From Bacillota bacterium (GTDB lineage: Bacteria; Bacillota; Clostridia; Christensenellales; SZUA-584): DNA of 64,000 bases. Below, one piece after another: positions 1 through 64,000 of this stretch. Numbering within the stretch: position 1 is the stretch's first letter; each line of letters begins with the position of its first letter. The stretch lies in NCBI GenBank assembly GCA_023408075.1, contig JAEYKW010000046.1, positions 1 through 64,000 of the forward strand, in the 5' to 3' direction. Under the pieces are notes generated by a model. It saw only the letters and a list, made by a program, of their open reading frames with translations. It was not told the DNA's origin and did no database searches. The translations under genes were made by a program, and so were the position numbers.

Positions 1-93
1 ACGAAGGCAGAAATACAAAGAATTGAGCACTGGATGAATAACTATCCGAGAAGGATGTTTGGATATAAATCTGCCAACGATGTGTACCTGGTA
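1..93 (+). mobile_element. IS30-family transposase, C-terminal fragment (ORF runs off the 5' edge of the window)
   Basis: Frame-1 translation ends ...IEHWMNNYPRRMFGYKSANDVYLV*, matching the conserved IS30 transposase C-terminus (I..W.NNRPRK.LGYK.P.EV). Only 31 codons are visible. Confidence 0.4.
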
Positions 94-152
94 TAATATG
101 GTGGGCAATTAAACTTGCATTCTTCAATGGCTTTTCTTTTTTTATTAAGTTA

Positions 153-182
153 TTGACAAAAAACATGTCCGTCATTTATAAT
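153..182 (+). promoter_or_regulatory. sigma-A type promoter for the leu operon (TTGACA-18 nt-TATAAT)
   Basis: TTGACA at 153-158 and TATAAT at 177-182 are separated by an 18-nt spacer and precede the T-box leader. Confidence 0.5.
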
Positions 183-224
183 GACCACAATAAAGGCTGT
201 GATGGAGATCAGTAGTTAAAAACC

Positions 225-447
225 TGCTTTTTAGAGAGCCGTCGGGTGGTGCAAGACGGCAGGCGGTATTTGATGAACTCGCTCCGTAGCCGCTGTACCG
301 AAAGCTTTTCAGTAGGTGCAGACGTCGTGACTCAACGTTACACGAGGACGGGCATCATGTTGTGCCCTGATGAGCTGGCGGCTATTTAACCGCAAGCAGA
401 GTGGTAACGCGAAGTCTTTCGTCTCTGTATGACGAAGGGCTTTTTTT
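225..447 (+). promoter_or_regulatory. T-box riboswitch leader (probably Leu-specific) with terminator/antiterminator
   Basis: AGAGA/GA-motif region near 234, then a T-box-like sequence AGAGTGGTAACGCG (398-411; consensus GGGTGGTACCGCG). Terminator hairpin CTTTCGTC...GACGAAGG plus T-run at 416-447 lies immediately upstream of leuA. A possible CUC specifier sits in GAACTCGC. Confidence 0.5.
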
Positions 448-522
448 ATTCTAAAAATACGCTTACCGGTCGCAAAACAACATGGATAATAAAAAAAGAT
501 GTATGGAAAAGGAGGCCAAGAC

Positions 523-2040
523 ATGACAACGATCAAGATTTTTGACACCACATTAAGAGACGGCGAACAGTCGCCCGGGTGCAGCATGAACCTGCAGGAA
601 AAGATTGAGGTGGCGCGCCAGCTCGAAAAGCTCGGCGTCGATGTGATTGAGGCCGGTTTTGCGATCGCATCTCCGGGGGACTTTCAATCCGTCAAAACTG
701 TTGCGGAAACCGTGAAAAACGCGCGCGTGGCGAGCCTGTCGCGGGCGCTCACAAAGGACATTGACCGCGCTTATGAAGCGGTGAAAGGCGCGGTGAGCCC
801 GAGAATTCACACGTTTATCGCCACATCGCCGATCCACATGGAATACAAGCTCAAAATGAAGCCGGACGACGTGCTGGCTCAGGCGGCGGCTATGGTGAAA
901 TACGCAAAATCGTTATGCGCCGATGTGGAGTTTTCGGCGGAGGATGCGTCGAGGAGCGAGCCGGAATTTCTGTACCGCGTATTCGAAGCGGTCATTGCGG
1001 CAGGCGCAACCTGCATCAACGTGCCCGATACCGTGGGGTATTCAATGCCCGAAGAGTTCGGCGCGTTGATTAAGAGCGTCAAGGAAAACGTCCGGGGCAT
1101 CGAGAAGGTTGATCTGTCGGTGCACTGTCACAACGATTTGGGGCTGGCCGTGGCGAACTCCTTGGCGGCGATACGCGCGGGCGCCACGCAGGCCGAGTGC
1201 ACGATCAACGGCATCGGCGAACGGGCCGGCAACGCGGCGCTCGAAGAGATCGTGATGTCAATTGCGACGAGACAGGATTTCTACGGCTTTACGACGAATA
1301 TCAATACGAAGCAGATTTATAATTCGTCGCGTTTGATCTCGACCATCACAGGCGTACCGGTACAGCCGAACAAAGCCATTGTGGGCAAAAATGCGTTCGC
1401 GCACGAAGCGGGCATCCATCAGCACGGTGTGCTGGCAAACAAGAAGACCTACGAGATCATGACGCCCGAATCCATCGGCTTGCCGGAAAACGCGATCGTG
1501 CTCGGGAAGCACTCGGGCAAGCACGCTTTTTGCGAGCGCCTCAAGGATTTGGGGTATGTGGTGGATGAGCAGCATTTAAGTGAAAGCTTTGAGCGCTTCA
1601 AAGAGCTGGCGGACAGGAAAAAGGAAGTGTCCGATCTCGATTTGAGAGCCTTGGTGGAGCTGGAGCAGTTTGATATTCCGGCGGACTACGAGTTTGACAC
1701 GTTTGTGATCAACAGCGGCAACAAGATGACGGCCACGGCGGTCGTCAAGCTCATGCACGACGGGCAGGCGGTGGAGGAAGCCGCCACGGGCGACGGCCCC
1801 GTGGATGCCGCGTTCAACGCGATTGAGCGGTGCATCGGCGAGAGCTTCACGCTGGAGGACTACATTGTCCGGTCGGTGACGGGCGGCAAGGACGCGCAGG
1901 GCGAAGTGGTTGTGAAGCTGAGCAAGGACGATAAGAACGTGAAGGGCCGCGGGCTCAGCACGGATATCGTGGAAGCCAGCGTCAAAGCATATATCGATGC
2001 GATCAACAGATATTATTATCAAATGAAAGTGGAGGGCTGA
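523..2040 (+). CDS. leuA: 2-isopropylmalate synthase
   Basis: [19 protein letters not shown]... has the HMGL-like N-terminus and LeuA dimerisation C-terminus. RBS AAAGGAGG lies before ATG 523; the listed ORF 499..2040 includes an upstream in-frame ATG. Confidence 0.92.
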
Positions 2041-2045
2041 AAAAA

Positions 2046-3305
2046 TTGGGCATGACAATGACGCAAAAAATACTGGCAGCCAAGGCGGGCCTTAAGGAGG
2101 TGCACGCGGGCCAGTTCATCGAAGCGGCTATCGACCTCGCGCTCGGTAACGATATTACCACGCCTGTTGCGATCAAGGAGTTTAAAAAGACAGGGCGCAG
2201 CAAGGTGTTCGATAAGGACAAAATCGCGATTGTGCCGGACCATTTCACGCCGAATAAGGATATCAAGGCCGCCGAGCAGTGCAAAATGATCCGCGAATTC
2301 GCCTATGAACAAAACCTCACCAACTATTTTGAGGTGGGTGAGATGGGCATTGAGCACTGCCTGATCCCCGAAAAGGGCCTCGCGGTGCCGGGCGACGCGA
2401 TCATCGGCGCGGACTCGCACACCTGCACCTACGGCGCGCTTGGCGCTTTCTCCACGGGCGTGGGGAGCACGGACCTTGCGGCCACAATGGCGCGCGGCAA
2501 GTGCTGGTTCAAGGTGCCTGCGGCAATCAAGTTCAACTTAACGGGCAAGCTGCAAAAATGGGTGTCAGGCAAAGACCTGATACTGCACATCATCGGCATG
2601 ATCGGTGTGGACGGCGCGCTTTATCAGTCGATGGAGTTTGCGGGCGACGGCGTCGCCGCGCTCACAATGGACGACCGCTTCACGATTGCGAATATGGCGA
2701 TTGAGGCGGGTGCGAAGAACGGCATATTCCCGGTGGATGAGCAGACGCTTGCGTATGTCAAAGAGCACGCCATCAAGCCGTATCGGGTGTTCGAAGCGGA
2801 CGACGACGCGGAGTACACGCGCGTGATCGATATCGATCTTGGTGCACTGCGCCCGACGGTGGCGTTCCCGCATCTGCCCGAGAACACAAAGACGATCGAC
2901 GAAGTCGGCGACATCAGAATCGATCAGGTGGTTATCGGCTCGTGCACAAACGGGCGCATGACGGACCTGCGCATCGCGGCGGATATACTGCGCGGGCGCA
3001 AGGTGAAAAAGGGCGTACGCGTGATCGTATTTCCGGGTACACAGGCCATCTATCTGCAGGCGGTTAAGGAAGGGCTTGTCACCGATATCGTGGAAGCGGG
3101 CGCGGCTTTCTCGACGCCGACCTGCGGGCCGTGTCTCGGCGGGCATATGGGTATACTCGCGGCGGGCGAACGGTCGATATCGACGACGAACCGCAACTTT
3201 GTCGGGCGCATGGGGCATGTGGAATCCGAAGTGTATCTTGCGAGCCCGGCTGTCGCGGCCGCATCGGCGTTAACGGGACGTATTGAAGACCCGGCCAATA
3301 TATAG
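2046..3305 (+). CDS. leuC: 3-isopropylmalate dehydratase large subunit (short/archaeal-type)
   Basis: 419-aa aconitase-family protein ([15 protein letters not shown], Cys ligands SCTNGR...TCGPCLG). GGAGGG RBS at 2031-2036; TTG 2046 or ATG 2052 as start. Confidence 0.9.
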
Positions 3306-3321
3306 GAAGGAAGAGTGACCA

Positions 3322-3801
3322 ATGAGCAAGGTTTATAAATACGGCAATAACGTGGATACGGATGTGATCATACCCGCAAGGTATTTGAATACGTCGGACG
3401 AGAAGGAACTCGCATCGCACTGCATGGAGGATATCGATACCGAGTTTGCCAAAACGGTGCAGCCCGGCGATATCATCGTGGCGGAAGCCAATTTTGGCTG
3501 CGGGTCCTCGCGCGAGCATGCGCCCATCGCGATCAAGGAGTCGGGTATTTATTGCGTAATCGCCAAAACGTTCGCGCGCATATTCTTCCGCAACGCGATC
3601 AACATCGGCCTGCCGATACTCGAATGCGAGGAAGCCGTGAACGGCACGCAGAGCGGCGATGAGCTTGAGGTGGATATCAATACGGGTGTGATTAAAAATT
3701 TAACGCGCGGCACAACGTTTCAGGCGGAGCCGTTTCCGCCGTTTATGCGCGGCATCATCGATGCGGGCGGCCTCGTGAAAGCGATATCGAAGCCGGAGTA
3801 A
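3322..3801 (+). CDS. leuD: 3-isopropylmalate dehydratase small subunit
   Basis: 159-aa aconitase C-terminal swivel domain lies directly after leuC, with RBS GGAAGGA. Confidence 0.88.
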
Positions 3802-3818
3802 GAAAAATAGCAATAAGA

Positions 3819-3856
3819 GGGTTCCAGAAGCAAATAGCCGACGGAGCCCTTTTTAT
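3819..3856 (+). terminator. Rho-independent terminator after leuD
   Basis: GGGTTCC...GGAGCCC stem (one G-U pair) is followed by TTTTT. Confidence 0.4.
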
Positions 3857-4136
3857 ATCTTCCGAGCGACAGAGAACATTCATCTTTTCCAAATATCCTC
3901 GGAGGGCGATAAGGGCGTAGACAGCCGCAAAGGCAATCCCTATAGCATATAGGAGAGGCTGTTGCGGTAGACGGAAAGCCCACGCAAAAAGCTTTTGACT
4001 CGGATGCGTTTCGCTTCGTCGTCATGCCACAGTTTTGCGCCGCTTTTCGCAGCCATGACAGGAAGTGGTTTTTCATAAAAAAAGGATTCCGGACATAAAT
4101 CCGAAACCCTTCTATAATCTTGGAATCCTCTTATCC

Positions 4137-4736
4137 TTATTTTCCGGACAGCGACACCGGCATACGCTTGAGTATGGCCATACCGAGCGGAATGGCCACC
4201 GCGAATTTGAGTATATCGAGCAGTATGAAAACGCCGTTGTACGAGATGATGATCGTGTCAAGCGCGACGCCTTTGCCCATATAGGCATTCAATATGATCG
4301 ACATATAAGTCACGCCGATCACATACATAACCGCAACGCAAAGCAGTGAATACCCGATGATTCGAAGAATCTGCGGCGCTGCGGGTTCTCCTGCCTTCCT
4401 GCCGATAAGAACCAGAATGTTGCGCCTCACGAGCAGGCTGATCAGCATGGCCGTCACGCAAAAACCGATGATGAACCCGAATGACGGCTGCAGGACATAG
4501 CCAAGGCCGCCGCCGTTCATAAACACCGGCAGGCCGACCAGCCCGATGGCGGCATACACGGCTTGAGATATGAGTGCGAATTTGGGCTCGAGCAGCAGAC
4601 CGGCCAGAAATATAAAGAAAGTCTGCAGCGTGAAGCTCATCGGCGTGCCGGGTATCGGAATCTTGATAAAAATTCCGGCGGCTGTGAGTGCGGCAAAAAG
4701 CGCGCAGAATACCATTTGTCTTGTTTTCATAAGCAC
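4137..4736 (-). CDS. bioY: Biotin transporter BioY (ECF-type S component)
   Basis: 199-aa polytopic membrane protein. The IPIPGTPMSFTLQTFFIFLAGLLL motif is typical of BioY. GAGGTG RBS. Confidence 0.7.
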   Translation of the reverse strand: MLMKTRQMVFCALFAALTAAGIFIKIPIPGTPMSFTLQTFFIFLAGLLLEPKFALISQAVYAAIGLVGLPVFMNGGGLGYVLQPSFGFIIGFCVTAMLISLLVRRNILVLIGRKAGEPAAPQILRIIGYSLLCVAVMYVIGVTYMSIILNAYMGKGVALDTIIISYNGVFILLDILKFAVAIPLGMAILKRMPVSLSGK

Positions 4737-4743
4737 CTCATAA

Positions 4744-4774
4744 TGTAAACTTGAAATATCAAAGTGAGTTTACA
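4744..4774. promoter_or_regulatory. BirA-type operator (TGTAAAC-N17-GTTTACA) upstream of bioY
   Basis: Perfect 7-bp inverted repeat with a 17-nt spacer lies 8-38 bp upstream of the bioY start, the position expected for bioO in Firmicutes. Confidence 0.45.
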
Positions 4775-4851
4775 ATATGGCCCGTCATTTGTCAATGACA
4801 ATTTTGTCACAAAGAAGATGCGCGAAATGACTTTGCAACGAATTTAAAATC

Positions 4852-5457
4852 ATGTATAATTCGTGTATGATGTCATTGCTGTTAATCATTCAGTCAGCTG
4901 TTCCGACGGACGAGAAGGAATTGAAGCTGATTCAATATGCGCAGAAGGGTGACCAGCAGGCGCTGGAAACGCTGCTTTTGAAATACGAAAAAAAAGTCTA
5001 CAATGTGGCTTACCGCTTCATGGGCAATGAGGCCGATGCTTACGATATGGCGCAGGAGTCCTTAATCAAGATCTATAAAGGTGTCAGAACCTTTCGTTTG
5101 GAAGCGTCTTTTTCGTCCTGGGTGTACAGAGTGACCGTCAACACATGCCTTGATGAGCTGCGCAAGCGCAAAAAAGCACCGCTATCTCTCGATAACACGC
5201 TCGAAAGCGGCGTGGTGATTGAAGACAGAGCGGGGCTCACGCCCGAAATCCACGCGCTTAATATCGAAAGCAGGGAAGACATACAAAAGGCCATCAGTAC
5301 GCTGTCCGCAGATCACCGCATCACGGTCGTGCTGCGCGATATACAGGGGCTGACCTACGAAGAAATCGCCGAAACGCTCAGCATTTCCATCGGGACTGTG
5401 AAATCCCGCTTAAACCGGGGGCGGCAGCGCCTCAAAGAAATCTTGATCGAAAGATGA
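4852..5457 (+). CDS. ECF-family RNA polymerase sigma factor (sigma-70 regions 2 and 4)
   Basis: ALETLLLKYEKKVYNVAYRFMGNEADAYDMAQESLIKIY (region 2) and LTYEEIAETLSISIGTVKSRLNRGRQRL (region 4). The true start is probably downstream of 4852, because a TTGCAA-16-TATAAT promoter (4833-4860) lies inside the listed ORF. Confidence 0.8.
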   Translation: MYNSCMMSLLLIIQSAVPTDEKELKLIQYAQKGDQQALETLLLKYEKKVYNVAYRFMGNEADAYDMAQESLIKIYKGVRTFRLEASFSSWVYRVTVNTCLDELRKRKKAPLSLDNTLESGVVIEDRAGLTPEIHALNIESREDIQKAISTLSADHRITVVLRDIQGLTYEEIAETLSISIGTVKSRLNRGRQRLKEILIER

Positions 5458-5545
5458 TTTATTGGAACATATGCCAAAAAGCCAACGTCTAATCGGTGTG
5501 ATCAGACGTTTTTTGTTTTCATAAAACAAGTGGTGGGAGGGTGTA

Positions 5546-6526
5546 ATGAAAAAGTTACTGGTATTTTTGACAATAGCCGCGCTGATGGTGGCGGCGCTGG
5601 CGGGATGCTCGTCCCGGAGCGAATCCGGGGGAGGCAACTATTACGCGCAGGGTGAGGTGGCCGAAGCGCCGGTGCCGGCCGCTTACGACGACGCCGCAAC
5701 GCAGGAATCGGCTTCGGCGGAAGAAGCTCCGGCTGAATCGGCGGCACCCGCGCCCGATGCGGGGCTCAATTACGACGGTTCCATACTGGCTCCCGACGCC
5801 AAACGGAAGATCGTCTACTATGGCAGCTTCTCGATCCGCACAAAGGACTTCGATGCCGATTACGACAGCCTGCTGGCATCGCTTGAGAGAATGGGCGGGT
5901 ATATCGAATCATCGTCGGTATCCGGCAGCAAGCCCGACGAATGGAATGAACAGGGACGGACTGCGAGCCTGACGCTGCGCGTACCAAGCAGCAGGTTCAG
6001 CGAGTTTACAGGCTTGCTCGGCGATATGGGCGAGACGGTATCGAGCTCGGTGAGCGGGCAGGATATTTCGCTGCAGTATTTTGATACCGAAACAAAGCTC
6101 AAGACGCTACGCGCAAGAGAGACGCGGCTGCTCGAGCTGCTCGGAAAAGCGACGACGATGGAGGATATCGTCGAGCTCGAAAAAGCGCTGGCCGATGTTT
6201 CTTACGAGATACAGATGCTCGAAACCAGCCTGAGGGACTACGACAGCCTGATCGATTATTCTACCGTCACGATTGAGATGCAGGAGGTCAATCAGGTGGC
6301 GGCGGTGACGCCGCCGGATGAAAGCATCGGAACGCGCATTTCGAACGCATTCTATTCGGTGCTCAACGTGCTGGCGGACTTCGGCGAATTCCTGCTTGTG
6401 TTCTTTATCGGCGGAGCGCCCGTTATCGTGCCGCTTGCGGCGGTGATCGTGTTGATTATCATTCTCGTGAAGCGCAGGAAAAAGAAGCAGATACAGGCCC
6501 GGAATATGCCGAACGATATCAAATAA
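5546..6526 (+). CDS. DUF4349-domain lipoprotein with C-terminal TM anchor (putative anti-sigma partner of the ECF sigma)
   Basis: Lipobox LAGC at the N-terminus, a central DUF4349-like region (YYGSFSIRTKDFDADY...LKTLRARETRLLELL) and a C-terminal hydrophobic helix plus KRRKKK. Sits immediately downstream of the ECF sigma gene. Confidence 0.6.
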   Translation: MKKLLVFLTIAALMVAALAGCSSRSESGGGNYYAQGEVAEAPVPAAYDDAATQESASAEEAPAESAAPAPDAGLNYDGSILAPDAKRKIVYYGSFSIRTKDFDADYDSLLASLERMGGYIESSSVSGSKPDEWNEQGRTASLTLRVPSSRFSEFTGLLGDMGETVSSSVSGQDISLQYFDTETKLKTLRARETRLLELLGKATTMEDIVELEKALADVSYEIQMLETSLRDYDSLIDYSTVTIEMQEVNQVAAVTPPDESIGTRISNAFYSVLNVLADFGEFLLVFFIGGAPVIVPLAAVIVLIIILVKRRKKKQIQARNMPNDIK

Positions 6527-6538
6527 GGAGAGAGCGAT

Positions 6539-7288
6539 ATGAAAAGAAAAAGCAGTTTTCTCTTCGTGCCGATTGCGGTTATGCTGGTGCTCACATTGGC
6601 CGGATGTGCGGTACGTGCTGACGGCGACGGAGCCAGCATTTTACCTGTCGGCGAAGACGCAAAAGCCCCCAAAAGCATCTCCGTATCCGCGCAGGGCAAG
6701 GTGACGGCGCAGCCCGATGTGGCGTATGTCACCGTTGGCGTCACCACACAGAATAAAGACATGCAGGAAGCGCAGGATAATAACGCGCAGACCATGAACG
6801 CGATGACGGAAGCGCTCAAGAGCGCGGGACTGACGGAAGACGACATCAAAACCACGCAGTACAACGCGTACCCGATCTACGATTATTCGAGCGGCACGAA
6901 CAAGATTGTGAACTACGAGGTAAATAATCAGGTGGAGCTCACGATCAAAGACATCACGCGCGTCGGCGAATACATCGATATCGCCGTGAATAACGGGGCG
7001 AATATGACGAATGCGATCAGCTTTGGCATACTCGATCAGCAGGCCATTTACAACGACGCACTCAAGCTCGCGGTGGAGGCGGCCAAGGCGAAGGCCGATA
7101 CGCTTGCAGCCGCAGGCGGCGTGAAAATCGTCGGGATATTGCAGATGGCCGAGAATTCAAGCGGCGGGGGAATTGTGAGAGAATATCCCGAGGCCGCGAT
7201 GGACGAAGGCAAATCCGGCTCCACGCCGATTTCCTCGGGAAATCTTGACATTGAGGCCAATGTGACAGTTGTATACGAGATTGAATAA
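6539..7288 (+). CDS. SIMPL-domain (DUF541) lipoprotein
   Basis: Lipobox LAGC. The SIMPL signature is present (SISVSAQGKVTAQPDVAYVTVGV...LDIEANVTVVYEIE). Confidence 0.65.
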   Translation: MKRKSSFLFVPIAVMLVLTLAGCAVRADGDGASILPVGEDAKAPKSISVSAQGKVTAQPDVAYVTVGVTTQNKDMQEAQDNNAQTMNAMTEALKSAGLTEDDIKTTQYNAYPIYDYSSGTNKIVNYEVNNQVELTIKDITRVGEYIDIAVNNGANMTNAISFGILDQQAIYNDALKLAVEAAKAKADTLAAAGGVKIVGILQMAENSSGGGIVREYPEAAMDEGKSGSTPISSGNLDIEANVTVVYEIE

Positions 7289-7305
7289 CCAACCAATCCC
7301 CTTTA

Positions 7306-7334
7306 GGCCGGAGACCATGATCTCCGGTTTTTTT
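7306..7334 (+). terminator. Rho-independent terminator
   Basis: GGCCGGAGA-ccatga-TCTCCGG followed by TTTTTTT. Confidence 0.7.
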
Positions 7335-7672
7335 GTGCTTAGATTGAAAAAGCCTTCTCCTTTGAGGAGAAGGTGGTGCGCAGCACCGGATGAGGTGGCA
7401 AGCCGAAACTGTTCATACAGCCTCCTCATCAGCCGTCTGCGAGGCGCAGCGCCCAATCGACGAAAAAGCCGGCACAAATCGCTTATGTGAGAGAAAGAAA
7501 CTCTCGTGGACATATCAAATATGCGCAGTCAGCCGTATACGCGTCACAGGAATGATATCAGCATCTAGCGCAATATGTTTCGCCGGTTCTGCGCGAGCTG
7601 TTGGATCAGCAGAAAACTTATCATATCGCATCAAACTGACGGACATACTATCTTCTGAAAGGAAGGCATCAG

Positions 7673-8680
7673 ATGAAGACATTTATTCCGTCACGGGTCT
7701 ATGCGGAAAAAGGCTGCGACAGCTACCGGCTCGGCAGAGAGCTCATTAAAAAATACACCGATATGGGTATCGATATTATCAAGATCGATAATCACAACAA
7801 AATCCCCGAGCTTCGGGAACGGCCCAATGCAGATTTCTCGAAGATGAAAAATTATCTCGTGCTCGGTATCAGAAAATCGCTGACGCATCAGAAGAACAAC
7901 AAAACCTCGGATTTTCTTGTGCCGTATACGTCATCGGGCTGTGCCGCGATGTGCCTTTACTGTTACCTCGTCTGCACCTATTACACCAGCGCTTACTTGC
8001 GCGTATTTGTGAACCGCGAGGAGATGATGGAAAAATTAAAGCGCGCGGCCGATAAATATCCGGGCAGCGTATTTGAAATCGGCAGCAATTCAGACCTTGT
8101 TCTCGAGAACACGGTGAGCGGCAATCTCGAATGGACAATCAAACAGTTTTCTGAGGTGGATCACGCGCGCCTCACGCTGCCCACGAAGTTCAGCATGGTG
8201 GACACGCTGCTTGATTTGCCGCATGGACACAACGTCACGATCCGCATGAGTCTCAACCCGCAGGAGATCATATCGCATGTGGAATTCGGCACTTCCAGGC
8301 TGCTGGACCGTATAGATGCGCTCAACAAGCTCTATACCGCCGGTTACGATACGGGCATACTCGTCGCGCCGATCATCATGGCGGAGGGGTACAGGGAGAT
8401 GTACGAAAAGCTTTTTGCTGTGATGGCGGAAAAGCTGCTGCCCGGCATTAAAAGCTCGGTGGCGCTGGAACTGATCTATATGACGTATGGCATGGTCACA
8501 AAATCGATCAACGAAGAAGCGTTCCCGGGCGCGTGGAGCCTTTATAACAAAGAATCGATGGCGTTCTGCGGACGCAGCCGCTATGGCTATAAGCGCGATA
8601 CGAAGGAGGAGGCATCCGCGTTTTTCCGCGACCGCATCGCGCATTATCTGCCCGAGGCGAGCATCGCGTATATCGTATAA
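7673..8680 (+). CDS. splB: Spore photoproduct lyase (radical SAM)
   Basis: Colinear similarity to B. subtilis SplB, including the CxxxCxxC radical-SAM motif (CAAMCLYC), LVLGIRKSL and the SIAYIV C-terminus. A possible forespore-type -10 CATACTA lies at 7644-7650. Confidence 0.9.
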   Translation: MKTFIPSRVYAEKGCDSYRLGRELIKKYTDMGIDIIKIDNHNKIPELRERPNADFSKMKNYLVLGIRKSLTHQKNNKTSDFLVPYTSSGCAAMCLYCYLVCTYYTSAYLRVFVNREEMMEKLKRAADKYPGSVFEIGSNSDLVLENTVSGNLEWTIKQFSEVDHARLTLPTKFSMVDTLLDLPHGHNVTIRMSLNPQEIISHVEFGTSRLLDRIDALNKLYTAGYDTGILVAPIIMAEGYREMYEKLFAVMAEKLLPGIKSSVALELIYMTYGMVTKSINEEAFPGAWSLYNKESMAFCGRSRYGYKRDTKEEASAFFRDRIAHYLPEASIAYIV

Positions 8681-9116
8681 GTAAAAAAGCCGAAGATTAT
8701 GCGGCTTATACTGCTGGAAAAGCAACAAAACGTCATTCCGATGGAGCGTAAGCGGAAGAGGAATCCCATGATTAAGAGCATTAGTATTCGGGATGCTCTC
8801 CGCCTGGCAATCGTGTCACTCCGCTCTTCATTAACGCGGTGGAATGCATGATATAGTATGGTTCTCATAAAGTTGAGTTGCAATTGTATCCACCTTCAAA
8901 CTGAGAAGATTAAGTATTTAACTAAGATGCAAGCTGTCACGGCAGTTGGGCGGCGGGAGGAAAAGCACTGCCACTTCCTCTGCGGAGGCGTGGATTGAAG
9001 AGAGGATAAGTTTCCTCCGGGGGGCGCCGGCTCTTGACAGACGCCCTCATAGGTATGACTTGTGAGAGATGATAAAGCTTGTTGATATTATGCGAGCTTA
9101 AGGCTATATGCGCAGA

Positions 9117-10124
9117 TTATTCAATAGCGTTCAGCATCGCCATATAATCGTCCGGCAGAGCGATATCCAGCGCTCCCATATTCTCAAGGTACTGATCCTT
9201 GCGGCTGAAGCCGATGATCGGGATGATCTGCGGGTCGTGCCGCAGCAGCCACGCGAGCACAAGCTGATTGCCCGTTACGCCGAGCTCCTGCGCGAGCTTA
9301 TCAACGAGCGCGAGCTTTTTGCGGCTCTCTTCGTTGTCGTACAGGTGACGGTTGTAATAGGTTTCGCGCTTGTCTTTGTTGCCGTAGATACCCTTGAGCA
9401 GCGGCGAGTACGCGAGAAACGCCATACCCTGCGAGGCCATGCTGTCAAACATCTGCGCATCGGCATGCTCGACGATGCCGGTGTCAAGGCTTCTGTCCGG
9501 GTGCAGATACGAATATTCCTGCTGCATGGCCACATACGGCGCGAAGCCTTTTTCTCTGCTTACCCTGTTGGCTTCTTCAATTTTCTGTGTGATGATGTTG
9601 CTGCAGCCGATATGGCGCACCTTGCCTTCTTTAATCAGGTTGTTGAACGTTTCTATCGTCTCTTCGAGCGGCGTCACTTCGTCAAACACATGCGCGTAAT
9701 AAAGATCGATGCGATCGGTTTTGAGGCGCTTTAAGCTGCCCTCCACGCCTTTCTTAATCACAGCGGCATTGAGCCCCTCGTATTCCGCACGCACACGGTG
9801 CCATTCGATTTCACCGTTAACGCGTATGCCATGCACATTCTTAAGGCGTCCGCCGACCTTGGTGGCGAGAAAAATCTCATCGCGGCATTGCCTGTCGCTG
9901 AGCCATTCACCGATCACGTTTTCGCTTTCGTCGCCGATGTACTCGCCGTTGCCCATCCACCAGGTATAACAGTTGGCGGTGTCAAGAAAATTACCGCCAT
10001 GCTCTCTGAAGTGATCCAGCACCTCGAATGACGTTTTTTTGTCCATGGCCGTGCCCATCAGCATGCAGCCGAGGCAGTATTGGCTCACTTGATCCGCCGT
10101 ATTAGCAAAATTCACTCGTTTCAT
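9117..10124 (-). CDS. Aldo/keto reductase family oxidoreductase
   Basis: AKR fold motifs are present (LDTANCY, GCSNI, IPIIGFSRKDQYLEN). Start chosen at MKRVNF with a GGAGG RBS. Confidence 0.85.
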   Translation of the reverse strand: MKRVNFANTADQVSQYCLGCMLMGTAMDKKTSFEVLDHFREHGGNFLDTANCYTWWMGNGEYIGDESENVIGEWLSDRQCRDEIFLATKVGGRLKNVHGIRVNGEIEWHRVRAEYEGLNAAVIKKGVEGSLKRLKTDRIDLYYAHVFDEVTPLEETIETFNNLIKEGKVRHIGCSNIITQKIEEANRVSREKGFAPYVAMQQEYSYLHPDRSLDTGIVEHADAQMFDSMASQGMAFLAYSPLLKGIYGNKDKRETYYNRHLYDNEESRKKLALVDKLAQELGVTGNQLVLAWLLRHDPQIIPIIGFSRKDQYLENMGALDIALPDDYMAMLNAIE

Positions 10125-10243
10125 ATCGTTCCTCCATCTGTTTTGGAATATTTTCATTGATACCATTAACAGGATATACTATAATTGGTTTAATAGAAGA
10201 GCCAATAATCGATAAATACATAAGAACCAATCCGGAGGTGGCC

Positions 10244-11641
10244 ATGTTCGGTTTGCTTATAGACAGAGCGCTTTCCGTTCCGATCACAACACAGCTGACG
10301 CAGCAGCTCAGAGAGGCAATTCTCTGCGGCAAAATCGCTGCGGGGCAGAAAATGCCGCCCACGCGCCAGCACGCGAAAGAGCTCGGCATATCGAGAAATT
10401 CCGTGATCCAGGCCTATGAGCAGCTCATTGCGGAGGGCTATTTAAACAGCGCCATGGGATCCGGCACTTATGCGGCCAGTATCGACGCGAGCGAGAGTTA
10501 CCCCAAAAAAAGCGCAAAAGCCGATGACAAACATGCTGGTGATGAGGCGTCTCAGGACGTGATCGTTTTTGACCCCGCCAATCCCGATCTATCTGTGTTC
10601 CCGAAGGCGTTGTGGGCTAAAACGCTCAAGGAAGCATGCTTTGACGCACAGCCGGACGATTTCGGGTATACCAACCCCGGCGGTCATCCCGCGCTGATCA
10701 AAGCCATCGCGGATTATCTTTACCGGGCCAAAGGCATATTCTGCGCGCATGAACGGATTTTTATCGTGCCGGGTACATCCGCGGGCATTGAAATGACATC
10801 GCGGCTGCTCTATAAACCGGGCGCCTGCGCGGTGACGGAAGATCCGTGCCTCAATTTTGCACGCCACGCGATTCAAAAGAGCGGGCTTCGAGTGGTCCCC
10901 GTCGAATCGGACGCGTCCGGCATCTGCACCGGCCTGCTGCCGGACACTGAGAACCTGCAGTTGATTTATGTGGCATCGTCTCACCAGTATCCATTGGGCG
11001 GCGTTCTGCCCGCAAGCCGACGCATTGCGCTGCTGGAATATGCGCAAAGGCAGGACGCATTTGTGATTGAGGACGATTACGACAGCGAGTTCCGTTATCG
11101 CGGTGAACCGATACAGTCGCTATGGCATCTGGACTGCGAACGCGTGATTCATCTTGGGAGCCTCAGCAACGTATTTTCGCCGTCGCTGCGCATCGCGTAT
11201 ATGATATTGCCGTCACTCCTCGCCGGGCGGGCCAAGGAGCACGTCAATTCGCTCAACATATGGACGGGCGCGATTGAGCAGATCGGCATAGCCCGTTTGA
11301 TGGAGACAAAACAGCTCGACCGCCACGTATTTCAAATGAAAAAGAGGTATGATGCCAAGAGAAAGCACTTGATTGCCTGCCTCAATGCCGCTTTCGGCGC
11401 GGATATCGTCATATCGGGCGACAACGCGGGGCTATATCTGATGGTCACGCTGCCGCGCCGCCTCACACACGAAGACTTTGCGGCCTTTGAGAGCATCGGC
11501 ATTGATGCCGATTATGTGGAAGACTATGCACTGATTAAAGGAAAGCATGAAAATCAGCTCGTGCTCGGTTTCGGAAACCTGAGCATGGAGAAGATTGAGG
11601 AAGGGGTCAGGCGGCTCAAGGCATCATTGCCGGTGCTTTAA
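10244..11641 (+). CDS. MocR/GabR-type transcriptional regulator (GntR HTH + PLP aminotransferase-like domain)
   Basis: N-terminal GntR winged helix (PTRQHAKELGISRNSVIQAYEQLIAEGYL) followed by a class-I aminotransferase fold. Divergent from the AKR gene. Confidence 0.8.
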   Translation: MFGLLIDRALSVPITTQLTQQLREAILCGKIAAGQKMPPTRQHAKELGISRNSVIQAYEQLIAEGYLNSAMGSGTYAASIDASESYPKKSAKADDKHAGDEASQDVIVFDPANPDLSVFPKALWAKTLKEACFDAQPDDFGYTNPGGHPALIKAIADYLYRAKGIFCAHERIFIVPGTSAGIEMTSRLLYKPGACAVTEDPCLNFARHAIQKSGLRVVPVESDASGICTGLLPDTENLQLIYVASSHQYPLGGVLPASRRIALLEYAQRQDAFVIEDDYDSEFRYRGEPIQSLWHLDCERVIHLGSLSNVFSPSLRIAYMILPSLLAGRAKEHVNSLNIWTGAIEQIGIARLMETKQLDRHVFQMKKRYDAKRKHLIACLNAAFGADIVISGDNAGLYLMVTLPRRLTHEDFAAFESIGIDADYVEDYALIKGKHENQLVLGFGNLSMEKIEEGVRRLKASLPVL

Positions 11642-11666
11642 GCCTGTCCGGAATTGGCACCATTGT

Positions 11667-11675
11667 GCTATAATA
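11667..11675 (+). promoter_or_regulatory. Extended -10 element (TGCTATAAT) upstream of the methyltransferase gene
   Basis: TGnTATAAT lies 17 nt before the start codon region. Confidence 0.3.
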
Positions 11676-11691
11676 GTCCGGCGGAGGAATT

Positions 11692-13017
11692 ATGCTGAAG
11701 AAAAACGACGAAGTGGAAATCACAATAGACGATTTAACGGTGGAAGGCGCGGGCATTGGCCGGTATGAGGGGCTTGCCGTTTTTGTGGCGCACGCGCTGC
11801 CCGGGGAAAAGATAGAAACCAAAATCATCAAGCTCACTAAGAGCTATGCGGTCGGCAAGCTCATGGAAATCATAGAGCCGTCGCCGGAGCGCACAGTGCC
11901 GTTCTGCGGCGTATTTGAAGCCTGCGGCGGGTGTACGCTGCAGCATCTTCACTATGAGCAGCAGCTGGCCTTCAAAGCGCGGCATATCAAAGAATGCTTT
12001 AAACGCATCGGCGGCATTGAGATTGAGCTGCCGCACGTGGTATCGGCGGACAACATCCGCGACTACCGCAACAAGGCGTCGTTTCCCGTGGCCCCGGTGA
12101 ACGGTAGGGCGCAGGCCGGGTTTTTTGCGCCGCACAGCCACAGGCTGGTTGCGTGCGACTGCCCGATACAAAAGCAGGTGATCAACGATGTGAAAAACAG
12201 GGTTGTCGAGTGGGCCAACGGCAATAAAATTGCGCCATACGATGAGGAAGCGCATGCGGGTCTGCTGCGGCATGTCGTCGTGCGGCAATCCTCCGGCGGT
12301 GAGCTGATGGCGGGGGTGGTGCTGCGCGACTGGACGGATACCAAGACACTCGAAAGAGCGCTTGCGCCTGCGGCGCAAAGCATCGTTATCAACCGAAACG
12401 AGAAGAAACAGAACGCGATACTCGGCAGCCAAAACCGCACCGCTGCGGGTAACGACTATATCACAGAAACCTATGACGGTTTGCGGTTTCGTGCCGGGCT
12501 CACTAGCTTTTTGCAGGTGAATCACGAGCAGTCCGAAAAGCTGTACCGCATTGCGCTTGAGTACGCGCAAATCACGCGGGACGACACCGTGTTTGATTTG
12601 TTCTGCGGCATCGGGACGATCTCACTGCTGGCTGCAAGGCAGGCCAAAACGGTGCTCGGTATTGAGTACGTGCAGGAGGCTGTGAAAAACGCGGAGGAGA
12701 ACGCACAGCTCAATGACATCGGCAACGCCTGTTTCCTTGCGGGCGATGCGGGGCAGATGATTGATGAGGGGATACGACAATACGGCAGGCCGGATATTGT
12801 GATTCTCGACCCGCCGAGAAAGGGCTGCGACGCGCCGCTGATCAAAAAAATTGTGGAGGTTGCGCCCAAGCGCATTGTGTATGTCTCATGCAATCCGTCC
12901 ACGCTGGCGCGGGACGCCGCGCTGTTTGAGGGATATAGCATAGACAAAGTGGTTGGGGTAGATATGTTCCCGCATACGACGCATGTGGAGAGCGTGGTAT
13001 TGATGTCAAAGGGTTAG
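11692..13017 (+). CDS. 23S rRNA (uracil-C5)-methyltransferase, RumA/RlmD family (TRAM + Fe-S + SAM MTase)
   Basis: N-terminal TRAM domain, Cys cluster CGVFEACGGCTLQH...C and a class-I MTase motif (DLFCGIGTISL). Confidence 0.8.
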   Translation: MLKKNDEVEITIDDLTVEGAGIGRYEGLAVFVAHALPGEKIETKIIKLTKSYAVGKLMEIIEPSPERTVPFCGVFEACGGCTLQHLHYEQQLAFKARHIKECFKRIGGIEIELPHVVSADNIRDYRNKASFPVAPVNGRAQAGFFAPHSHRLVACDCPIQKQVINDVKNRVVEWANGNKIAPYDEEAHAGLLRHVVVRQSSGGELMAGVVLRDWTDTKTLERALAPAAQSIVINRNEKKQNAILGSQNRTAAGNDYITETYDGLRFRAGLTSFLQVNHEQSEKLYRIALEYAQITRDDTVFDLFCGIGTISLLAARQAKTVLGIEYVQEAVKNAEENAQLNDIGNACFLAGDAGQMIDEGIRQYGRPDIVILDPPRKGCDAPLIKKIVEVAPKRIVYVSCNPSTLARDAALFEGYSIDKVVGVDMFPHTTHVESVVLMSKG

Positions 13018-13035
13018 TCAAAACACAAGTTGCCT

Positions 13036-13065
13036 TTGACAGCGAACCCTGTGATAACATAATAT
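13036..13065 (+). promoter_or_regulatory. sigma-A type promoter (TTGACA-17/18-TAATAT)
   Basis: Near-consensus hexamers lie upstream of the cyclophilin gene. Confidence 0.4.
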
Positions 13066-13128
13066 ACGGTTAATCAGAAAAGATTGATAAAAAGTAAACG
13101 AAGGCGTATTAATTTGGAGGAAGTCATC

Positions 13129-13776
13129 ATGAAAAAAATAGTCTATGCGATGCTCTGCATATTGCTTGTATTATCGGCTGGCTGCGTAAATTCCAACGGA
13201 TCCATACAGCAAACTGACGAGGCTGCGCCTCAATCCACTGAATCCGTACAGCAATCTGATGAGGCTGCGCCTCAGTCCGTCGGGAAAGTTCACGTCGCCA
13301 TAGATGTGAAAGATTACGGGACGATTACCGTCGAACTTGACGGGGATAACGCACCGATAAGCGTAAATAACTTTGTCAGCTTGGTAAAGGAAGGCTTCTA
13401 CGACGGACTGACCTTTCACAGGATTATGACCGGATTCATGATACAGGGCGGCGATCCTAAAGGAACCGGAAAAGGCGGCTCAGATAAAACGATAAAAGGC
13501 GAATTTTCTTTAAATGGCGTGGAGAATACCCTGTCTCACACGAGGGGGGCCATCTCAATGGCGCGTTCCGATGACTATAACAGCGCAAGCTCTCAGTTTT
13601 TTATTGTTCATGAAGACAGCACGTTTCTGGACGGTCAATACGCGGCCTTTGGTTATGTGACTGACGGAATGGATATTGTCGACAGGATATGCGAGGATAC
13701 GCCGGTGGTGGATAATAACGGGAAGGTAGAGAAGGAAAATCAACCTGTCATTAATTCCATCAAGGTGATTGATTAA
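13129..13776 (+). CDS. Cyclophilin-type peptidyl-prolyl cis-trans isomerase lipoprotein
   Basis: Lipobox LSAGC. Cyclophilin motifs FHRIMTGFMIQGGDP and SQFFIVH. The N-terminal linker has a tandem repeat (QQ[TS]DEAAPQS twice). Confidence 0.85.
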   Translation: MKKIVYAMLCILLVLSAGCVNSNGSIQQTDEAAPQSTESVQQSDEAAPQSVGKVHVAIDVKDYGTITVELDGDNAPISVNNFVSLVKEGFYDGLTFHRIMTGFMIQGGDPKGTGKGGSDKTIKGEFSLNGVENTLSHTRGAISMARSDDYNSASSQFFIVHEDSTFLDGQYAAFGYVTDGMDIVDRICEDTPVVDNNGKVEKENQPVINSIKVID

Positions 13777-13856
13777 CGAGCCATCGTGCAGCCCGGGTGC
13801 TGCCGATAATGGAAAATATTGTTAGTAGATGGATTTGAAAACAACAGGAGACTTTT

Positions 13857-14159
13857 ATGAGTGAAGTTTTGAAATTGGAAGATTTGATAATGGGCTGTTC
13901 AGAAACTGGTTACGAAGAAGAAGTTGTAAAGCTCATGCGAGACAATGGCACAACTGTTGATGACTTTGAACACGTCGGCAAGTGTGATTCGGAATGCCCA
14001 AATTGTGGGGCGGAAGATTTCAGTATTTTGCAAAGGAATATAGGCATCCTAAAAAATGAGGAAAAGGTTACTTTCGATTTAGATAAAGCTGATGACATTT
14101 TCAATTTCGCGATATATTTATGTAATAATTGCGGAAAGTGGACGACCTATATGGAGTAA
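13857..14159 (+). CDS. Hypothetical C4 zinc-ribbon protein
   Basis: CDSECPNCG ... CNNCGKW pairs; AT-rich context. Weak support beyond the ORF and Cys spacing. Confidence 0.35.
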   Translation: MSEVLKLEDLIMGCSETGYEEEVVKLMRDNGTTVDDFEHVGKCDSECPNCGAEDFSILQRNIGILKNEEKVTFDLDKADDIFNFAIYLCNNCGKWTTYME

Positions 14160-14348
14160 TGACGAAATTCGGTATATTGGAGTATCGAGAGATTATTAAA
14201 ACCGAGTGAGCAAAGACAATCGCGGCGCTTCTTTTTTATCCGGGCACTAAAACATTGCAAATATATACAATATAGTTTATATTTGAAACATTCCTTGTAA
14301 ATTCTGTTAACAACGTTTTCTCAAAATGAAATATCGAAGGTAAAACCG

Positions 14349-15338
14349 ATGAAGCGCAGATTATTAATACTCGGCATTGCCGCCATATTTATTTTGGCGC
14401 TGCTGCCAACAGCCGTACTGGCGTACGATTCCGGCGGCGAGACGTACAACGCCCACGATTACAACGCGATGGTAAACTTCTTGAACCAGCCTTCGGCAGT
14501 CAAGGGTCAGACAAACGCTCAGCGGCTTGGCTACGATATATCGCAGCCCGAAACGTGGACCGATGTTGTTTGGAGTGATGATACGGAAAAACGCCTTGTG
14601 CAAATCGGCTCGGAAAGCGGCGCGAGCGCCTGGACCAGTAAAAGACTGGCAGGCTCCATGGACCTCTCAAACTGCACCGCACTTGAAAAAATCAATTGTG
14701 ATTCAAACAGCATGACTGCGCTTGACGTAAGCGGTTGCACGGCGCTTCAAGATCTGAATTGCATGGACAATCAACTGACAGCGCTCGATATAAGCGGATG
14801 TACTGTGCTTGTCAACCTGATATGCAACTTTAACATGTTGACAACGCTCGATATTAGCGCAAATACGGCGCTTGAGGATCTGGCATGCTATGGTAATCAG
14901 CTTGCATTGCTCGATGTGAGCACAAATAAGGAACTTAAAATATTGGTATGCAGTTACAACCGACTGACAGCGCTCGATGTGAGCGCAAACACGGCGCTTC
15001 AAAATCTGTCTTGCAGCCAAAACCAGCTTGCACTGCTCGATGTGAGCACAAACACAGCACTTAAATATCTTGATTGCCGTGAAAACCAGCTGACAACACT
15101 CGATGTGAGTCAATGCACGGCGCTTATAGATATGGATTGTGGTGGAAACCAGCTCACAGCGCTCAATTTAAGCGAGTGCACGGCGCTTCAAAAGCTCAAA
15201 TGTGATGAATCAGTTGCGGTAACGGGATTTACACCGCTCTGGGTGTATTTCGAGTACGGCTTAGGGCTTCTTGTCCTTGGCGCTGTAACGGCATGGATAC
15301 TGATCCGCCGCAGGCGGAAGAAACGCGCTAATCACTAA
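14349..15338 (+). CDS. Cell-surface leucine-rich-repeat protein with signal peptide and C-terminal TM anchor
   Basis: Signal peptide, N-terminal cap domain (YNAHDYNAMVNFLNQ...), about eight 22-residue LRRs (LTALDVSxxTALQxLxCxxNQ) and a C-terminal hydrophobic helix plus RRRRKKR. Confidence 0.75.
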   Translation: MKRRLLILGIAAIFILALLPTAVLAYDSGGETYNAHDYNAMVNFLNQPSAVKGQTNAQRLGYDISQPETWTDVVWSDDTEKRLVQIGSESGASAWTSKRLAGSMDLSNCTALEKINCDSNSMTALDVSGCTALQDLNCMDNQLTALDISGCTVLVNLICNFNMLTTLDISANTALEDLACYGNQLALLDVSTNKELKILVCSYNRLTALDVSANTALQNLSCSQNQLALLDVSTNTALKYLDCRENQLTTLDVSQCTALIDMDCGGNQLTALNLSECTALQKLKCDESVAVTGFTPLWVYFEYGLGLLVLGAVTAWILIRRRRKKRANH

Positions 15339-15405
15339 TATGGAAAAACGTCTATTTCTTATGTGAGCGACGCGGGGCGGATGATTGAGGTTTGCCTTTT
15401 TCGGT

Positions 15406-16350
15406 TTACTCCTTGTATTCACTTCCGTATATGGCAGCTATATCATGTATTCGATGCTTCATTTCTGTGCGGACATGTAACGGCTCCAAACACTCGCATT
15501 TATCCCCAAAACTGAAAAGTATATTGTAGTAGTATTCGTTCTCTATGAAAGGAAAACGAACAATGTAATGCTCATCTCCGTCTGGCGAAAAGTATTCATA
15601 AGTGCAATAATCAAGAACCCTGTCCATGACAGATTTATGAATACGGATTTTGATTTTTGTTTGCATAGCTGCCAATGTATCAGCAAAATCCAACTGCGGT
15701 TTTCGATAATCTCGAGGCGTAAAAAATTCCTCTTGTATTTGCAGGTTTGATGTGCGGGACAGCCTGAATAAGCGAAAATCATTTCTTTTATGGCAATACC
15801 CTTGCCAATACCAATGACTGCTTTTCAATACAAGCTGATACGGCTCGGCTGTCCGTGCGGTTTTATTTCCGTAGCGGTCTGCATATTCAAACGAAAGCAG
15901 CCTGCTTTCCTGTAAAGCTGTCTTGATAATTTCTAAATAGGGTTGTACAGTCCTGTTGCCCATCCACGGGCATAAATCGATATATATTTGATTTGCTTTA
16001 AGTTCAATGTCTTTCGCTCTGTCGGCGGGGATAAAACTCTTCACTTTCGCAAGGGCGTTTACCAGCTCATCACCCCGTATCATGCCCGAAAGACTGGAAA
16101 GCCCCATCAAGATAGCGGAAAGGTCGGCAGTCGAAAAAACCTTTCTGTCAATCTTGTATTCCTGCATGATTTCAAAGCCGCCGCCCACGCCCGGCGCTGA
16201 GCGAACAGGAATACCCGCCATGTTGATCGCGTCTATGTCGCGGTAGATTGTGCGGGGTGAAACTTCAAACATATCCGCTAGCTCCTGGGCGCCTATACGC
16301 TTTTTATCAAGGAGTATCATAATAATGCTAACAAGCCTGTCAACTTTCAT
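15406..16350 (-). CDS. WYL-domain transcriptional regulator (HTH-WYL-WCX, YafY-like)
   Basis: HTH (AQELADMFEVSPRTIYRDIDAINMAGIPV) plus a WYL domain. Start chosen at MKVDRL downstream of a minus-strand promoter. Confidence 0.75.
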   Translation of the reverse strand: MKVDRLVSIIMILLDKKRIGAQELADMFEVSPRTIYRDIDAINMAGIPVRSAPGVGGGFEIMQEYKIDRKVFSTADLSAILMGLSSLSGMIRGDELVNALAKVKSFIPADRAKDIELKANQIYIDLCPWMGNRTVQPYLEIIKTALQESRLLSFEYADRYGNKTARTAEPYQLVLKSSHWYWQGYCHKRNDFRLFRLSRTSNLQIQEEFFTPRDYRKPQLDFADTLAAMQTKIKIRIHKSVMDRVLDYCTYEYFSPDGDEHYIVRFPFIENEYYYNILFSFGDKCECLEPLHVRTEMKHRIHDIAAIYGSEYKE

Positions 16351-16383
16351 CTGATAGCCGGCTTCCCCAATTTTTTTGTTATC

Positions 16384-16412
16384 AGTATAGATTGTGGCCA
16401 TGCTGATGTCAA
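16384..16412 (-). promoter_or_regulatory. sigma-A promoter for the WYL regulator (TTGACA-17-TATACT on the minus strand)
   Basis: The reverse complement reads TTGACAtcagcatggccacaatcTATACT. Confidence 0.4.
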
Positions 16413-16468
16413 CAATTGTGGGTATAATTAAATAGTAAGATTGGAAATGCAATAAATGGAGGTAATTT

Positions 16469-17107
16469 ATGTCTGCGATCTATGTTTATATTCTTGATAC
16501 TTTAGCCGACTGGGAACTTGGGTATGTTATTTCGGAGCTGAATTCCGGCCGGTTTTTCAAAAAAGGCGAGCAACGTGTATCGCTCAAAACGGTTAGTTAT
16601 TCTGGGGAGCCAATCAATACAATGGGCGGGATGACAATAGTGCCCAATTGCTTAATTGATGATATCGTTGTGAGTGAAACAAGTATGCTGCTATTGCCGG
16701 GCGCAGATACATGGAACGACCCAAAGCATAGCGCTATCATCGAAAAAGCAAGCGAATTTCTCTCTCTAGGCGCTACGGTGTGTGCAATCTGTGGGGCTAC
16801 CGCAGCACTTGCCAACTTTGGGCTACTGGATAAGCGTCCGCATACCAGTAATGGACCGGGGTTTCTTGAAATGGTTTCTCCTGCCTATAAAGGGCAGAGC
16901 TTTTATATAGACAAGCCATCTGTAGCAGATAACAACCTTATTACTGCAAGTTCCACCGGAGCTTTGTTATGGGCAAAACAAATTATTGAGCATTTAGGTG
17001 TTTTTCAATCGAACACGCTGGAATTCTGGTATGAGTATTTTAGTACCGGTGAGCCTGAATATTTCTTTGCCCTCATGCAATCTTTGCCGTCCGGCAATGA
17101 AAACTGA
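16469..17107 (+). CDS. DJ-1/PfpI family (class-I glutamine amidotransferase-like) protein
   Basis: Nucleophile elbow CAICGAT, LLLPGADTW, about 210 aa. Divergent from the WYL regulator. Confidence 0.75.
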   Translation: MSAIYVYILDTLADWELGYVISELNSGRFFKKGEQRVSLKTVSYSGEPINTMGGMTIVPNCLIDDIVVSETSMLLLPGADTWNDPKHSAIIEKASEFLSLGATVCAICGATAALANFGLLDKRPHTSNGPGFLEMVSPAYKGQSFYIDKPSVADNNLITASSTGALLWAKQIIEHLGVFQSNTLEFWYEYFSTGEPEYFFALMQSLPSGNEN

Positions 17108-17156
17108 TCGTTGCTCGGTGGGTAGTTCGTTGTGTCCGAATACTGTTCTAACCAAT

Positions 17157-17359
17157 GAGCGGCGGTTTTAAAACCGCCGCTCTGCTTGATAAAAAATCCC
17201 ACCCTGTCATGCTGAGGAGCGTAGCGACGTGAGCATCCCATGGCTAAACGCGTATAACATGGGATTTTTCGATCGCTTACGCTCACTCAAAATGACGTTT
17301 AGTACTTTGTCAGCAGCCTGAACGGCGGTTTTAAAACCGCCGCTCTGCTTATTTTTCAG
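17157..17359. repeat. MITE-like palindromic element, copy 1 (137-bp core flanked by a duplicated 26-bp hairpin)
   Basis: Core 17183-17319 has imperfect terminal inverted repeats (GTCATGCTGAGGAGCGTAGCGACGTG / revcomp GTCATTTTGAGTGAGCGTAAGCGATCG) and is about 90% identical to 53115-53281. Flanked on both sides by (G)AGCGGCGGTTTTAAAACCGCCGCTC. Confidence 0.55.
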
Positions 17360-17403
17360 TCAATACCACGCACTCACGAGGAACGAGGTCATCACTTAAA
17401 AAC

Positions 17404-18378
17404 TTAGACGGTCGGGGTGCCGCAATCCGGGCAGAATTTGCTTGCGACCATCTTACGGCATTTGGGACAGAATTGGTCCCCGGTTGCTGCAGCTTGTGCC
17501 GCCGCTGGTTGGCTCGGCGCCGTACCCATTGCGCCCGCCATCTGCTGCGCCATCTGCGCGCCCATCACCATTTGCGCGCCCATCGACGCAAAGCTGTTGT
17601 CGTTGGCGCCGGGTGTCGTGAAACTGTCCGCCATTTGAACGGTTGCATACTTGCCGACGTTGTTCACGAAGGCTTGGCCAGCCACACGCTCCGCCATTTG
17701 CTGTACTTCCGGCGGGTAGTTGATACTGAGGATATTCACGTCGTCCACACCCAAACCGAATTCTTGCAATTCCTTGTCGAGCTCAGCGCAAATGACTTTC
17801 CCCAATTTGCGGCTGTTTTGCTGCAAGCCGATGAGCGCGTTGACGTTGATGTTCTGCTCTCCGCCCAAAATAGCTTCCGCAACCACAGGATTCAACTCGC
17901 CCATGATGCGTTCTGAAATGTCCGAAAGCGAATAGGTATCCTTGACGCCTGCGACTTTATCGATGAACGTCTGATAATCGCGGAACTGCACAATCAGGTT
18001 GCCGTGGCAGCCAATGGGAATGCCCGAGGGAACCTCGGGAGTGGGAATCATGATACGTTGCCGGGTGCCCCATTGCAGCAAGAGCTGCTTGCTGTTGATG
18101 AAGTAGACCTCCGCACGCATTCCGGTGTCGCCGCGCAGGCTAAACCAGCCTTTGAGCGTGGAGAGGAAGGGAACGATATCGGTTGCAACATCGTAGCTGC
18201 CCGCGTTTTCAAAAACGCCTTCGATCACGCCGTTCGCGAAAAAAATCGCTTTTTGTCCGGCTCGGATAACGAGCTTTGCGCCTTTTTTTATCTCCTTGGC
18301 AGGCCACTTGTAAAACAATATATCATCCCGAAACTCTTCCCATTCGATCGTATCCTTGCCTTGTCCAAACCATGCCAT
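17404..18378 (-). CDS. SPFH/Band-7-like domain protein with C-terminal zinc ribbon (B. subtilis YdjI-like)
   Basis: N-terminus MAWFGQGKDTIEWEEFRDDILFYKWPAKEIKKGAKLVIRAGQKAIFF is typical of the SPFH-like 'Band_7_1' family. A Gln/Ala/Met-rich linker is followed by CPKC...CPDC. Confidence 0.55.
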   Translation of the reverse strand: MAWFGQGKDTIEWEEFRDDILFYKWPAKEIKKGAKLVIRAGQKAIFFANGVIEGVFENAGSYDVATDIVPFLSTLKGWFSLRGDTGMRAEVYFINSKQLLLQWGTRQRIMIPTPEVPSGIPIGCHGNLIVQFRDYQTFIDKVAGVKDTYSLSDISERIMGELNPVVAEAILGGEQNINVNALIGLQQNSRKLGKVICAELDKELQEFGLGVDDVNILSINYPPEVQQMAERVAGQAFVNNVGKYATVQMADSFTTPGANDNSFASMGAQMVMGAQMAQQMAGAMGTAPSQPAAAQAAATGDQFCPKCRKMVASKFCPDCGTPTV

Positions 18379-18401
18379 ATACTTTTCTCTCCCATTATTT
18401 T

Positions 18402-19499
18402 TTATTGGTATTCAAGAAAAAGATAAACAACCCCCACGATAGCCGCAACCGCCAAAACAGTTGCAATCGCAATCTTGGCCGCGCTGTACGGCCGCTGCCC
18501 GTCTACCTTTCCCGTTTCGCCGTTGACGAAGTAACGATAGGTTTTCCCATTGTAAAAGAATGTGGATGCCCAGACCGGCAGCAACATGTGTTTGTACGTC
18601 ACGTCCGTGTATTTCGCCTCAATGGAGGTTACGTCGGCTTCGTCGTACTGCTGCAGAATTTGATTTTTGGCCATCGAGCTAAGGACACTTTCCATGACGC
18701 TTTTTGCCCTTTCAAAAGCAGCATCTGCCTTAACTTTATACAACTCGGCATAATAACCGGACAAATATGCGGCTGAATAAGGCACCGTGTTCTCTACCGT
18801 ATTAAAGGGCAGAATTTTCGCGATATCCTTTTCGCGATCAGAGGCGCAGATTTGAACGTCGTTAAATGTGTTGTCTACCACACCCGATACGTGGTGCCAA
18901 TCAACCGTAGTATGTCTGTTTCCGTCCTTATCAGTCTCGGTTCGGGTGTCACCGCCTCGTCCTTGATAAAACGCGACAGCAGAAGCGTCATACGTCCAAA
19001 AAGGAAGGTACATACCGATGAGTGCGCTGCCCAAGCTAAACTTTTTTTTGAAATCATTGGGGGCGAACCAGATCGATTTTACCCATGCCTTAAATTTTTG
19101 AATGGCGTTATTTTTATCGATCTTGAAGGGGATAATCCCTTCGGGCGGAATCCCTGCCGCTTGCTTCACGGTAGCAATCTGCACAGACCCGCACATCGGG
19201 CAGGTTGTCGCGACCGCCATATCGTCGAATGTGATTTCATAGCCGCAGTTCTGGCATTGCGCCACCGCAAGGCCCTCAAATGCAACGCTTTGCTGCTCAC
19301 GCTGCGCATACTGGCTGAAATCATATTCCTTCACCCCGTTTGAAAGGGTTTCCATCGTGGCCGGCGCTTTACATGCCTCACAGCGGAAACTTTGGCTCTC
19401 GATGTCGTACTTAATTAAACCGCCGCAATTTGGGCAGAGAAATGTTTGCGTGTTCACGTTTACCTTTTTCACATCGGTACTTGTTTCTGCCTGAATCAT
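18402..19499 (-). CDS. Multi-zinc-ribbon protein with C-terminal TM anchor (YdjG-like)
   Basis: Three CxxC...CxxC ribbons (CPNCGG..CEAC, CQNCGY..CPMCG) and a C-terminal hydrophobic helix. Sits immediately upstream of, and co-oriented with, the SPFH gene. Confidence 0.45.
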   Translation of the reverse strand: MIQAETSTDVKKVNVNTQTFLCPNCGGLIKYDIESQSFRCEACKAPATMETLSNGVKEYDFSQYAQREQQSVAFEGLAVAQCQNCGYEITFDDMAVATTCPMCGSVQIATVKQAAGIPPEGIIPFKIDKNNAIQKFKAWVKSIWFAPNDFKKKFSLGSALIGMYLPFWTYDASAVAFYQGRGGDTRTETDKDGNRHTTVDWHHVSGVVDNTFNDVQICASDREKDIAKILPFNTVENTVPYSAAYLSGYYAELYKVKADAAFERAKSVMESVLSSMAKNQILQQYDEADVTSIEAKYTDVTYKHMLLPVWASTFFYNGKTYRYFVNGETGKVDGQRPYSAAKIAIATVLAVAAIVGVVYLFLEYQ

Positions 19500-19552
19500 G
19501 TTCCAGCCTCCCCTTGTTGTAGGTTTATCGTTGCACTGTGATTTGTAAAACT

Positions 19553-19561
19553 ATTATAGCA
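19553..19561 (-). promoter_or_regulatory. Extended -10 (TGCTATAAT, minus strand) upstream of the zinc-ribbon/SPFH operon
   Basis: The reverse complement of 19553-19561 is TGCTATAAT, about 45 nt upstream of the AAGGGGAGG RBS. Confidence 0.3.
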
Positions 19562-19874
19562 TACTATATTCGACATTTATATACAAAGTTTAGCATCAAG
19601 CGCTTCTGGTTTTTGCATGTATCACCATGAACGCATTATATATTGGAAAAAATGCAGAATGGGTTGTGTTATAATATGCATAGAAATATGAGGGCTCTAG
19701 CCAAGTCACAATTCCGACTGTGCGGAATAAATACGAGATCAAACCGCAAAACTCATCATTGAAAAAATGAAAATCTTCGACCGGTTTTACAGAGGAAATA
19801 TTCGACTAACGACGGCGCATGTGGGAGCGTGGTATCGATGTTAAGAGTATAATTTCAATTCAGAGGGGATATAT

Positions 19875-20567
19875 ATGCGATTTCTTAAGACTGTTGTTTT
19901 GATAGCGCTGATCACCATCCTCTTGACAGGCTGTATTTTCGAGACATATTACAGTCGTGAATACGGCCATTTATCAAAATACGTATTGCGGGATGGCCAA
20001 ATCACAATCGATAAAAACACGTATATGTTATGCAATTGGAATTACCCGAAATATCCGTCGTCCAATGCTGGAGATGAAGTTTTCTCTCGGATAGACGATC
20101 AGGATCAGGAGATGAGATATAATGGCATACTATATGAGCTTCATCAATTTTCCGATCGGTCATTTTTAATATATGTATATGAGGCGGATGCAGGTAGCGG
20201 CTGGGGTGGCTGCCGCGTCTTGCGTCGTAGCGATATAGACATGCCAGAGTTAACATACGAAAATGTCGATTCCCTTGAATCAGAAAACTTTGCTTGGAAA
20301 AGTCAGGATGAAGCTTTCATATATGAGTTGTTCGGTGCAATGAGTGATGAAGCGAATAATATAGAAAATGATGATATTATTCGTGAAAGTGAATATTACG
20401 ACACAATCACATACCGCAATGATGACTGGCCTGATTTTTGTTTTCAGATTACCATAAGGTATGTTAAAGATGAGTATTTTGTATGGAGCGTGTTTTTGGG
20501 TGAAGGCAGCGCGTGGATAACCATGCCGCACAATTTGATTGAAAAGATTAAAGTGAAAAGCGAATAA
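19875..20567 (+). CDS. Hypothetical lipoprotein
   Basis: Lipobox LLTGC, low-GC region, no recognisable domain. Confidence 0.45.
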   Translation: MRFLKTVVLIALITILLTGCIFETYYSREYGHLSKYVLRDGQITIDKNTYMLCNWNYPKYPSSNAGDEVFSRIDDQDQEMRYNGILYELHQFSDRSFLIYVYEADAGSGWGGCRVLRRSDIDMPELTYENVDSLESENFAWKSQDEAFIYELFGAMSDEANNIENDDIIRESEYYDTITYRNDDWPDFCFQITIRYVKDEYFVWSVFLGEGSAWITMPHNLIEKIKVKSE

Positions 20568-20651
20568 ATAGAGTTGCTCCGCTTCGTTCCGAAAGTGATA
20601 TATTTATGTAAATAAGTCTAAACTATAACTTTTTTTTTGACGGAGGAAAGC

Positions 20652-20795
20652 ATGAAACAAATACAATTTTCAATTGAAATAAATGCCTCTAAAGAAAAGG
20701 TCTGGGCAACTCTTTGGGACGATAAGTCATTTCGTGACTGGGCTAATATTATTGATGAAGGCACATATATGAAGGGCGTGTTGTGCGTGAAATGA
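20652..20795 (+). pseudogene. Truncated SRPBCC (AHSA1/Bet v1-like) domain gene fragment (47 codons)
   Basis: MKQIQFSIEINASKEKVWATLWDDKSFRDWANII... is the typical N-terminus of about 140-aa SRPBCC proteins but stops after 47 aa. GGAGGAAAG RBS. Confidence 0.3.
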
Positions 20796-20924
20796 TATCT
20801 TGATAATCTGGGTGTCAAGGATGCTGGGACTAATGTTTATCGAATCTTATTGCGAAGAATATTAGATTTCAGTGTCCTTGACACTTTCGGTTTGGCATAC
20901 TGGGTGACTGCATGGTTTATGAAA

Positions 20925-21644
20925 TTATTCCTGTTTATACGTGAGATCATATTTCGCATTGCTTTTTTCTCGCACTAAAAAGCTATCATAAGCCTTCCGG
21001 AGCTTTTTGTACTGGGATATGCACGCGACTACCGATACTATGGCTAATCCGATTATGACAACAGAAGTTATGATAATTGCTACCACATTTGAGTGTGTAA
21101 CTGCAATATACAGAAGAGTGCCCATTACCAATATTGCGACGGCTAAAACAGACACGACCTTCTTTGCATAACTGAAATATTGATTGCCGAAATCACAAGG
21201 ATTTGCAATAAAATCAACGTCTGAAACCACATTTGGTTCAGTCGTAAAGACGGGTGACGACCATTCATTCGTTCTTCTATTATACCTTGAATTAGTAAAG
21301 GTCAGGCACACATCTGTGTCCTGCTGCATATCGACAAGCAATTTCGCTCTTAAACGATACGCCTTAATGTTATTATACCAGTCCGAGTCGGTATTCAATA
21401 AAAATACATTGAATACGCCTTGGATAACAATAGTAACGACATGGATAAATATCCATAAAGGCGTTCTGTTGCTCGTTGTGAGTTCCTGTTCGATTATAAT
21501 TTCGTATTGTTTTTTTTCATCGATGTGACAGGAAGCAACCGGAATGGTATCATCGGCGGCACAGCAAAGCGTCTTTGTTTCATTATTTATCCGTATTGAC
21601 AGACAATCATCCGAAGCGATTTTCCCATATATATTAAGTAGCAT
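20925..21644 (-). CDS. Hypothetical membrane protein (2-3 TM helices)
   Basis: ORF only; AT-rich island; hydrophobic segments. No domain recognised. Confidence 0.4.
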   Translation of the reverse strand: MLLNIYGKIASDDCLSIRINNETKTLCCAADDTIPVASCHIDEKKQYEIIIEQELTTSNRTPLWIFIHVVTIVIQGVFNVFLLNTDSDWYNNIKAYRLRAKLLVDMQQDTDVCLTFTNSRYNRRTNEWSSPVFTTEPNVVSDVDFIANPCDFGNQYFSYAKKVVSVLAVAILVMGTLLYIAVTHSNVVAIIITSVVIIGLAIVSVVACISQYKKLRKAYDSFLVREKSNAKYDLTYKQE

Positions 21645-22318
21645 GAATCACCACTTACCCTATTCATATTTGGGTTAGTATTCGTCAATCTCCACTAATT
21701 CATGTATTGATTATTTGAAGGTTTATGTAAACAAGAGAAATTACTTGATGTGCAATGAAATTCCAAGATATTTTCCAATAATATCGGAATAAACCATCCT
21801 CGGGATTAGAATAGTTTTCCGGAGATTCGGATAACTGAGTGTAAACTGAGGAGGAAATCCAAAAAAGAGGGAGGAGAAGAGAATGATTATCAATCAGCTT
21901 GTTGAATTAGAAAATTAAAAATTGAAGGCATTACCTCAGCCAGAAGCGGCTTGAGTAACCCCCGGTCCTTATACTACAAACACAAAAAATCATATTAAAT
22001 CTTTGAAACAGGCGTCTGAGTGGTGTTCTACCATCTGGACACTTTTCGTTCTAAAGATAAGATAATGGAGCTGTGAGTTGAACCCGCATGAAGCAAAAAT
22101 TTTGTCGCTAAACGGAGGAGGATAAAATCATGAGTAAACGGCATTTCATCCGGTGATCCGCAGGCTGTGGAAAAGGTTAATCAAGACACGATATACTGAT
22201 TCACCAACATTTAAGTTGATAAAAATGGGAACTGCGCTTAAAATAGAATTCGAACAGGTGACACAATTAATAATTCTTAAAAATCTTCTTTGTCCTTTTT
22301 AAAATGGGGTAATTTCTT

Positions 22319-23107
22319 ATGAAACTTATACAATTTGCAGAAAAATACGGTCCGTATGCTCTGATTGCCGGAGGCTCCGACGGATTGGGCTACGCTTTTG
22401 CGGCGGGGCTTGCGCGGCGGGGATTGAATCTGGTGCTGATGGCGCGTCAGGAAGACCGGCTCAAAGCGGCGGCGGCCCGGCTAAAAGACACATATCAAAT
22501 CGATGTGATTTCCATCGCTGCGGATATGGCGGATTACGAAAATGTAAAACAATTGATTAGCGCTCTTGAGGTTTCCATTGGCTTGCTTGTTTACAATGCG
22601 GCTTTCGCGCCCATTGGTTTATTCGAAAATACGAGCGAAGAGCATTTGGCGCTTGCCACGGCGGTCAATGTCAAAGCGCCGCTGCTGCTCACAAAGCTTT
22701 TATCCGCGTCGATGATAGAGCAAAAACGCGGCGGCATTGTGCTGATGTCATCTCTTGCCGGGGGGCAGGGCAGCCCGAACATTGCAGCCTATGCAGCCAC
22801 AAAATCATTTAACGCCATTTTAGCCGAAGGCCTTTGGAAAGAATTAAGGCCGCACGGAATTGATGTGATTGTCTGCTGTGCCGGTGCCATTCTCACGCCC
22901 GGCTATCAGCAAGCTGAAAAAGCCAAACAGGCGCCCGGAACGCTGGCAACCCATGAAGTCGCTGAACAAGCCTTGAATGCTTTGGGGAAAGGCCCGATTA
23001 TCATACCCGGGGCCATCAATAAAGTCGGTCGGTTTGTACTGACCAGGCTTTTAAGCCGAAAAGCCGCTATTGCTACGATGTCGAAAAACACCGGAGGTTT
23101 GTCATGA
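22319..23107 (+). CDS. Short-chain dehydrogenase/reductase, 17beta-HSD12/3-ketoacyl-reductase-like subfamily
   Basis: Cofactor motif IAGGSDGLGYAFA (GxxDGIG type) and catalytic YAATK; 262 aa. Confidence 0.8.
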   Translation: MKLIQFAEKYGPYALIAGGSDGLGYAFAAGLARRGLNLVLMARQEDRLKAAAARLKDTYQIDVISIAADMADYENVKQLISALEVSIGLLVYNAAFAPIGLFENTSEEHLALATAVNVKAPLLLTKLLSASMIEQKRGGIVLMSSLAGGQGSPNIAAYAATKSFNAILAEGLWKELRPHGIDVIVCCAGAILTPGYQQAEKAKQAPGTLATHEVAEQALNALGKGPIIIPGAINKVGRFVLTRLLSRKAAIATMSKNTGGLS

Positions 23108-24180
23108 CGTTGTTTTCAGGTTTGATCACCCCGCTCATCGCATACGCAATGATTACTCTTTTACATATCATCATTCCGGTGAAAAGAATGAAGGGATATG
23201 TCAAAAATGAAATCACAGGCGAAGTCATGAATTACAGAACCAACGGAAAATTTGTTCTTTTGGCGAGTATTCTCATTTGGTTTCTGCTTGGTTTTTTTGA
23301 TATCGTGCCATACTTATGGTTGTATGAAACCCGATGGCTGGGCCTTATCGGCGCGGTTGTGATCGGATTGGTCTATTCTTTTTACATTGTTCTCAAACAC
23401 CCGTCTACGGGCAAATCTTTCTTTGCTGATTTTTGGTATGGCAGGGTTAAAGACGCGCAGATTAAAGACGGCTTCATTGATGCAAAAATGTGGTTTTACT
23501 TAATCGGCGCGGTGATGCTTCAATTGAACGTGCTTTCTTTTGCGGCATATCATATCATGAATGTCCCGCATATTAACTATGGTTTTCTTCTCGGCTGCGC
23601 CATGCTCACATGGTTTTGCTTTGATTATCTGATATTTGAAAAGATCCATCTTTGGACATACGATTTTATCGCGGAGCGCGTCGGATTCAAATTGGGGTTT
23701 GGCTGTCTTGCGTTCTACCCATATTTCTATTCTGTCTCACTCTGGTTTACTGCGCATCTTCCGAATCCCGGTCATCCCGTATGGCTGACAATACTCTTTG
23801 GCGCGCTTTTCCTCTGCGGCTGGGTGCTGACGCGCGGCGCAAATATGCAAAAGTACTTCTTTAAAATTGCGCCCGACAAGAAATTTCTTTGGATAAAGCC
23901 TGAAGTGCTCAGCGACGGTCACTTAAGCCTGCTGGCCAATGGCTACTGGGGCGCAAGCCGCCACATCAACTATCTTGGCGAGATTATTCAGGCGATCGCC
24001 GTGGCTCTGGCCTCCGGCTACGCCGGGATATGGATGGTGTGGCTGTATCCGGCTTACTATATCGGTCTTATGATTTCGCGCCAGGCCGATGACGACAAGG
24101 TTTGCAGGGCGAAATACGGAGAGCTTTGGGATGAATACACCAGAAAAGTGAAATACAAGATTATTCCATTTATATATTGA
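23104..24180 (+). CDS. ERG4/ERG24-family (sterol reductase / DUF1295-like) integral membrane reductase
   Basis: 358 aa with about 8 TM helices. C-terminal signature NGYWGASRHINYLGEII...LMISRQADDDKVCRAKYGELWDEYTRKV matches the sterol-reductase family signature and NADPH-binding tail. Overlaps the SDR stop by 4 nt. Confidence 0.7.
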   Translation: MTLFSGLITPLIAYAMITLLHIIIPVKRMKGYVKNEITGEVMNYRTNGKFVLLASILIWFLLGFFDIVPYLWLYETRWLGLIGAVVIGLVYSFYIVLKHPSTGKSFFADFWYGRVKDAQIKDGFIDAKMWFYLIGAVMLQLNVLSFAAYHIMNVPHINYGFLLGCAMLTWFCFDYLIFEKIHLWTYDFIAERVGFKLGFGCLAFYPYFYSVSLWFTAHLPNPGHPVWLTILFGALFLCGWVLTRGANMQKYFFKIAPDKKFLWIKPEVLSDGHLSLLANGYWGASRHINYLGEIIQAIAVALASGYAGIWMVWLYPAYYIGLMISRQADDDKVCRAKYGELWDEYTRKVKYKIIPFIY

Positions 24181-24267
24181 GTGCGGGTGGGATAATAACT
24201 GCAGTCGGAGCATAATAAATTAAAACGTTACAAGGTCTATTTCGGTAAAACAAGGAGGCAGGATATC

Positions 24268-24510
24268 ATGGACGAAGAAAAGAAAAAAGAAGAGTATAAG
24301 GTGAGCGGCGAAGACCTGATGGCAAAGATCAAAGCCATCATTCGGGAAGGCAACGCGAGAAAGGTGACGATTAAGGATAAGGATGATAAGGAGATACTCA
24401 GCTTTCCGCTGACCGTCGGCGTGGTGGGTATCGCATTAGCTCCTGTTTTTGCAGCCATTGCAACGATCACGGCGTTGGTTACAGAATGTACAATTGTCGT
24501 TGAACGGTAA
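24268..24510 (+). CDS. DUF4342-like small protein
   Basis: 80 aa, strong RBS AAGGAGG. The KVTIKDKDDKEILSFPLTVGVVGI pattern is typical of DUF4342. Confidence 0.5.
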   Translation: MDEEKKKEEYKVSGEDLMAKIKAIIREGNARKVTIKDKDDKEILSFPLTVGVVGIALAPVFAAIATITALVTECTIVVER

Positions 24511-24544
24511 AAATATCTTCGCAAATCTATATTCATCAACTTTT

Positions 24545-24800
24545 GAGGAATAGGTCGGCTAAGGCTTTCAAGGGAAGTATTGGCTGCCAACCCGAAAGGA
24601 ACTGTTTGGCAGCGCCGAGAGTGGAGCTTAAGGAAAAAGGTCAGGAGTGCTGAGCAAACGTACTGGATGGCGTGAAGGAAACCGCTCTGTTTATTCCGCT
24701 GAACCGCCGTATGAGGGACTGTATGAACGGCGGTGTGAGAGGACGGAGTTAGACACCCATCCCCCTCAATTTCGGTCAGGGTGGTTGGGTTCTTGCAAGT
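24545..24800. ncRNA. Candidate structured RNA element (unclassified) in convergent intergenic region
   Basis: No ORF of 60 aa or more on either strand. Several stable hairpins (GGCTGCCAAacccgaaaggaactgTTTGGCAGC; ACCGCCGttcatacagtccctcatacGGCGGT). I could not assign a known family. Confidence 0.2.
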
Positions 24801-24804
24801 AAAA

Positions 24805-25635
24805 TCATTGCCATGAAATTTGCAAGGGTTCTCGGTCTACCAGTCTCTTGAAAGAATAGACTGGATACCCGGCAAGCAGCGCGCCTGTAACGATTTTGTT
24901 TTTGGAGAGCTTTAATAGCTTAAGCAGTGGCTCGTACTCAGTTGCGGCGCAATACTCGAACAAGCCGGACCAGCAAGTGCCAAGCCCCAACGCTGGAGCA
25001 TAGAGCTGGGCATATGCGAGTGCGAAATGTGTGTTGTCCCGGCCGAGAGCGAAACGGTCCTTATCCGCTGTGGCGATGACTAGGCAGGGCGCATCCCTCA
25101 GAATAGTGTCCTTGCCATTTTTGAGGTAACGGCGGATCGTATTGGAGGTGTTTTTTGACCATGGAGATTTCCCTAAAGCTCCGTGCTTTAAATCTTCCTC
25201 TGCCCAATCCGCTATCACCGCTGCAATCTCTTTTAAAGTAGCCGGATCATCAATAACATGGTAAGAGACTCCTTGTGAATTGCAGGCCGTTGGCGCGAAG
25301 CGGGCAATATCGAGGAGTTCACGGATGATCTCGCGCGGCACATGCTTCTTTTTAAAAGAACGGACGGACCGCCGTGATCGAAGAAAACGAGCCGCCGTAT
25401 CGGCATCCGGTACCGATACGTTTTCAAGCAAGACCTGTTTTTCAAGCGGAGCCAGCTTGTGATCTAATGAGCCGTTTGGACAAACGGCTACGCAATGCCC
25501 GCAGACAATGCAGAGATTATTGACAACCTCCGGACCTTGTTCTCCCAGACCAAGAGTACCCCTGCAGACATTTACGCAAAGTCCGCACTTTGTGCATTTA
25601 TCCTGATTCACCTGAATTAAGTTCTCTGATGTCAT
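24805..25635 (-). CDS. Nitroreductase-family protein with N-terminal 2x[4Fe-4S] ferredoxin domain
   Basis: CTKCGLCVNVC and CIVCGHCVAVCP motifs, then a nitroreductase fold (RRSVRSF, FAPTACNSQ). Confidence 0.8.
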   Translation of the reverse strand: MTSENLIQVNQDKCTKCGLCVNVCRGTLGLGEQGPEVVNNLCIVCGHCVAVCPNGSLDHKLAPLEKQVLLENVSVPDADTAARFLRSRRSVRSFKKKHVPREIIRELLDIARFAPTACNSQGVSYHVIDDPATLKEIAAVIADWAEEDLKHGALGKSPWSKNTSNTIRRYLKNGKDTILRDAPCLVIATADKDRFALGRDNTHFALAYAQLYAPALGLGTCWSGLFEYCAATEYEPLLKLLKLSKNKIVTGALLAGYPVYSFKRLVDREPLQISWQ

Positions 25636-25638
25636 TTT

Positions 25639-26346
25639 TCACTCACCGGCCAACACAATATTCAGGGTTTTGATTTTTCCGTTTTTAAGATTAAAAATAA
25701 AATTGAGCGGAATCGGGCTGCCTTCGAAATTACCCGAAAGCGTGGCGGTGACAACGCTATTGCCGTTTTTTTCCACATAGTCGGTGATTTCGGTCATGAC
25801 CTTTGCGTCCCGGTTCGCCTCAAGGATGTGCCGGCTGATGGCCTCCGGGCCATGATATTCGTTTCCTTCGTCATACAATAGGGCATCTTCTGTAAAGCAA
25901 CCAGCAAGCAGTACACCGTCGTAGACATCAGATGCATGGTAATAGGCGGCGATTGGCGCTGGCAGCGGTACAGCCTTGCTGTTGGAGGAAAGAACATTGC
26001 GCAGGCGTGTGACTTTATCCTGCTCTATCGTAAAGTGAAAATCAAGATAAAGAGGGTCGGGTAGATCACTCTTGTCGTAGTCTCCGTCTGATTTTGCAGT
26101 GACGACAATCTCTGTGGCATCCCGAACGGCATTTGTGATTTCCAGCCTCAAATGGACGCCGAAATAGTCGCGGTCGCTCCATTCTTTGATGGCGGTTTTC
26201 CCGTGATATTCTTTCCCCGCGTCTATAACGACGGCGGTATCGGCAAAAATTGAGAGGAAGGTAACGGGATCGTCCGTATTTATTGCCTGAAAATGTGCCT
26301 CAATCGGTTTAAGTAATGGAAATTTAATGTTTATCATTATATTCAT
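25639..26346 (-). CDS. Tandem NTF2-like/SnoaL-like domain protein
   Basis: Two repeats of about 110 aa with the SnoaL-like pattern. Lies in the operon between the nitroreductase and SDR genes. Confidence 0.45.
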   Translation of the reverse strand: MNIMINIKFPLLKPIEAHFQAINTDDPVTFLSIFADTAVVIDAGKEYHGKTAIKEWSDRDYFGVHLRLEITNAVRDATEIVVTAKSDGDYDKSDLPDPLYLDFHFTIEQDKVTRLRNVLSSNSKAVPLPAPIAAYYHASDVYDGVLLAGCFTEDALLYDEGNEYHGPEAISRHILEANRDAKVMTEITDYVEKNGNSVVTATLSGNFEGSPIPLNFIFNLKNGKIKTLNIVLAGE

Positions 26347-26352
26347 TCTCCT

Positions 26353-27159
26353 TTAAATTGTGCGGACAATGCCGCCGTCAATTGTATGCTCGGCTCCGAC
26401 AATGTAAGAAGCGCGATCGGACACCAGAAAAGCGATGAGTTCCGCTATTTCTTCCGGACGTGCGGTGCGGCCAATCGGGATACCGCCCAGAGAATCCATC
26501 AAAGCCTGCCGGGCATCACTATAGCCGCATCCCCGCTCCTGTGACATCCGCTCGATAAGTCTCTCAGCGGCTTTGGTTTCCGTGAATCCGGGCGCAACGC
26601 TGTTCACGCGGATACCCTTGGGTGCGAGCTCCGTTGCCAGCGCTTTGCTGTAATTTGTAAGCGCAGCCTTGGCTGCTGAATATGCCATGGTATTTTCTCC
26701 CGGGAATCGGCGTTGAATCGAGGTAACATGAACAATCACGCCACGGCCTTGCTCGAGCATCGAAGGCAGTAGACCTCGATCCAGACGGACAGCGGCGAAT
26801 AAATTGGTCTCAAATGTCCGCTGCCAGTCGGCGTCGGTTTGTTTCAGTACGCCACCTGTTGGGGTAGAAGAGCCTCCCACGTTGTTGACGAGAATATCTA
26901 CGCCGCCAAAGCGTTTTAGCAGATACTCCACAACTTTTGTAGTGCCCTCAGGTGTGCTGATATCGGCTTGGATAAATAAATCCGAATTGTTTATTTCGCC
27001 CGGCGCGTGCCGTGCTGTCGTGATGACTGTTGCTCCGGAATGTGCAAGCCGCTTGACCGTCGCCTCGCCTATTCCGCCCCCAGTGCCGCCGGTTACAAGC
27101 ACACGCTGACCTTCCAGTTCCTTGGGATTGATCATGATATGGTTGAAATCTTCCATGAA
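26353..27159 (-). CDS. SDR-family oxidoreductase
   Basis: VLVTGGTGGIGEA, NNVG and YSAAK motifs. Start chosen at MEDFNH after an AAGGAGG RBS. Confidence 0.8.
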   Translation of the reverse strand, partial: FMEDFNHIMINPKELEGQRVLVTGGTGGGIGEATVKRLAHSGATVITTARHAPGEINNSDLFIQADISTPEGTTKVVEYLLKRFGGVDILVNNVGGSSTPTGGVLKQTDADWQRTFETNLFAAVRLDRGLLPSMLEQGRGVIVHVTSIQRRFPGENTMAYSAAKAALTNYSKALATELAPKGIRVNSVAPGFTETKAAERLIERMSQERGCGYSDARQALMDSLGGIPIGRTARPEEIAELIAFLVSDRASYIVGAEHTIDGGIVRTI

Positions 27160-27230
27160 TAGAACCTCCTTTTTCGTATTAGGTTGTTTGCATGTTCCAA
27201 TCATATCAATCATAACCTGACAACACCGGG

Positions 27231-28145
27231 TCAAGTTCTATTTTTATATTTGTTTACCATGTCATTTAATTCGTGCCGGAGCGCGTCGCGTATTTTCTGA
27301 GGGGATAACACCTCTGCATCAGCGCCGAACGAGAGGAGATAGCGGATCAGCCATTTGCTGTCTGGCAAAGAGGCAGTGACGGTGAAAGAACCGTCCTGAT
27401 GTTTAAAAATGCTGTTTTCCTCAAATTCATCGTATACTCGGTATGCACCTTCGGCGCGAATCTTCAGGCATAAATCGACCCGGTTCTGCGTTTCTTGTGC
27501 CTGTCCGCTTCCCGGTAATTCTGACGATTCTCTTTCTGAGAAAGACTCCGATGTCATCAGGATATCCGACATTCGTATGATTTTGAAGATTCTAAATGTA
27601 TTTCTGGCCAAACAGAACGCTTTCAGGTACCAGGCGTTTACCTTGAAGACGAGCTTAACTGGTTCAACTCTCCGGATGCTTTTTTCACCGGATGAGCTAA
27701 AATAATTGAACTCAATAATCCGGCGGCTTAAAATGGCGTCTTTTAAAATGGTAAAATGGCCCATCCTGCTTTCGTCGCTGCCCCAGGGGCTGAAATCCAC
27801 CTCAAGCCAACCGGTTTTGTTTTTATTGAACAAACTGCTCAATTTGGCAAGCACTTGATCCATCTGAGGAGCTTTAGTGACCGACAGGCTTTGCAATGCG
27901 TATAGGATTTCGTTTTGTTCTCTTTCCGAAAGGATGGATTTATCAAGCACGTAATCGTCCAGCAGAGAGATGCCTCCGCCCTTACCTTGGGTTGCATAAA
28001 TCGGCACGCCTGCCGAAGACAGGGTTTCGATATCTCGATAAATGGTTCTTTCAGATACTTCAAAACGCGCTGCCAGCTCTTTGGCGGTTGTGGTTTTTTT
28101 ACGAAGCAAGATATAGATTGTTTCAAACAGCCTGTTAATTTGCAT
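27231..28145 (-). CDS. WYL-domain transcriptional regulator (HTH_11 + WYL)
   Basis: AKELAARFEVSERTIYRDIETLSSAGVPI plus a WYL domain. First gene of the minus-strand operon. Confidence 0.8.
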   Translation of the reverse strand: MQINRLFETIYILLRKKTTTAKELAARFEVSERTIYRDIETLSSAGVPIYATQGKGGGISLLDDYVLDKSILSEREQNEILYALQSLSVTKAPQMDQVLAKLSSLFNKNKTGWLEVDFSPWGSDESRMGHFTILKDAILSRRIIEFNYFSSSGEKSIRRVEPVKLVFKVNAWYLKAFCLARNTFRIFKIIRMSDILMTSESFSERESSELPGSGQAQETQNRVDLCLKIRAEGAYRVYDEFEENSIFKHQDGSFTVTASLPDSKWLIRYLLSFGADAEVLSPQKIRDALRHELNDMVNKYKNRT

Positions 28146-28567
28146 ATCATCACCCCAAATTCATTATAAAGCAAATAACCTGATACTAATATGTCAAGTT
28201 ATGCGTCAATGAACCAAATGTGTTATGCCATTTTATGGGTAAATATTTGACGGTGGAGAATGATTGAATTGCCTTGTTGATTTTTGATTTATTCATCAAC
28301 ATCCACCGTCACGCCGGACTTGAACTCCACGGTGAATTTGTCCTCGTATACGGTGACTTTTTCAATTTACCGCAGACAAGCGGCTCGTGTATTCGACCTA
28401 GGCGGTGGGGGACTCACAGTTATATGATCGTAATGGGTCTCTTTTTGGACATTATAATAAACATGACAGTATGCCGTCATATTAGAAATGTTATTATAGA
28501 TTGTCGGAATCAAAAGGTGCGGAGAAAGTCCACCGAGCACTAAAAAGTAACTGGGAGATGAAGTCAT

Positions 28568-28894
28568 TTGAAAGACATGAATTTTAGCAAGATTATTGAA
28601 CGTTCCCTTGCCATAAGAGAAAGTTATCGTAAATTGGAAGAGCAGTATCACGGTGAAAAGTGGTCGGTCGGAGAAGATGCCCTTGCCTTTCTAACAGATG
28701 CCGGTCTGGTTGGCCGTTTAACAATGTCCCAACAAGGGCGTTGGCCCAAAGGAAACGGTACAGAAGCTGAATTGAAGCATAAGCTTAGCGAATGTATTTG
28801 GTGGCTGATTGTTTTGGCCGAGCGTATGGAGATCAATATTGAAGAGGCAGTGGAGGTTTTTTTGTCTAAGCTCGAAAAACAGATGCAAGGCTGA
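28568..28894 (+). CDS. MazG-like nucleotide pyrophosphohydrolase (YpjD-like small form)
   Basis: 108 aa with the EExGExxWxLxxLAxxxxIxxEEA pattern. Confidence 0.55.
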   Translation: MKDMNFSKIIERSLAIRESYRKLEEQYHGEKWSVGEDALAFLTDAGLVGRLTMSQQGRWPKGNGTEAELKHKLSECIWWLIVLAERMEINIEEAVEVFLSKLEKQMQG

Positions 28895-29017
28895 ATCGTT
28901 AGAGATACGAATATTTATAGCTGAATAACAAAATTATGCATTCTGCAATCATAATCCTGTAGAGTGGCTTTTTTTTATTATTCATCCACCGGCAAAAAAT
29001 GATATATTATTATTCTC

Positions 29018-29046
29018 TTGACAAATTCGTACTACGTATGTAGTAT
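29018..29046 (+). promoter_or_regulatory. blaI promoter (TTGACA-17-TAGTAT) overlapped by a BlaI/CopY-type operator palindrome
   Basis: TACTACgtatGTAGTA (29030-29045) lies between and over the -35/-10 elements; it is related to TACAnnTGTA cop/bla boxes. Confidence 0.45.
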
Positions 29047-29081
29047 TCAAATTACAGAGGTAAACAAAGGAGATATTAGCT

Positions 29082-29456
29082 ATGATACCCAAAATTTCCG
29101 ACTCTGAGCTGGAAGTCATGCGGTTGCTTTGGCGCGAAGAGCGCCCCTTGTCGTTTGCCGAGATACGCACGGAGCTTGAAAGCAAAACCAAATGGACTAA
29201 ATCCACGATTCAAACACTTGTGGTTCGCTTGCGCGACAAGGGCGCTGTCAGCACACAAACCAACTATGTAACTTTGTACAGTCCCGCCGTCACCGAGCAG
29301 GAATATGTATTGGCAGAGGGTCAATTGTTTCTGGATAAGCTGTTTAAAGGGAACGCGAAAAAGCTTGTCGCGTCATTGTGTGAAAACGGACAGTTAAACG
29401 AAAGCGACATCGACGAATTAAAGCAGTTTTTCAAAATGGAGGACTGTCAAAAATGA
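29082..29456 (+). CDS. blaI: BlaI/MecI/CopY-family transcriptional repressor
   Basis: Winged helix SDSELEVMRLLW...SFAEI...TKSTIQTLVVRLRDKG and a C-terminal dimerisation helix. Confidence 0.85.
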   Translation: MIPKISDSELEVMRLLWREERPLSFAEIRTELESKTKWTKSTIQTLVVRLRDKGAVSTQTNYVTLYSPAVTEQEYVLAEGQLFLDKLFKGNAKKLVASLCENGQLNESDIDELKQFFKMEDCQK

Positions 29457-31333
29457 TCATATCACAATTGAGCGACATTGTTTGCACGATTATGATTATG
29501 TCACTCTCCGGCAGCGCTCTCATACTGCTGTTGTTTGCATTAAAACCGCTCATACGTCATCAATTGCCCAAGTCGGTGCAATATGTCTTGTGGCTCGTTA
29601 CGCTCGCGGCACTGCTCGTTCCGGTATCAAAGCTGATTGCCATACCCGATGCGCCGTCACATATCATAGTTGCACCGATCCAAAACGCCGTAGAACAAAA
29701 CAATATCGCAGGTAAAGAAGCAGCGGATACACTTTCTCAGACGAATACAGTTTCGCAGACAGATAGAACGACAACGAAAAATCCGGGTGTTAAGCCAGCG
29801 ATGCACCCTGTATTCACAGCGGCAACTGTATTGATGATAATCTACATGTTAATCGTATTGGTCGTGCTGTCTTATTACATCGTCAGCTACGTTCGGTTCA
29901 CAAGAAGAGTGCGCCGCCATCGCACCCGGGCGCGCATGGAAGAGCTTTATGAGCATGTCGGGTTATGCGGCGATACGATTGCGCCCCGTCTTTACCGCAG
30001 CGCGCTGACCACAACGCCGATGCTGATCGGGATATTTAAACCCGAGATCATATTGCCCGACCGTGAATATACGGGCGCACAATTTCAGAGTGTATTAAAG
30101 CATGAGCTAACTCATTTGCGCAGACGGGACATCATAGTCAAGTGGCTGTCCGTGTTGGCCCGAGCTGTGCACTGGTTCAATCCGCTCGTATGGCTTGCGT
30201 TGCGCGAAATCGACCGTATCTGTGAATTGTCCTGTGACGAGGCCGTGATACGAACAATGGATCACGCAGGAAAACGGAGTTATGGGGAAACATTGATTTC
30301 CATCGCAGCTGATAACAATGCATCGCGGGCCGTGCTTTCCACAACGATGTGTGAGGAAAAAGAGGTATTGAAAGAGCGGCTGAACCTCATTATGAAATAC
30401 CAAAAGCGGACATGGGTCACGCTCGTTATCTCGACGATTATTATATTCGCAGCTGTTTTCACAGCCTTTGTTATGGGCGCACGGGCGGCTTCTGCTCCTG
30501 GAGATAATATGGCTGGCGCAGTGGCTCCGGCATCCGTGCAGAGTGCTCTTCCATCGGATTCTGCGGCAGCCCAGCCGCATTCTCCCTCTGAAAAAGTTAT
30601 AGAGTTCAAGGATCCGATTGTGGAGAAGGTCATCAGCGCCAAATTGAAAAAGCCAGAAGGCGCGATCACCGAGCAGGACATGCTGAAGATTGAGGATTTT
30701 GAATTCAATGATGTAAGAATGAATATATACAGCGGGAAAATTAAAACGATAGAGGACCTGCGCTGGTGTGTGAATCTTAAGAGTATATTCTTAGCCAGTA
30801 CGGACATAACAGATATTTCCGCGCTATCCGGCATGCGGAATCTCGAATCCGTCTGTATCATGGAAAAGCTTGACGACTTCACTCCGCTGCTTGGCAACAA
30901 GAACCTTACCGAAATCCAACTCACAGGCGCTGCCGACAACTTTTTCAGGGATCTGATGAAAAATTGCAGAATGCTTTCCTCCGTGGGCCTGACTAAGTCA
31001 GACGTCAGCCCTGAAAGCATCCGAATGTTGGCAATGAACTTTAAGTTAACAACTCTTGTTATGAATTTCTGCTATATAAAGGACGTCACTCCTTTCATCG
31101 ACTTCACGGGGCTGGAATACTTGTCGCTTGAAAACAACTATATAAAAGATATCTCGGTGTTTGCGGCGAACCCGGAATTGAGCAAAGCCATCGATCTGAG
31201 CGGCAACCAAATCACCGACTGGAGCCCGCTGGAAGATATGACGTTGCTTAGCCTCAACGTATATGATAATCCGGTAACGAAAAGTCCAGCACTGGATAAA
31301 CTCGAAAAAAAAGGCTGTGAAATTTATAGGTAA
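29453..31333 (+). CDS. BlaR1/MecR1-family M56 metalloprotease signal transducer with C-terminal leucine-rich-repeat sensor domain
   Basis: 4 TM helices, HELTHLRRRD (HExxH) and the M56 core. After a further TM helix there is an internalin-like LRR domain (...LSLENNYIKDISVFAANPELSKAIDLSGNQITDWSPL) instead of a penicillin-binding domain. Overlaps blaI by 4 nt. Confidence 0.8.
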   Translation: MIISQLSDIVCTIMIMSLSGSALILLLFALKPLIRHQLPKSVQYVLWLVTLAALLVPVSKLIAIPDAPSHIIVAPIQNAVEQNNIAGKEAADTLSQTNTVSQTDRTTTKNPGVKPAMHPVFTAATVLMIIYMLIVLVVLSYYIVSYVRFTRRVRRHRTRARMEELYEHVGLCGDTIAPRLYRSALTTTPMLIGIFKPEIILPDREYTGAQFQSVLKHELTHLRRRDIIVKWLSVLARAVHWFNPLVWLALREIDRICELSCDEAVIRTMDHAGKRSYGETLISIAADNNASRAVLSTTMCEEKEVLKERLNLIMKYQKRTWVTLVISTIIIFAAVFTAFVMGARAASAPGDNMAGAVAPASVQSALPSDSAAAQPHSPSEKVIEFKDPIVEKVISAKLKKPEGAITEQDMLKIEDFEFNDVRMNIYSGKIKTIEDLRWCVNLKSIFLASTDITDISALSGMRNLESVCIMEKLDDFTPLLGNKNLTEIQLTGAADNFFRDLMKNCRMLSSVGLTKSDVSPESIRMLAMNFKLTTLVMNFCYIKDVTPFIDFTGLEYLSLENNYIKDISVFAANPELSKAIDLSGNQITDWSPLEDMTLLSLNVYDNPVTKSPALDKLEKKGCEIYR

Positions 31334-31520
31334 GGAACTTTATAGCCCCGCCGTCACCGAGCAGGAATATGTATTGACCGAGGGTCAATTGTTTCTTGAT
31401 AAACTGTTTAAAGGGAACGCGAAAAAGCTTGTCGCGTCGTTGTGCGAAAACGGACAATTAAGCGAAAGTGACATCGACGAATTAAAACAATTTTTCAAAA
31501 TGGAGGACTGTCAAAAATGA
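31317..31520 (+). pseudogene. Truncated blaI copy (C-terminal dimerisation half only) created by tandem duplication
   Basis: The 67-aa ORF is about 90% identical to residues 66-124 of the full BlaI and lacks the DNA-binding domain. Confidence 0.5.
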
Positions 31521-33421
31521 TCATTTCACAATTAAGCGATATCATTTGCACGATTCTCATTATGTCTCTCTCCGGCAGCGCTCTCATACTGTTATTGTTT
31601 GCATTGAAACCGCTCATACGCCATCGTTTGCCCAAATCGGTGCAATATGTCTTGTGGCTTGTCACGCTTGCGGCACTGCTCGTTCCCGTATCAAAGCTGA
31701 TTACCATACCCCAAGCGCCGTCAGATATCATAGTTGCACCGATTCAAAATGCCGTGGAACAAAATAATGTTCTGGTTCAGGAAGAAACAAATATGGTGCC
31801 GCAGACGGACACAAATACAGTGCCGCAGACGGACACAACGACAGCAAAAAGTCCGGCTGTGAAACCGGCGATGAACCCTGTCATAACAGCCACAACCGTA
31901 CTGATGTTGGTCTATATATTAATTGTATTGGTCGTGCTGGCTTATTACATAGCCACCTACGTTCGTTTCACAAGAAGAGTGCGCCGGCACCGCACCCGGG
32001 CGCGTATGGAAGAGCTTTATGAGCATGTCGGGTTATGCGGCGATACGATTGCGCCTCGCCTTTACCGCAGCGCGCTGGCCACAACGCCGATGCTGATTGG
32101 AATTCTTAAACCTGAGATCATATTGCCTGACCGTGAATATACCGACACACAGATGCAGAGTGTATTGAAACATGAGTTAACTCATTTGCGCAGACGGGAC
32201 ATTATTTTTAAATGGCTGTCTATATTCGCCCGCGCTTTGCATTGGTTCAATCCGCTCGTATGGCTTGCGCTGCGCGAAATCGACCGTATCTGTGAATTGT
32301 CCTGTGACGAGGCTGTGATACGGACTCTCGATCAAACGGGAAAACGGATTTACGGGGAAACGTTGATTTCCATCGCATCGGATACGAATGCATCGCGGGC
32401 CGTGCTTTCCACAACGATGTGTGAAGAAAAAGAGGTGTTGAAAGAGCGGCTGAACGTTATTATGAGATACCAAAAGCGCACATGGATCACTCTCGTTGTT
32501 TCGACGGTCATCGTGGTTGCGGCGGTTTGCGCCGTCTGTGTGTTCGGTGCGGGAGCGGCTCCGTCGGCGGCTCCGGGCAATAATAAGGTGGATGCATTAG
32601 CAGCAGTCGCCATACAGAGCCCGTCAGCAACGCCCGTGGCAACGCCGGAATCAGCCTCCTTGCAGAGCGTTTTGCCGTCGGCGGCGCCTGAAGAAGAGGC
32701 GCAGCCAGTATCTTTAGAGAGCCCATCGACGGCACCTGAGGCAGCAATGCAACCGGCACCCGTTCAAAGCTTTTTCGCATCACCTGCGCAAACACCGGAC
32801 CCGGATTATATAAATGAGCTGCGCAAAGATGCCATAGAAGTAAGCACAGAAGAAGAATTTGCTGATGCGCTGAATACTGCCGACGTCGTTGTATTGAAAA
32901 AAGATTTAACGCTAGATGATGAATTTGTGACATTAGAAGATTTAGAAGCGCTGGTTATTGATGAAGGCGTTACACTGACTGTCACGTGTTTGAATCTTCA
33001 TGCGACCTGTGAAATCGTCAACCTTGGAGAAATCATAGTGGCCGATTCCGGTCGATTGATGTTTTTCAGTGAACCGGATTATTCTACGATCGGTAAAATC
33101 AGTGTTATAGGGAAAGACGCCAAAATCTTATACGGTGCAGGCAAAGTCGGTGCTGAAGCAATTGCTTATTATCTGAGCGATGATTCGCTCTTTAATGAGC
33201 TTAGTTTAACCCCGCCTTACAGGGATGGCGAAATTGTTGAGATACTCGTTGACCAAGACATTGAGATAGCCGCCGGTAAAACTCTTTGGATGAATGCTCA
33301 TAGCGTACTGCATGTGGCAGAGGGAGTGACCCTTACCAATAACGGGGCCATACGCTATTATGTCGAACCCATCATCGACGGGAAAATCGATGGAATAGGA
33401 AAAGTCGTCTATGATGATTAA
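31517..33421 (+). CDS. BlaR1-family M56 signal transducer paralog with novel C-terminal extracellular domain ('domain X')
   Basis: The N-terminal 340 aa are about 90% identical to the first BlaR1. After a Pro/Ala/Ser-rich linker there is a 210-aa domain shared with the LysM protein at 33501 (…VIDEGVTLTVT..NLHATCEIVNLGEIIV.DSGR…). Confidence 0.8.
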   Translation: MIISQLSDIICTILIMSLSGSALILLLFALKPLIRHRLPKSVQYVLWLVTLAALLVPVSKLITIPQAPSDIIVAPIQNAVEQNNVLVQEETNMVPQTDTNTVPQTDTTTAKSPAVKPAMNPVITATTVLMLVYILIVLVVLAYYIATYVRFTRRVRRHRTRARMEELYEHVGLCGDTIAPRLYRSALATTPMLIGILKPEIILPDREYTDTQMQSVLKHELTHLRRRDIIFKWLSIFARALHWFNPLVWLALREIDRICELSCDEAVIRTLDQTGKRIYGETLISIASDTNASRAVLSTTMCEEKEVLKERLNVIMRYQKRTWITLVVSTVIVVAAVCAVCVFGAGAAPSAAPGNNKVDALAAVAIQSPSATPVATPESASLQSVLPSAAPEEEAQPVSLESPSTAPEAAMQPAPVQSFFASPAQTPDPDYINELRKDAIEVSTEEEFADALNTADVVVLKKDLTLDDEFVTLEDLEALVIDEGVTLTVTCLNLHATCEIVNLGEIIVADSGRLMFFSEPDYSTIGKISVIGKDAKILYGAGKVGAEAIAYYLSDDSLFNELSLTPPYRDGEIVEILVDQDIEIAAGKTLWMNAHSVLHVAEGVTLTNNGAIRYYVEPIIDGKIDGIGKVVYDD

Positions 33422-33500
33422 GAACCAAAATTAAGATTTATAGCGGATATATAGTAAAACGAATTGTTTAATAACTTAATGCCGATAATAGGAGGATGCC

Positions 33501-34427
33501 ATGAAAAGATATTTCGCTATCACAATTGTCATTATCTTCATCCTGTCCTTGCTGCCGGGTTATGCCAGCGCTGGCACTGCTGAGCCTTCTATAATAACAG
33601 CCCGTGCGACTGCGCCAGATCTTAAACCCGGCCAGATTTCTCAGATGTATGAGGAGTATACCGTCAAGCGCGGAGACAGCCTTTCTTCGATTGGCAGACA
33701 ATTTGGCGTATCATGGCGGGACATCGCGAAACTGAACGATATACATGGCCCGAAGTATACAATTCGACCCGGTCAAATATTAAAAATCCCACAGTCACTA
33801 ACATCATCCCCGTCTTATGTAAAACAGCTGCGCAAAAATGCAGTAAAAGTGAACACAGAAAAAGAATTTGCTAATGCGCTGAAAACAGCCTATGTCATTG
33901 AACTGAAAAAAGATATAACTTTAAGTGAAAATCTTGTTACATTAGACGATATCAATGCGCTGGTTATTGATGAAGGCGTTACGTTGACTGTCACATCTAT
34001 GAATTTTCATGCTACATGTGCAATCGTTAACCTTGGAGAAATCATAGTGAAGGACTCCGGCCGGATGATTTTTCACAGTGAACCGGATTACTCCTGTATC
34101 GGTAAAATCAGTACCAGAGGGAGATTCGCTCAAATTGCCTTCAATTCGGGAAAAATCGGTGCTGATGAAATGACTTATTTCCTGAGCGAAGATTCGCTGT
34201 ACGATTCGCTCAATATTGTCGCAAGTTCCTCCGATGGAAAACCTGTCGAGATATTGGTTGACCATGACATTGTCATCCCTGCCAGTAAAACCCTTTGGAT
34301 AAATTCTGGAAGCGTTTTGCATGTGTCAAAGGGAGTGAAGCTAACCAATAACGGTACCATAAGCTATTTTAACGAACCTATCATTGACGGGAAAATCGTT
34401 GGAATAGGAGAAGTCATTGATAACTAG
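33501..34427 (+). CDS. Secreted LysM-domain protein carrying 'domain X' (shared with BlaR1 paralog 2)
   Basis: Signal peptide and LysM (YTVKRGDSLSSIGRQFGVSWRDIAKLN...ILKIP). The C-terminal 210 aa are about 55-60% identical to the BlaR1b sensor domain. Confidence 0.7.
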   Translation: MKRYFAITIVIIFILSLLPGYASAGTAEPSIITARATAPDLKPGQISQMYEEYTVKRGDSLSSIGRQFGVSWRDIAKLNDIHGPKYTIRPGQILKIPQSLTSSPSYVKQLRKNAVKVNTEKEFANALKTAYVIELKKDITLSENLVTLDDINALVIDEGVTLTVTSMNFHATCAIVNLGEIIVKDSGRMIFHSEPDYSCIGKISTRGRFAQIAFNSGKIGADEMTYFLSEDSLYDSLNIVASSSDGKPVEILVDHDIVIPASKTLWINSGSVLHVSKGVKLTNNGTISYFNEPIIDGKIVGIGEVIDN

Positions 34428-34791
34428 AAACCGTATTTAAGCTTAAGGCTCATCAACTGAATTCAATTATTAACGGATATGCTAAATTTAAAACAGCGGA
34501 ACGCTTCACTTTAGCGGTTATATTTCTGCTCAAGGTTCCCATACTAGTGCTCACATTTATTAACATTGGATGGGATCTTTTACGGTAGCAATTGGGTGTG
34601 GAACGACGTCGTAAAAAACGTCGTTCCGAGCGGGTTCGGTCGGTTTATGCTTTTCAGTTTATATTGACTCCTATCTCAGTGACCCGTCGATTGCGTTGAA
34701 ACCTTAAAGCACGAAGATAATTACGATAGCAATCGTTTAGCAGCTAATGAAACAATTTTTGAAATTCTGAAAAAAACAGCAGGAGGACGCC

Positions 34792-36246
34792 ATGAAAAGA
34801 TTATACACCTTAACAATCGTCATTCTCCTCATACTGACCCTGCTGCCGGGCTATGCCAACGCGGGTGCAGCCGCATTTCCCGAAGCATCCGCGCAAGCGG
34901 CTGCCTTAACACCTCCGGTGCCGATACTGTCACTCGCGCTCGACCAATACTCTGAGCTTTACCGGGAGTACACGGTTAAGCGCGGTGACAGTCTTATCTC
35001 GATAGGCAGACAGTTCAAGGTGCCGTGGAGAGATCTTGCAATACTGAACGGTATAGGGGGACCAAAGTACACGGTTACCAACGGACAAACCCTCAAAATC
35101 CCGCTGCTGCCGAAGCTGCCGGGGACAACCGGCAATTATCTTATTCTTTGCGAAAACGAAGCGCAAAAGCAATGCCTGGCCGAATTCGCAGCATACAAAA
35201 TATTAAACGGATATTCGGTGACGATAAAAAGCGTGGAAGCGGATGTCAAATTGAAAGCCGATGCCGACACCAGCGAAGAGATACGGCAATATCTTAAGAA
35301 GATGGACAAGGTGTTATCGCTGGAATTCGTGTTACTTGTCGGGAGCGCTTACGATGAAGAATCGGCTTGTATTCAGCACACCGGCGGAGCTATTCCGCTG
35401 AGATATATGTACGACAATCCGGCCAATCGTGACTACAGTTGGTACGATGGCAAGAACCATAAAGTATTCAAAACGCCGACAGATATCTATTATGCGTTGG
35501 ATCTAAACTGGGATTTTGACGAGGATGGTTTCGCAGGCGAAAGGAATGAGATGGCCGAAAGCGTTAAGCAAGCAGAGCCCAAGTTGTTGTTCCGGCTTGG
35601 CAGAATCCCATTTTCGGATAGCAAAGATATCAAGAAGGTACTGGATTCAACGATGCAATATGAAATCAGCCAAAAAGCACATTCTGATGCTCTGATCGGC
35701 AGCTATGGGATATGGGCTTACTATAGCGATGCGCTTGCGAATAATTTCTCCAATATGAAGATTAAGGCTGTCTCGCTTTACGGAAATGACGAAAATGGGC
35801 CGTGTCAGTACAAAAGCACCTACCCGTTAAGTATCGATAATTTCTTTAGTGAAATCAATAAGAAGTATGACTTTGTTTATATAATGGGCGATATAAAAAA
35901 ATATTGCGGCAACACGCCTTTAGGGAAACGCGTGCAGGCCGGAATTTACTTCCTCGACGGTACGGCGACAATGCAAGCGGAGCCCGAACCGAAATATTCT
36001 CGATTTAATGCACAGGATTTCCTTGCCGAAGGGTCGGCCTGTACCGTGATTGCCACCACCGAAGAAGTCGGTTTTAACCCGAAAAATCCGGTCCCGCGCA
36101 TAACCAGCAGGTTATTCTCCAATAAAATGCTCAGCATCTCAGGTGAATTCTATGCCGCGGTACTGTCGTCGATCATGGAGGACGATGTGAGGGAAGCCTA
36201 TGTTTACTGCTATCTCGGTGACCCGTCTATCGCCTTAAAACAATAA
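34792..36246 (+). CDS. Secreted LysM-domain protein with C-terminal peptidase-C25 (gingipain)-like domain
   Basis: Signal peptide and LysM paralogous to the 33501 gene. C-terminal region has the C25-type pattern YALDLNWDFDEDGFAGE...PKLLFRLGRIPFS. The catalytic His/Cys are not clearly identifiable. Confidence 0.55.
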   Translation: MKRLYTLTIVILLILTLLPGYANAGAAAFPEASAQAAALTPPVPILSLALDQYSELYREYTVKRGDSLISIGRQFKVPWRDLAILNGIGGPKYTVTNGQTLKIPLLPKLPGTTGNYLILCENEAQKQCLAEFAAYKILNGYSVTIKSVEADVKLKADADTSEEIRQYLKKMDKVLSLEFVLLVGSAYDEESACIQHTGGAIPLRYMYDNPANRDYSWYDGKNHKVFKTPTDIYYALDLNWDFDEDGFAGERNEMAESVKQAEPKLLFRLGRIPFSDSKDIKKVLDSTMQYEISQKAHSDALIGSYGIWAYYSDALANNFSNMKIKAVSLYGNDENGPCQYKSTYPLSIDNFFSEINKKYDFVYIMGDIKKYCGNTPLGKRVQAGIYFLDGTATMQAEPEPKYSRFNAQDFLAEGSACTVIATTEEVGFNPKNPVPRITSRLFSNKMLSISGEFYAAVLSSIMEDDVREAYVYCYLGDPSIALKQ

Positions 36247-36478
36247 TGGGGGTGCTGGGGCTCATTGAATGAGCCAGGAAAGGGGACATGGGAATAAAGG
36301 CCTTCTATAGCAGGATTAACGCCATATGAGGCCTTAATTCCATAAAAAGCGAAGAGAGAAAGTCAGCCGCAGAGCCAGTATTAGCGGAAAAGAGCTGCCT
36401 TCACCAAGCCGGATAGTCGGAGGGATTTGAGCCACAGCTGTTTTTGTGATATATTCGGTATAAAATTTTTATTAAGAT

Positions 36479-37000
36479 TTGGAGTCAAAAATGGATAAGG
36501 CTAAACGAAACAACACGATAACTTTTTCATTATTCATCATTTATATATTGGTATTGATATGGATAGTCCTTTTTAAACTGCACTTTTCTTTTGCAGAAAT
36601 GGACAGGATAAGAACTATCAATCCGATTCCATTTCAGGGCTCCGGCATTGGTGCTAATGAAGTTTATAACATACTTTTTTTCATTCCTTATGGTATTTAT
36701 ATATGTATGTTAAAACGCCAATGGTCTTTTATAAAAAAGGTTATTATCATTCTATGTTTCAGTTTGTCTTTTGAAATCCTTCAATATATTTTTGCAGTCG
36801 GAAGAACGGACATAACGGACTTGCTATGCAATATGCTGGGCGGAATCATTGGTGTTGGTATTTACGGATTGTTATTCAGAATAATAAAATATAAAACCAA
36901 TAACGTCTTGAATATTGTACTTTTGTTATTAACAGTATGTATATTATTGTTTTTCGCTTTGTTAGTTACACACTCGCTGCCGTTTGTTTTTAATCTATAA
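36479..37000 (+). CDS. VanZ-like family membrane protein
   Basis: 4 TM helices. LSFEILQYIFAVGRTDITDLLCNMLGGIIG matches the VanZ pattern. Confidence 0.6.
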   Translation: MESKMDKAKRNNTITFSLFIIYILVLIWIVLFKLHFSFAEMDRIRTINPIPFQGSGIGANEVYNILFFIPYGIYICMLKRQWSFIKKVIIILCFSLSFEILQYIFAVGRTDITDLLCNMLGGIIGVGIYGLLFRIIKYKTNNVLNIVLLLLTVCILLFFALLVTHSLPFVFNL

Positions 37001-37173
37001 ATCTATAGATTGATAACTGTGCTGTTTGGTCGCTCGGTTTGCGAGTTTTAACATTTGCAAAAAGGTATATTATACGACATTTTCCATGGAATTAACTTGT
37101 ACTAACATAACGAATAAACTATAATATCCATATATAACTAAGATAAAAATAGAAAAAAAGGAGTATTGGACCA

Positions 37174-39849
37174 ATGAAAAAGCTTAGTCTCTTTCTCGTG
37201 TTGTTGTTACTCATTTCTATGTTCCCATTACAGGCATTGGCTGCCGATGAAAACAACGACAGCTATAACGATCACGATGTGGCGCAGATAAGCGCATTTT
37301 TGAATCAAACGTCTTCCGGCTTAACCAACGCGGAAATACTCGGTTATGCCGACCCAAATGATCCGGCGATATGGAGCGATGTCTCTTGGGTTTCAGTGGA
37401 TGGTGAACAACGCGTTCAGAGCATCAACTGGGGCTTTAAGGATACCGCAGGAGTGCTGGACCTTTCGGGATGCACGGCCTTGACCGAACTGTATTGTCTC
37501 TCGATCGGGCTGACCTCTCTGGATGTGAGTGGATGCACCGCTTTAAGCACGCTATCATGCGAATTTAATTCGCTGACCAGCCTCGATGTCAGCACCTGCA
37601 GCTCGCTCAGTCAGCTTTCTTGTTATGTTAATGCTATTGAAACATTAAATGTGAGTGGCTGCAGCAATTTGACATGGCTGAATTGTTCTGAAAATAAACT
37701 CACACAGCTCGATGTGAACAGCTGTGCCAATCTTGGCGATCTTGATTGCAGTCATAACAATTTGTCGTCGTTGGATGTGAGCGGCTGCCCTCTGGGATAC
37801 TTATCATGTACTGAAAACCCGCTGAAACAGATTCACGCTGTTATAGAGGGAGAGGATGTCAAACTGAACGCATCAGCAGGATATCTTAAGTTATCTTATT
37901 TGGCTTACGACATCGAAGGTGAGATGTACGTCGATAGATATTCCGCGTCGGCTGTCCCTGACAGCATGCCGTGCTCCGGGTGGACGGGAATGCAGGACGG
38001 GGTGTTATTCTCGTCAGACGATTCCAATATCGATCTTGAAATCGGCTGTTCATACGACATTACCGCGAATTTTGCGAGCGGAACCGTATACAACGACCAT
38101 GACGTCACAAAGATGCAGGTATTCCTCAATAAAGAGCCTTTAGAGGGACCAAATTACATGCAGCTGGGTTATGACGTTGACGACCCGTCCACCTGGAACG
38201 ATGTGACTTGGGTGGCTTCGCCCGAAGGCCTGCGCATATCGGCGGTTGAATGGAACGAAAGACAAGCCGTCGGCGGTACGCTCGATCTTTCCGGCTGCGC
38301 CTATCTTGAGTCTGTCGATTTTTACGGTAACGAGCTTCATGGGCTTAATTTGAACGGCTGTGCCGCGCTTAAGAATGTTTCCTGCAACGATAATTATCTT
38401 GATACGCTGAGTCTAAGCGGATGCGACGAGTTAACAAGCTTAAAGCTCAACAACAACAACGGGCTTCTCATTGCGCTTGAGCTGCAGGGGTATACAAAGC
38501 TTGAGCACCTTGAGTGCGTACAAAGTCTTCTCGATACACTTGATGTTGGCGGCTGCACGGCACTCACATATCTTGATTGCAGCAACACTTATGAGTACAA
38601 TCGCAATTTTATCAACACTCTTGACCTGAGCGACAGCACGGGGCTGACAACGCTGAAATGTGCAGGCAATCCTCTGGCTCGTATAAGCGCGATTATGAAC
38701 GATACTGTGATAGATCTTACCGCCGGAGGGTGGGGATATGTCGCATTATCTGAGGGCGGAGAGACAGCTTATACGGTGCAAGTGCCCGATACTCAACCGT
38801 TTTCAAGCTGGATAGGCACACAGGACGGCTCCCCGTTCTTTTCAGCCGAATCGACAATAAATTTAACGCCCGGCTCCGAATATGTCCTGATGGCGAATTT
38901 CGGTTACGGCGTTTTTTACGACGGCAACGGAGCGACGGGCGGCACAGTACCCGATGGCGGCAGACACAACGCGGGGGATTCCATTGGGGTGCGCAGCAAC
39001 TCGGGCAGCCTTGAGCGAGCGGGTTTTGAATTTGCAGGCTGGAACACGGCGGCTGACGGCAGCGGCACATCATACAGCGAGGACTCATCGATGATGATGC
39101 CCGCAGAGAACATCACGCTGTACGCGGTTTGGGAGCCCATCGCCTATACCATCACCTATGACCTCGACGGAGGTGAGGCACAGAATCCCGCGACTTACAA
39201 TGCTCTGACCCCGGCATTCACGCTGAATAATCCTACGAAACTGGGATATGTGTTTGCGGGCTGGACGGGAACGGACCTTGCGAATGCGGCGATGAGCGTC
39301 AGCTTCCCGGCGGGGTCCATAGGCGACAGGGCTTACACAGCAAACTGGGCGCAGAACACAGTATACACCGTCACATTCGATGCGAAGAACGGGAGCGCGG
39401 TGGACAGCATTGAGGTGAATGCGGGAGGGACAATTGAAACCGCCCCTGTCACGAGCCGGTTCGGTTATAACTTTACCGGCTGGTATACGAAGAAGGGAGT
39501 GCTCATAACGTTCCCATATCATGTAACGGGCAGCGTGACGCTTTATGCGGGGTGGGAGAAGCAGCCAAAGACAGCATACCTTTCGGATGTTGAACTCTCG
39601 TCTGGCACTCTCGATTCAAACTTTTCGAATTCGAAATACCTCTATTTAATAAGGCTGCCCGAGAGTGAGACGAGCTTTACGCTGACCCCGGTTAAAGAGT
39701 ATGATGGCGCTTCGATGTCGATAAACGGGGAATCCACATCGAGTTACACGGTTAACCTTGAAAACCATAGGAATGCGCTGATATGCGTGATCGTGCAAAA
39801 CGGCAAAAGCATAAGGCTGTATACTTTCATCGTGCACAGAGGAAGATGA
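37174..39849 (+). CDS. Large secreted LRR protein with Listeria-Bacteroides repeats and C-terminal cadherin-like beta-sandwich domain
   Basis: Signal peptide and two copies of the cap+LRR module seen in the 14349 gene. Also 3-4 Listeria-Bacteroides (Flg_new) repeats (GY.FAGW..). C-terminal LS.GTLDSNFSNSKYLY...FTLTPV is cadherin-like. Confidence 0.75.
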   Translation: MKKLSLFLVLLLLISMFPLQALAADENNDSYNDHDVAQISAFLNQTSSGLTNAEILGYADPNDPAIWSDVSWVSVDGEQRVQSINWGFKDTAGVLDLSGCTALTELYCLSIGLTSLDVSGCTALSTLSCEFNSLTSLDVSTCSSLSQLSCYVNAIETLNVSGCSNLTWLNCSENKLTQLDVNSCANLGDLDCSHNNLSSLDVSGCPLGYLSCTENPLKQIHAVIEGEDVKLNASAGYLKLSYLAYDIEGEMYVDRYSASAVPDSMPCSGWTGMQDGVLFSSDDSNIDLEIGCSYDITANFASGTVYNDHDVTKMQVFLNKEPLEGPNYMQLGYDVDDPSTWNDVTWVASPEGLRISAVEWNERQAVGGTLDLSGCAYLESVDFYGNELHGLNLNGCAALKNVSCNDNYLDTLSLSGCDELTSLKLNNNNGLLIALELQGYTKLEHLECVQSLLDTLDVGGCTALTYLDCSNTYEYNRNFINTLDLSDSTGLTTLKCAGNPLARISAIMNDTVIDLTAGGWGYVALSEGGETAYTVQVPDTQPFSSWIGTQDGSPFFSAESTINLTPGSEYVLMANFGYGVFYDGNGATGGTVPDGGRHNAGDSIGVRSNSGSLERAGFEFAGWNTAADGSGTSYSEDSSMMMPAENITLYAVWEPIAYTITYDLDGGEAQNPATYNALTPAFTLNNPTKLGYVFAGWTGTDLANAAMSVSFPAGSIGDRAYTANWAQNTVYTVTFDAKNGSAVDSIEVNAGGTIETAPVTSRFGYNFTGWYTKKGVLITFPYHVTGSVTLYAGWEKQPKTAYLSDVELSSGTLDSNFSNSKYLYLIRLPESETSFTLTPVKEYDGASMSINGESTSSYTVNLENHRNALICVIVQNGKSIRLYTFIVHRGR

Positions 39850-40193
39850 AAAGGATGATAGCCGATAGAGCCATAAATCGGAGATAACGTATATTGAAGC
39901 CTGTAAAATGGTTTTTAGAAAGCGGTTCGCAACGCTGTCAAGAAAAACGAACAGGAAAAAAGTTGACTGGCTCTCGCACTCTACGGGAGTCAGTTTTTAT
40001 TCTCCGATTGTTTCTCGATATTATTTTTAAGGAATTGAATTCCCCGTCACTTTGTTCGTAAACAGTAATTTTCTCTGTCATTGCGGGAAGCCTTTTCTAT
40101 GTCAAAATGATTTTGGCGCAGTGACGTTCGGTAAAGATACAACCAAAGATCAACAAACCGGTTTAGTATAGAATAAGAGTATAAAAAGCCCTC

Positions 40194-41153
40194 TTAATCG
40201 AGTATCTTTATATCAATGACCGCATCCTGATTAATGACTCTTCCGGCCTCGTCAATATATTTATCGCGGTTTTCCCATGTTATGCTGATCTTTTGATATC
40301 TTGACAGCGTTTCCGGGGCAACCTCGGTCTGTGTCATCCAGAACCAAAGGTCATCGCCTTCGATCGTACGGACGGCCATATGTTTATAATCGCCCCATTG
40401 CAGCCCTGCAAAATAAAAGTCCAGTTCTTTTGTATCATGGACGGTGCCATCGACAAGGTTGTCATCTTCCTCCGCTATATCTTCGGTCGGTTCTTCCTGA
40501 TTCTCCGGCACAGTATCCCCAAAGGACTCGGCAGTACCGGGGTACCCTTGATAGTCCTGTGCGACCTTCCATTTGCCGTCTTGGGGCACAAGCACAAACA
40601 CGCGGTAGTTAAGCCCCTCCCGGTAATCCCAAAATTCCTTATCGAGCGTATAATCCGTTTTAGCGACAAGCAGGCGGACGTCTCCGTATATTTCCGGCAC
40701 GTCAGACCGAAAGCCTGATGCGATCTCGTAAGGAATATTGTCGGTTTCATAATCAGAGAGCTTCGATTTTGCATCTTCGATTTCCCGTATATCAGCCAAT
40801 TTGGCGCTCTCAATAGAGAAATAGCCGTTTTTGTTTTTCTCATTGTCGGAGTATGCAAAGAAATCCTTAAAATATTGCTGCTCCTCGTTGGTCCAGAGGT
40901 TTAAGAAAGCGTCCCAGTCGTGAGCGTTCTGGGCGGCAATAAAGTCTGTGATGACGGCTTCGATTTCCGGATCAAGCGTGGAAGACGGTGAGGCAGCTGC
41001 GGCTTCCGTTTTGGCGGGGACAGGCGAAGCAGCCGGGGCAGCGGTAGCGCCGGGAGTTGGGGTGATGGATGATATATTGCCGGGATTACCGCATGCCGCA
41101 AGGACAAACAGCAGCATCAAAAGCACAATCAGCAAAACAAACACAGAACGCAT
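40194..41153 (-). CDS. Hypothetical lipoprotein
   Basis: Lipobox LAACG, Ala/Pro/Thr-rich linker, AGGAGGTG RBS before MRSVF. Confidence 0.45.
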   Translation of the reverse strand: MRSVFVLLIVLLMLLFVLAACGNPGNISSITPTPGATAAPAASPVPAKTEAAAASPSSTLDPEIEAVITDFIAAQNAHDWDAFLNLWTNEEQQYFKDFFAYSDNEKNKNGYFSIESAKLADIREIEDAKSKLSDYETDNIPYEIASGFRSDVPEIYGDVRLLVAKTDYTLDKEFWDYREGLNYRVFVLVPQDGKWKVAQDYQGYPGTAESFGDTVPENQEEPTEDIAEEDDNLVDGTVHDTKELDFYFAGLQWGDYKHMAVRTIEGDDLWFWMTQTEVAPETLSRYQKISITWENRDKYIDEAGRVINQDAVIDIKILD

Positions 41154-41560
41154 AAGAGCACCTCCTGATCTCATCATACAATCTTAAGTAAAAAATGCAA
41201 TATTATTGTATGTCGGGAACAAGGAAAAGGATACTCCTTTCCGATTTTCAGCCTTAAATCATGATAACACAGTATATGACTGAATAAGCACGCTGAAGGA
41301 TATCGTGCGGAGAATGGCTCACTGGCTGGGATTTATATCATGTCTTTGGCCTTTGGCGCTGGAGCCTTGAATACTGTTGAAGGAACAGCGCTCCTTGTCG
41401 CGGATAAATTTGCATTATAGTCGCATTTGCAATATACTTTTCAAATAACCAACTTTTAGCTCGCCAGATTCCCTTTACACAGTGAAGAACTCTATACTGC
41501 ATCAGGTTTAAAGCATAAAAATATCAAGCATTAAAACAAGAAGCTAAGAAAGGGTTTTGT

Positions 41561-44500
41561 ATGGACAAACCGGTACTTTCCAATGAGAACGCCAAAAGGC
41601 TGCAACAAAGCGAGGAAAGGCTTCTTGCACTGTTAAAGGCATCTTCAGATGTCATCTACCATATGAGCCCCGACTGGAAAACGATGACCGAGCTATACGG
41701 ACGCGGGTTTATGGCCGATACGGATGAAGCTGACTCGAGCTGGCTCGAAAAATATATACACCCTGATGATCAGCCGCATGTGACAGAATTGATAGAAAGC
41801 TGTATCAAGGATAAAAGGCTATTTGAGCTGGAGCATCGTATACTGCGGCCGGATGGGAGTATCGGCTGGACACATTCCCGGGCTATTCCCATGATGAACG
41901 AAGAAGGGAATATTAAAGAATGGTTTGGCGCTGCCAGCGATATAACGAAAGTTAAGCAAGTCGAAGAGAGCGCGAAAAAAGCTAATGAGGAGGCAGAGAG
42001 ACGGGCGCAAGATGTTCAAAACGAGCGTAAACGATTTTTTGACGTACTGGAAACCCTGCCGGTCATGATCTGTCTGATTACCCCGGAATACCGCATTCCA
42101 TTTGCCAACAAAGCGTTTCGCGAGAGGTTCGGAGAAGCAAACGACCGGTATTTTTATGAGTATTGCTGCGGATATACAGAGCCTTGCCCTTTCTGCGAAT
42201 CGTTGGTGCCGCTCAAAACCGGTCGGGCGCATCACTGGGAGTTTACTTCTCCGGATGGCAATACCATTATTGATGCCTACGACTTTCCATTCAGCGATAC
42301 TAACGGTTCTCCTCTGATCCTCGAAATGGATATTGACATCACCGAGCACAGAAAAGCAGAAGAGGCGCTGCATAAAGTATATCTGCGGGAAGAGGTTCTC
42401 GGCGAACTTACAAGCTGGCTTCTTGAGAGCGAAGATCCGCAGGCTATCATGGAGGAAATCTGCAGGAAGTCAATCGGTTACGTCGAATGCGATGTTTTTA
42501 TAAATTGTGTTGCAGAGGGTGATCATCTGTTGTTAAATTCCTATTCCGGGATATCTGCCGAAGAGGTTGAAAATTTAAAACGGCTTGAGTATGACGAGAC
42601 AGTCTTCGGCTGCATCGCCGCAAAAGGTGAGCGCATCGTCGTACCTGATGTGCAGAATTCAGCAGACCAGAGAGTACAGATTGTTAGGTCCTTCGGCGTG
42701 CAGTCTTTTGCGGGCTTTCCCCTTAAATCTGACGATCACGTCATCGGCACGCTCTCTTTCGGAAGCAGAAAACGGAAGACATTTACTGAGGATGAACTGT
42801 TATTTATGAATATCGTTTCCGGGCACATAGCAATAGCGATTAACCGCCTTATTATATTGAAAGCGTTGCGAGACAACCGAGAGAGCCTCGAAGAAGAATT
42901 GAAAGGCGCAAAGCTCCTTAAAGGAATAAGCACCGAGCTTCTTTACCAGGAAGATACCCGGGAATTTTATGAGAAAATAATAGATGCTGCGTCAGGCATT
43001 ATGCATTCTCAATTTGCGAGCATACAGATGTTAAGCCCAAACGGGGATGATAAAGGAAAGCTTAAACTGCTTGCATACCGCGGATTTAATCAGAAGGCAA
43101 CGGTGTTCTGGAAGTACGTAGACATATCGTCGGGCTCATCCTGCGGAGAGGCACTGCGCACAGGAGAACGCATAATAGTGCCTGATTTGGAGAAATGCGA
43201 CTTTATGCAGGGAACGGAGGATCAGATAATCTACCTTCAAACCGGAATCCACGCCACTCAGACAACGCCGCTTTACTCACGCAGCGGCAGGCCAGTGGGC
43301 ATGATCTCCACTCATTGGAGCGAACCATATGTTCCATCGGAAGGTGAGCTTCGGCAGCTTGATGTTCTGGCAAGGCAGGCTGCCGATGTTATCGATCGGA
43401 GACAATTCGAGGAGGCGCTGCGGGAGAGTGAGGAAAAGGCTATCGCGTTGGTGGGAGAGCTTGAAGAAACGGATAGGAATAAGAACCAATTTATCAGCGC
43501 TTTATCCCATGAACTCCGTAACCCTCTGGCGGTTATCTCAGCAGGGCTGGAAATACTGAGCCTTTCTCAAAATAAAGAACAGATACAAAAGGCAAAAGAT
43601 ATCATGTATCGCCAGATGAACCAGCTTTGCTCTCTGGTTGATGACCTGCTGGACTTGACCCGGATTTCGAACAATAAGATAGAGCTTAAAAAAGAGAAAA
43701 TTGAGCTTAATAAACTCATATCACTGATTACAGATGACCAACAGGCTTTGTTTGACGAAAAAGGCATGACTCTGTATACAAAAATCAGCAGCCATTCAAT
43801 TTTTATTCATGCCGATTCTGTGCGTTTAAAACAAATTATAGGCAATCTGCTTCACAACGCACAAAAATATACCCGGCCCGGAGGAGAAACGGTGTTAAGT
43901 GTTAATGAAGATAATCACGAAGCAGTGATTCGTGTGAAAGATAACGGGATTGGCTTAAGCCTCGAATTAATACCACGTTTGTTTCAGCCTTTTGTTCAGG
44001 CCGATTCATCGCTCGACAGGAGCAGCGGAGGGCTCGGGCTCGGGCTTTCAATAACAAAGGGAATCGTTGAATTGCATGGGGGTAGCGTAAAAGCTTTTAG
44101 TGAGGGGCTGGGGAAAGGCTCCGAGTTTACGATAAGGCTGCCGATACTCGATGAAGAAGGTGCCGACGATGTGACCAAAGCAAAACCGGTATGCAGTGCG
44201 GCGCGATCTCTTCGCATACTGATTATTGAGGATAACAAGGATTTTGCCGATCTGTTGAGCACGATGCTTATAGAGATTGATTATCAGGTTGAGGTAGCTT
44301 ATGACGGATATAGGGGTTTGGAGATATTAAAGCATTTCCAGCCGGATATTATTCTCTGCGATATCGGGCTGCCGGGAATGGACGGATTTGAGGTGGCGAA
44401 GAACATAAAAGAGAATGAGGCTCTCAAAGATACATTTTTGGTCGCGCTCACAGGGTATGCGGAGGAAGACGATTTAAAACGCGCAAAGGAAAGCGGGTTC

Positions 44501-44566
44501 AACCGGCTTATGGCAAAGCCGGTCAGCCTTGATGCAATACAGGCATTGCTTTGTGAAATAAAATGA
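41561..44566 (+). CDS. Cytoplasmic hybrid sensor histidine kinase (PAS-GAF-GAF-HisKA-HATPase-REC)
   Basis: H-box ISALSHELRNPL, G-boxes (DNGIGLS, GGLGLGL) and a C-terminal receiver (ILIIEDN...DIGLPGMDG...K). No TM segments. Confidence 0.85.
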   Translation: MDKPVLSNENAKRLQQSEERLLALLKASSDVIYHMSPDWKTMTELYGRGFMADTDEADSSWLEKYIHPDDQPHVTELIESCIKDKRLFELEHRILRPDGSIGWTHSRAIPMMNEEGNIKEWFGAASDITKVKQVEESAKKANEEAERRAQDVQNERKRFFDVLETLPVMICLITPEYRIPFANKAFRERFGEANDRYFYEYCCGYTEPCPFCESLVPLKTGRAHHWEFTSPDGNTIIDAYDFPFSDTNGSPLILEMDIDITEHRKAEEALHKVYLREEVLGELTSWLLESEDPQAIMEEICRKSIGYVECDVFINCVAEGDHLLLNSYSGISAEEVENLKRLEYDETVFGCIAAKGERIVVPDVQNSADQRVQIVRSFGVQSFAGFPLKSDDHVIGTLSFGSRKRKTFTEDELLFMNIVSGHIAIAINRLIILKALRDNRESLEEELKGAKLLKGISTELLYQEDTREFYEKIIDAASGIMHSQFASIQMLSPNGDDKGKLKLLAYRGFNQKATVFWKYVDISSGSSCGEALRTGERIIVPDLEKCDFMQGTEDQIIYLQTGIHATQTTPLYSRSGRPVGMISTHWSEPYVPSEGELRQLDVLARQAADVIDRRQFEEALRESEEKAIALVGELEETDRNKNQFISALSHELRNPLAVISAGLEILSLSQNKEQIQKAKDIMYRQMNQLCSLVDDLLDLTRISNNKIELKKEKIELNKLISLITDDQQALFDEKGMTLYTKISSHSIFIHADSVRLKQIIGNLLHNAQKYTRPGGETVLSVNEDNHEAVIRVKDNGIGLSLELIPRLFQPFVQADSSLDRSSGGLGLGLSITKGIVELHGGSVKAFSEGLGKGSEFTIRLPILDEEGADDVTKAKPVCSAARSLRILIIEDNKDFADLLSTMLIEIDYQVEVAYDGYRGLEILKHFQPDIILCDIGLPGMDGFEVAKNIKENEALKDTFLVALTGYAEEDDLKRAKESGFNRLMAKPVSLDAIQALLCEIK

Positions 44567-44852
44567 TAACACATCCCGACGCCCCGTTTGCGTGGGAACA
44601 TACGAAAAAGATAAATATCCGTGAAGCACGGTTGGAATGCAGTCAATATCGCTTTGCAAAGGCGGAATGCCAATCATTTATGACTGCACGCTTGTCGCAG
44701 CAAAAATATGAAGAGGGTCATGAACCGCACATGGATACACGACTAAGCCCCAAAAAAGGCCATGTGCGATTCATAAAAAAGTATTTTCATCTGGAAGAGG
44801 AATGTAATATCATGAGATGATACTCTTGCCGATGCAGATATGGAGGATGAAT

Positions 44853-45380
44853 ATGCCAAAGGCCCGAAAGATGCTGAGTGATTGGGAGGCGCCGTATATC
44901 CAATCGCTTATGAAATTGATTGAAACGCAAAGCAAAGCGACGCTCGCAAATTGGGCCGTTAATTATGCCGAGAGGGTGCTGCTGCCGCTGTGGAGCGAAA
45001 GCTTTCCGGATGACCCGCGCCCGCGAAATGCACTCAGCGCCGCGCGTGAGTGGCTGTCGGGAGCCATCAAGCTGCCGCAGGCGAAAACGGTCATACTCGA
45101 GTGCCACGCCGCTGCGCGCGAAGCCGAGGGTAGCCCCGTTGCGCAACCCGCCGCAAGGGCCATCGGGCAATCCGCATCCACGATCCATTCGGCGAGGCAC
45201 TGCATCGGGCTCGCGCTGTACGGAGCGCTGGCGGTCGCGTATTCCACGATGGGATCGGACGCATCGTGGAAACAGGTGGAGCGGTGCGCCGCCGATGAGT
45301 GCGCGCGCATGCTGGACGCGCTCCGGCTCGTTGCCGTGGAAAACGAACAAAACCCGGCGAAAATTGACTGGAAATGCTGA
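44853..45380 (+). CDS. Hypothetical helical protein
   Basis: ORF with TGGAGG RBS; no domain recognised. Confidence 0.35.
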   Translation: MPKARKMLSDWEAPYIQSLMKLIETQSKATLANWAVNYAERVLLPLWSESFPDDPRPRNALSAAREWLSGAIKLPQAKTVILECHAAAREAEGSPVAQPAARAIGQSASTIHSARHCIGLALYGALAVAYSTMGSDASWKQVERCAADECARMLDALRLVAVENEQNPAKIDWKC

Positions 45381-45525
45381 TCGCGCAAGCTGCAAAACAG
45401 GCATAAGAGAATCCATAGTCAATAAGCATAAGCCTCATGGATTCATTCGGCAAGCTTGAATGTACTTTCGGCTTTATGATATTGTATAGTCAATCTTATA
45501 TTTTAAAACGGAATGGAAGGGCATC

Positions 45526-46128
45526 GTGGGCAATACGGATAAGTTCGATATGATCGCCGCGCAATATGATACGCCCGAAAGGGTTCGCATCGCTGAGGCA
45601 GCGGCGAATGCCATACGTGAGCTTTTGGTTGGCACCAAAAGCAAGACGGCGATCGATTTTGGCTGCGGAACAGGCCTTGTGGGATTAAGCTTATTAAGCG
45701 ATTTTCAGTCAGTGCTGTTTCTGGATACATCCCAAAGCATGATCGATCAGGTAAAACAGAAAATTTCAGAGGCGGATATACGCAGCGCGGATGCGTTATG
45801 CTTTGATTTTGAAAAGGGCAGCCTGCCGGATTTGCATGCCGATTATATTTTTATGGCGCAGGTTCTGCTGCATATTAAAGATTATAAGCCGGTATTGGCA
45901 AAGCTGTTTGACGTTTTGAACCCGGAAGGGCATATTATTATCGTTGATTTTGACAAGAATGAGAACATCGTTTCCGATCTGGTGCATAGCGGGTTTGATC
46001 AACAGGCCCTGACGGCTGACATGGCGAATATCGGATATAAAAGCATTCAATCGAAAACTTTCTATCAAGGAAGCAAGATCTTCATGGGGCAGGATGCGTC
46101 AATATTTATACTCGACGCACAGAAATAG
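45526..46128 (+). CDS. Class-I SAM-dependent methyltransferase
   Basis: Motif I IDFGCGTGLVG and post-I acidic residue; 200 aa. Confidence 0.75.
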   Translation: MGNTDKFDMIAAQYDTPERVRIAEAAANAIRELLVGTKSKTAIDFGCGTGLVGLSLLSDFQSVLFLDTSQSMIDQVKQKISEADIRSADALCFDFEKGSLPDLHADYIFMAQVLLHIKDYKPVLAKLFDVLNPEGHIIIVDFDKNENIVSDLVHSGFDQQALTADMANIGYKSIQSKTFYQGSKIFMGQDASIFILDAQK

Positions 46129-46304
46129 AGACGGGTTTGCAGTCTTCAAGATTCATTTTGTAATTCGAGCACTCAACTTTTATACAAACAGCTTCCCCAC
46201 AACTTTATTATAACATATCCGGATATCGATTATCAGTCTTATTTTTATGAATTGAAACGTGTATCCTAAAGCTAATTCGAAAAATCAGAGCGAATACCGG
46301 AGGT

Positions 46305-48554
46305 ATGTTTGTGATAGAGAATAAAGACATATGGGCTTATGAAAAGGCGTACCTTGAAAAAGTGATCAGAGAGATAAAAAAGCAGCTGGATATCGGTATC
46401 AACGCTGTCGACAATTATAAAAGCGATGCCATACAACTGCAAAAAAGTATGTGGGAAGACATACGGTGTGCCCCTTCCGGCTTGTTCGATCTGGAGGATG
46501 CCGCACAAATCAACCAGATCCAAATGGACTTAAAAAACAAAGCCAGCTTATACAGATTTTCTTTTGAAAAAGTCAACCACCTGAAAATAATGCTCAAAAG
46601 CCCGTATTTCGGTCGAATTGACTTTCTGGAGCACGGAGAAGCCAAAGCCGAGTCAATCTACGTAGGGGTATACAGCTTAAGTACGAACGATACAATGGAT
46701 CTCCTCGTTTACGATTGGAGAGCACCGATCAGCAGCATGTTTTATGATTTTGAGATCGGTCCTTCAAGTTATTCATGCCCGGCAGGCTTAATTGAAGGCG
46801 ACATGCTGCTCAAAAGGCAGTACAAGATCGAAAATTCGGATATCGTTTATATGTTTGACAGCAGCCTGAATATCAACGACGCCATGCTTCAGGAACTGCT
46901 CGGCAAAAGCACAGACAACAGAATGAAAACGATTGTGGCAAGCATACAAAAGGAGCAGAATTCCGTCATCAGAAACAGTCAGGATAAAATACTCATCGTT
47001 GAGGGCCCAGCCGGGAGCGGCAAAACGTCAATCGCGCTCCACAGAGCCGCATACGTTTTATACAGGTTCCGGGACACCGTCAAATCGGAAAATATACTGA
47101 TTTTTTCTCCGAACCATGTGTTTGAGGACTATATTTCTCATGTGCTGCCCGAGCTGGGGGAAGAGAATATACGCAGAAGCACATTTGCGGATTTTTTCTC
47201 AAATGCTTTTTTCACGGACCTGCAAATAGAAACAATGAATCAGCAGATGGAATATATACTGACTTTGGATCGAGCCTATGATGTCAGGCTTGAATGTATC
47301 AAATTCAAATCATCGCTGCTGTATCTGGATATCTTAAAAAAGTATATCCGGTATCTTGAAAGCGGAGCGGTGCTGAAATTTAAAGACGTTGTTTATGATA
47401 ACGCCATTCTGATCTCTGCAGACGAAATATACCAGCTTTATAAAAGTCAGTCGAGCCGCTTGCCCTATGCCAACCGGCTGGGGAAGATACGTGAGCGTCT
47501 TTTCAGGCTTTTGGAAGAGTATGAAGAAAGAAGAGTCAGTGATGCTTTAAAGAAGGATGCCAATGCGGATAAAATGGGCAGCCGGGACATAAAGGAAGCG
47601 TATGAGCTTGCTAAAGAGGATATTATTCGGATGACGGCTTTTGAAATCTGCCCGTTGTATTTGAATTTGTTTGAGAATTTCGGAGCTTTGCTGCAAGCGT
47701 TTGATATAAGCAGCCGTGAAGACTATAACATGTTGACCGGATATACAATTCGTGCGTTTAGCGAAGGGATCATCAACTATGAGGACCTGGCACCCTTGAT
47801 ATATCTGAAAACGGCGCTTGGAGGGGAGGATACTGCGGCCTCAGTGAAGCATGTCATCATCGATGAGGCACAGGACTATACGCCCGTGCAATATGAAATT
47901 TTCAAGACGGTGTTTAAAAACAGCAATATGACGATTCTCGGCGACGTCAACCAAACCGTTAACGGGTATATGAATATCGGGAGTTTTGATACCATCTCAG
48001 ACGCTTACGCGGGTTCGAAAAAGATAGCGCTGACAAAGAGTTATCGTTCGAGCAAAGAGCTCGCGGACTACTGTAAAGAGCTGCTGGCTTCCCCGGGGCA
48101 ATCGGAGCAGTTGAACAGGCACGGGGCAAAGCCAAGGGTTGTTAAGGCTGATATCAGCGGCGTTTATAAGAGAATGGCGGATGATATCCTTGATTTAAAG
48201 AACAAAGGATATCAGCTCATTGCGGTGATCTGCAAAACGGCCTCCAAATGCAAGACTGTCTATCAAGACCTGAAGCCGCTTTTGGATATCTGTTTGATTT
48301 CCAATCAGAACGAAGTCTATCACGGCGATATCGTCGTGATTCCGTCGTATCTTGCCAAAGGACTTGAATTTGACGCCGTATTGGTCGAGTCGGCTGATGA
48401 TACGGATTATCATCAGCCCGAGGACAGAAGGCTGCTGTATACGGTATGCACGAGAGCTTTGCATGAGCTGTACTTATATTACGTTGATACGCTGTCCCGT
48501 TTTGTATCGGCCATCGATGAGCCGCTGTATATTCATGATGATGCGACACGGTAA
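46305..48554 (+). CDS. helD: HelD-type (UvrD/Rep superfamily 1) DNA helicase, RNAP-associated
   Basis: Walker A IVEGPAGSGKTSIALHRAAYVLYRF. The overall length and the N-terminal coiled domain are typical of Firmicute HelD. Confidence 0.8.
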   Translation: MFVIENKDIWAYEKAYLEKVIREIKKQLDIGINAVDNYKSDAIQLQKSMWEDIRCAPSGLFDLEDAAQINQIQMDLKNKASLYRFSFEKVNHLKIMLKSPYFGRIDFLEHGEAKAESIYVGVYSLSTNDTMDLLVYDWRAPISSMFYDFEIGPSSYSCPAGLIEGDMLLKRQYKIENSDIVYMFDSSLNINDAMLQELLGKSTDNRMKTIVASIQKEQNSVIRNSQDKILIVEGPAGSGKTSIALHRAAYVLYRFRDTVKSENILIFSPNHVFEDYISHVLPELGEENIRRSTFADFFSNAFFTDLQIETMNQQMEYILTLDRAYDVRLECIKFKSSLLYLDILKKYIRYLESGAVLKFKDVVYDNAILISADEIYQLYKSQSSRLPYANRLGKIRERLFRLLEEYEERRVSDALKKDANADKMGSRDIKEAYELAKEDIIRMTAFEICPLYLNLFENFGALLQAFDISSREDYNMLTGYTIRAFSEGIINYEDLAPLIYLKTALGGEDTAASVKHVIIDEAQDYTPVQYEIFKTVFKNSNMTILGDVNQTVNGYMNIGSFDTISDAYAGSKKIALTKSYRSSKELADYCKELLASPGQSEQLNRHGAKPRVVKADISGVYKRMADDILDLKNKGYQLIAVICKTASKCKTVYQDLKPLLDICLISNQNEVYHGDIVVIPSYLAKGLEFDAVLVESADDTDYHQPEDRRLLYTVCTRALHELYLYYVDTLSRFVSAIDEPLYIHDDATR

Positions 48555-48822
48555 CGCCGACTGCGCGTCATTTATTGCCTGCGGGGAACCCTGTTTTTGT
48601 GATAAAAATCAGTGAATATGCCGCCGTTGTCAGCGGACTGACATGACCCGGTAGCCATGATTGCGCGTGAATACGGTTGTCGGCAGTGACAGCTGAACCG
48701 GTGATATTCGCAAAGCCACGGGAGACAGCCAAGCAGAGCTTGACTAAAACAGGGTTATCCTATCAAAAGCATGCATCGACGGCGCAAGCTATGGTATACT
48801 GATAAAAAAAGCGGAGCAGTCA

Positions 48823-51096
48823 ATGAAATATGAGCTACTCGCACCCGCCGGAGACATGCAGTCCGTGGTTCAGGCGGTGCAAAACGGCGCTGATGCGGTT
48901 TACCTTGGCGGAAAGAGCTTCGGTGCCCGCGCTTTTGCCGGCAACTTTTCCAATCAGGAACTCGGTGATGCGATCGCCTATGCGCACACATACGGCGTTA
49001 AGGTTTATGTGACGGTCAATACACTGGTCTACGAAAGTGAGACCGAGGCTTTTCTTAAGCATGCGGAAACCGTATTGTCAGCCGGTGCGGATGCGCTCAT
49101 CATGCAGGACGTCGGCATGATTGCGGCGGTTCACCGGCGTTTTCCCGATGCGGTGCTGCACGCGAGCACGCAGATGCACAACCACAGCGACGCGGCGCTT
49201 CGGTTCGCGCAGAGCCTTGGGATGAAACGCGCGGTGCTCGCGCGTGAAATGAACATCGACCAGATCAAAAGCTTGCAATGCCCCATAGAAAAAGAAGTGT
49301 TTGTGCACGGCGCGCTGTGTATCTGCTATTCGGGCCAGTGCCTGTTCAGCGCTTTGACAAACGGACGCAGCGGCAATCGCGGCACCTGCGCGCAAAGCTG
49401 CCGCATGCGCTACAAGCTGCTGGATGAAGCGGAAAAACAGTACGAGACTCACGGCGAATACCTGCTGAGCCCCAAGGATATCGGCCTTTTCGACGATGTT
49501 TCGGCACTGCTGGAAGCCGGAGTCGGCTGCTTCAAAATTGAAGGACGCATGAAATCGCCCGAGTACGTCGGCCTTGTGACGAAGATATATGCCAAGCTGC
49601 TGCGCGACTGCGCGGCAGGCCGTCAGGCGCAGCCCGATCAGCAGGACATGTCCGCCCTCTTAAGCCTTTTTAACCGAGGCTATTCAAAAGCCCATCTGTT
49701 TGGCGTGAAGGGAGAGGCGCTGCTGAGCAAAGACCGGCCGAATCACCGCGGCACGCCGCTCGGAGACGTTTTGGCGGTCAAGAATGACAGAATCAAGCTG
49801 CGGTTGTCGGCGGCGCTCAGTCAGGGCGACGGCATCAAGTTTGAGCGCAGCGACGACGGCTTTATTTGCAATAAAATATATAAGAACGGTTTGCTCACAG
49901 CCTTGGCACAGGCCGGTGATATCATTGAGCTGGACGCAAAAGCAAAAACGGCGGCAGGGGATACCGTGGTCAAAACAAGCGATGCCGTCCTTTTAAAATT
50001 GCTGCAGGCGAAGGATACGAGGCGTGTGCCGGTCACCGGCACTCTGTCCGCAAAGGCGGGAGACCCCCTTGGTCTCGCTTTGAGAGACGGGGACGGCCGC
50101 GAAGCCGTTTCGCTGGGCCAGCCGGTTGAGCTCAGCCGCACAGCGCCGACGCCCCATAATGATATTTTCGGCAGCATATCAAAGCTCGGCGACACGCCTT
50201 ATGAGCTGAAAGACTTGACTATCGACGCGGATCAAAACATATTTACCGCCAAGAGCGCGCTCAACGCGCTGCGCCGCGACGCTGCGGAAACGCTGACGAA
50301 AATGCGCACGGCTGTGCCGCCGGTTCGTATCAGCAGCGAGCCGCTCCCGAATGTTCAATACGATATTGACGGGTCTGGCCCCAGGCTTCATGTGCTGGTG
50401 CGCCGCGCCGCGCAGTTCGACGCGGTCAAGGATATCGTCACGGGTGATATCTATACGGATAACGAAACGCTTTATTATGAGAACAAAGCCGCATATCCGC
50501 AGCTGCGGCTCAGGACGGACAGGCTCGCTCCAATGCCGGAGCCTTATCACGGCGAGCGTCTGCTCGTAGCCGACCATGGCGGCTTGCACCTCTATCCGCA
50601 GGATAACGATGTGATACTCGACCATTCTGTTTATGCTCTTAATTCTGCGGCTTTGTCCGTATTTGTTTCATACGGCGCGCAGCGCGCGGCGCTGCCGCCC
50701 GAGCTCGATATGACGCAGACAGCCCGGATGGCGGCGGCGTACCAAGAGCATAACGGCCAGCCTGCGCCTGTGGAAGCTCTCCTGTATGTGCGGCATGAGC
50801 TCATGGCCATGCGGCACTGCGCGCTCTCGGGAGCGCTCGGAAAAAGCTCGTGCGGCCTGTGCAAGCAAAAACGCTTCAGCCTTGAAGATTTGCAGGGAAA
50901 TAAGTATCCTTTGGTCATGGATAGCGGCTGCCGGACGCATGTGTTTCACAGCCGCGTCACCGAGGCAAACGCGGCGGAATATCTGGCGCTGGGCGTGCGG
51001 CACTTTCGTATTGAGCTTTTCGATGAGGACGAGCAAATGAGCAGGGACATTGTGAAGCGCTGCCTTGCGAAGCTCGCGCAGCAGGCAAAGCCATGA
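48823..51096 (+). CDS. U32-family peptidase (PrtC-like, long form with C-terminal DUF3656)
   Basis: MKYELLAPAGD...ADAVYLGG...YVTVNTL signature. Confidence 0.85.
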   Translation: MKYELLAPAGDMQSVVQAVQNGADAVYLGGKSFGARAFAGNFSNQELGDAIAYAHTYGVKVYVTVNTLVYESETEAFLKHAETVLSAGADALIMQDVGMIAAVHRRFPDAVLHASTQMHNHSDAALRFAQSLGMKRAVLAREMNIDQIKSLQCPIEKEVFVHGALCICYSGQCLFSALTNGRSGNRGTCAQSCRMRYKLLDEAEKQYETHGEYLLSPKDIGLFDDVSALLEAGVGCFKIEGRMKSPEYVGLVTKIYAKLLRDCAAGRQAQPDQQDMSALLSLFNRGYSKAHLFGVKGEALLSKDRPNHRGTPLGDVLAVKNDRIKLRLSAALSQGDGIKFERSDDGFICNKIYKNGLLTALAQAGDIIELDAKAKTAAGDTVVKTSDAVLLKLLQAKDTRRVPVTGTLSAKAGDPLGLALRDGDGREAVSLGQPVELSRTAPTPHNDIFGSISKLGDTPYELKDLTIDADQNIFTAKSALNALRRDAAETLTKMRTAVPPVRISSEPLPNVQYDIDGSGPRLHVLVRRAAQFDAVKDIVTGDIYTDNETLYYENKAAYPQLRLRTDRLAPMPEPYHGERLLVADHGGLHLYPQDNDVILDHSVYALNSAALSVFVSYGAQRAALPPELDMTQTARMAAAYQEHNGQPAPVEALLYVRHELMAMRHCALSGALGKSSCGLCKQKRFSLEDLQGNKYPLVMDSGCRTHVFHSRVTEANAAEYLALGVRHFRIELFDEDEQMSRDIVKRCLAKLAQQAKP

Positions 51097-51605
51097 ATAC
51101 GATTCACTCATTCGGCCCCGTTGCGGGCGAGGGCTGCTGTATATTGATACTCGGCTCGATACCCGGCAAGGAATCGCTGCGAAAGCAGCAGTATTACGGC
51201 CATGCGCAAAACGCTTTCTGGCGGCTGATGAGCGCGCTGCTCAATGAACCGGAACAGGAAGACTATCAGCACCGGCTTGCGATGCTGCTGCGCCATCGTA
51301 TTGCCCTGTGGGATGTGATTGAAAGCTGCGAAAGGCAATCCAGCCTCGACGCCCACATCAAGAACGCGGTTGTCAATGATTTTGCGTCTTTCTTTGCGGC
51401 CTATCCGCAAATCACGCACGTATTTTTCAACGGACAAAAGGCGTACACGACTTTTGCGCGGTTTGTCGGTTTTGAGTTTGCCGGAATCGCATTTGAGAGG
51501 CTCGGATCGACCAGCCCTGCCCACGCCATCACCTTTGAGCAGCGTCTTAAAGACTGGCGGCGCATATTACCATACATAAGGAGTACAGACGATGACCAAC
51601 TTTGA
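51093..51605 (+). CDS. DNA-deoxyinosine (hypoxanthine-DNA) glycosylase, UDG-superfamily
   Basis: ILILGSIPGKESL...YYGHAQNAFW motif; 170 aa. Start overlaps the U32 stop (ATGA). Confidence 0.6.
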   Translation: MNTIHSFGPVAGEGCCILILGSIPGKESLRKQQYYGHAQNAFWRLMSALLNEPEQEDYQHRLAMLLRHRIALWDVIESCERQSSLDAHIKNAVVNDFASFFAAYPQITHVFFNGQKAYTTFARFVGFEFAGIAFERLGSTSPAHAITFEQRLKDWRRILPYIRSTDDDQL

Positions 51606-52827
51606 TGAACTCTATTTTAAGGCCGTCACGGCCGCCATTAAGAACGACATGGATTCGATGACAAACAGCAGCTGTGATATGCACTCACTGGATTGCCTGC
51701 TCAACCCAAAGAAATATCCGCCCGTGGTGCGGCTTGGCGAATGCGGCTGCGGCGATGAGAAATGCACAAACGTGTGCTTTTATAATGCGCTGTCAAGGGA
51801 TGATGACGGCAATGTCGTGATTGCGGATAGCTGTGTGGGCTGCGGAGAGTGTATTATCGCCTGCGATGCGCACAACCTGATTGAAATCAAAGAGGTTGTC
51901 CCCATTTTTGATCTGATCAACAATAATACGCCCGTTTACGCGCTGATTGCGCCCGCTTTTTTAAGCCAGTTCGGCGCGGATATGACGCCGGGGCGGCTGC
52001 GTACCGCATTCAAGATGCTCGGTTTTTCAGGGCTGATTGAGGTGGCGTTGTTTGCGGATATACTGACGCTCAAGGAAGCGCTCGAATTCGATGCGGCGAT
52101 AAAGAAGGAAGAGGACTTTGTGCTCACCAGCTGCTGCTGCCCGCTCTGGGTGGGCATGATCGAAAAGGTGTACGGTGAGCTAATTCCGCATATGCCGCCG
52201 TCCGTATCGCCGATGGTGGCCAGCGGCCGGGCCGTGAAGCATCTGCATCCCGACGCAAAAACGGTGTTCATAGGCCCGTGCATCGCGAAAAAGGCCGAGG
52301 CGCGGCAGGCCGATATTGCGGACGCGGTGGATTACGTGCTCACCTTCCGCGAGATGGCCGATATATTCGATGCGGCCGGTATTGAACCCAAAACTCTCGA
52401 AGAAGACTTAAGAGACCATTCCTCCGCATCAGGGCGGCTTTATGCGCGCACGGGCGGCGTCAGCGAAGCTGTCGCCGAAACGGTGAAGCGCGTTGCGCCG
52501 GGACGGCAGCTGCAGGTGAAAGCGCGGCAGGCCAACGGCGTGCCCGAATGCAAGGTGATGCTCAAAGATGTGATGGAGGGCAGGCTGGACGCCAACTTTT
52601 TGGAAGGCATGGGCTGCGTCGGCGGCTGCGTCGGCGGTCCGCGCATCATCATTGATAAAGAGCAGGGCACGCGCAATGTCAATGAGTATGCGGCGCGCAC
52701 GGAAGAGAAAACGCCGGTGGATAACCCGTTTGTTTTTGAGATGCTCAAACGCCTTGGGTTTGACAGCACCGACAGCCTCATGAAAAAGAAAAACATGTTC
52801 ATGCGGGATTTTGATAAGAAGCATTGA
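51592..52827 (+). CDS. [FeFe]-hydrogenase catalytic (H-cluster) domain protein with N-terminal 2x[4Fe-4S], monomeric short form
   Basis: H-cluster motifs L1 TSCCCPLW, L2 GPCIAKKAE and L3 EGMGCVGGCVGGP. Ferredoxin-like CxxCxxC clusters at the N-terminus. Confidence 0.75.
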   Translation: MTNFDELYFKAVTAAIKNDMDSMTNSSCDMHSLDCLLNPKKYPPVVRLGECGCGDEKCTNVCFYNALSRDDDGNVVIADSCVGCGECIIACDAHNLIEIKEVVPIFDLINNNTPVYALIAPAFLSQFGADMTPGRLRTAFKMLGFSGLIEVALFADILTLKEALEFDAAIKKEEDFVLTSCCCPLWVGMIEKVYGELIPHMPPSVSPMVASGRAVKHLHPDAKTVFIGPCIAKKAEARQADIADAVDYVLTFREMADIFDAAGIEPKTLEEDLRDHSSASGRLYARTGGVSEAVAETVKRVAPGRQLQVKARQANGVPECKVMLKDVMEGRLDANFLEGMGCVGGCVGGPRIIIDKEQGTRNVNEYAARTEEKTPVDNPFVFEMLKRLGFDSTDSLMKKKNMFMRDFDKKH

Positions 52828-52949
52828 CGGGTTGCGATAAACATTTGGCTTGTTGATCTTGTATCGATTTTAGCCTATAACGAGTGCGGGGGAGAGCATT
52901 GGCCGTCCGCGATGTACATCTGCAATCCTCCGTCGCGCTGCGCGCGCCA

Positions 52950-52980
52950 CCTCCTTTCAAAAAGGAGGCTTTTTTCTATG
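52950..52980 (+). terminator. Rho-independent terminator (CCTCCTTtcaaAAAGGAGG + T-run)
   Basis: Perfect 7-bp stem followed by CTTTTTTCT; lies downstream of the hydrogenase gene. Confidence 0.5.
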
Positions 52981-53095
52981 CATTTCAAACTGCCGCGTTT
53001 TTAAGGCTCCTCGTAGGAGTCGGCAGTGAAGCTGACTGAGGATTGATCTGGAAATTACTTTAACAATGACAATCCTCTGTCGCGCTGCGTACGCA

Positions 53096-53301
53096 CCTCC
53101 TTTTAAAAAGGAGGCCAGCTTGATGAAAAAACCCACCCTGTCATGCTGAGGAGCGTAGCGACGTGACTACGAAGTGGAAAGCATCCCATGGCTAATCGCG
53201 TTTAACATGGGATTTTAGTCCACTGCGTAGTCGATCGCTTACACTCACTCAAAATGACTTTTAGTACTTTGTCAGCAGCCTAACCTCTTTCAAAAAGGAG
53301 G
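53096..53301. repeat. MITE-like palindromic element, copy 2 (167-bp core flanked by a duplicated CCTCCTTT-AAAAAGGAGG hairpin)
   Basis: Core 53115-53281 matches 17183-17319 and carries two complementary 15-nt insertions (GACTACGAAGTGGAAA / AGTCCACTGCGTAGTC) that extend the central stem. Confidence 0.55.
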
Positions 53302-53465
53302 CTTTTTTCTATGTATTCCATGCTGCTGCGTTTTTGAGATTCCGATTTGTGGCGCGGCGATCAAAATTGAAATTTATCAATCGTCTAAGCCATGTTAAAC
53401 ATTTTTTTACATGGTTTTTTTATTTTGCGGCAGAATAAGGATACGCATTAAACCGGGAGAAGAAC

Positions 53466-54965
53466 ATGAAAAGAGAGTCTTTTTGGATAAACACGTCACA
53501 TAAACCACAGTTTCCTCAAATGCCGCTGCAAAAGGCCTACGACGTCGTCGTCATCGGCGGGGGCCTTACGGGCATCACCACGGCGCTGCTGCTGGCACGC
53601 GCGGGCGTGAGCACGGCTGTGATTGAAGCGAATGAGGTGGGCAGCGGCACCAGCGGGCATACGACGGCTAAAATCACGGTACAGCACGACATCCGGCTTT
53701 CCAAGCTGTCCGACAGCAAAGCGCTCGCGTATTATACGGCGAACAACAAAGGGTTCGAGCTGATCAAATCGTTTGTGGATGAACTCAATATCGATTGTGA
53801 CTATGAAACGCAAAACGCGTATATTTACGCGCTGACGGCCTCGGAAGAGCACGACGTGATCGACGAAATGGCGGCTTATGAGCGGCTGGGCATTGAGGGA
53901 CAGATTGTCGGCAAGACGCAGCTTCCTTACGATATCCGATGTGCGCTCGAACTGAAAAATCAGGCGCAGTTTCACCCGCTCAAATATTTATACGCTCTCG
54001 CAGACAGCTTGAGCAGCATGGGCGTCCCCATATTCGAAAAGACAAAAGCGATAGGCCTCGACCGTGATGAGCACAGCATCACCGTGCATACGGAAAACGC
54101 AGCGGTTCATGCGGGTGCGGTGGTGCTCGCAACGGGGTATCCGATGTTCGAATTTCCGGGCACCTTCTTTGTCCGGCTCCATCAGCGGCGCTCATACTTA
54201 ATTGCCGCACGGCAGCAGGGGCCGTCCGGCATGTACATCAATGCGGGAGACCCGGTGCGCTCCGTGCGTTCGGCGTCTCTTGACGGTGAACCGTGGCTGC
54301 TGGTGGGCGGCTTCGGACACAGAACGGCCAAGGAAGATCAGCAGGATACGGGCCTTGAGCCTTTGCATGCATTCCTGCAAAGCTCATTCCCGGGTGCCGA
54401 AGCCGTTTACGGCTGGTCCGCGCAGGACGGGCGAACGCTCGATCATATTCCGTATGTGGGCAGTGTGTACGAGCACGGACCGCAGATTTATGTCGCGGCA
54501 GGCTACGATAAGTGGGGCATGACGAACAGCGCAGCCGCCTCAATGATGATCGCCGATGAAATCACCGACGTAAACACAATTGATACCGATATCAGGGCCG
54601 TATTCAGCCCCAAACGCTTTTCGCCCATCGCATCTGCCGGCGGGTTTGTGAAGCAGGCGGGCGAAGCGGTTTATGAATTCACGGCAGGCAACGCGTCCAT
54701 TCCGGTCGGCAATTTAGACGATGTGAAGCCCGGCGAAGGCGCTGTGCTGCGGATAGACGGGCGCGCGCTGGCCGTCTACAAGGATGAGGACGGACACATC
54801 GTTGCTTTTAAAGCCCACTGCACGCATCTCGGGTGCCCGCTCGAGTACAATGCGGAGGAGCGTTCGTTTGACTGCCCGTGCCACGGGTCGCGCTTCTCCA
54901 TGACCGGGGACGTGATGGAAAACCCCGCGATTGAGCCGCTCAAGCGCGCCGATGAGGAGCTTTAG
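53466..54965 (+). CDS. FAD-dependent oxidoreductase fused to C-terminal Rieske [2Fe-2S] domain (B. subtilis YhfW-like)
   Basis: GxGxxG VVIGGGLTGITTA at the N-terminus. Rieske CTHLGCP...CPCHGSRF at the C-terminus. Confidence 0.8.
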   Translation: MKRESFWINTSHKPQFPQMPLQKAYDVVVIGGGLTGITTALLLARAGVSTAVIEANEVGSGTSGHTTAKITVQHDIRLSKLSDSKALAYYTANNKGFELIKSFVDELNIDCDYETQNAYIYALTASEEHDVIDEMAAYERLGIEGQIVGKTQLPYDIRCALELKNQAQFHPLKYLYALADSLSSMGVPIFEKTKAIGLDRDEHSITVHTENAAVHAGAVVLATGYPMFEFPGTFFVRLHQRRSYLIAARQQGPSGMYINAGDPVRSVRSASLDGEPWLLVGGFGHRTAKEDQQDTGLEPLHAFLQSSFPGAEAVYGWSAQDGRTLDHIPYVGSVYEHGPQIYVAAGYDKWGMTNSAAASMMIADEITDVNTIDTDIRAVFSPKRFSPIASAGGFVKQAGEAVYEFTAGNASIPVGNLDDVKPGEGAVLRIDGRALAVYKDEDGHIVAFKAHCTHLGCPLEYNAEERSFDCPCHGSRFSMTGDVMENPAIEPLKRADEEL

Positions 54966-54968
54966 CCG

Positions 54969-55925
54969 ATGAGCCATCGGTTGCTGCCCTTTTCCCCTGC
55001 ACGATATCACGGCAAGCCTTCCAGCCGTCCTTATTTTGAAGGGTGGTATTTCAAGCAATCGTGCGACAATGGCGTGTTTGTGGCCATACCGGGCATTTTT
55101 CGGGGCGCCGAGAGCGGCGAAGACATTGCGTTTATACAGCTTATTTTCGGCGCCGGGCACCAGAGCTATTTTTTATCGTACCCGGCCAGCGAGTTTGCTT
55201 GTCATCCGCGGCGTTTTGAGCTGTGCATAGGAGGCAACTGTTTTTCGAATCAGGAATTGAATTTGAGCATACCCGAAATCGGCCTCACGGCGAATCTTCG
55301 GTACACCGGCCATGTTCCTTTGCATACGAATCTCCTGTCCCCGTCCGTCATGGGGCCGTTTTCTTACCTTCCGAAAATGCAGTGCAACCACGGTATACTG
55401 AGCCTTTGGCACAGCGTATCCGGCGACGTGTGCTTTGAGGGAGGCAGGCTTTCGTTTGACGATGCGGACGGTTATATTGAGAAGGATTGGGGAGAGGAAT
55501 TCCCCGAAAGTTGGATATGGATGCAGTGCGGCAGCGGCAAAGATGCGCTGGTCTGCGCGATTGCACGCATTCCCATAAAAAAGATACGGTTTACGGGGCT
55601 TATTGCCGTGCTGCATGCACAGGGCAGGCAGCTGCGCTTTGCAACCTATAACGGTGCCAAGGTGCTCGGCATCAACAGGGGAGACGGCGGCCTCACCGTA
55701 GAACTCAAAAAAGGAAAGCTGAGGCTCTGTATCATTGCGCGCAGCACATCGTTCGGCAGCCTCATGGCGCCATCCAAACAAGGCATGAACCGCGAAATAC
55801 AGGAGAGCGTCAACTGCATATACGATGTGTCAGTCTGCTGCGGGACGCAAACGGTTTATTCGGCCCATTTTGAGAATGGCGGGCTTGAGATGCTGAATCC
55901 GCAGATGCTGACTGACGGAAACTAA
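54969..55925 (+). CDS. Tocopherol-cyclase-family protein (PF14249-like)
   Basis: PYFEGWYFK near the N-terminus and YIEKDWGEEFPESWIWMQC match plant/cyanobacterial VTE1 (FFEGWYFR; SEKNWGGGFPRKWFWVQC). Starts 4 nt after the FAD/Rieske gene. Confidence 0.65.
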   Translation: MSHRLLPFSPARYHGKPSSRPYFEGWYFKQSCDNGVFVAIPGIFRGAESGEDIAFIQLIFGAGHQSYFLSYPASEFACHPRRFELCIGGNCFSNQELNLSIPEIGLTANLRYTGHVPLHTNLLSPSVMGPFSYLPKMQCNHGILSLWHSVSGDVCFEGGRLSFDDADGYIEKDWGEEFPESWIWMQCGSGKDALVCAIARIPIKKIRFTGLIAVLHAQGRQLRFATYNGAKVLGINRGDGGLTVELKKGKLRLCIIARSTSFGSLMAPSKQGMNREIQESVNCIYDVSVCCGTQTVYSAHFENGGLEMLNPQMLTDGN

Positions 55926-56317
55926 GGGGCCTGTCTTTGCGCCATAAAGTCGCGGACAATGTCCAAAAGCTCCTCTTCGGGGTAAGCGCTGAAACCGCCC
56001 GCGATTTCATCTACAACGTCGGATATATTGCTGCGAATATAGACCCAGTACTCACCGGCATCGCCATGCATTTGCTTGCGTTCGTACAGCGGCACGAGCT
56101 CCCACTCATCGGCGATGAGCAAATCTTCATCGGTCACATCAAGAATTTTACCGGCCACACGTGAGCCGGCCTTTTCTTTTACCGTATAAAAGCCGTCGTC
56201 ACATCGGCACAACGTATATCCTTCAAGTACATAACTGCGGCTTTTTAGTGTTCTGCCGAACATAAGGATTTGTACGTTTTGATTGCAGAGCGTTCCGTAA
56301 GCAAACAACGAAGGCAT
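55922..56317 (-). CDS. Gamma-glutamylcyclotransferase (AIG2/GGCT-like) family protein
   Basis: MPSLFAYGTL...E motif; 131 aa. Confidence 0.7.
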   Translation of the reverse strand: MPSLFAYGTLCNQNVQILMFGRTLKSRSYVLEGYTLCRCDDGFYTVKEKAGSRVAGKILDVTDEDLLIADEWELVPLYERKQMHGDAGEYWVYIRSNISDVVDEIAGGFSAYPEEELLDIVRDFMAQRQAP

Positions 56318-56406
56318 AAAGACCTCCTCGGTTCATAATTAAGCCGATTATAACAGCGCCGGTGACCGATAAGCAATATATCTCTTTTATGGCCGCTTTA
56401 AAAAAC

Positions 56407-56458
56407 TTGCCAGCCGCCGCGATCTGAATTATAATCGCATTATTAGATATCTATCTAA
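56407..56458 (+). promoter_or_regulatory. Promoter (TTGCCA-17-TATAAT) plus palindromic operator TATTAGATA-tc-TATCTAATA for the ArsR-family gene
   Basis: -35 at 56407-12, -10 at 56430-35, inverted repeat at 56441-56460 overlapping the predicted +1. Confidence 0.45.
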
Positions 56459-56485
56459 TATGCTTGGCTTAAGAGGTGAAGAATT

Positions 56486-57505
56486 TTGCCGAATACGTAT
56501 TTTGATCATCTCGACCCGCTTTTTGAAACCGTTGGGCTGATATCGGCGAGCCGCAATGCGGACAATATAAAAAGCGAGACGGTTCAGGCCCTCGGTGAAA
56601 TGGGGATAAACGGCGACGAGTTTTATTCGAGGCACATGGCCGTATTTGACGATTATGTTCAGGAGTTCAGCAGACATTATCAGCCGGGCACCGGCGATGC
56701 TCTTTTCTTCGACGGCATCGAAACGGGGCTGCTCCTGGTGGTATTAAGTTTGCTTGTGGAAGACAGAGACCGCATACATGAGATTGACAGGTTTGAAGAC
56801 GGTGAAATCAATGCGGAAATTATTGAACTGATATGCGAGCTGTATCAGCTCAAGCCGGATAGCGGCATAAGCTCTCGTGAAGGCCAATTATCGTTTCTGG
56901 AAAGATGCCCGTTTTCCGACAGCGAGAAGTGGAAGCTGCTGCAAATGTTCAACAGCCCGAAGGCCCGCTTCGGGCAGCTTGTTGACAGCATCACCGCCAA
57001 CTATGCCGCTTTTGAAGCGGCGCAGAGCAAAGTCAGCGCGCCCTTAAAGAAGCTGATCGGCCAATACACAGCCGTGGTGAGAGATGAAAAAACGGAACTG
57101 TTCGGCAAGATGAAAAAATCGCTGTCTAAAACGGCGGATGTTTATCCTTCGCTCGCTTTCCCGGTTTCCCAAATGATTTTTTCCAATACCTGTTACTATG
57201 GGCTTTTAAGCTCGATGCTTGTCAGTCAGGATGCGTCAGATCAGGGCATGATGCTGCGGTGCTTAAAAGCGTTGGGGGACGCAAGTCGTCTCGAGATACT
57301 TCGGCTGATAAAGAAAAGGCCCATGTACAATCTTGAAATCGCCGAGCAGTTGGGGCTTACCGCCGCCACGATGTCGCACCACATGAGCGTGTTGCTGACC
57401 TGCGGTTTCGTCGGTGTCACCAAGCAGGAAGCAAAGGTGTATTACCGCCTCGAAAATGAAGCCGTCCGCCGGTTTATCAAATCGATGGAAAAGTCTCTCG
57501 TTTAA
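56486..57505 (+). CDS. ArsR-family HTH regulator with long (~240 aa) N-terminal domain of unknown function
   Basis: C-terminal ArsR HTH LKALGDASRLEILRLI...MYNLEIAEQLGLTAATMSHHMSVL. TTG start with AAGAGGTGA RBS. Confidence 0.7.
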   Translation: MPNTYFDHLDPLFETVGLISASRNADNIKSETVQALGEMGINGDEFYSRHMAVFDDYVQEFSRHYQPGTGDALFFDGIETGLLLVVLSLLVEDRDRIHEIDRFEDGEINAEIIELICELYQLKPDSGISSREGQLSFLERCPFSDSEKWKLLQMFNSPKARFGQLVDSITANYAAFEAAQSKVSAPLKKLIGQYTAVVRDEKTELFGKMKKSLSKTADVYPSLAFPVSQMIFSNTCYYGLLSSMLVSQDASDQGMMLRCLKALGDASRLEILRLIKKRPMYNLEIAEQLGLTAATMSHHMSVLLTCGFVGVTKQEAKVYYRLENEAVRRFIKSMEKSLV

Positions 57506-57848
57506 TCCGAATCTCATCTGCCGTCCATAACAAAATAAGAAGTTTCATGGCTATGGAAAGTCACTCAATCGGTCATCCAGTCCACTATGTTTTATTCGCA
57601 ATATTCATTCACTGCGCCAGTGGATAGTATGACCGATCATGCGGCTTTCCGCTTACTGTGTGCGTTAGCGCATGATCGTTCTGAGTGAACGACAGAGCAT
57701 CGACAACGCAGTGGACTGAAATCCCATGTTTATGGCGATTTATCATGGGATGCGTTCACTTACGTGGTGGATGGAATGACAGTTGGTTTGTTTCATCAAT
57801 CTTACCGTCCATTGGCAATGGGTGGTTTTCTATTTTTGTCTAATTATA

Positions 57849-57896
57849 TTGACGCGCATCTAATATTGATATAATATTAGATTAACGTCTAATATA
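57849..57896 (+). promoter_or_regulatory. Promoter (TTGACG...TGaTATAAT) overlapped by ATCTAATAT-N7-ATATTAGAT operator and a third half-site
   Basis: The 8-mer TATTAGAT/ATCTAATA is the same as in the ArsR-gene operator. Lies 16-60 nt upstream of the ABC transporter start. Confidence 0.45.
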
Positions 57897-57911
57897 TTTG
57901 GAGGAGACTTT

Positions 57912-59618
57912 ATGATTCGTTTGATCAGGGTCAATAAGTTATTGTTTATTGTCACCTTTGCACTGAGCGCAGCGGTATCGGCGGCATACGTTTTCATTGC
58001 TATGATTCTGCAGCAGGTGACGGATACGGCCGTCAGCGGGGATACAGCCGGTTTTCAGCGCATCATCATCATTTCCGTGGCGTATCTGCTGGGACTCGGC
58101 GTTTTGAGCTTTGTGTCTTCCATGCTCGACAAGCTACTGATCAGCAGAATCATACGGCAGCTCAGAAGCCGTGTTTTCAGCGGCATACTGCGCCGCAACA
58201 TGCAGGACTTTTCGAGCGTCAACACAGCCGATTATTTATCCGCCGTCACCAACGATATCAAGCTCATTGAAGACAATGGTATTCAGCCGCTGCTTGTCAT
58301 CGTCCAAAACGCGGTCATGTTTTTAACCGCGGTGGTCGTTCTTTTTACAATCAATGTGATTATCGGGCTATGCCTGATTGGCTGCCTTGTGCTGATGTTC
58401 GCCGTGCCGATGTTTTTCGGCAAAGCGCTTCAGCGCAGGCAGAATGCCGTCTCGAAAAAAATCTCCGACTTCACGGCAAAGGTGAAAGATATTTTGTCGG
58501 GCTATGAAGTGGTCAAGGCTTACGGTATGGATCAGCAGGTTAAGTCCGAATACGAATTGCAAAACAACGACAGCGCTTTGGCGAAATACCGTGCCGACAG
58601 GCTGACCGTGCTGAATCAAAGTGTGTCCGAGGTGCTGGCTTATATCACGGTCTTTTCCGGCTTTTTCATCGGCGCTTATCTTATATTAACGGGCGACATA
58701 TCGGCGGGTGTGCTGCTTGCGCTGATTCAGCTCAGCAGTTCATTTGTGAATCCGCTGATGCTTGTGATGGACGGCATGCCCAAGGTGCAGGGGATCAAAC
58801 CGGTGCTGAACCGGCTTGATGCGCTGACGGACTACGAAGACGCGGCGTTCACGGGTACGCAGGCCCCCGCATTTGAAAAAGATATCCGGCTTGAGAATGT
58901 GGCGTTTTCATATGATGAGATGACGCCTGTGCTCAAAGGGGTATCACTGGAGCTGTGCAAAAACAGAAAATATGCGATAGTGGGACACAGCGGCTCCGGC
59001 AAGACCACGCTGACCAAGCTGCTGACCGGCACCTATGCGGATTATCGCGGAGACATCCGTTTTGACGGGGACGATATCCGCGCGCTGGATATCGGGAAGC
59101 TGCGCAGCATGGTTTCGGTGATTCATCAGCACGTTTATATGTTCAGCGGCAGCATTAAGGACAATATCGCGCTGCACAGGCCGTTTTCGGATGAAGAGAT
59201 GAAAAATGCGTTGGAGCAAAGCGGCGTCAACCTGTTTGTTGAGGATATGACGGGCGGCCTTGATACCTTCGCCGGTGAAAACGGCAGCAATCTCTCGGGC
59301 GGCCAGCGCCAGCGCGTCGCCGTGGCGCGCGCTTTGCTGCAAAAAACGCCGGTACTGATTCTCGACGAGGGAACCGCCGCCATCGACAAGCAGACGGCTT
59401 ATATGATTGAAAGCGGTTTGCTGGGGCTTAACGATCTGACACTGCTCACCATCACGCACAACTTAAGGCCCGAGCTTTTGAGCCGATACGACCAGATCAT
59501 ATTCATGCAGGACGGACGGATTGCCGATATCGGGCCGTTTGAAGACTTGCTGAGCCGCAGCGGCGATTTTCGAGACTTTTATTACTTGCCGGACCAGCAA
59601 GAAGAGATGACCGCCTAG
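57912..59618 (+). CDS. ABC exporter, fused permease/ATP-binding protein (type I exporter fold)
   Basis: 6 TM helices, Walker A GHSGSGKTT, signature LSGGQRQRVAVARAL and Walker B ILILDEGT. Confidence 0.9.
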   Translation: MIRLIRVNKLLFIVTFALSAAVSAAYVFIAMILQQVTDTAVSGDTAGFQRIIIISVAYLLGLGVLSFVSSMLDKLLISRIIRQLRSRVFSGILRRNMQDFSSVNTADYLSAVTNDIKLIEDNGIQPLLVIVQNAVMFLTAVVVLFTINVIIGLCLIGCLVLMFAVPMFFGKALQRRQNAVSKKISDFTAKVKDILSGYEVVKAYGMDQQVKSEYELQNNDSALAKYRADRLTVLNQSVSEVLAYITVFSGFFIGAYLILTGDISAGVLLALIQLSSSFVNPLMLVMDGMPKVQGIKPVLNRLDALTDYEDAAFTGTQAPAFEKDIRLENVAFSYDEMTPVLKGVSLELCKNRKYAIVGHSGSGKTTLTKLLTGTYADYRGDIRFDGDDIRALDIGKLRSMVSVIHQHVYMFSGSIKDNIALHRPFSDEEMKNALEQSGVNLFVEDMTGGLDTFAGENGSNLSGGQRQRVAVARALLQKTPVLILDEGTAAIDKQTAYMIESGLLGLNDLTLLTITHNLRPELLSRYDQIIFMQDGRIADIGPFEDLLSRSGDFRDFYYLPDQQEEMTA

Positions 59619-60005
59619 ATATCGGTGATAGACGTCAAAAGTTCTTATACAACAAAAAACGTTCCCAACAATGAAATGTCACAGAGTATCAAACACTCTT
59701 ATGTGGCCCCTCTGACGACGACACGAATAAGGAGGGCTGTGACTGGGGGGAAAAGGCTTATGACCGGTCATTTCCCGGGTATTTCATGACACTTCCCGAT
59801 TTATCTCTTTGGGATAGAGCATCTGACTGTCTCGAAGGGGTGGAATGGGAAGCTGCTTGGGCTTATTGACAGCCTGACGTTCCCAATAAGGAGACGTCAG
59901 GCTGCTAAAAAGTGACGTGTGTCATATCGATGGAACGTAAGCAATCGACGACAAAGGCTCCATTCAATAACGCGCTTTACATGCAAATCGGCTTCGCGGC
60001 GTCGC

Positions 60006-61877
60006 TTACGAGGCCGATTTTTTGTTCTGCACCATCATCTCTTCCATTGTGCGCCGGACGGCGGTTCTCATTTCGAGCACGCGCGAACGCTCTGTGCCAA
60101 GATCGCCCGGATAGGCGGGCTCGCCGATTTTCAGCGTGATCAGCGGTTTCTTGCGCAGCTTTCCTCTCAGCGCGCCCGGCTTTCTGTAGGTAAACACCAT
60201 CGGAATTATGGGCACGTTCGACTGGACGGCAAGCTGAAACGCGCCGTTGCGAAAGGGGCGCAGCTCGTCGTGCCAGGGCCAGAGCGACGCCTCGGGATAA
60301 AAATGGACGATATGCCCCTGCTCCAGCTCTTTTCGCATCGATTCCATAAACGCATGCAGCGCCTTTGGCGATTCGGGGATGGGAACGCCGCCGAGCAGCC
60401 GCACAAGATGCCGGATGACGGGGATTTCAAAATTGCTTTTGAGCGCGGCGAAAAACGGCTTTCTCGGGAACAGGCAGCACGCCACCATGGGGGAGTCGAG
60501 CATGTGAATATGGTTGGTCACCGTGACCGCCCCGCCTTTCATATACCGCATGTTTCTCTTGCCTTCAATCCGGAGCCCGAAGAACAGCTTCGAGGCGATA
60601 TCGAGCAGCGGCAGCGCAATCAGGTAAAAAAGCAAGGTCGAACCGATGCGGAAAAAGATATTGCGGTTGACAAACCGGTAATGCGTATCCACACGGTAAA
60701 CAAACGGCGTGGGCATATGCATCACATGGCGGTTCAAATCGCCGGCGTCTTCTTCGGTGGCTTTCTGCTCGGCAATCACGCGGCGGTAAACCGCTTCTAT
60801 TTTATCGATTGAGTTTTGTATCGCGTACTCCTGCGCCTCGCGCAGGTACTTTTCGCGCATCCGCGCGCGTTCTTCGGGGTGCTCAATCCAGTAATCGATT
60901 TTCGCTGCAAGGTCGCCCGCGTCTTTGTTGCGGAACAGGCTGCGTCCGTCAAGCGCAAACTGCGGCGCCGCGCTCCTCGGCGAATCGGCAATCACCGGGA
61001 CAAGGCCGCTCGCAATGGCCTCAAGGCAGACGATGGCTTCAATCTCGGCTTCGGCCGCATGAACATACAAATCGCTCTGGTTGTATATCCTCACGATATC
61101 CTGCTGGCTCACATATTGAAAAACGGGCCGGTTGGGGAGGCACTTGCCGAGCCTTTCGTATTTTTTCTGCCGGGGCCCTTTGCCGAGAAAAACGAGCTGT
61201 ATCCTGTCCGCGTATGTCGATTTCTTAACGGCTTTGATGATGAGATCCTGACGCTTTTCGGCGGAGAGGCGGCCCACCATTAAAATCACGAATTTATCCT
61301 TCCATTCATGCGGCTTTTCGATGGGCAAAGGCTGAAATGCCTCATCCACGCCGTTAGAAATCACATGCAGCTTTGCGCCGTAGCCGTGCTTTCTAAGCTG
61401 CTGCGCGATGAACTTTGACGGGCAGTGGATATCGCGGATATACCGATAGAATTTCAGGCGAAACGAGTGATACAGGAAAAACGGCAGCAGCCGGTGTTTC
61501 AGGCCGATGTTGTATGATATGTTCTCGGGCTGGCAGTGAAACGCGGCCATATGCGGCACGCCCATCTTCTTTGCGATTCTGCGCGTCTGGCGGCAAAGCT
61601 TAAAGGGCAGGTAGAGATGCGCAATATCCACACCGTCGAGCGCCCGTTCAATCGTCTTTTTATCCGCGCGGCCAAAAGCCATGCCATGTGCGCGGAATAT
61701 CGGATTGAAAAGGCTCTTTTTTGTGCGTACGACAAATTTATCCGGCGCTTCATGCCCGGTGGAAACGATACGCACCTCATGACCTCGCGCGCGCAAATGC
61801 GCAGCAAAACGAGCAGCCGACACCGACGTCCCGTTGTTCAGGTTGTCGAACTGATCCATAACCAATGCGATTTTCAT
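60006..61877 (-). CDS. Bifunctional GT4-family glycosyltransferase fused to a C-terminal PlsC-like acyltransferase (LPLAT)
   Basis: N-terminal MKIALVMDQFDNLNNGTSVSAARFA... (GT-B, GT4 EX7E region). The C-terminal half has the acyltransferase motif NHIHMLD (HX4D) and a PEA/FPEG-like block (FYPEASL). Confidence 0.75.
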   Translation of the reverse strand: MKIALVMDQFDNLNNGTSVSAARFAAHLRARGHEVRIVSTGHEAPDKFVVRTKKSLFNPIFRAHGMAFGRADKKTIERALDGVDIAHLYLPFKLCRQTRRIAKKMGVPHMAAFHCQPENISYNIGLKHRLLPFFLYHSFRLKFYRYIRDIHCPSKFIAQQLRKHGYGAKLHVISNGVDEAFQPLPIEKPHEWKDKFVILMVGRLSAEKRQDLIIKAVKKSTYADRIQLVFLGKGPRQKKYERLGKCLPNRPVFQYVSQQDIVRIYNQSDLYVHAAEAEIEAIVCLEAIASGLVPVIADSPRSAAPQFALDGRSLFRNKDAGDLAAKIDYWIEHPEERARMREKYLREAQEYAIQNSIDKIEAVYRRVIAEQKATEEDAGDLNRHVMHMPTPFVYRVDTHYRFVNRNIFFRIGSTLLFYLIALPLLDIASKLFFGLRIEGKRNMRYMKGGAVTVTNHIHMLDSPMVACCLFPRKPFFAALKSNFEIPVIRHLVRLLGGVPIPESPKALHAFMESMRKELEQGHIVHFYPEASLWPWHDELRPFRNGAFQLAVQSNVPIIPMVFTYRKPGALRGKLRKKPLITLKIGEPAYPGDLGTERSRVLEMRTAVRRTMEEMMVQNKKSAS

Positions 61878-62109
61878 TTTCAGCAATAATAAAGGATGGT
61901 ACTTAAGAATAACCAATATAATAGCGGGGGAATCCTTTATTATGAACCTCCTTTTCCTTATTAATATGAATCAGAGTATAGGGACATGATATTATTGTTA
62001 TCATACAGCAGAATATTCCTTTTTGCAAATGGAAGACATAAGAGAAAACTTGCCTTATTATGCCGATATGTATTATAATCGTGCAAGAAAAAGCGATAGT
62101 GAGGGATAC

Positions 62110-62841
62110 ATGCTTAGTTTAAGTGACATCACTCTGTCTGTCGGCGATACGAAGATACTCAAAGGTGTCAGCCTGTCGATGGAGCAGAAAAAGATATATG
62201 TGATCACCGGGCCGAACGGCAGCGGCAAATCATCGCTCGCGCGCGTGATCATGGGGATACAGATGCCAGACGCGGGGGCCATCGCGCTGGACGGCGAGGA
62301 TATCACGTCCTTGAGCATTTCGGAGAGAGCCAGGCTCGGTATCGGCTACGCGTTCCAGCATCCGCCGCGTTTTAAAGGCATAAAAGTGAAAGAACTGATC
62401 GAGCTTGCGGGCGCACATCCCAAAAGCATCTGCGATTTGCTTTATGGCGTCGGCCTTTGCTCAAGGGATTATCTTGAGCGCGACGTGGACGGCACGCTGT
62501 CGGGCGGCGAAATCAAGCGCATAGAGATTGCCTCGGTGCTGGCCCGCAAGCTTAAAGTCGCCGTGTTTGACGAGCCCGAAGCGGGTATTGACCTGTGGAG
62601 CTTTCAAAAGCTGGCCGAGACGTTTAAAACTATGCACGAACAGCTCGATACCACGATTGTGATTATCTCGCATCAGGAGCGGATTCTCGAGCTCGCCGAT
62701 GAAATCTTACTGATGTCCGCAGGGTCGCTGCGCCGCCGTGTCTCTCGAGACGAGATCATGGGACGGGGCATTGTGGACGGATGCGAATGCAGCGCGAACT
62801 GCGGAAAGGTGGAGGTTGGCGATGTTGAATGCATTGGATGA
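62110..62841 (+). CDS. sufC: Fe-S cluster assembly ATPase SufC
   Basis: Walker A GPNGSGKSS, signature LSGGEIKRIEIASVL and H-loop ISHQERIL. Start chosen at MLSLSD after a GTGAGGGA RBS. Confidence 0.8.
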   Translation: MLSLSDITLSVGDTKILKGVSLSMEQKKIYVITGPNGSGKSSLARVIMGIQMPDAGAIALDGEDITSLSISERARLGIGYAFQHPPRFKGIKVKELIELAGAHPKSICDLLYGVGLCSRDYLERDVDGTLSGGEIKRIEIASVLARKLKVAVFDEPEAGIDLWSFQKLAETFKTMHEQLDTTIVIISHQERILELADEILLMSAGSLRRRVSRDEIMGRGIVDGCECSANCGKVEVGDVECIG

Positions 62842-63742
62842 GCTGCTGCTCGAACAGATTGCCGACCTGCACGGCGTTCCTCAGGGCGCTTATAACATCC
62901 GGAAAAACGGAGAAAAGGCGGGCCGCGCCACCACGGTCAACATTGACATCACAAACAAGCTCGACCGCCCGGGCATCGACATCACGGTGAAGCCGCACAC
63001 CAAGAACGAAAGCGTGCATATTCCCGTCATCGTGACAAACTCGGGGCTGAGCGATCTCGTTTACAATACGTTTGAAATCGGAGAAGGGGCCGATGTGATG
63101 ATCGTCGCCGGATGCGGCATTCACAACGCGGGTAAAGACAAATCTCAGCACGACGGTATCCATGAGTTTTTTGTGCGCCGCGGCGCGCGTATCCGCTACG
63201 TGGAAAAACATTACGGCTCGGGCGACGGCGCAGGCGATAAGGTGCTAAACCCCAAAACGATACTGCATGTGGAAGAGGACGCGACGGTGGAGCTGGAGCT
63301 GATACAAATACGCGGCGTGGACAGCACGCGGCGCGATACGCAGGTGCACCTTTCCGACCGCGCAAAGCTGGTGGTGACCGAAAGGCTGCTGACCGACGGA
63401 AAAGAAGAGGCGTATTCGAGCATCAGCATCGACATGCCGGGCGCCGGTTCTTCCGCACAGATTATTTCGCGCTCCGTCGCAAGAGGGCATTCCAAACAGG
63501 ACTTTTCGTTTGACCTAATCGGCAGGAACGCGTGCCGCGGGCACATACAGTGCGACGCCATCATCATGGATGAGGCCACGGTGATTTCGACGCCGCGTAT
63601 TTCCGCGCACAATGAATATGCGCAGCTCATCCACGAAGCGGCAATCGGCCGTCTCGAATCGCAGCAGCTGTTAAAGCTTGAGTCTCTCGGCCTTTCCGAG
63701 CAGGAAGCCGAGGATACGATACTCAAAGGGTTTTTAAGATAA
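62822..63742 (+). CDS. sufD: SufB/SufD-family Fe-S cluster assembly protein (short form)
   Basis: The C-terminal beta-helix region is typical of SufB/D (…RGHIQCDAIIMDEATVISTPRISAHNEYAQLIHEAAIGRLESQQLLKLESLGLSEQEA). Start MLNALDELL overlaps the sufC end. Confidence 0.7.
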   Translation: MLNALDELLLEQIADLHGVPQGAYNIRKNGEKAGRATTVNIDITNKLDRPGIDITVKPHTKNESVHIPVIVTNSGLSDLVYNTFEIGEGADVMIVAGCGIHNAGKDKSQHDGIHEFFVRRGARIRYVEKHYGSGDGAGDKVLNPKTILHVEEDATVELELIQIRGVDSTRRDTQVHLSDRAKLVVTERLLTDGKEEAYSSISIDMPGAGSSAQIISRSVARGHSKQDFSFDLIGRNACRGHIQCDAIIMDEATVISTPRISAHNEYAQLIHEAAIGRLESQQLLKLESLGLSEQEAEDTILKGFLR

Positions 63743-63860
63743 CGCTCGCTTATCTTGTTTGTGTTTGATGTTTCGGCGGCCTGCTCAGTTGCAGGCCCTT
63801 TGTCTGTGCAATCAATATAAAGCGGACGGATGGACAAAATAACGGTTAAAGGGGACAGCG

Positions 63861-64000
63861 GGGAGCTTGTATGAAACTCAACAGAGAAGAACTCGATACG
63901 AGGCTGGAGCGGTTTTGCTTCGCGATGAACAATGAGTACCCGGAATGGGACACGGCTCTCATTTTAAGCAGGGTCAACCAATATTACTTCACCGGTACCA
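63861..64000 (+). CDS. M24-family aminopeptidase (Xaa-Pro aminopeptidase-like), N-terminal fragment (runs off the window)
   Basis: MKLNREELDTRLERFCFAMNNEYPEWDTALILSRVNQYYFTGT resembles the creatinase/prolidase N-terminal domain. Confidence 0.4.

Follow-up and report, generated by a model that had tools for sequence, protein, structure and literature searches.

A MITE-like element family found between duplicated terminator-like hairpins in Bacillota

We find that a 64,000-nt stretch of DNA from a Bacillota bacterium, analysed here at its full length and referred to as the window, carries members of a family of small non-coding elements, from uncultured Clostridia of the gut type, that lie between two copies of a locus-specific hairpin. 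The evidence supports a MITE-like family whose insertion is directed by structure and duplicates the whole target hairpin, and this family is not among the described prokaryotic MITEs. A 2024 review of prokaryotic MITEs (PMC10969869) contains nothing of the hairpin-duplicating kind, and no hairpin-duplicating MITEs were found in the literature that we searched. Judging from the flanks of the copies, insertion takes place at short stem-loops rich in G+C, and most of these are intergenic intrinsic terminators. We propose that the element is probably a non-autonomous MITE-like DNA transposon that is mobilised in trans and whose target is chosen by DNA shape and not by sequence.

A DJ-1/PfpI gene (16469-17107, +) and an SPFH/Band_7 gene (17404-18378, -) converge on a 296-nt spacer, and copy 1 of the element lies within it. 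Its parts are arranged as follows:

17182-17320, + strand: copy 1, whole element, 139 nt, short form with neither stem-extension segment present; termini CTGCTTGATAAAAAATCCCACCC and TTTAGTACTTTGTCAGCAGCCTG
17156-17187, strand not applicable: left target copy (32-nt direct repeat), within which the palindrome itself, AGCGGCGGTTTTAAAACCGCCGCT, spans 17158-17181
17205-17240, + strand: left REP-like unit with tag TGTC, stem ATGCT/AGCAT, 18-nt loop GAGGAGCGTAGCGACGTG and tail CCCA
17237-17263, + strand: central hairpin CCCATG...CATGGG, followed by a run of five T
17260-17297, - strand: right REP-like unit, inverted, with tag CGTC, stem ATTTT/AAAAT, loop GAGTGAGCGTAAGCGATCGA and tail CCCA
17319-17350, strand not applicable: right target copy, with the palindrome at 17321-17344 (beginning AACGGCGG) and then CTGCTTATTTTT

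The initial annotation had placed a 137-bp core at this site, with terminal inverted repeats of about 27 bp, between two identical palindromes. The core is present but measures 139 nt, and the palindromes are present but not identical: 23 of the 24 positions agree between the flanking 24-mers, which are part of a longer direct repeat of 32 nt (17156-17187 versus 17319-17350) whose two copies are 97% identical. The inverted ends are real as well, while the length given for them was loose; the terminal inverted repeats CTGCTTGATAAA / TTTGTCAGCAG match at about 11 of 12 positions, with ...CTG at both 3' ends, and the element as a whole is an imperfect palindrome. The final 6 nt of the copy 1 repeat (CTGCTT, 17182-17187) fall where other copies have the left terminus of the element, which in them reads CAGCTT. 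This 6-nt overrun of the repeat into the terminus is not predicted by a simple insertion model, and it may be a coincidence, a case of micro-homology at insertion, or the product of later conversion between the repeats.

The core had also been reported to recur at a second site with a different pair of palindromes, and this holds with the coordinates shifted by one nucleotide (53116-53282, previously 53115-53281). The neighbours of copy 2 are a Fe-hydrogenase-like gene and a DAO/Rieske oxidoreductase gene, both on the + strand, and the features of the site and of a related site nearby are:

53116-53282, + strand: copy 2, whole element, 167 nt, long form with both 14-nt stem-extension segments
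53095-53115, strand not applicable: left hairpin copy ACCTCCTTTTAAAAAGGAGGC, 21 nt, cut off from its T-tract
53283-53302, strand not applicable: right hairpin copy ACCTCTTTCAAAAAGGAGGC, 20 nt, with its T6 tract kept and a terminator-like score
52923-53010, + strand: paralogous empty-like site with a single hairpin (52949-52969), no element, and flanks as in copy 2

Copies 1 and 2 can be aligned over their full length, and apart from two indels their identity is about 95%. Two 28-nt patterns taken from the core each occur exactly twice in the window compared to 0.00 expected from shuffles, so chance is excluded as the source of the likeness between the two copies. The two extra 14-nt segments of copy 2 are complementary to each other bar one mismatch and make the central stem longer. 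Its flanks are 21-nt and 20-nt versions of CCTCCTTT.AAAAAGGAGG, and the region includes a tandemly repeated module. The empty-like paralogue of the site lies about 150 nt upstream, and copy 2 and this paralogue form an empty/filled pair within the window.

We searched the window with an nhmmer profile made from copies 1 and 2 and identified four further degraded copies, for a total of six copies or remnants:

8709-8850, - strand: degraded copy whose right end abuts the hairpin AAGCCG...CGGCTT and a T-tract; left end eroded
57670-57801, - strand: degraded copy with the central hairpin and the right stem-extension segment still present
3964-4079, - strand: strongly degraded left part of a copy, adjoining the hairpin TTTCGGA...TCCGGAA
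59845-59956 (nhmmer copy 59898-59956), strand not applicable: two degraded right-end fragments, tail-to-tail around one hairpin, CGTTCCCAATAAGGAGACG, at about 59878-59896

All six copies in the window are intergenic, five lie past the 3' end of a flanking gene, and three are between convergent genes. A further candidate at 46844-46870 falls within a coding region and was dropped.

The family extends well beyond the window. With each prokaryotic species represented by a single genome, a scan for an exact 21-mer of the left arm matched 21 loci, and the whole element is present in 10 of them, from five 'Bacillota bacterium OH_*' MAG species. Together, related Bacillota MAGs and metagenome assemblies hold about 14-15 more copies (at least 10 from the genome scan and 5 from fetched orthologous loci). 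The core is thus not unique to the two sites at which it was first noticed, and inspection of the flanks shows a multi-copy family with palindromes duplicated in a locus-specific manner. Two other candidate members were discarded: the match in L001 (Zhongshania) is outside the TGTCAT context and represents a chance match, and L018:4698 looks like a left end with no element behind it. The protein collection searched contains no close relative of the window organism; the best named homologues of its proteins, at 65-73% identity, belong to MAGs of Oscillospiraceae, Evtepia and Ruminococcaceae. For copy 1, the nearest SPFH homologue (74-75% identical) is too distant for comparison with an orthologous empty site, and the predicted empty allele had no matches in a metagenome scan. 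Exact-protein look-ups for the neighbours of copy 1 returned only short Logan contigs ending inside the element, and the Logan contigs of the source run, SRR13400336, also stop there; such breaks are expected when short-read contigs run into a dispersed repeat. The lineages that carry the family are present in the samples of runs SRR13400328, SRR13400334 and SRR13400336 and of assemblies ERZ24911385, ERZ24911387 and ERZ28598745. The central-hairpin pattern had no matches in a scan of JGI metagenomes, a collection from which the lineage is absent. There was no match to copy 2 by blastn against plasmid and phage collections, and two scans of viral contigs gave no matches to the element. A search of the literature for strings of the element sequence and for peptides translated from its arms produced a single unrelated match.

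To describe the target, we aligned the 60 nt outside each end for the 16 copies with both ends preserved. A flanking direct repeat is present in 15 of these, with a length of 18-26 nt (32 nt in copy 1), and each of the flanking repeats folds as a stem-loop (-7 to -21 kcal/mol); in L016 we find only a weak, A+T-rich repeat. The sequence of the repeat is specific to the locus, with at least 12 different hairpin sequences used. The ends of the element that the repeats abut are constant: CAGCTTGATG (or a variant) comes directly after the left repeat, and CAGCAGCCTG directly before the right one. In clean copies, the repeat stops 22-24 nt before TGTCAT and resumes 23-24 nt after ATGAC. The duplication is dyad-symmetric, and its length tracks the size of the hairpin. 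For instance, it measures 20 nt where an 8-bp stem carries a 4-nt loop (L013, L028); it reaches 25 nt in L005, where the loop on an 8-bp stem has 7 nt, and in L007, where a 10-bp stem carries a loop of 5 nt. The A- and T-tracts at the flanks remain outside the duplication, and therefore only the hairpin copy that keeps the T-tract scores as a terminator. The proposal in the initial annotation that the element targets hairpins and duplicates them upon insertion is borne out by these 15 duplicated hairpins and by orthologous empty sites that carry a single hairpin.

These empty sites come from a terminator at which both states can be compared. The gene upstream of the element in L013 encodes an O-acetylhomoserine lyase, and relatives at 87-96% identity on long contigs were used to reach the orthologous loci. 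The loci are syntenic, with the O-acetylhomoserine lyase gene facing a convergent spore-germination permease gene, and the terminator between them is found in five states among the fetched loci:

L026/L027: empty, single hairpin AACAGCGGGACAACCGCTGTT with T7, 43-nt spacer
L031/L032: empty, single hairpin with a T-tract
L013, L024, L025: filled in forward orientation, AGCAGCGGAAAACCGCTGCT duplicated
L028: filled in reverse orientation, AACAACGGGGAACCGTTGTT duplicated
L033-L035: filled by a diverged subfamily, with a 22-nt rather than a 20-nt duplication

Across these states, at least three independent insertions have entered this one terminator, with the local version of the hairpin duplicated each time. 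They establish the element as mobile DNA, the hairpin as its target, and the flanking repeat as a target duplication. The orientation of the element is arbitrary relative to flanking genes and T-tracts, and opposite orientations occur at one orthologous site.

The properties of the duplication point to a mechanism. Given that it comprises the whole stem-loop, varies in length, is dyad-symmetric and does not depend on orientation, we infer that one strand is cut at one foot of the hairpin and the other strand at the other foot. Only in a cruciform do these positions lie next to each other. In the cruciform-junction model that we propose, the element's two 3'-OH ends would be joined to the 5' feet of the stem-loop, one on each strand; the feet would be 20-25 bp apart in B-DNA and adjacent at the four-way junction of an extruded cruciform, and gap repair would then copy the hairpin to both sides. 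This route would correspond to 'pathway b' of the IS1272 model of Wan et al. 2017 (PMC5678879, Fig. 13), hypothetical there, in which joining to the 5' feet would duplicate the stem-loop; in the same model, joining to the 3' feet loses the stem-loop, which is the behaviour of IS1272. A point against this route is its energetic cost in vivo, where stems of only 8 bp would have to be extruded as cruciforms. After insertion, one hairpin copy would retain the T-tract and the other the A-tract, such that termination of both flanking genes would be preserved, and this preservation would make hairpin sites safe havens for the element. The 20-bp repeats would also permit precise loss of the element by recombination.

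The closest precedent is IS1272/TnSha1 of the IS1182 family, described in staphylococci, although its outcome is the opposite. These elements target terminator hairpins by structure, with no sequence specificity and in both orientations (PMC4923244, PMC5678879), and Furi et al. 2016 report that they reach terminator hairpins repeatedly at the same site in either orientation. The element described here shares the use of a hairpin-forming inverted repeat as target, usually an intrinsic terminator just downstream of a gene, as well as the lack of a primary-sequence consensus, insertion in both orientations, and repeated independent insertions in one hairpin. However, IS1272/TnSha1 delete or replace the hairpin without target duplication, whereas the present element duplicates the hairpin intact. 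It further differs in being 140-170 bp long and non-coding, with no IS1182-type transposase found nearby. Direct repeats of the IS1182 family are listed in ISfinder at 0-60 bp. By analogy with the IS1272 model, the hairpin targeting of TnSha1/IS1272, and other IS1182-family members that target palindromes (Siguier et al. 2015, as cited in both IS1272/TnSha1 papers), the mobiliser is most likely a DDE transposase of the IS1182-family hairpin-targeting kind that would be encoded elsewhere in the genome. By Pfam, 22 large ORFs from the Bacillota loci and 10 ORFs from the window include housekeeping genes only and no transposase, and the precomputed Pfam calls of twelve 7-21 kb loci include none either. 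An element of greater length with the same termini was likewise not found in the about 64 kb of the window, in about 390 kb of the loci, or in the plasmid, phage and viral collections.

The element also resembles bacterial MITEs (Correia, ERIC, RUP, BOX, Nezha, Chunjie and others) in being small, non-coding and palindromic with terminal inverted repeats, and in its intergenic, multi-copy distribution with size variants, nested or tandem insertions and presence/absence polymorphism. It is under 300 bp, its copies are dispersed, and its target is duplicated, as is characteristic of MITEs. The duplications of known MITEs, however, have a fixed length of 2-10 bp that is set by the transposase, whereas those of the present element are 18-26 bp, variable, and comprise a complete stem-loop.

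To our knowledge, few transposons choose their targets by DNA shape; this kind of targeting is poorly understood, and there is very little documentation of it for bacteria. Among bacterial elements, we know of shape-based targeting having been studied only for IS1272, which destroys its target. The family described here offers many natural before/after pairs with the target hairpin preserved and copied; such pairs fix the joining positions at the feet of the stem-loop and make the cruciform-junction model directly testable. The proposed mode of insertion would also explain how a selfish element reaches a high density without harm, as it lands past stop codons and a working terminator is remade for both neighbours. 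In addition, the family breaks short-read assemblies, and it makes duplicated terminators and long antisense overlaps of convergent genes. An enzyme of this specificity could be a tool for DNA insertion at terminators.

The internal organization of the element bears on which enzyme could mobilise it. From the outside in, the insertion unit reads CAGCTTGATGAAAAACCCC...(TGTC-tagged hairpin)...(central hairpin)...(inverted TGTC-tagged hairpin)...TTTGTCAGCAGCCTG, and the outer ends of 23 nt on the left and 23-24 nt on the right together form the terminal inverted repeat. The element is 139-167 nt long, and only spurious overlapping ORFs run across it. The two inner units are inverted relative to each other, have the form (C/T)GTC-A-N4-(GAG...GCGA loop)-N4'-T-CCCA, and surround the central hairpin CCCATG...CATGGG. 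These units resemble the CGTC/TGTC-tagged REP superfamily, which Di Nocera et al. 2013 (PMC3733652) define by a CGTC/TGTC tag at one end of a stem-loop, a short tail rich in C, and a stem whose first pairs are A-T and T-A. Units of the type YGTC-A-N4...N4'-T-C(C/T)N fit this definition of tag, stem start and tail (for example, at window positions 17205 and 17297(-), and at many of the loci), and the likeness extends to an unpaired (C/T)GTC tag, inverted doublets, and occurrence in several phyla. They differ from the families CGTC-1 to CGTC-4 in stem and loop: these have stems of 8-9 bp and loops of 4-5 nt, whereas the present units have a 5-bp stem and an 11-20-nt GAG...GCGA loop.

TGTC-tagged inner units are not confined to the Bacillota family and also occur in Chloroflexota, Bacteroidota and Alphaproteobacteria. 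The remaining matches to the left-arm 21-mer (bar L001) are from Chloroflexota, Dehalococcoidia, Alistipes, an alphaproteobacterial MAG and a Clostridiales MAG, and these non-family loci have an identical left unit in different contexts. A search for the unit architecture in these loci uncovered many more units with at least 10 different stems, which are always complementary:

Stems seen in units: TGCT/AGCA, TTCT/AGAA, TCCT/AGGA, TTGT/ACAA, TCGC/GCGA
Further unit stems: CCCT/AGGG, CTCT/AGAG, TTTC/GAAA, TTCC/GGAA, TTTT/AAAA

In Dehalococcoidia the doublet is found alone (L017:2131-2206) or inside another inverted repeat (L014, L017), with no duplicated hairpins. Given that doublets elsewhere are not accompanied by duplicated hairpins, the duplication is tied to the Bacillota composite and its outer ends and not to the REP-like units as such. 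That TGTC-tagged hairpins occur across phyla is relevant to the question of how CGTC-type REPs are mobilised. Tentatively, stem-loop-duplicating insertion at a cruciform junction, a mode that so far existed as a hypothesis, could be the work of a transposase outside the IS1182 family, with the TGTC hairpins serving as the recognition module of a widespread system in four or more phyla; we consider this possible but on balance doubtful. If true, the recognition-module reading would explain the spread of CGTC-type REPs.

REP hairpins are usually linked to HUH (RAYT) enzymes, and a REPIN-like element might instead be moved as a folded single strand by a RAYT or an IS200/IS605-type HUH transposase, with the inverted TGTC hairpins as its recognition sites. 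The core of the element is indeed an inverted doublet of tagged hairpins with the tag, AT-start stem and C-rich tail of the CGTC/TGTC superfamily, and in a 19-copy alignment the 5-bp stems within the units covary (0.141 versus 0.072 in shuffles, with 0 of 500 shuffles reaching the score and 14 double-change cells). The 10 or more complementary stems across phyla and the stand-alone doublet in the Dehalococcoidia MAG point in the same direction. However, we know of no case in which HUH single-strand transposition, including that by RAYTs, duplicates its target, whereas a 20-25 bp duplication bounds the clean copies here. The tagged hairpins are also 23 nt inside the insertion unit and not terminal, and the stand-alone doublets of other phyla are without duplicated hairpins. 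REPINs (Bertels and Rainey 2011) likewise occur without target duplication, while the Bacillota doublet sits between extra 23-nt ends and a duplication, and no RAYT is seen among the Pfam-checked ORFs. Moreover, Di Nocera et al. did not identify a transposase dedicated to the CGTC REPs (PMC3733652). We therefore judge mobilisation by an HUH enzyme unlikely.

The initial annotation also raised the alternative of a structured RNA module that recombines into terminators. Folding of the core gives a long imperfect hairpin that is far more stable than shuffles for both copies 1 and 2 (z-score -6.0), the central hairpin and T-run could serve as a terminator, and on the + strand G-U pairs outnumber A-C mismatches, a weak asymmetry. 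A gene for a structured non-coding RNA (an sRNA or a 3'-UTR module) spread in this way is nonetheless very improbable in our view. The long inter-arm helix is 89% paired but its covariation equals that of shuffles (0.051 versus 0.051), and we rejected the long inter-arm hairpin as a selected structure on this basis. The stem-extension segments occur in all four combinations (both, left only, right only and neither), so their pairing is not maintained, and for the same reason we rejected the 14-nt segments as a compensatory insertion. The Rfam 15 covariance models have no match on the element at the gathering threshold or at E<=10; across the window and loci they identify only T-box, raiA and malK-I, none of them on the element, and no group II match. 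The arbitrary orientation relative to genes and T-tracts also counts against an RNA module, and the presence/absence polymorphism with target duplication is a signature of DNA transposition. Group IIC introns, which are described as lying just downstream of terminator stem-loops that are recognised as structure (PMC1702495), also differ from the element: they have ribozyme domains I-VI, are not known to duplicate the hairpin and insert in one orientation, whereas the present element is 140-170 nt without ribozyme domains or a reverse-transcriptase ORF.

A final class of enzyme would be a Cas1-like integrase (of the casposase or CRISPR-adaptation type) or another non-DDE integrase that attacks both borders of the palindrome. 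Spacer acquisition by Cas1-Cas2 duplicates the partly palindromic CRISPR repeat through staggered attack at both repeat borders, which is formally the same outcome, and a dyad-symmetric duplication that tracks palindrome length agrees with this. Unlike CRISPR integration, however, the element uses any terminator-like hairpin as target and is a defined unit with fixed ends, and its CAG...CTG termini resemble transposon ends. No cas genes are seen, with neither a Cas1 gene nor a CRISPR array detected by Pfam in the window or loci, and casposon duplications are fixed at 14-15 bp, which also speaks against such an enzyme. We give this explanation very little weight. Lastly, local tandem duplication of terminators that happen to enclose a conserved spacer, for which the tandemly repeated module in the copy 2 region could be cited, is refuted by the recurrence of the about 150-nt unit, in both orientations and with unrelated hairpins around it, at more than 15 loci from at least eight genomes or assemblies, and by the clean orthologous empty sites.

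One copy departs from the simple arrangement. In L012, we find a head-to-tail dimer of the element within a single pair of duplicated hairpins. The junction of this dimer, CAGCAAGCTGA|AAAACCCC, looks like abutted ends and might reflect a circle or dimer intermediate.

Copy 2 of the element (53116-53282) is inserted in the hairpin of a module of about 90 nt that occurs twice in the window, at 52923-53010 and, in two pieces on either side of the element, at 53070-53115 and 53283-53343. Its parts, in order, are a stem (GACTGAGGATTG...CAATCCTCYGTC), the hairpin with its T6 tract, in which an anti-Shine-Dalgarno-like CCTCCTTT is paired with AAAGGAGG, and a mini-ORF of 8 codons:

Window 52978-53004: first mini-ORF, MHFKLPRF
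Window 53311-53337: second mini-ORF, MYSMLLRF

In the window a DAO/Rieske gene lies downstream of this repeated module, and a piece related to it is found at a MAG locus (L003:5312-5359). The module resembles a leader or a regulatory element.

Multiple units of the element were found in two arrangements:

L012:4080-4374: head-to-tail dimer, one pair of duplicated hairpins around both units
Window 59845-59956: two degraded copies, tail-to-tail, with a single hairpin between them

At the dimer junction the units are joined directly and a few terminal bases are absent. The arrangement at 59845-59956 suggests that the same target was hit twice, in opposite orientations.

At the hotspot, the orthologous lyase/permease terminator, the forward-filled loci L013 and L024 carry about 300 nt of additional non-coding DNA, located after the right copy of the hairpin and before the permease gene (L013:4463-4770, L024:11475-11737); this DNA is missing from the empty orthologue L026 and the reverse-filled orthologue L028. 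About 8 kb from the terminator, two orthologous loci encode large serine recombinases (Resolvase/Recombinase/Zn_ribbon_recom), which probably belong to some other, unrelated integrated element:

L028:579-2111: serine recombinase gene
L029:1897-3414: serine recombinase gene

REP-like hairpins tagged with TGTC or CGTC share a conserved GAG...GCGA loop and have 5-bp stems that covary freely. They were found at loci L004, L006, L010, L011, L014, L015, L017, L019, L020 and L021, and their hosts are Chloroflexota, Dehalococcoidia, Alistipes, Alphaproteobacteria and Clostridiales MAGs. Across phyla, identity to the left arm of the window's element extends over at most 38 nt.

A second palindromic repeat family (GCCTTCTCC...GGAGAAGG, GGTGCGMAGCACC, GGATGAGGTG...) is unrelated to the element; its window and MAG copies are 92.6% identical, and the latter lies about 100 nt from a copy of the element:

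Window 7348-7401: second palindromic family
L005:7422-7474: second palindromic family, MAG copy

Rfam matches in the window and at three other loci have no relation to the element finding:

Window 190-429: T-box leader upstream of a leuA-like gene
L008:5107-5322: T-box adjoining a truncated copy of the element
L018:4473-4680: raiA RNA
L015:4975-5074: malK-I RNA

Within two large ORFs, the window also holds 63-nt repeat arrays whose periodicity is leucine-rich-repeat-like; paralogous gene pairs are present too:

Window 14721-15172 and 37487-38580: 63-nt repeat arrays
Window 29277-32110: paralogous gene pair, about 2 kb
Window 32791-34865: paralogous gene pair, about 1 kb

What the first reader, a model, noticed from the sequence alone, without database searches (positions are those of the whole stretch)
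22319..24180. Eukaryote-like lipid/sterol-modifying gene pair (17beta-HSD12-type SDR + ERG4/ERG24-type sterol reductase homologue) in an AT-rich island
The SDR has the GxxDGIG cofactor motif typical of the 3-ketoacyl/3-ketosteroid reductase subgroup. The overlapping downstream gene encodes a polytopic membrane protein with the ERG4/ERG24 / 7-dehydrocholesterol-reductase C-terminal signature (GASRHINYLGE). Both lie in a low-GC block (19.5-22.3 kb) with hypothetical genes and a truncated gene fragment, consistent with horizontal acquisition. In a gut or anaerobic Firmicute such a pair is a candidate for double-bond and 3-oxo reduction of sterols, steroids or other polycyclic or isoprenoid lipids. 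The pathway assignment is speculative.
Basis: partly seen in the sequence, partly recalled or inferred. Interest (0 to 1): 0.65.

Follow-up and report, generated by a model that had tools for sequence, protein, structure and literature searches.

The report
Paired bacterial sterol-reductase-like lipid reductases
Two overlapping genes encode a soluble ketoreductase and a membrane enzyme of the sterol-reductase family; they travel together as a self-contained unit through many bacteria that make no sterols, they belong to an unstudied branch of that family, and their substrate is unknown.

Summary
The gene pair is real and lies exactly where reported: an SDR at 22319-23107 and an ERG4/ERG24 membrane reductase at 23104-24180, overlapping by 4 bp. 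The membrane protein is a true ERG4/ERG24 member (Pfam E=3e-39; best solved relative and best fold match is the MaSR1 sterol reductase, 4QUV), and its NADPH-pocket residues are conserved. It is not an ICMT or PEMT. It is also not a canonical C14 reductase, because the predicted catalytic Tyr is Phe, the partner Asp is Glu, and the Asp thought to contact the sterol 3-OH is Cys. These changes are shared with an uncharacterised clade from protists and other bacteria. The SDR is a generic classical, probably NADP(H)-dependent, enzyme and is not specifically 17beta-HSD12-type. The pair is an autonomous module. The SDR abuts the reductase in about 75 of 76 informative genomes from several phyla (wetland, soil, lake, termite gut, digester), the two proteins co-diverge (r=0.82), the unit has its own conserved promoter, and no other neighbour is conserved. 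Its GC matches each host, so it does not sit in the AT-rich block, which lies upstream. A 46-48% identical pair in Gammaproteobacteria sits next to a KshA-like Rieske oxygenase, an SRPBCC protein and a sulfotransferase, which hints at a steroid-like substrate. The function is untested.

The parts
22216..22244 (+). Sigma-70-type promoter of the cassette (TTGATA, 17 nt, TAAAAT)
   Evidence: Consensus scan, 10 of 12 matches. Both hexamers and the spacer are conserved in about 17 low-GC relatives from different genera.
22245..22318 (+). Leader of about 70 nt, conserved in sequence, ending in the ribosome-binding region
   Evidence: DNA similarity to relatives begins about 90-130 bp upstream of the start codon. 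There is no Rfam match and no consensus secondary structure.
22319..23107 (+). Classical short-chain dehydrogenase/reductase, 262 aa, partner of the membrane reductase
   Evidence: PF00106 E=8e-39. No NCBIfam equivalog cutoff reached. G18xxxG22xG24, R43, N117, S144, Y158 and K162 are invariant or nearly so in 69 orthologues, and the C-terminal tail 225-262 is as conserved as the core.
22370..22390 (+). Cofactor-binding glycine motif GGSDGLG
   Evidence: Located by script. The three Gly are invariant; the Asp is kept in 51% of orthologues.
23104..23107 (+). ATGA overlap: stop codon of the SDR overlaps the start codon of the reductase
   Evidence: The same 4-bp overlap is found in 64 of 69 loci.
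23104..24180 (+). Polytopic membrane NADPH-dependent C=C reductase of the ERG4/ERG24 family, new subfamily, 358 aa
   Evidence: PF01222 E=3e-39, profile positions 78-432 of 432. 4QUV E=1e-31. AF2 model pLDDT 71; Foldseek match to 4QUV with TM 0.75.
23614..23628 (+). Rewired substrate-side positions F171 (canonical catalytic Tyr) and Y175 (invariant Tyr specific to the subfamily)
   Evidence: Multiple alignment with MaSR1 and four clades. Catalytic assignment from PMC12489058.
23950..23982 (+). GASRHINYLGE: NADPH-pocket motif containing N289 (MaSR1 N359) and E293 (in place of the catalytic-pair Asp363)
24079..24081 (+). R326, equivalent to MaSR1 R395 / LBR R583 in the NADPH pocket
24268..24510 (+). 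Small DUF4342 gene downstream; it accompanies the pair only in the closest relatives
   Evidence: PF14242 E=2e-25. Found in 7 of about 80 loci, and DNA similarity extends through it in L004-L006, L009, L010, L012 and L030. Probably not part of the core module.

Best explanation
The two genes form a self-contained, translationally coupled operon with its own promoter, and they act in tandem on one membrane-dissolved lipid. The membrane protein takes NADPH from the cytoplasm and saturates a carbon-carbon double bond of the substrate. The SDR, probably NADP(H)-dependent and docked through its conserved C-terminal tail, interconverts a neighbouring hydroxyl and keto group. It would either finish the job (enone to saturated ketone to saturated alcohol) or both activate and finish it (allylic or homoallylic alcohol to enone to saturated ketone to alcohol). 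The most likely substrate is an exogenous sterol, steroid or other polycyclic isoprenoid taken up from eukaryotic biomass, giving a stanol-like product. Because nothing downstream is linked to the pair, the benefit would come from the modification itself, either remodelling or detoxifying a scavenged membrane-active lipid, and not from catabolism. Shown here: family membership, a conserved cofactor site, obligatory pairing, autonomy of the unit and its distribution. Inferred: the order of the steps, the cofactor preference of the SDR, the substrate class and the physiological role.
For: Family and fold: PF01222 E=3e-39; MaSR1 4QUV E=1e-31 and TM 0.75. The NADPH-pocket residues N289, R326, K250, R286, H287, Y290, D330, K337 and Y338 are conserved.

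Coupling: the SDR abuts the reductase in every informative locus of 80 except one. The 4-bp overlap is present in 64 of 69 loci, and the distance matrices of the two proteins correlate at r=0.82. The pairing persists in relatives at 48-68% identity.

Autonomy: no other gene family is found in more than 7 of about 80 loci, and no Pfam family in more than 4 of 145 neighbours. The unit has its own conserved promoter and leader.

Steroid-type hint: in a Gammaproteobacteria lineage the orthologous pair (reductase 46%, SDR 48% identical) lies in one cluster with a Rieske oxygenase whose best solved relatives are 3-ketosteroid 9alpha-hydroxylases (E=2e-24), an SRPBCC lipid-binding protein, two more SDRs and a sulfotransferase. 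Parts of this cluster recur in L094, L095, L097 and L100.

SDR: the catalytic tetrad and R43 after strand beta-2 are invariant. A 7beta-hydroxysteroid dehydrogenase model is among the top NCBIfam matches, though below its cutoff.

Precedent for the logic of an SDR plus a membrane reductase: DHRSX with SRD5A3 in dolichol synthesis (PMC11250103).
Against: No substrate has been tested, and none of the host lineages is known to handle sterols. The substrate-side residues differ from every characterised sterol reductase (Y241 to F, D363 to E, D271 to C), so homology does not carry substrate identity over. The steroid-type neighbours occur only in a distant subclade, and the KshA-like Rieske gene in only one lineage. 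The core family shows no sterol-related neighbour. The very high protein conservation (66-92% across phyla) with fully host-adapted GC would also fit a conserved endogenous substrate. Characterised ERG4/ERG24 enzymes do not need a carbonyl next to the double bond, so the role of the SDR is not explained by precedent within the family.
Confidence: 0.4

Rival explanations
1. The pair saturates the alpha-isoprene unit (or another double bond) of a linear isoprenoid alcohol such as undecaprenol, phytol, farnesol or geranylgeraniol. It would use the three-step detour known from eukaryotic dolichol synthesis: the SDR oxidises the allylic alcohol to the enal, the membrane reductase reduces the C=C, and the same SDR reduces the aldehyde back.
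For: This route needs exactly one SDR and one polytopic NADPH reductase, which matches an autonomous two-gene unit. The precedent is DHRSX with SRD5A3 (PMC11250103). SRD5A is the second-best fold match (prob 0.96). Habitats rich in decaying plant matter supply phytol. In one locus (L001) a Staygreen (Mg-dechelatase family) gene lies immediately upstream. Strong conservation with host-adapted GC fits a universal substrate.
Against: The protein belongs to ERG4/ERG24, not to SRD5A (no PF02544 hit, TM only 0.39). No uppS, cell-wall or chlorophyll gene is linked beyond the single case in L001. The module was found in only 192 of about 185,579 species representatives (a lower bound), which is too patchy for a housekeeping lipid carrier.
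Confidence: 0.15
2. The pair builds or remodels an endogenous non-isoprenoid membrane lipid. It would act as a ketoacyl reductase plus an enoyl reductase on very-long-chain, polyketide-like or sphingoid intermediates, analogous to KAR and TECR in eukaryotic elongation.
For: Its best NCBIfam partial matches are mycolate reductase and 3-ketoacyl-ACP reductases. TECR belongs to the same superfamily of membrane reductases (established knowledge).
Against: No condensing enzyme, dehydratase, acyl carrier, serine palmitoyltransferase or PKS gene is linked in any of about 130 loci. The similarity to KAR is no greater than to any other classical SDR. The membrane protein is far closer to sterol reductases than to anything else.
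Confidence: 0.1
3. It is an ordinary sterol-biosynthesis pair, a C14 reductase (ERG24) plus a 3-ketosteroid reductase (ERG27-like), from a cryptic bacterial sterol pathway.
For: The nearest characterised class is delta14-sterol reductase/LBR/MaSR1.
Against: The predicted catalytic Tyr241 is Phe in all family members, while it is Tyr in all 9 C14SR-clade sequences examined. No oxidosqualene cyclase, CYP51 or SdmAB gene was seen next to the pair in any of about 130 loci. The hosts include strict anaerobes, whereas sterol synthesis requires O2. Canonical reductases score only E of about 1e-29, against 1e-60 to 1e-107 for the uncharacterised clade.
Confidence: 0.03
4. It belongs to the DUF1295-type lipid response to singlet oxygen and photo-oxidative stress, the conserved regulon that contains DUF1295, DUF1365, cfa-synthase-like and SDR genes.
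For: NCBI names many members 'DUF1295 domain-containing protein'. There is a weak PF06966 hit (22 bits, residues 220-313). DUF1295 and DUF1365 genes are induced by singlet oxygen in Chlamydomonas (PMC4067076).
Against: The PF01222 score is six times higher and covers the whole protein. No DUF1365, cfa-synthase or amine-oxidase family appears among the top 25 Pfam families of the 145 scanned neighbours. Many carriers are dark-living anaerobes.
Confidence: 0.03

Closest known systems
Delta14-sterol reductases (MaSR1 of Methylotuvimicrobium alcaliphilum, PDB 4QUV; ERG24; TM7SF2; LBR)
   Same: Same Pfam family and same fold (TM 0.75 over 356 columns). Same NADPH-pocket residues (N359, R395, K319, R356, H357, Y360, D399, K406, Y407 equivalents). 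The shared motifs E-x6-[WY]-D-x3-E and C-x2-K-Y-G are present.
   Different: Only 27-34% identical. It lacks about the first 77 profile positions (roughly nine predicted helices instead of ten). The predicted catalytic Tyr241 is Phe, Asp363 is Glu, Asp271 (proposed 3-OH contact) is Cys, and Arg398 is Asp. An invariant Tyr sits one helical turn later. It has an obligatory SDR partner and is not linked to sterol-synthesis genes.
Uncharacterised ERG4/ERG24 paralogues of protists (Monosiga A9VAA6, Salpingoeca F2U813, chytrids, Aphanomyces, Polarella, Ectocarpus)
   Same: About 40-44% identical over the catalytic half. They share the same diagnostic substitutions (F, E, C, D and the invariant Tyr), so they belong to the same subfamily.
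   Different: They are eukaryotic, usually 380-440 aa with a different N-terminal part, and no SDR was seen next to them. Their function is also unknown.
Steroid 5alpha-reductase with 3beta-HSDH pairs, and DHRSX with SRD5A3 in dolichol synthesis
   Same: The same two-enzyme logic: a polytopic NADPH-dependent C=C reductase working with an SDR that handles the adjacent hydroxyl/keto group (PMC11250103; PMC7591894).
   Different: Those reductases belong to the 7-TM SRD5A family (PF02544), which gives no Pfam hit here and only a remote fold match (TM 0.39).
Gut coprostanol pathway (IsmA, IsmB) and OsrA/OsrB steroid reductases
   Different: IsmB is a soluble Fe-S flavoenzyme, not an ERG4/ERG24 protein. 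Those genes are found in vertebrate-gut lineages, whereas this module is environmental.
Coxiella, Legionella and Protochlamydia eukaryote-like sterol reductases
   Same: ERG4/ERG24 genes in bacteria that make no sterols (PMC2667531, listed; own knowledge for Coxiella CBU1206).
   Different: Those are close copies of canonical eukaryotic delta24 or delta7 reductases in intracellular bacteria, and no SDR partner has been reported for them. I did not compare the sequences directly.

Membership tests
ERG4/ERG24 family (Pfam PF01222) | Full-length match to the family HMM above the gathering score | tested here: met
   135.4 bits against a cutoff of 27, E=3e-39, profile positions 78-432 of 432.
ERG4/ERG24 family (Pfam PF01222) | Polytopic sterol-reductase fold as in MaSR1 (4QUV) | tested here: met
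   AF2 model (pLDDT 71, pTM 0.71). Foldseek best hit is 4QUV, E=3e-11, TM 0.75/0.69, 356 columns. About nine helices are predicted and the first canonical helix appears to be missing.
ERG4/ERG24 family (Pfam PF01222) | Conserved NADPH-pocket residues (MaSR1 N359 and R395 = LBR N547 and R583) | tested here: met
   N289 and R326 are invariant in the family, as are K250, R286, H287, Y290, D330, K337 and Y338.
Delta14-sterol reductase orthologues (ERG24/TM7SF2/LBR/MaSR1) | Predicted catalytic pair Tyr241/Asp363 (MaSR1 numbering) | tested here: not met
   F171 and E293 in the query and in all 8 family members. The Tyr is present in all 9 C14SR-clade sequences and the Asp in 7 of 9.
Delta14-sterol reductase orthologues (ERG24/TM7SF2/LBR/MaSR1) | Genomic or pathway link to sterol synthesis (OSC, CYP51, C4-demethylation genes) | tested here: not met
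   No conserved neighbour of any kind in 80 + 52 loci. Whole genomes were not examined.
DHCR7 / ERG4 (delta7 and delta24(28) reductases) | Orthology to a characterised delta7 or delta24(28) reductase | tested here: inconclusive
   None of the 30 representatives I named among the top 150 hits carried such a name, and the only characterised names were LBR/delta14-SR at E of about 1e-29. No reference DHCR7 or ERG4 sequence was available for direct alignment.
   Only PF01222 and a weak PF06966 hit at E<=0.01. No ICMT structure is among the 50 best fold matches. The 'Ste14' labels in JGI are automatic names.
DUF1295 (PF06966) | Full-length match to PF06966 as the best family | tested here: not met
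   22.4 bits, residues 220-313 only, against 135 bits for PF01222. This reflects the cofactor-binding half shared across the clan.
Steroid 5alpha-reductase family (SRD5A, PF02544) | HMM match or 7-TM SRD5A fold | tested here: not met
   No Pfam hit. Foldseek to 7C83 and 7BW1 gives E of about 0.35 and TM 0.31-0.39.
Classical SDR | Gly-rich cofactor motif and the Asn-Ser-Tyr-Lys catalytic tetrad | tested here: met
   G18xxxG22xG24, N117, S144, Y158 and K162 are invariant or nearly so in 69 orthologues.
17beta-HSD12 / 3-ketoacyl-CoA reductase subgroup | Specific similarity above that to other SDRs; membrane anchor of the KAR type | tested here: inconclusive
No hydrophobic N-terminal anchor. No curated KAR model was available.
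IsmA/IsmB coprostanol pathway | IsmB-type Fe-S flavoenzyme 5beta-reductase | tested here: not met
   The reductase here is an ERG4/ERG24 membrane protein, whereas IsmB is described as an Fe-S cluster flavoenzyme. The SDR was not compared directly with IsmA.

The most novel reading that the evidence does not exclude
The module is the founding bacterial example of a fourth, uncharacterised ERG4/ERG24 subfamily shared with protists. This subfamily has a relocated proton donor, and with its obligatory SDR it hydrogenates environmental sterols or steroid-like toxins to saturated alcohols. If so, it would be a genetic basis for the long-observed microbial stenol-to-stanol conversion in soils, peat, lakes and sediments, and possibly for cholestanol formation by spirochaetes.
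Probability: 0.2. Interest if true: 0.8.

Novelty: new variant of a known kind. Interest (0 to 1): 0.6.

Why it matters
Sterol reductases of the ERG4/ERG24 family are known almost only from sterol synthesis. This work shows a tightly conserved two-gene unit of that family in bacteria that make no sterols, with 2,363 database relatives at E<=0.001 and genome hits in several phyla. Its cofactor site is intact but its substrate side is altered. If the substrate is a sterol or steroid, the unit would give a gene marker for microbial sterol hydrogenation, a process geochemists use as a redox and faecal proxy without knowing the enzymes involved. It would also define a new enzyme activity for steroid biotransformation. 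If the substrate is another lipid, it would extend the chemistry of the family. In either case the hypothesis can be tested directly by expressing two small genes.

Tried and rejected
1. Horizontal-transfer island. Rejected for the pair itself. The cassette GC is 0.481 against 0.492 for the window, and the correlation with host GC over 70 loci is 0.95.

2. Conserved gene neighbourhood. All-against-all clustering of ORFs in 80 loci, plus a Pfam scan of 145 immediate neighbours, gave nothing beyond the pair. The same was true for 52 more distant loci, apart from the sulfotransferase/DUF1214/SRPBCC subclade.

3. SRPBCC link. The truncated SRPBCC fragment upstream in the window resembles the SRPBCC gene in the Gammaproteobacteria cluster in type only. 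No SRPBCC was found by tblastn in the other 80 loci, so I treat it as coincidence.

4. Riboswitch or attenuator in the conserved leader. There is no Rfam hit (best E=9, a nematode snoRNA model) and RNAalifold predicts no pairs.

5. The 2026 bacterial 8,14-sterol reductase. It is an NTF2-family protein, so it is unrelated.

6. DUF1295 and the singlet-oxygen regulon. This is a different family and its typical neighbours are absent.

7. Foldseek against AFDB, to name structural neighbours. The library was unavailable.

8. The MaSR1 structure paper. It is not held, so residue roles were taken from PMC4951196 and PMC12489058.

Full report
**1. What is in the sequence.**
Two + strand ORFs lie exactly at the reported coordinates: 22319-23107 (262 aa) and 23104-24180 (358 aa). 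The stop codon of the first overlaps the start codon of the second in the sequence ATGA.

- The first ORF is a classical short-chain dehydrogenase/reductase (PF00106, E=8e-39).
- The second ORF matches PF01222 (ERG4_ERG24) with 135 bits against a cutoff of 27 (E=3e-39), over profile positions 78-432 of 432. The only other Pfam hit is a weak, partial match to DUF1295.
- The quoted motif GASRHINYLGE is present at residues 283-293, window 23950-23982.

Two details of the observation are wrong. The SDR glycine motif reads GGSDGLG, not GxxDGIG. The pair also does not lie in the low-GC block: its GC is 0.481 against 0.492 for the whole window, while the low-GC stretch at 19.5-22.3 kb (GC 0.378) ends just upstream of the SDR. 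That stretch holds two hypothetical genes and a 52-aa fragment of an SRPBCC (Polyketide_cyc2) gene.

**2. The membrane protein is a real ERG4/ERG24 reductase.**
- Among solved structures, the best sequence match is the bacterial delta14-sterol reductase MaSR1 (4QUV, E=1e-31). A 592-aa delta14-sterol reductase chain (9L5R) comes next.
- An AlphaFold2 model built on 22 family sequences (pLDDT 71, pTM 0.71) matches 4QUV best, with Foldseek E=3e-11, TM 0.75 and 356 aligned columns. Steroid 5alpha-reductases follow far behind (TM 0.31-0.39), and no ICMT structure is in the list.
- The two residues whose mutation in human LBR abolishes NADPH binding are N547 and R583, equivalent to MaSR1 N359 and R395 (PMC4951196). 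They align with N289 and R326 of the query, which are invariant in the family.

**3. It is not an orthologue of the characterised sterol reductases.**
- In a search of 1.84 billion 50%-identity representatives, the closest proteins outside the query's own cluster are a Gammaproteobacteria MAG protein (46% identical) and a Treponema protein (43%).
- After these comes a large clade at about 40% identity, with E=1e-50 to 1e-70.
- Every named member of this clade is an uncharacterised protein. The sources are choanoflagellates, chytrids, an amoebozoan, oomycetes, a dinoflagellate and a brown alga. Their neighbouring genes are of eukaryotic type.
- Sequences named LBR or delta14-sterol reductase appear only at E of about 1e-29.
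- No representative that I looked up was named DHCR7 or ERG4.

A multiple alignment with MaSR1 shows how the clades differ. All clades keep the cofactor-side residues. The cassette family, most of its distant bacterial relatives and the eukaryotic clade share the following substitutions:

| MaSR1 position | Role | C14-reductase clade | Cassette subfamily |
|---|---|---|---|
| Tyr241 | Predicted catalytic proton donor of C14 reductases (PMC12489058) | Tyr in 9 of 9 | Phe (F171) |
| Asp363 | Partner of Tyr241 | Asp in 7 of 9 | Glu (E293) |
| Asp271 | Equivalent by offset to yeast Asp287, which contacts the sterol 3-OH in docking | Asp in 7 of 9 | Cys (C201) |
| Arg398 | No role assigned | Arg in 8 of 9 | Asp or Glu (D329) |
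| Position 245 | One helical turn after Tyr241 | Variable | Invariant Tyr (Y175) |

My reading is that this is a distinct subfamily with the same cofactor chemistry but a different substrate or regiochemistry. The idea that Y175 is a relocated proton donor is an inference.

**4. The SDR.**
- It reaches no NCBIfam equivalog cutoff. The best partial matches are mycolate reductase, 3-ketoacyl-ACP reductases and 7beta-HSDH.
- Its best solved relatives are generic SDRs (6ZDZ, E=8e-24).
That comparison is a lead, not a test.
- Across 69 orthologues the three glycines, R43 (a basic residue after strand beta-2, which in classical SDRs usually signals NADP(H) preference; inference), N117, S144, Y158 and K162 are invariant or nearly so.
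- The Asp of the 'GxxDG' motif is kept in only 51% of orthologues.
- The C-terminal tail (residues 225-262) is as conserved as the catalytic core. Its RLLSRKAAI segment is unchanged even in the 48%-identical Gammaproteobacteria orthologue. This fits a role in docking to the membrane or to the partner protein (inference).

**5. The pair is an obligatory, autonomous module.**
- A scan of one genome per species found 192 relatives, of which 80 loci were kept (66-92% identical).
- The host records are labelled Christensenellales and other Bacillota, Humimicrobiales, Microbacteriaceae, Demequinaceae, Propionibacteriaceae, Treponema, Verrucomicrobiae and Acidobacteria.
- The isolate labels suggest wetland, soil, permafrost, lake, groundwater, termite-gut and digester samples.
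- In every locus with enough upstream sequence the cognate SDR ends at the start of the reductase. The single exception is L078, where an unrelated SDR is encoded divergently.
- The 4-bp overlap is kept in 64 of 69 loci, and the pairwise distance matrices of the two proteins correlate at r=0.82.
- No other gene family recurs in more than 7 of about 80 loci, and no Pfam family in more than 4 of 145 immediate neighbours.
- Low-GC relatives also share the promoter (TTGATA, 17 nt, TAAAAT; window 22216-22244) and a leader of about 70 nt. The leader matches no Rfam family and has no supported structure.
- Cassette GC follows host GC from 0.41 to 0.71 (r=0.95; GC3 0.35-0.97).

The module is therefore long resident in its hosts and under strong purifying selection. 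Its identity levels across phyla still imply old horizontal spread (inference).

**6. Clues to the substrate.**
In a Gammaproteobacteria lineage the orthologous pair (reductase 46%, SDR 48% identical) is embedded in the following gene order:

DUF1214 - sulfotransferase - SDR - SDR - SRPBCC - SDR - reductase - Rieske oxygenase

The best solved relatives of the Rieske protein are 3-ketosteroid 9alpha-hydroxylases (E=2e-24), and it weakly matches the sterol C4-methyl oxidase SdmA. A metagenome scan found 52 further relatives at 48-97% identity. The SDR and reductase adjacency persists in them, and a subclade again carries DUF1214, the sulfotransferase, a second SDR and the SRPBCC gene. This is the only contextual evidence for a steroid-like substrate, and it comes from distant relatives. 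In the core family I found only isolated cases: a Rieske gene in L052, an extra SDR in L021 and a Staygreen gene in L001.

**7. Mechanism proposed.**
An NADPH-dependent membrane C=C reductase and an NADP(H)-dependent hydroxyl/keto oxidoreductase act in tandem on one membrane-dissolved lipid and yield a saturated alcohol. The most likely substrate is an exogenous sterol, steroid or other polycyclic isoprenoid (confidence 0.4).

The two-enzyme logic has precedents in steroid 5alpha-reductase with 3beta-HSDH pairs, and in the DHRSX and SRD5A3 detour of dolichol synthesis (PMC11250103). Nothing downstream is linked to the pair, its distribution is patchy, and it has its own promoter. These features make modification for its own sake (remodelling or detoxifying a scavenged lipid) more likely than catabolism or biosynthesis (inference).

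The rivals are:
- linear isoprenoid alcohols such as polyprenol or phytol (0.15);
- an endogenous non-isoprenoid lipid (0.1);
- canonical sterol synthesis (0.03);
- the DUF1295 singlet-oxygen response (0.03).

The remaining probability is for something not considered here.

**8. Relation to known systems and novelty.**
The known gut coprostanol enzymes belong to other families (IsmA is an SDR, IsmB is an Fe-S flavoenzyme), as does the recently described bacterial 8,14-sterol reductase (NTF2 family). My literature searches found no description of an SDR-coupled ERG4/ERG24 module or of this subfamily. The held library is incomplete, so this is absence of evidence only. I classify the finding as a new variant of a known kind: a known enzyme superfamily and chemistry, a new subfamily with a rewired substrate side, and a new obligatory partnership.

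**9. Verdict.**
| Item | Verdict |
|---|---|
| Observation | Largely correct |
| Family assignment | Correct |
| 'AT-rich island', 'HSD12-type' and 'gut' elements | Not supported |
| Sterol or steroid function | Plausible, weakly supported, untested |
| Interest | 0.6 |

Noticed in passing
window 22186-22318; same region upstream of the SDR in L007-L009, L011, L012, L014-L018, L023-L025, L028, L032, L033: The promoter (TTGATA, a 17-nt spacer that is itself conserved, TAAAAT) and a leader of about 70 nt are conserved at 72-88% DNA identity across genera. The leader contains a short GAATCC-GAAA-GATTTC hairpin-like motif followed by a T-rich tract. This may be a regulatory site or an attenuator.
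   Followed up: partly
window 24805-28145, minus strand: A separate operon-like block: WYL-domain regulator, SDR (293 aa), tandem SnoaL/NTF2-like protein, and a ferredoxin-nitroreductase fusion. It is also present in the identical Logan contig L003 but is not conserved next to the cassette elsewhere. NTF2-fold proteins include steroid isomerases and the new 8,14-sterol reductase, but no link to the cassette was shown.
   Followed up: partly
window 20637-20795: A 52-aa ORF matches only the N-terminal 38 positions of the SRPBCC family Polyketide_cyc2. This is a truncated gene remnant inside the low-GC block. The Gammaproteobacteria cluster carries an intact gene of the same Pfam family directly upstream of its SDR, which is probably coincidence.
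   Followed up: partly
window 19875-21644: This is the lowest-GC stretch of the window (about 0.37-0.38). It holds two ORFs with no Pfam match: a 230-aa protein with a hydrophobic N-terminus and a Cys, possibly a lipoprotein (not tested), and a 239-aa membrane protein. It may be a small insertion that is independent of the cassette.
   Followed up: no
window 17404-19499, minus strand: An SPFH/Band-7 protein with a C-terminal zinc ribbon lies next to a multi-zinc-ribbon membrane protein. The pair looks like an operon of unknown function.
   Followed up: no
L001 4435-4881 (Christensenellaceae MAG, same contig as L016): A Staygreen (PF12638, Mg-dechelatase family) gene lies immediately upstream of the SDR and reductase pair. 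This is the only such case, and it prompted the phytol/chlorophyll idea.
   Followed up: partly
L087 4293-12133 and L093, L094, L095, L097, L100: Gammaproteobacteria and related metagenome contigs carry an extended cluster around the orthologous pair: DUF1214, Sulfotransfer_3, one or two extra SDRs, SRPBCC and, in one lineage, a KshA-like Rieske oxygenase. It may be a pathway for a sulfated, hydroxylated polycyclic lipid.
   Followed up: partly
L078 7127-8059 (minus strand) and 8001-9068: This is the only locus where the cognate SDR is missing. An unrelated SDR (27% identical) is encoded divergently upstream, and the reductase ORF may start about 50 codons earlier.
   Followed up: partly
L091 13165-14621: KwaA and KwaB (Kiwa anti-phage defence) genes lie about 5 kb from a solitary 379-aa ERG4/ERG24 homologue in a 3.9-Mb bacterial contig. 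A PhyH-family dioxygenase lies two genes upstream of the reductase.
   Followed up: no
P0139 (580 aa) and P0194 (785 aa), eukaryotic sister clade: Some chytrid and choanoflagellate members of the subfamily are much longer. P0139 also carries a precomputed PF04930 hit, which suggests fusion proteins.
   Followed up: no

Follow-up and report, generated by a model that had tools for sequence, protein, structure and literature searches.

BlaIR systems have long been taken for beta-lactam resistance switches, and we know of no ligand and no design rule for their non-canonical members. In BlaI/BlaR1 and MecI/MecR1 (Staphylococcus aureus, Bacillus licheniformis), the gene for a winged-helix repressor is translationally coupled to that for a four-TM M56 gluzincin sensor-protease, and the promoter of the operon itself contains a palindromic operator. 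Homology links the sensor exodomain to the secreted protein class that it regulates: the sensor is OXA-like, and the BlaR sensor domain is a closer relative of some class D beta-lactamases than the other enzymes of that class are (PMC9045261). Kurtz et al. 2026 (PMC13492132) described ~15,000 M56 proteins in 254 architectures; ~96% of them adjoin a BlaI, and only ~6% have a transpeptidase domain, leaving ~94% without a beta-lactam sensor. One pair without this domain, CenIR of Clostridioides difficile, controls a peptidoglycan hydrolase and an exported protein encoded just downstream, which is the strongest member of a cell-envelope-related regulon (PMC13492132). Two more pairs of the family, the atypical PvmSR of Pseudomonas aeruginosa (bioRxiv 10.64898/2026.08.03.742534) and the mycobacterial BlaI/BlaR that PMC13492132 cites, likewise do not control beta-lactam resistance. 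A functional analogy is offered by RsgI/SigI of Clostridium thermocellum, in which paralogous membrane sensors with a common transducer carry swapped extracellular modules (CBM, PA14, and others) that are also found in the secreted proteins they regulate; the ligands are plant polysaccharides, and the transducer is an anti-sigma factor cleaved by RseP (PMC10328401, PMC6852018).

The locus analyzed here lies in a 64-kb window (the whole stretch of DNA that was analyzed) and is a BlaI/BlaR1-family operon of repressor and membrane-protease signalling genes, a variant within the known BlaIR kind and not a new class of system. It shares with BlaI/BlaR1 and MecI/MecR1 the coupled repressor and four-TM M56 sensor genes, a candidate palindromic operator in its own promoter, and a sensor exodomain homologous to a secreted protein class whose regulation we propose. 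Unlike those systems, it lacks both a penicillin-binding/transpeptidase sensor and a beta-lactamase or PBP2a target, and it has two sensors per repressor, whose exodomains are non-enzymatic binding folds, one a leucine-rich repeat (LRR) and the other a modelled beta-helix that we call domain X. It resembles CenIR in lacking a transpeptidase domain and in its exported neighbors, but its exodomains are large and folded, whereas CenR ends in a short tail, most of it disordered; moreover, CenIR has one sensor, and sharing of a sensor domain with a regulated protein is not reported there (PMC13492132). PvmSR and mycobacterial BlaI/BlaR belong to other phyla and have single sensors; neither an exodomain of the LRR or beta-helix type nor a paralogous secreted partner is reported for them. 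RsgI/SigI differs in its unrelated transducer.

Six open reading frames, each with a significant family match by profile search, follow one another on the plus strand in the order given by an initial annotation of this DNA: blaI, blaR1-LRR, a blaI 3' remnant, blaR1-X, lysM-X, and lysM-C25-like. BlaIR-like systems in the broad sense have an M56 gene within five genes of a BlaI-family repressor gene, which is usually upstream (Kurtz et al. 2026); here and in all related loci, blaI directly precedes the M56 gene, its stop overlapping the start of the latter. The features of the locus are as follows.

29018-29046, plus strand: sigma-70-type promoter (TTGACA-17 nt-TAGTAT), the best promoter-like site in 28000-41500, 10 of 12 positions matched
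29030-29045, unstranded: candidate BlaI operator, palindrome TACTAC-GTAT-GTAGTA overlapping the spacer and the -10
29082-29456, plus strand: blaI-like gene, full-length winged-helix repressor of 124 aa (PF03965 positions 1-112 of 115, E 5.5e-27)
29453-31333, plus strand: BlaR1-LRR sensor-protease, 626 aa (Peptidase_M56 at aa 13-313, E 7e-56; LRR_4, E 6e-17)
31317-31520, plus strand: blaI 3' remnant, a 67-aa open reading frame whose start codon is GTG, behind a weak Shine-Dalgarno (SD) sequence (PF03965 positions 60-113, E 3.6e-9)
31517-33421, plus strand: BlaR1-X sensor-protease, 634 aa (M56 at aa 13-315, E 1e-55)
33501-34427, plus strand: LysM-X, 308-aa secreted protein, signal peptide present (LysM, E 4e-16)
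34599-34628, plus strand: stable hairpin (stem of 11 bp) within the 364 nt that separate lysM-X from lysM-C25-like, with no U-tract after it
34792-36246, plus strand: LysM-C25-like, 484-aa secreted protein, signal peptide present (LysM, E 4e-10; Peptidase_C25, E 2.7e-13)
36479-37000, plus strand: neighboring gene for a VanZ-like membrane protein (PF04892, E 5e-22)

The proposed tandem duplication is evident at the DNA level, with 91% identity between 29277-29576 and 31341-31640 and 86% between 29741-30040 and 31811-32110. The M56 modules of the two sensors are 77% identical over aa 1-383, with no similarity beyond (omega 0.185 for these paralogs within the locus). Both sensors are intact and under purifying selection, and both keep their catalytic motifs: HELTH (HExxH; PF05569 domain) and the downstream Glu, which in BlaR1-LRR is that of CELSCDE. 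A hydropathy scan gave four segments in each (~6-34, 38-67, 116-150, and 318-350; the last is at ~318-348 in BlaR1-LRR). By analogy with the BlaR1 family, we infer an orientation in which TM3 and TM4 flank the protease loop and the C-terminal domain is outside. In BlaR1-LRR the M56 module (aa 1-345; 29453-30487) is followed by an Ala/Pro/Ser linker and an LRR exodomain (aa 386-626; 30608-31330); orthologous M56-LRR proteins are P0160, P0161, and P0163. In BlaR1-X the module (aa 1-347) is followed by a long Ala/Pro/Ser linker and the C-terminal domain X (207 aa; aa 428-634; 32798-33418), with no Pfam match at aa 340-634.

The claim of the initial annotation that neither sensor has a penicillin-binding domain was borne out by profile search: PF00905 had no match in either at E<=0.01, and the NCBIfam model blaR1_generic (NF000326) aligned only to positions 8-323 of 585, scoring 138 and 137 against a cut-off of 400. 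The missing canonical sensor is nothing unusual, since only ~6% of M56 proteins have a transpeptidase domain (PMC13492132). The first exodomain, earlier labelled "internalin-type", is an LRR domain of the LRR_4 type but does not appear to be an internalin, a class with a full cap-LRR-IR architecture: the NCBIfam internalin models scored 38-50 bits against cut-offs of 1050-1600.

The blaI product has a complete winged-helix and dimerization domain. Its orthologs are 77-89% identical, with an omega of 0.10 against L002, one of a set of related loci from uncultured Bacillota metagenome-assembled genomes (MAGs). In a by-eye alignment to S. aureus BlaI (not a tool result), the residues at the position of its cleavage site are not conserved, which counts against the switch proposed below. 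The -35 and -10 hexamers are invariant across five related loci, whereas the DNA upstream is not conserved. The palindrome is likewise conserved over five loci, its half-sites being kept in L002, L009, L010, and L012; TACTAC-N4-GTAGTA occurs only once in the window, overlaps the -10, and is a candidate operator to which BlaI may bind. The blaI stop overlaps the blaR1-LRR start as ATGA, and the remnant meets blaR1-X in the same way, so that translation would be coupled at both junctions. The terminator scan found no terminator between blaI and lysM-X.

The homology of the remnant to blaI covers codons 66-124 (59 codons; 31341-31517), and its final bases hold the SD sequence and ATGA overlap for blaR1-X. 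Because the winged-helix half is missing, it does not qualify as a BlaI-family repressor. It could instead be expressed as a dimerization-only micro-protein that poisons BlaI dimers or competes as an M56 substrate. The frame is open as far as the ATGA overlap, and at 92.7% nucleotide identity it differs from blaI by 11 synonymous and 2 non-synonymous changes (omega 0.03); polarized with six outgroups, the remnant branch has 4 synonymous changes and 1 non-synonymous change, with P of ~0.005 against neutrality by a binomial estimate. However, such a low omega fits equally well a full-length functional blaI that persisted until a recent deletion, the sole start codon is a GTG whose SD sequence is poor and too close, and the counterpart in the L002 lineage has a stop codon and indels, only the last ~100 nt with the blaR1-X SD sequence being kept. 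We consider a micro-protein unlikely. Its decay in the sole other lineage to share this arrangement makes a mere leftover of blaI the likelier reading, ahead of a designed part.

The C-terminal domain of BlaR1-X had been noted as common to the adjacent LysM protein, and the match is strong (58% identity between BlaR1-X aa 406-631 and LysM-X aa 83-306, E 1e-89; 58-62% identity between sensor X and the X domain of LysM-X). LysM-X has one LysM domain (aa 53-97) followed by domain X (aa 103-308). The structure model confidently predicts domain X to be a small right-handed beta-helix, a fold of an adhesin-like class that is common. Similarity to PF20585 (Pectate_lyase_5), weak and sub-threshold, was seen in 8 of 11 members; the earlier description as a novel domain is overstated. 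The 79-nt gap between blaR1-X and lysM-X has an AGGAGG SD sequence and no terminator, and the same gene order is found in L002, L003, and L016. Both LysM proteins have N-terminal hydrophobic leaders ending in ASA/ANA and then the LysM domain (PF01476), and their N-termini are 60% identical. As LysM is on the secreted proteins and not on the sensors, nothing points to the peptidoglycan-associated sensor ligand suggested earlier; to judge from the fold classes, LRR and adhesin-like beta-helix, the ligand may be a surface protein or a glycan and not a small antibiotic.

The two LysM proteins differ in their C-terminal domains, as had been observed, although the second appears catalytically dead. 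In LysM-C25-like, the LysM domain (aa 60-104) is followed by a domain with the caspase-like alpha/beta fold of gingipain catalytic domains. GHGG and DGC, whose His and Cys we take to be the gingipain catalytic dyad, are present in the alignment in the more distant relatives P0293-P0296, while the window protein and the eight relatives closest to it have GD plus a deletion in place of the former and DG-T or DS-x in place of the latter. The Pfam C25 match covers only profile positions 1-152 in the window protein, versus 1-374 in P0293-P0296. Because these His-Gly and Cys motifs are missing, LysM-C25-like is probably a pseudo-protease. It thus differs from the gingipains RgpB and Kgp (peptidase family C25), which moreover are secreted by the type IX system, whereas this protein is LysM-anchored in a Gram-positive wall. 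The 81-nt segment 34590-34670, which includes the hairpin, has a folding energy of -26.6 kcal/mol (z -3.0); the terminator scan did not call the hairpin at 34599-34628, which may attenuate read-through. Control of lysM-C25-like by BlaI is uncertain, because the window has one operator-like site and the 364-nt gap contains this strong hairpin.

The VanZ-like gene follows lysM-C25-like after 230 nt; its membership in the operon is likewise uncertain. Together with the BlaI/BlaR1 families, it could be read as a sign of a cryptic regulator of beta-lactam or glycopeptide resistance. VanZ-like proteins are widespread, however, and the gene shifts position relative to the operon, following LysM-C25-like in L014 too but lying upstream in L012. 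No beta-lactamase or PBP gene was found within ~15 kb on either side, in agreement with the initial annotation, and no van gene was found in the region. Neither sensor has a transpeptidase/OXA-like domain, and the majority of M56 systems do not sense beta-lactams (PMC13492132). A resistance function is thus very improbable.

The same kit is recombined in the related MAGs, where LRR and X move between sensors and LysM-, lipoprotein-, or TM-anchored free proteins. Sensor-borne and free copies are intermixed in neighbor-joining trees of both domains, and these two observations argue for the exodomain swapping between sensors and secreted surface proteins that had been suggested earlier. M56-LRR fusions recur in many Clostridia. 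Sensor-X is paired with LysM-X in the window and in L002/L016, sensor-LRR with an LRR protein in L013/L022 (an IS110 element is inserted in L013), and sensor-LRR with three lipoprotein LRRs in L015. In L033/L035, sensor-X lies between two TM-anchored X proteins (63% identical), and in L019, from a distant Oscillospiraceae MAG, sensor-LRR accompanies an LRR lipoprotein (~50% identical). The matched pattern is not universal: sensor-X is found with LysM-C25-like in L009/L017 and L014 and with an LRR lipoprotein in L012/L018, sensor-LRR is found with a DUF6962-like membrane protein in L010, and two of three distant M56 loci sampled (L020 and L021) have no such neighbor.

The free proteins (LysM-X here, LRR lipoproteins elsewhere) might be modulators of the sensors and not effectors. 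They would either sequester the ligand as decoys, giving negative feedback, or contact the sensor exodomain by X-X or LRR-X binding, in the role of co-receptor or ligand. At least six distinct loci have a free copy inside or beside the sensor operon, and the combinations of sensor-X with an LRR lipoprotein (L012/L018) and sensor-LRR with LysM-X (the window) are as expected of an X-LRR receptor-ligand pair. The sensor X and LysM-X lineages are distinct yet both conserved since the split of the window and L002. Against this, L009, L010, and L014 have no such partner within the locus, and X copies at 58-62% identity need not share a binding target. We regard modulation as possible but doubtful.

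The variability could also be the by-product of a recombination-prone, hypervariable surface-protein island, with the second sensor and the blaI fragment as recent debris without a joint two-input function. The window, L010, L014, and L015 share a neighborhood with adh_short and ERG4_ERG24 upstream, yet the module sets that it bears differ among them, and dS between the window and L002 is mosaic (0.34-0.36 for X and LysM-X versus 0.64-0.88 for M56 and blaI). The IS110 insertion and the decayed blaI remnant of L002 fit as well, as do two broken copies, a frameshifted blaR1-LRR in L004 and a rearranged blaI in L015; because related copies are sometimes broken, the system is dispensable, with quick turnover, which also counts against the switch favored below. 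In contrast, all modules are under purifying selection between orthologs (omega 0.10-0.32), both sensors are intact with their catalytic motifs, and a second lineage (L002, L003, and L016) has retained the order with two sensors despite ~20% protein divergence. We therefore judge a by-product rather unlikely.

We favor, with some reserve, an autoregulated BlaIR-type switch that works by regulated proteolysis and has two inputs other than beta-lactams; its targets are probably surface proteins that carry the same binding module as the sensor. A BlaI dimer would occupy the palindrome overlapping the -10 of the one promoter (29018-29046) and repress blaI, blaR1-LRR, blaR1-X, and lysM-X, and possibly lysM-C25-like via read-through. 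Two paralogous four-TM M56 zinc-protease sensors, with near-identical membrane and protease modules, would expose LRR or the beta-helix X outside the cell. Once a ligand is bound by one of the exodomains, the cytoplasmic M56 site would become active and cleave BlaI, and the operon would be derepressed, so that two inputs (LRR and X) give one output. The main output would be a peptidoglycan-tethered LysM protein showing the same beta-helix as one sensor, and the cell would thus sense with a copy of the module that it then deploys. Canonical BlaR1, with its sensor domain homologous to class D beta-lactamases, and the clostridial RsgI/sigma-I polysaccharide sensors follow this logic too.

More tentatively, and with a probability that we put well short of even, the locus may exemplify a cassette design in the BlaIR family: a conserved repressor/M56 chassis with exchangeable folded modules (LRR, X), the same module being deployed free and surface-anchored from the same operon, and two sensors feeding one repressor. 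An RsgI-like modular logic would then have arisen independently in a protease/repressor pathway, and the truncated BlaI dimerization peptide may further tune the shared repressor. With the same module in the sensor and the free protein, sensor and effector (or sensor and decoy) would be matched by construction and re-targetable in one recombination event.

The practical importance is limited, as these uncultured Bacillota are known from metagenomes only. The locus and its relatives nevertheless offer exodomains that are folded and predictable, not disordered, and provide naturally occurring swaps of them on a near-constant transducer. They bear on whether two sensors can share one repressor, and the recurrent combination of a sensor with a free copy of its exodomain provides a testable handle on what a non-canonical BlaR senses, via the binding targets of LysM-X or the LRR lipoproteins.

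We checked the gene string by ORF listing and profile searches, and both bore out the order read in the initial annotation, from BlaI to the second LysM paralog.

Genes of the locus (positions in the window, strand, description)
29082-29456, + strand: blaI, 124 aa, PF03965 at E 5.5e-27
29453-31333, + strand: blaR1-LRR, sensor-protease of 626 aa, Peptidase_M56 at aa 13-313, LRR_4 repeats at about aa 420-610
31317-31520, + strand: BlaI-fragment ORF, 67 aa, PF03965 match confined to the C-terminal half
31517-33421, + strand: blaR1-X, sensor-protease of 634 aa, M56 at aa 13-315, last 290 aa without a Pfam match
33501-34427, + strand: lysM-X, 308 aa
34792-36246, + strand: lysM-C25-like, 484 aa

Both sensors retain HELTH and the downstream CELSCDE glutamate, and each has four hydrophobic segments positioned as in BlaR1. 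Profile searches found no transpeptidase domain in either, and the generic BlaR1 model of NCBIfam aligned to the first 323 of its 585 positions with a score far under the cut-off, in agreement with the earlier claim that the sensors lack a penicillin-binding domain. The flanks of the locus, ~15 kb each way, contain no gene for a beta-lactamase or a PBP, again as had been noted. A survey of ~15,000 M56 proteins describes 254 architectures, with a transpeptidase domain in only ~6% of the proteins and a BlaI within five genes of ~96% (Kurtz et al., J Bacteriol 2026, PMC13492132). In C. difficile, the non-canonical CenIR has under its control a peptidoglycan hydrolase and an exported protein whose gene lies immediately downstream (PMC13492132), and the PvmSR pair of P. 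aeruginosa does not control beta-lactam resistance (bioRxiv 10.64898/2026.08.03.742534). The initial annotation was right in what it observed and, in outline, in how it read it, but the non-canonical sensors that it put foremost by now belong to the textbook picture of this family. Fusions of M56 to an LRR are common in Clostridia, under the NCBI names "leucine-rich repeat domain-containing protein" and "M56 family metallopeptidase"; a literature search on M56-LRR proteins returned no paper.

The two sensors lie in a tandem duplication, as had been proposed: a repeat unit running from mid-blaI to the end of the M56 module (the membrane and protease part) recurs ~2,065 bp downstream at 86-91% DNA identity. 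The M56 modules share 77% identity over aa 1-383 and 84% over the core, and sensor similarity stops in an Ala/Pro/Ser linker past TM4. The "BlaI fragment" is the left edge of the second unit, because homology to blaI resumes, at codon 66, 7 nt past the stop codon of blaR1-LRR. Its 3' end supplies blaR1-X with an SD and an ATGA stop/start overlap, just as blaI does for blaR1-LRR.

We considered whether the fragment could be expressed as a dimerisation-domain peptide. The remnant (31341-31517) differs from blaI by 11 synonymous and two non-synonymous changes (dS 0.45, omega 0.03), and polarisation with six outgroup blaI genes assigns four synonymous changes and one non-synonymous change to the fragment's own branch. 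Against a neutral expectation of ~82% non-synonymous changes, our own binomial estimate is P ~0.005. Such a bias is unexpected for a pseudogene, although the counterpart in L002, a related locus, is decayed. Gene conversion was rejected as the source of the low omega, since it resets the copies and does not bias later changes to synonymous sites. However, the only start available to a peptide is a GTG with a poor SD, the L002 equivalent is interrupted by a stop codon and by indels, with only its last ~100 nt, including the blaR1-X SD, preserved, and a complete functional second blaI that persisted until a recent deletion explains the pattern equally well. The fragment is probably a remnant, one that carries an unexpected selection signal.

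We compared the locus with its close relatives, all of which come from metagenome assemblies and MAGs. In the M56 tree, modules clustered by genome and not by exodomain (the sensor's outer C-terminal domain): the window pair (29453-30487 and 31517-32506) had a bootstrap of 99 and the L002 pair (5612-6650 and 8024-9060) one of 100, whereas the exodomains of these sensors do not cluster by genome. This topology points to concerted evolution, as by gene conversion of the paralogs, or else to duplications that arose independently. The window and L002 have diverged in mosaic fashion, with dS of 0.34-0.36 for domain X and lysM-X and 0.64-0.88 for M56 and blaI. The lower values suggest that the 3' cassette of X and lysM-X (window 32798-34424, L002 9296-10927) was exchanged later than the chassis of blaI and M56. 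Every module is under purifying selection in this comparison (omega 0.10-0.32).

Arrangement of the window and related loci (C25*, presumed-dead C25-like form)
Window: blaI, blaR1-LRR, fragment, blaR1-X, LysM-X, LysM-C25*, VanZ
L002/L003/L016: blaI, blaR1 with a different, longer LRR (29% identical), decayed fragment, blaR1-X, LysM-X, DUF6962-like membrane proteins
L009/L017: blaI, blaR1-X, LysM-C25*
L010/L011: blaI, blaR1-LRR, DUF6962-like
L012/L018: blaI, blaR1-X, lipoprotein-LRR, lipoprotein-RCC1
L013/L022: blaI, blaR1-LRR, IS110, LRR protein
L014: blaI, blaR1-X, two unknown genes, LysM-C25*, VanZ
L015: rearranged blaI, blaR1-LRR, three lipoprotein LRRs, four DUF6962-like genes
L033/L035: TM-X, blaI, blaR1-X, TM-X

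The window, L010, L014 and L015 share an SDR and an ERG4/ERG24-like reductase as upstream neighbours; a single chromosomal site thus hosts differing module sets among lineages. In neighbour-joining trees of X and of the LRR, calculated with no bootstrap, sensor-borne and free copies are intermixed: the sensor X of L009 falls within the LysM-X clade, that of P0013 groups with the TM-anchored P0010, the lipoprotein LRR of L012 groups with the sensor LRR of L013, and the sensor LRR of L015 groups with that locus's own free LRRs. Together with the varied loci and the mosaic dS, these mixed trees support the earlier idea of combinatorial swapping. At L015, a small inversion seems to have split blaI into an N-terminal piece, now inverted, and a C-terminal piece (7143-7512); the blaR1-LRR downstream looks intact and is followed by the three tandem LRR lipoproteins and the four DUF6962-like genes. 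In L004, an L002-type locus from one assembly, blaR1-LRR appears as two overlapping ORFs (5382-7807), reflecting a frameshift or an assembly error, and an IS110-family transposase lies between blaR1-LRR and the free LRR gene of L013 (10304-11545; same as L022). A megablast of 29000-36300 against plasmids gave no match.

Five of nine distinct clade loci encode a free, anchored copy of the sensor's exodomain beside the sensor; in the other four the sensor is paired with unlike modules. At L019, a distant Oscillospiraceae locus whose M56 is 47% identical, the adjoining LRR lipoprotein is ~50% identical to the sensor LRR, and the likeness extends to the pre-repeat cap. Among the three distant M56 loci sampled, a matched-domain neighbour was absent from two, L020 (DUF4362) and L021 (DUF4825). 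The adjacency is frequent, not universal. A sensor that resembles an effector has a precedent within the BlaR family, where the BlaR sensor domain is a nearer relative of some class D beta-lactamases than other class D enzymes are (PMC9045261), and RsgI/SigI of cellulolytic clostridia is a functional analogue.

Domain X, the 207-aa C-terminal domain of blaR1-X that recurs in LysM-X, is rare. A word-indexed search of 5.8 billion proteins returned only 11 relatives, and an exhaustive profile search of 1.84 billion representatives returned 165 at E<=1e-3 and 16 at E<=1e-30. It is C-terminal in nearly all cases, behind M56 modules (P0012, P0013, P0165, P0166, P0169), an M56-periplasmic-binding-protein fusion (P0020), LysM domains, lipoprotein leaders (P0004), a TM anchor (P0007-P0010), RCC1 repeats with or without SLH domains, and in a MerR-RCC1 protein (P0014). 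P0014 (1052 aa), a MerR-HTH/RCC1 protein in which no membrane segment is evident, carries three copies of X, and in P0020 (936 aa) X ends a fusion of M56 with a sugar-type periplasmic-binding protein; from these two contexts, X may be a general sensor or adaptor module. Giant Big_2/dockerin surface proteins contain the last ~50 residues of X as a repeat. PF20585 ("pectate lyase-like adhesive domain") gave sub-threshold matches in eight of 11 X members, so the earlier label "novel domain" is unlikely to hold: X is probably a member, unannotated and of narrow distribution, of a common class of adhesin-like folds rather than a new fold.

Distant members of the C25-like family (P0293-P0296) carry Y-x-F-G-H-G-G and F-M-D-G-C-H-T in the family alignment, which we take, by likeness to gingipain sequences, to be the His and Cys motifs of clan CD. 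In the window protein and the eight proteins closest to it, ~23 residues are deleted and Gly-Asp takes the place of GHGG, and Thr, Ser, Leu or Pro that of the Cys. Pfam profile coverage is 1-374 for the His/Cys-bearing proteins and 1-152 only for the window protein. Sequence search against gingipains aligned the N-terminal subdomain alone, so loss of the catalytic dyad is read from motif comparison within the family. On these residues, lysM-C25-like is most likely a wall-anchored pseudo-protease.

The top promoter-like site in 13.5 kb, TTGACA-17-TAGTAT, lies at 29018-29046. Overlapping its spacer and -10 is a palindrome, TACTAC-GTAT-GTAGTA, that occurs once in the window. An upstream alignment of five related loci shows no variation in the -35, the -10, the two half-sites or a TTACAG box, and DNA upstream of this footprint is unalignable. 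The footprint looks like an autoregulated BlaI-type operator, to which we infer that BlaI binds. Searches for a second operator ahead of lysM-C25-like, vanZ and the neighbouring LRR gene found none. No terminator was predicted from blaI to lysM-X, which is preceded by a 79-nt gap with an AGGAGG SD. Control of lysM-C25-like by BlaI is uncertain because a 364-nt non-coding spacer (34430-34790), of unusual length, precedes it, with a strong 11-bp-stem hairpin and no U-tract; the 81-nt segment 34590-34670 folds at -26.6 kcal/mol (z -3). The spacer may be the scar of a deleted gene, as L014 has two extra genes there. An Rfam search of 28000-40200 for riboswitches or other RNAs matched no family.

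Elsewhere in the window, kinship of the sensor LRR with an 891-aa LRR/Flg_new/cadherin-like protein (37174-39849) was rejected (best E 0.07). A 329-aa LRR protein (14349-15338), which has a signal peptide and is anchored by a C-terminal TM segment, is paralogous to the N-terminus of that protein (40% identity) and unrelated to the sensor LRR. Two HTH-WYL-WCX regulators are encoded on the - strand (15406-16452 and 27231-28145), one of which lies immediately upstream of the small ORF preceding blaI and is divergent from it. A 1001-aa hybrid histidine kinase (PAS-GAF-GAF-HisKA-HATPase-receiver; 41561-44566) lies downstream of the surface-protein cluster and is also present in the related locus L001.

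The locus adds modestly to the family, and by computation alone: one repressor with two sensors, an arrangement retained in two lineages; exodomains that are folded and interchangeable, on a transducer that may evolve in concert; and, frequently, a free copy of the exodomain encoded next to its sensor.
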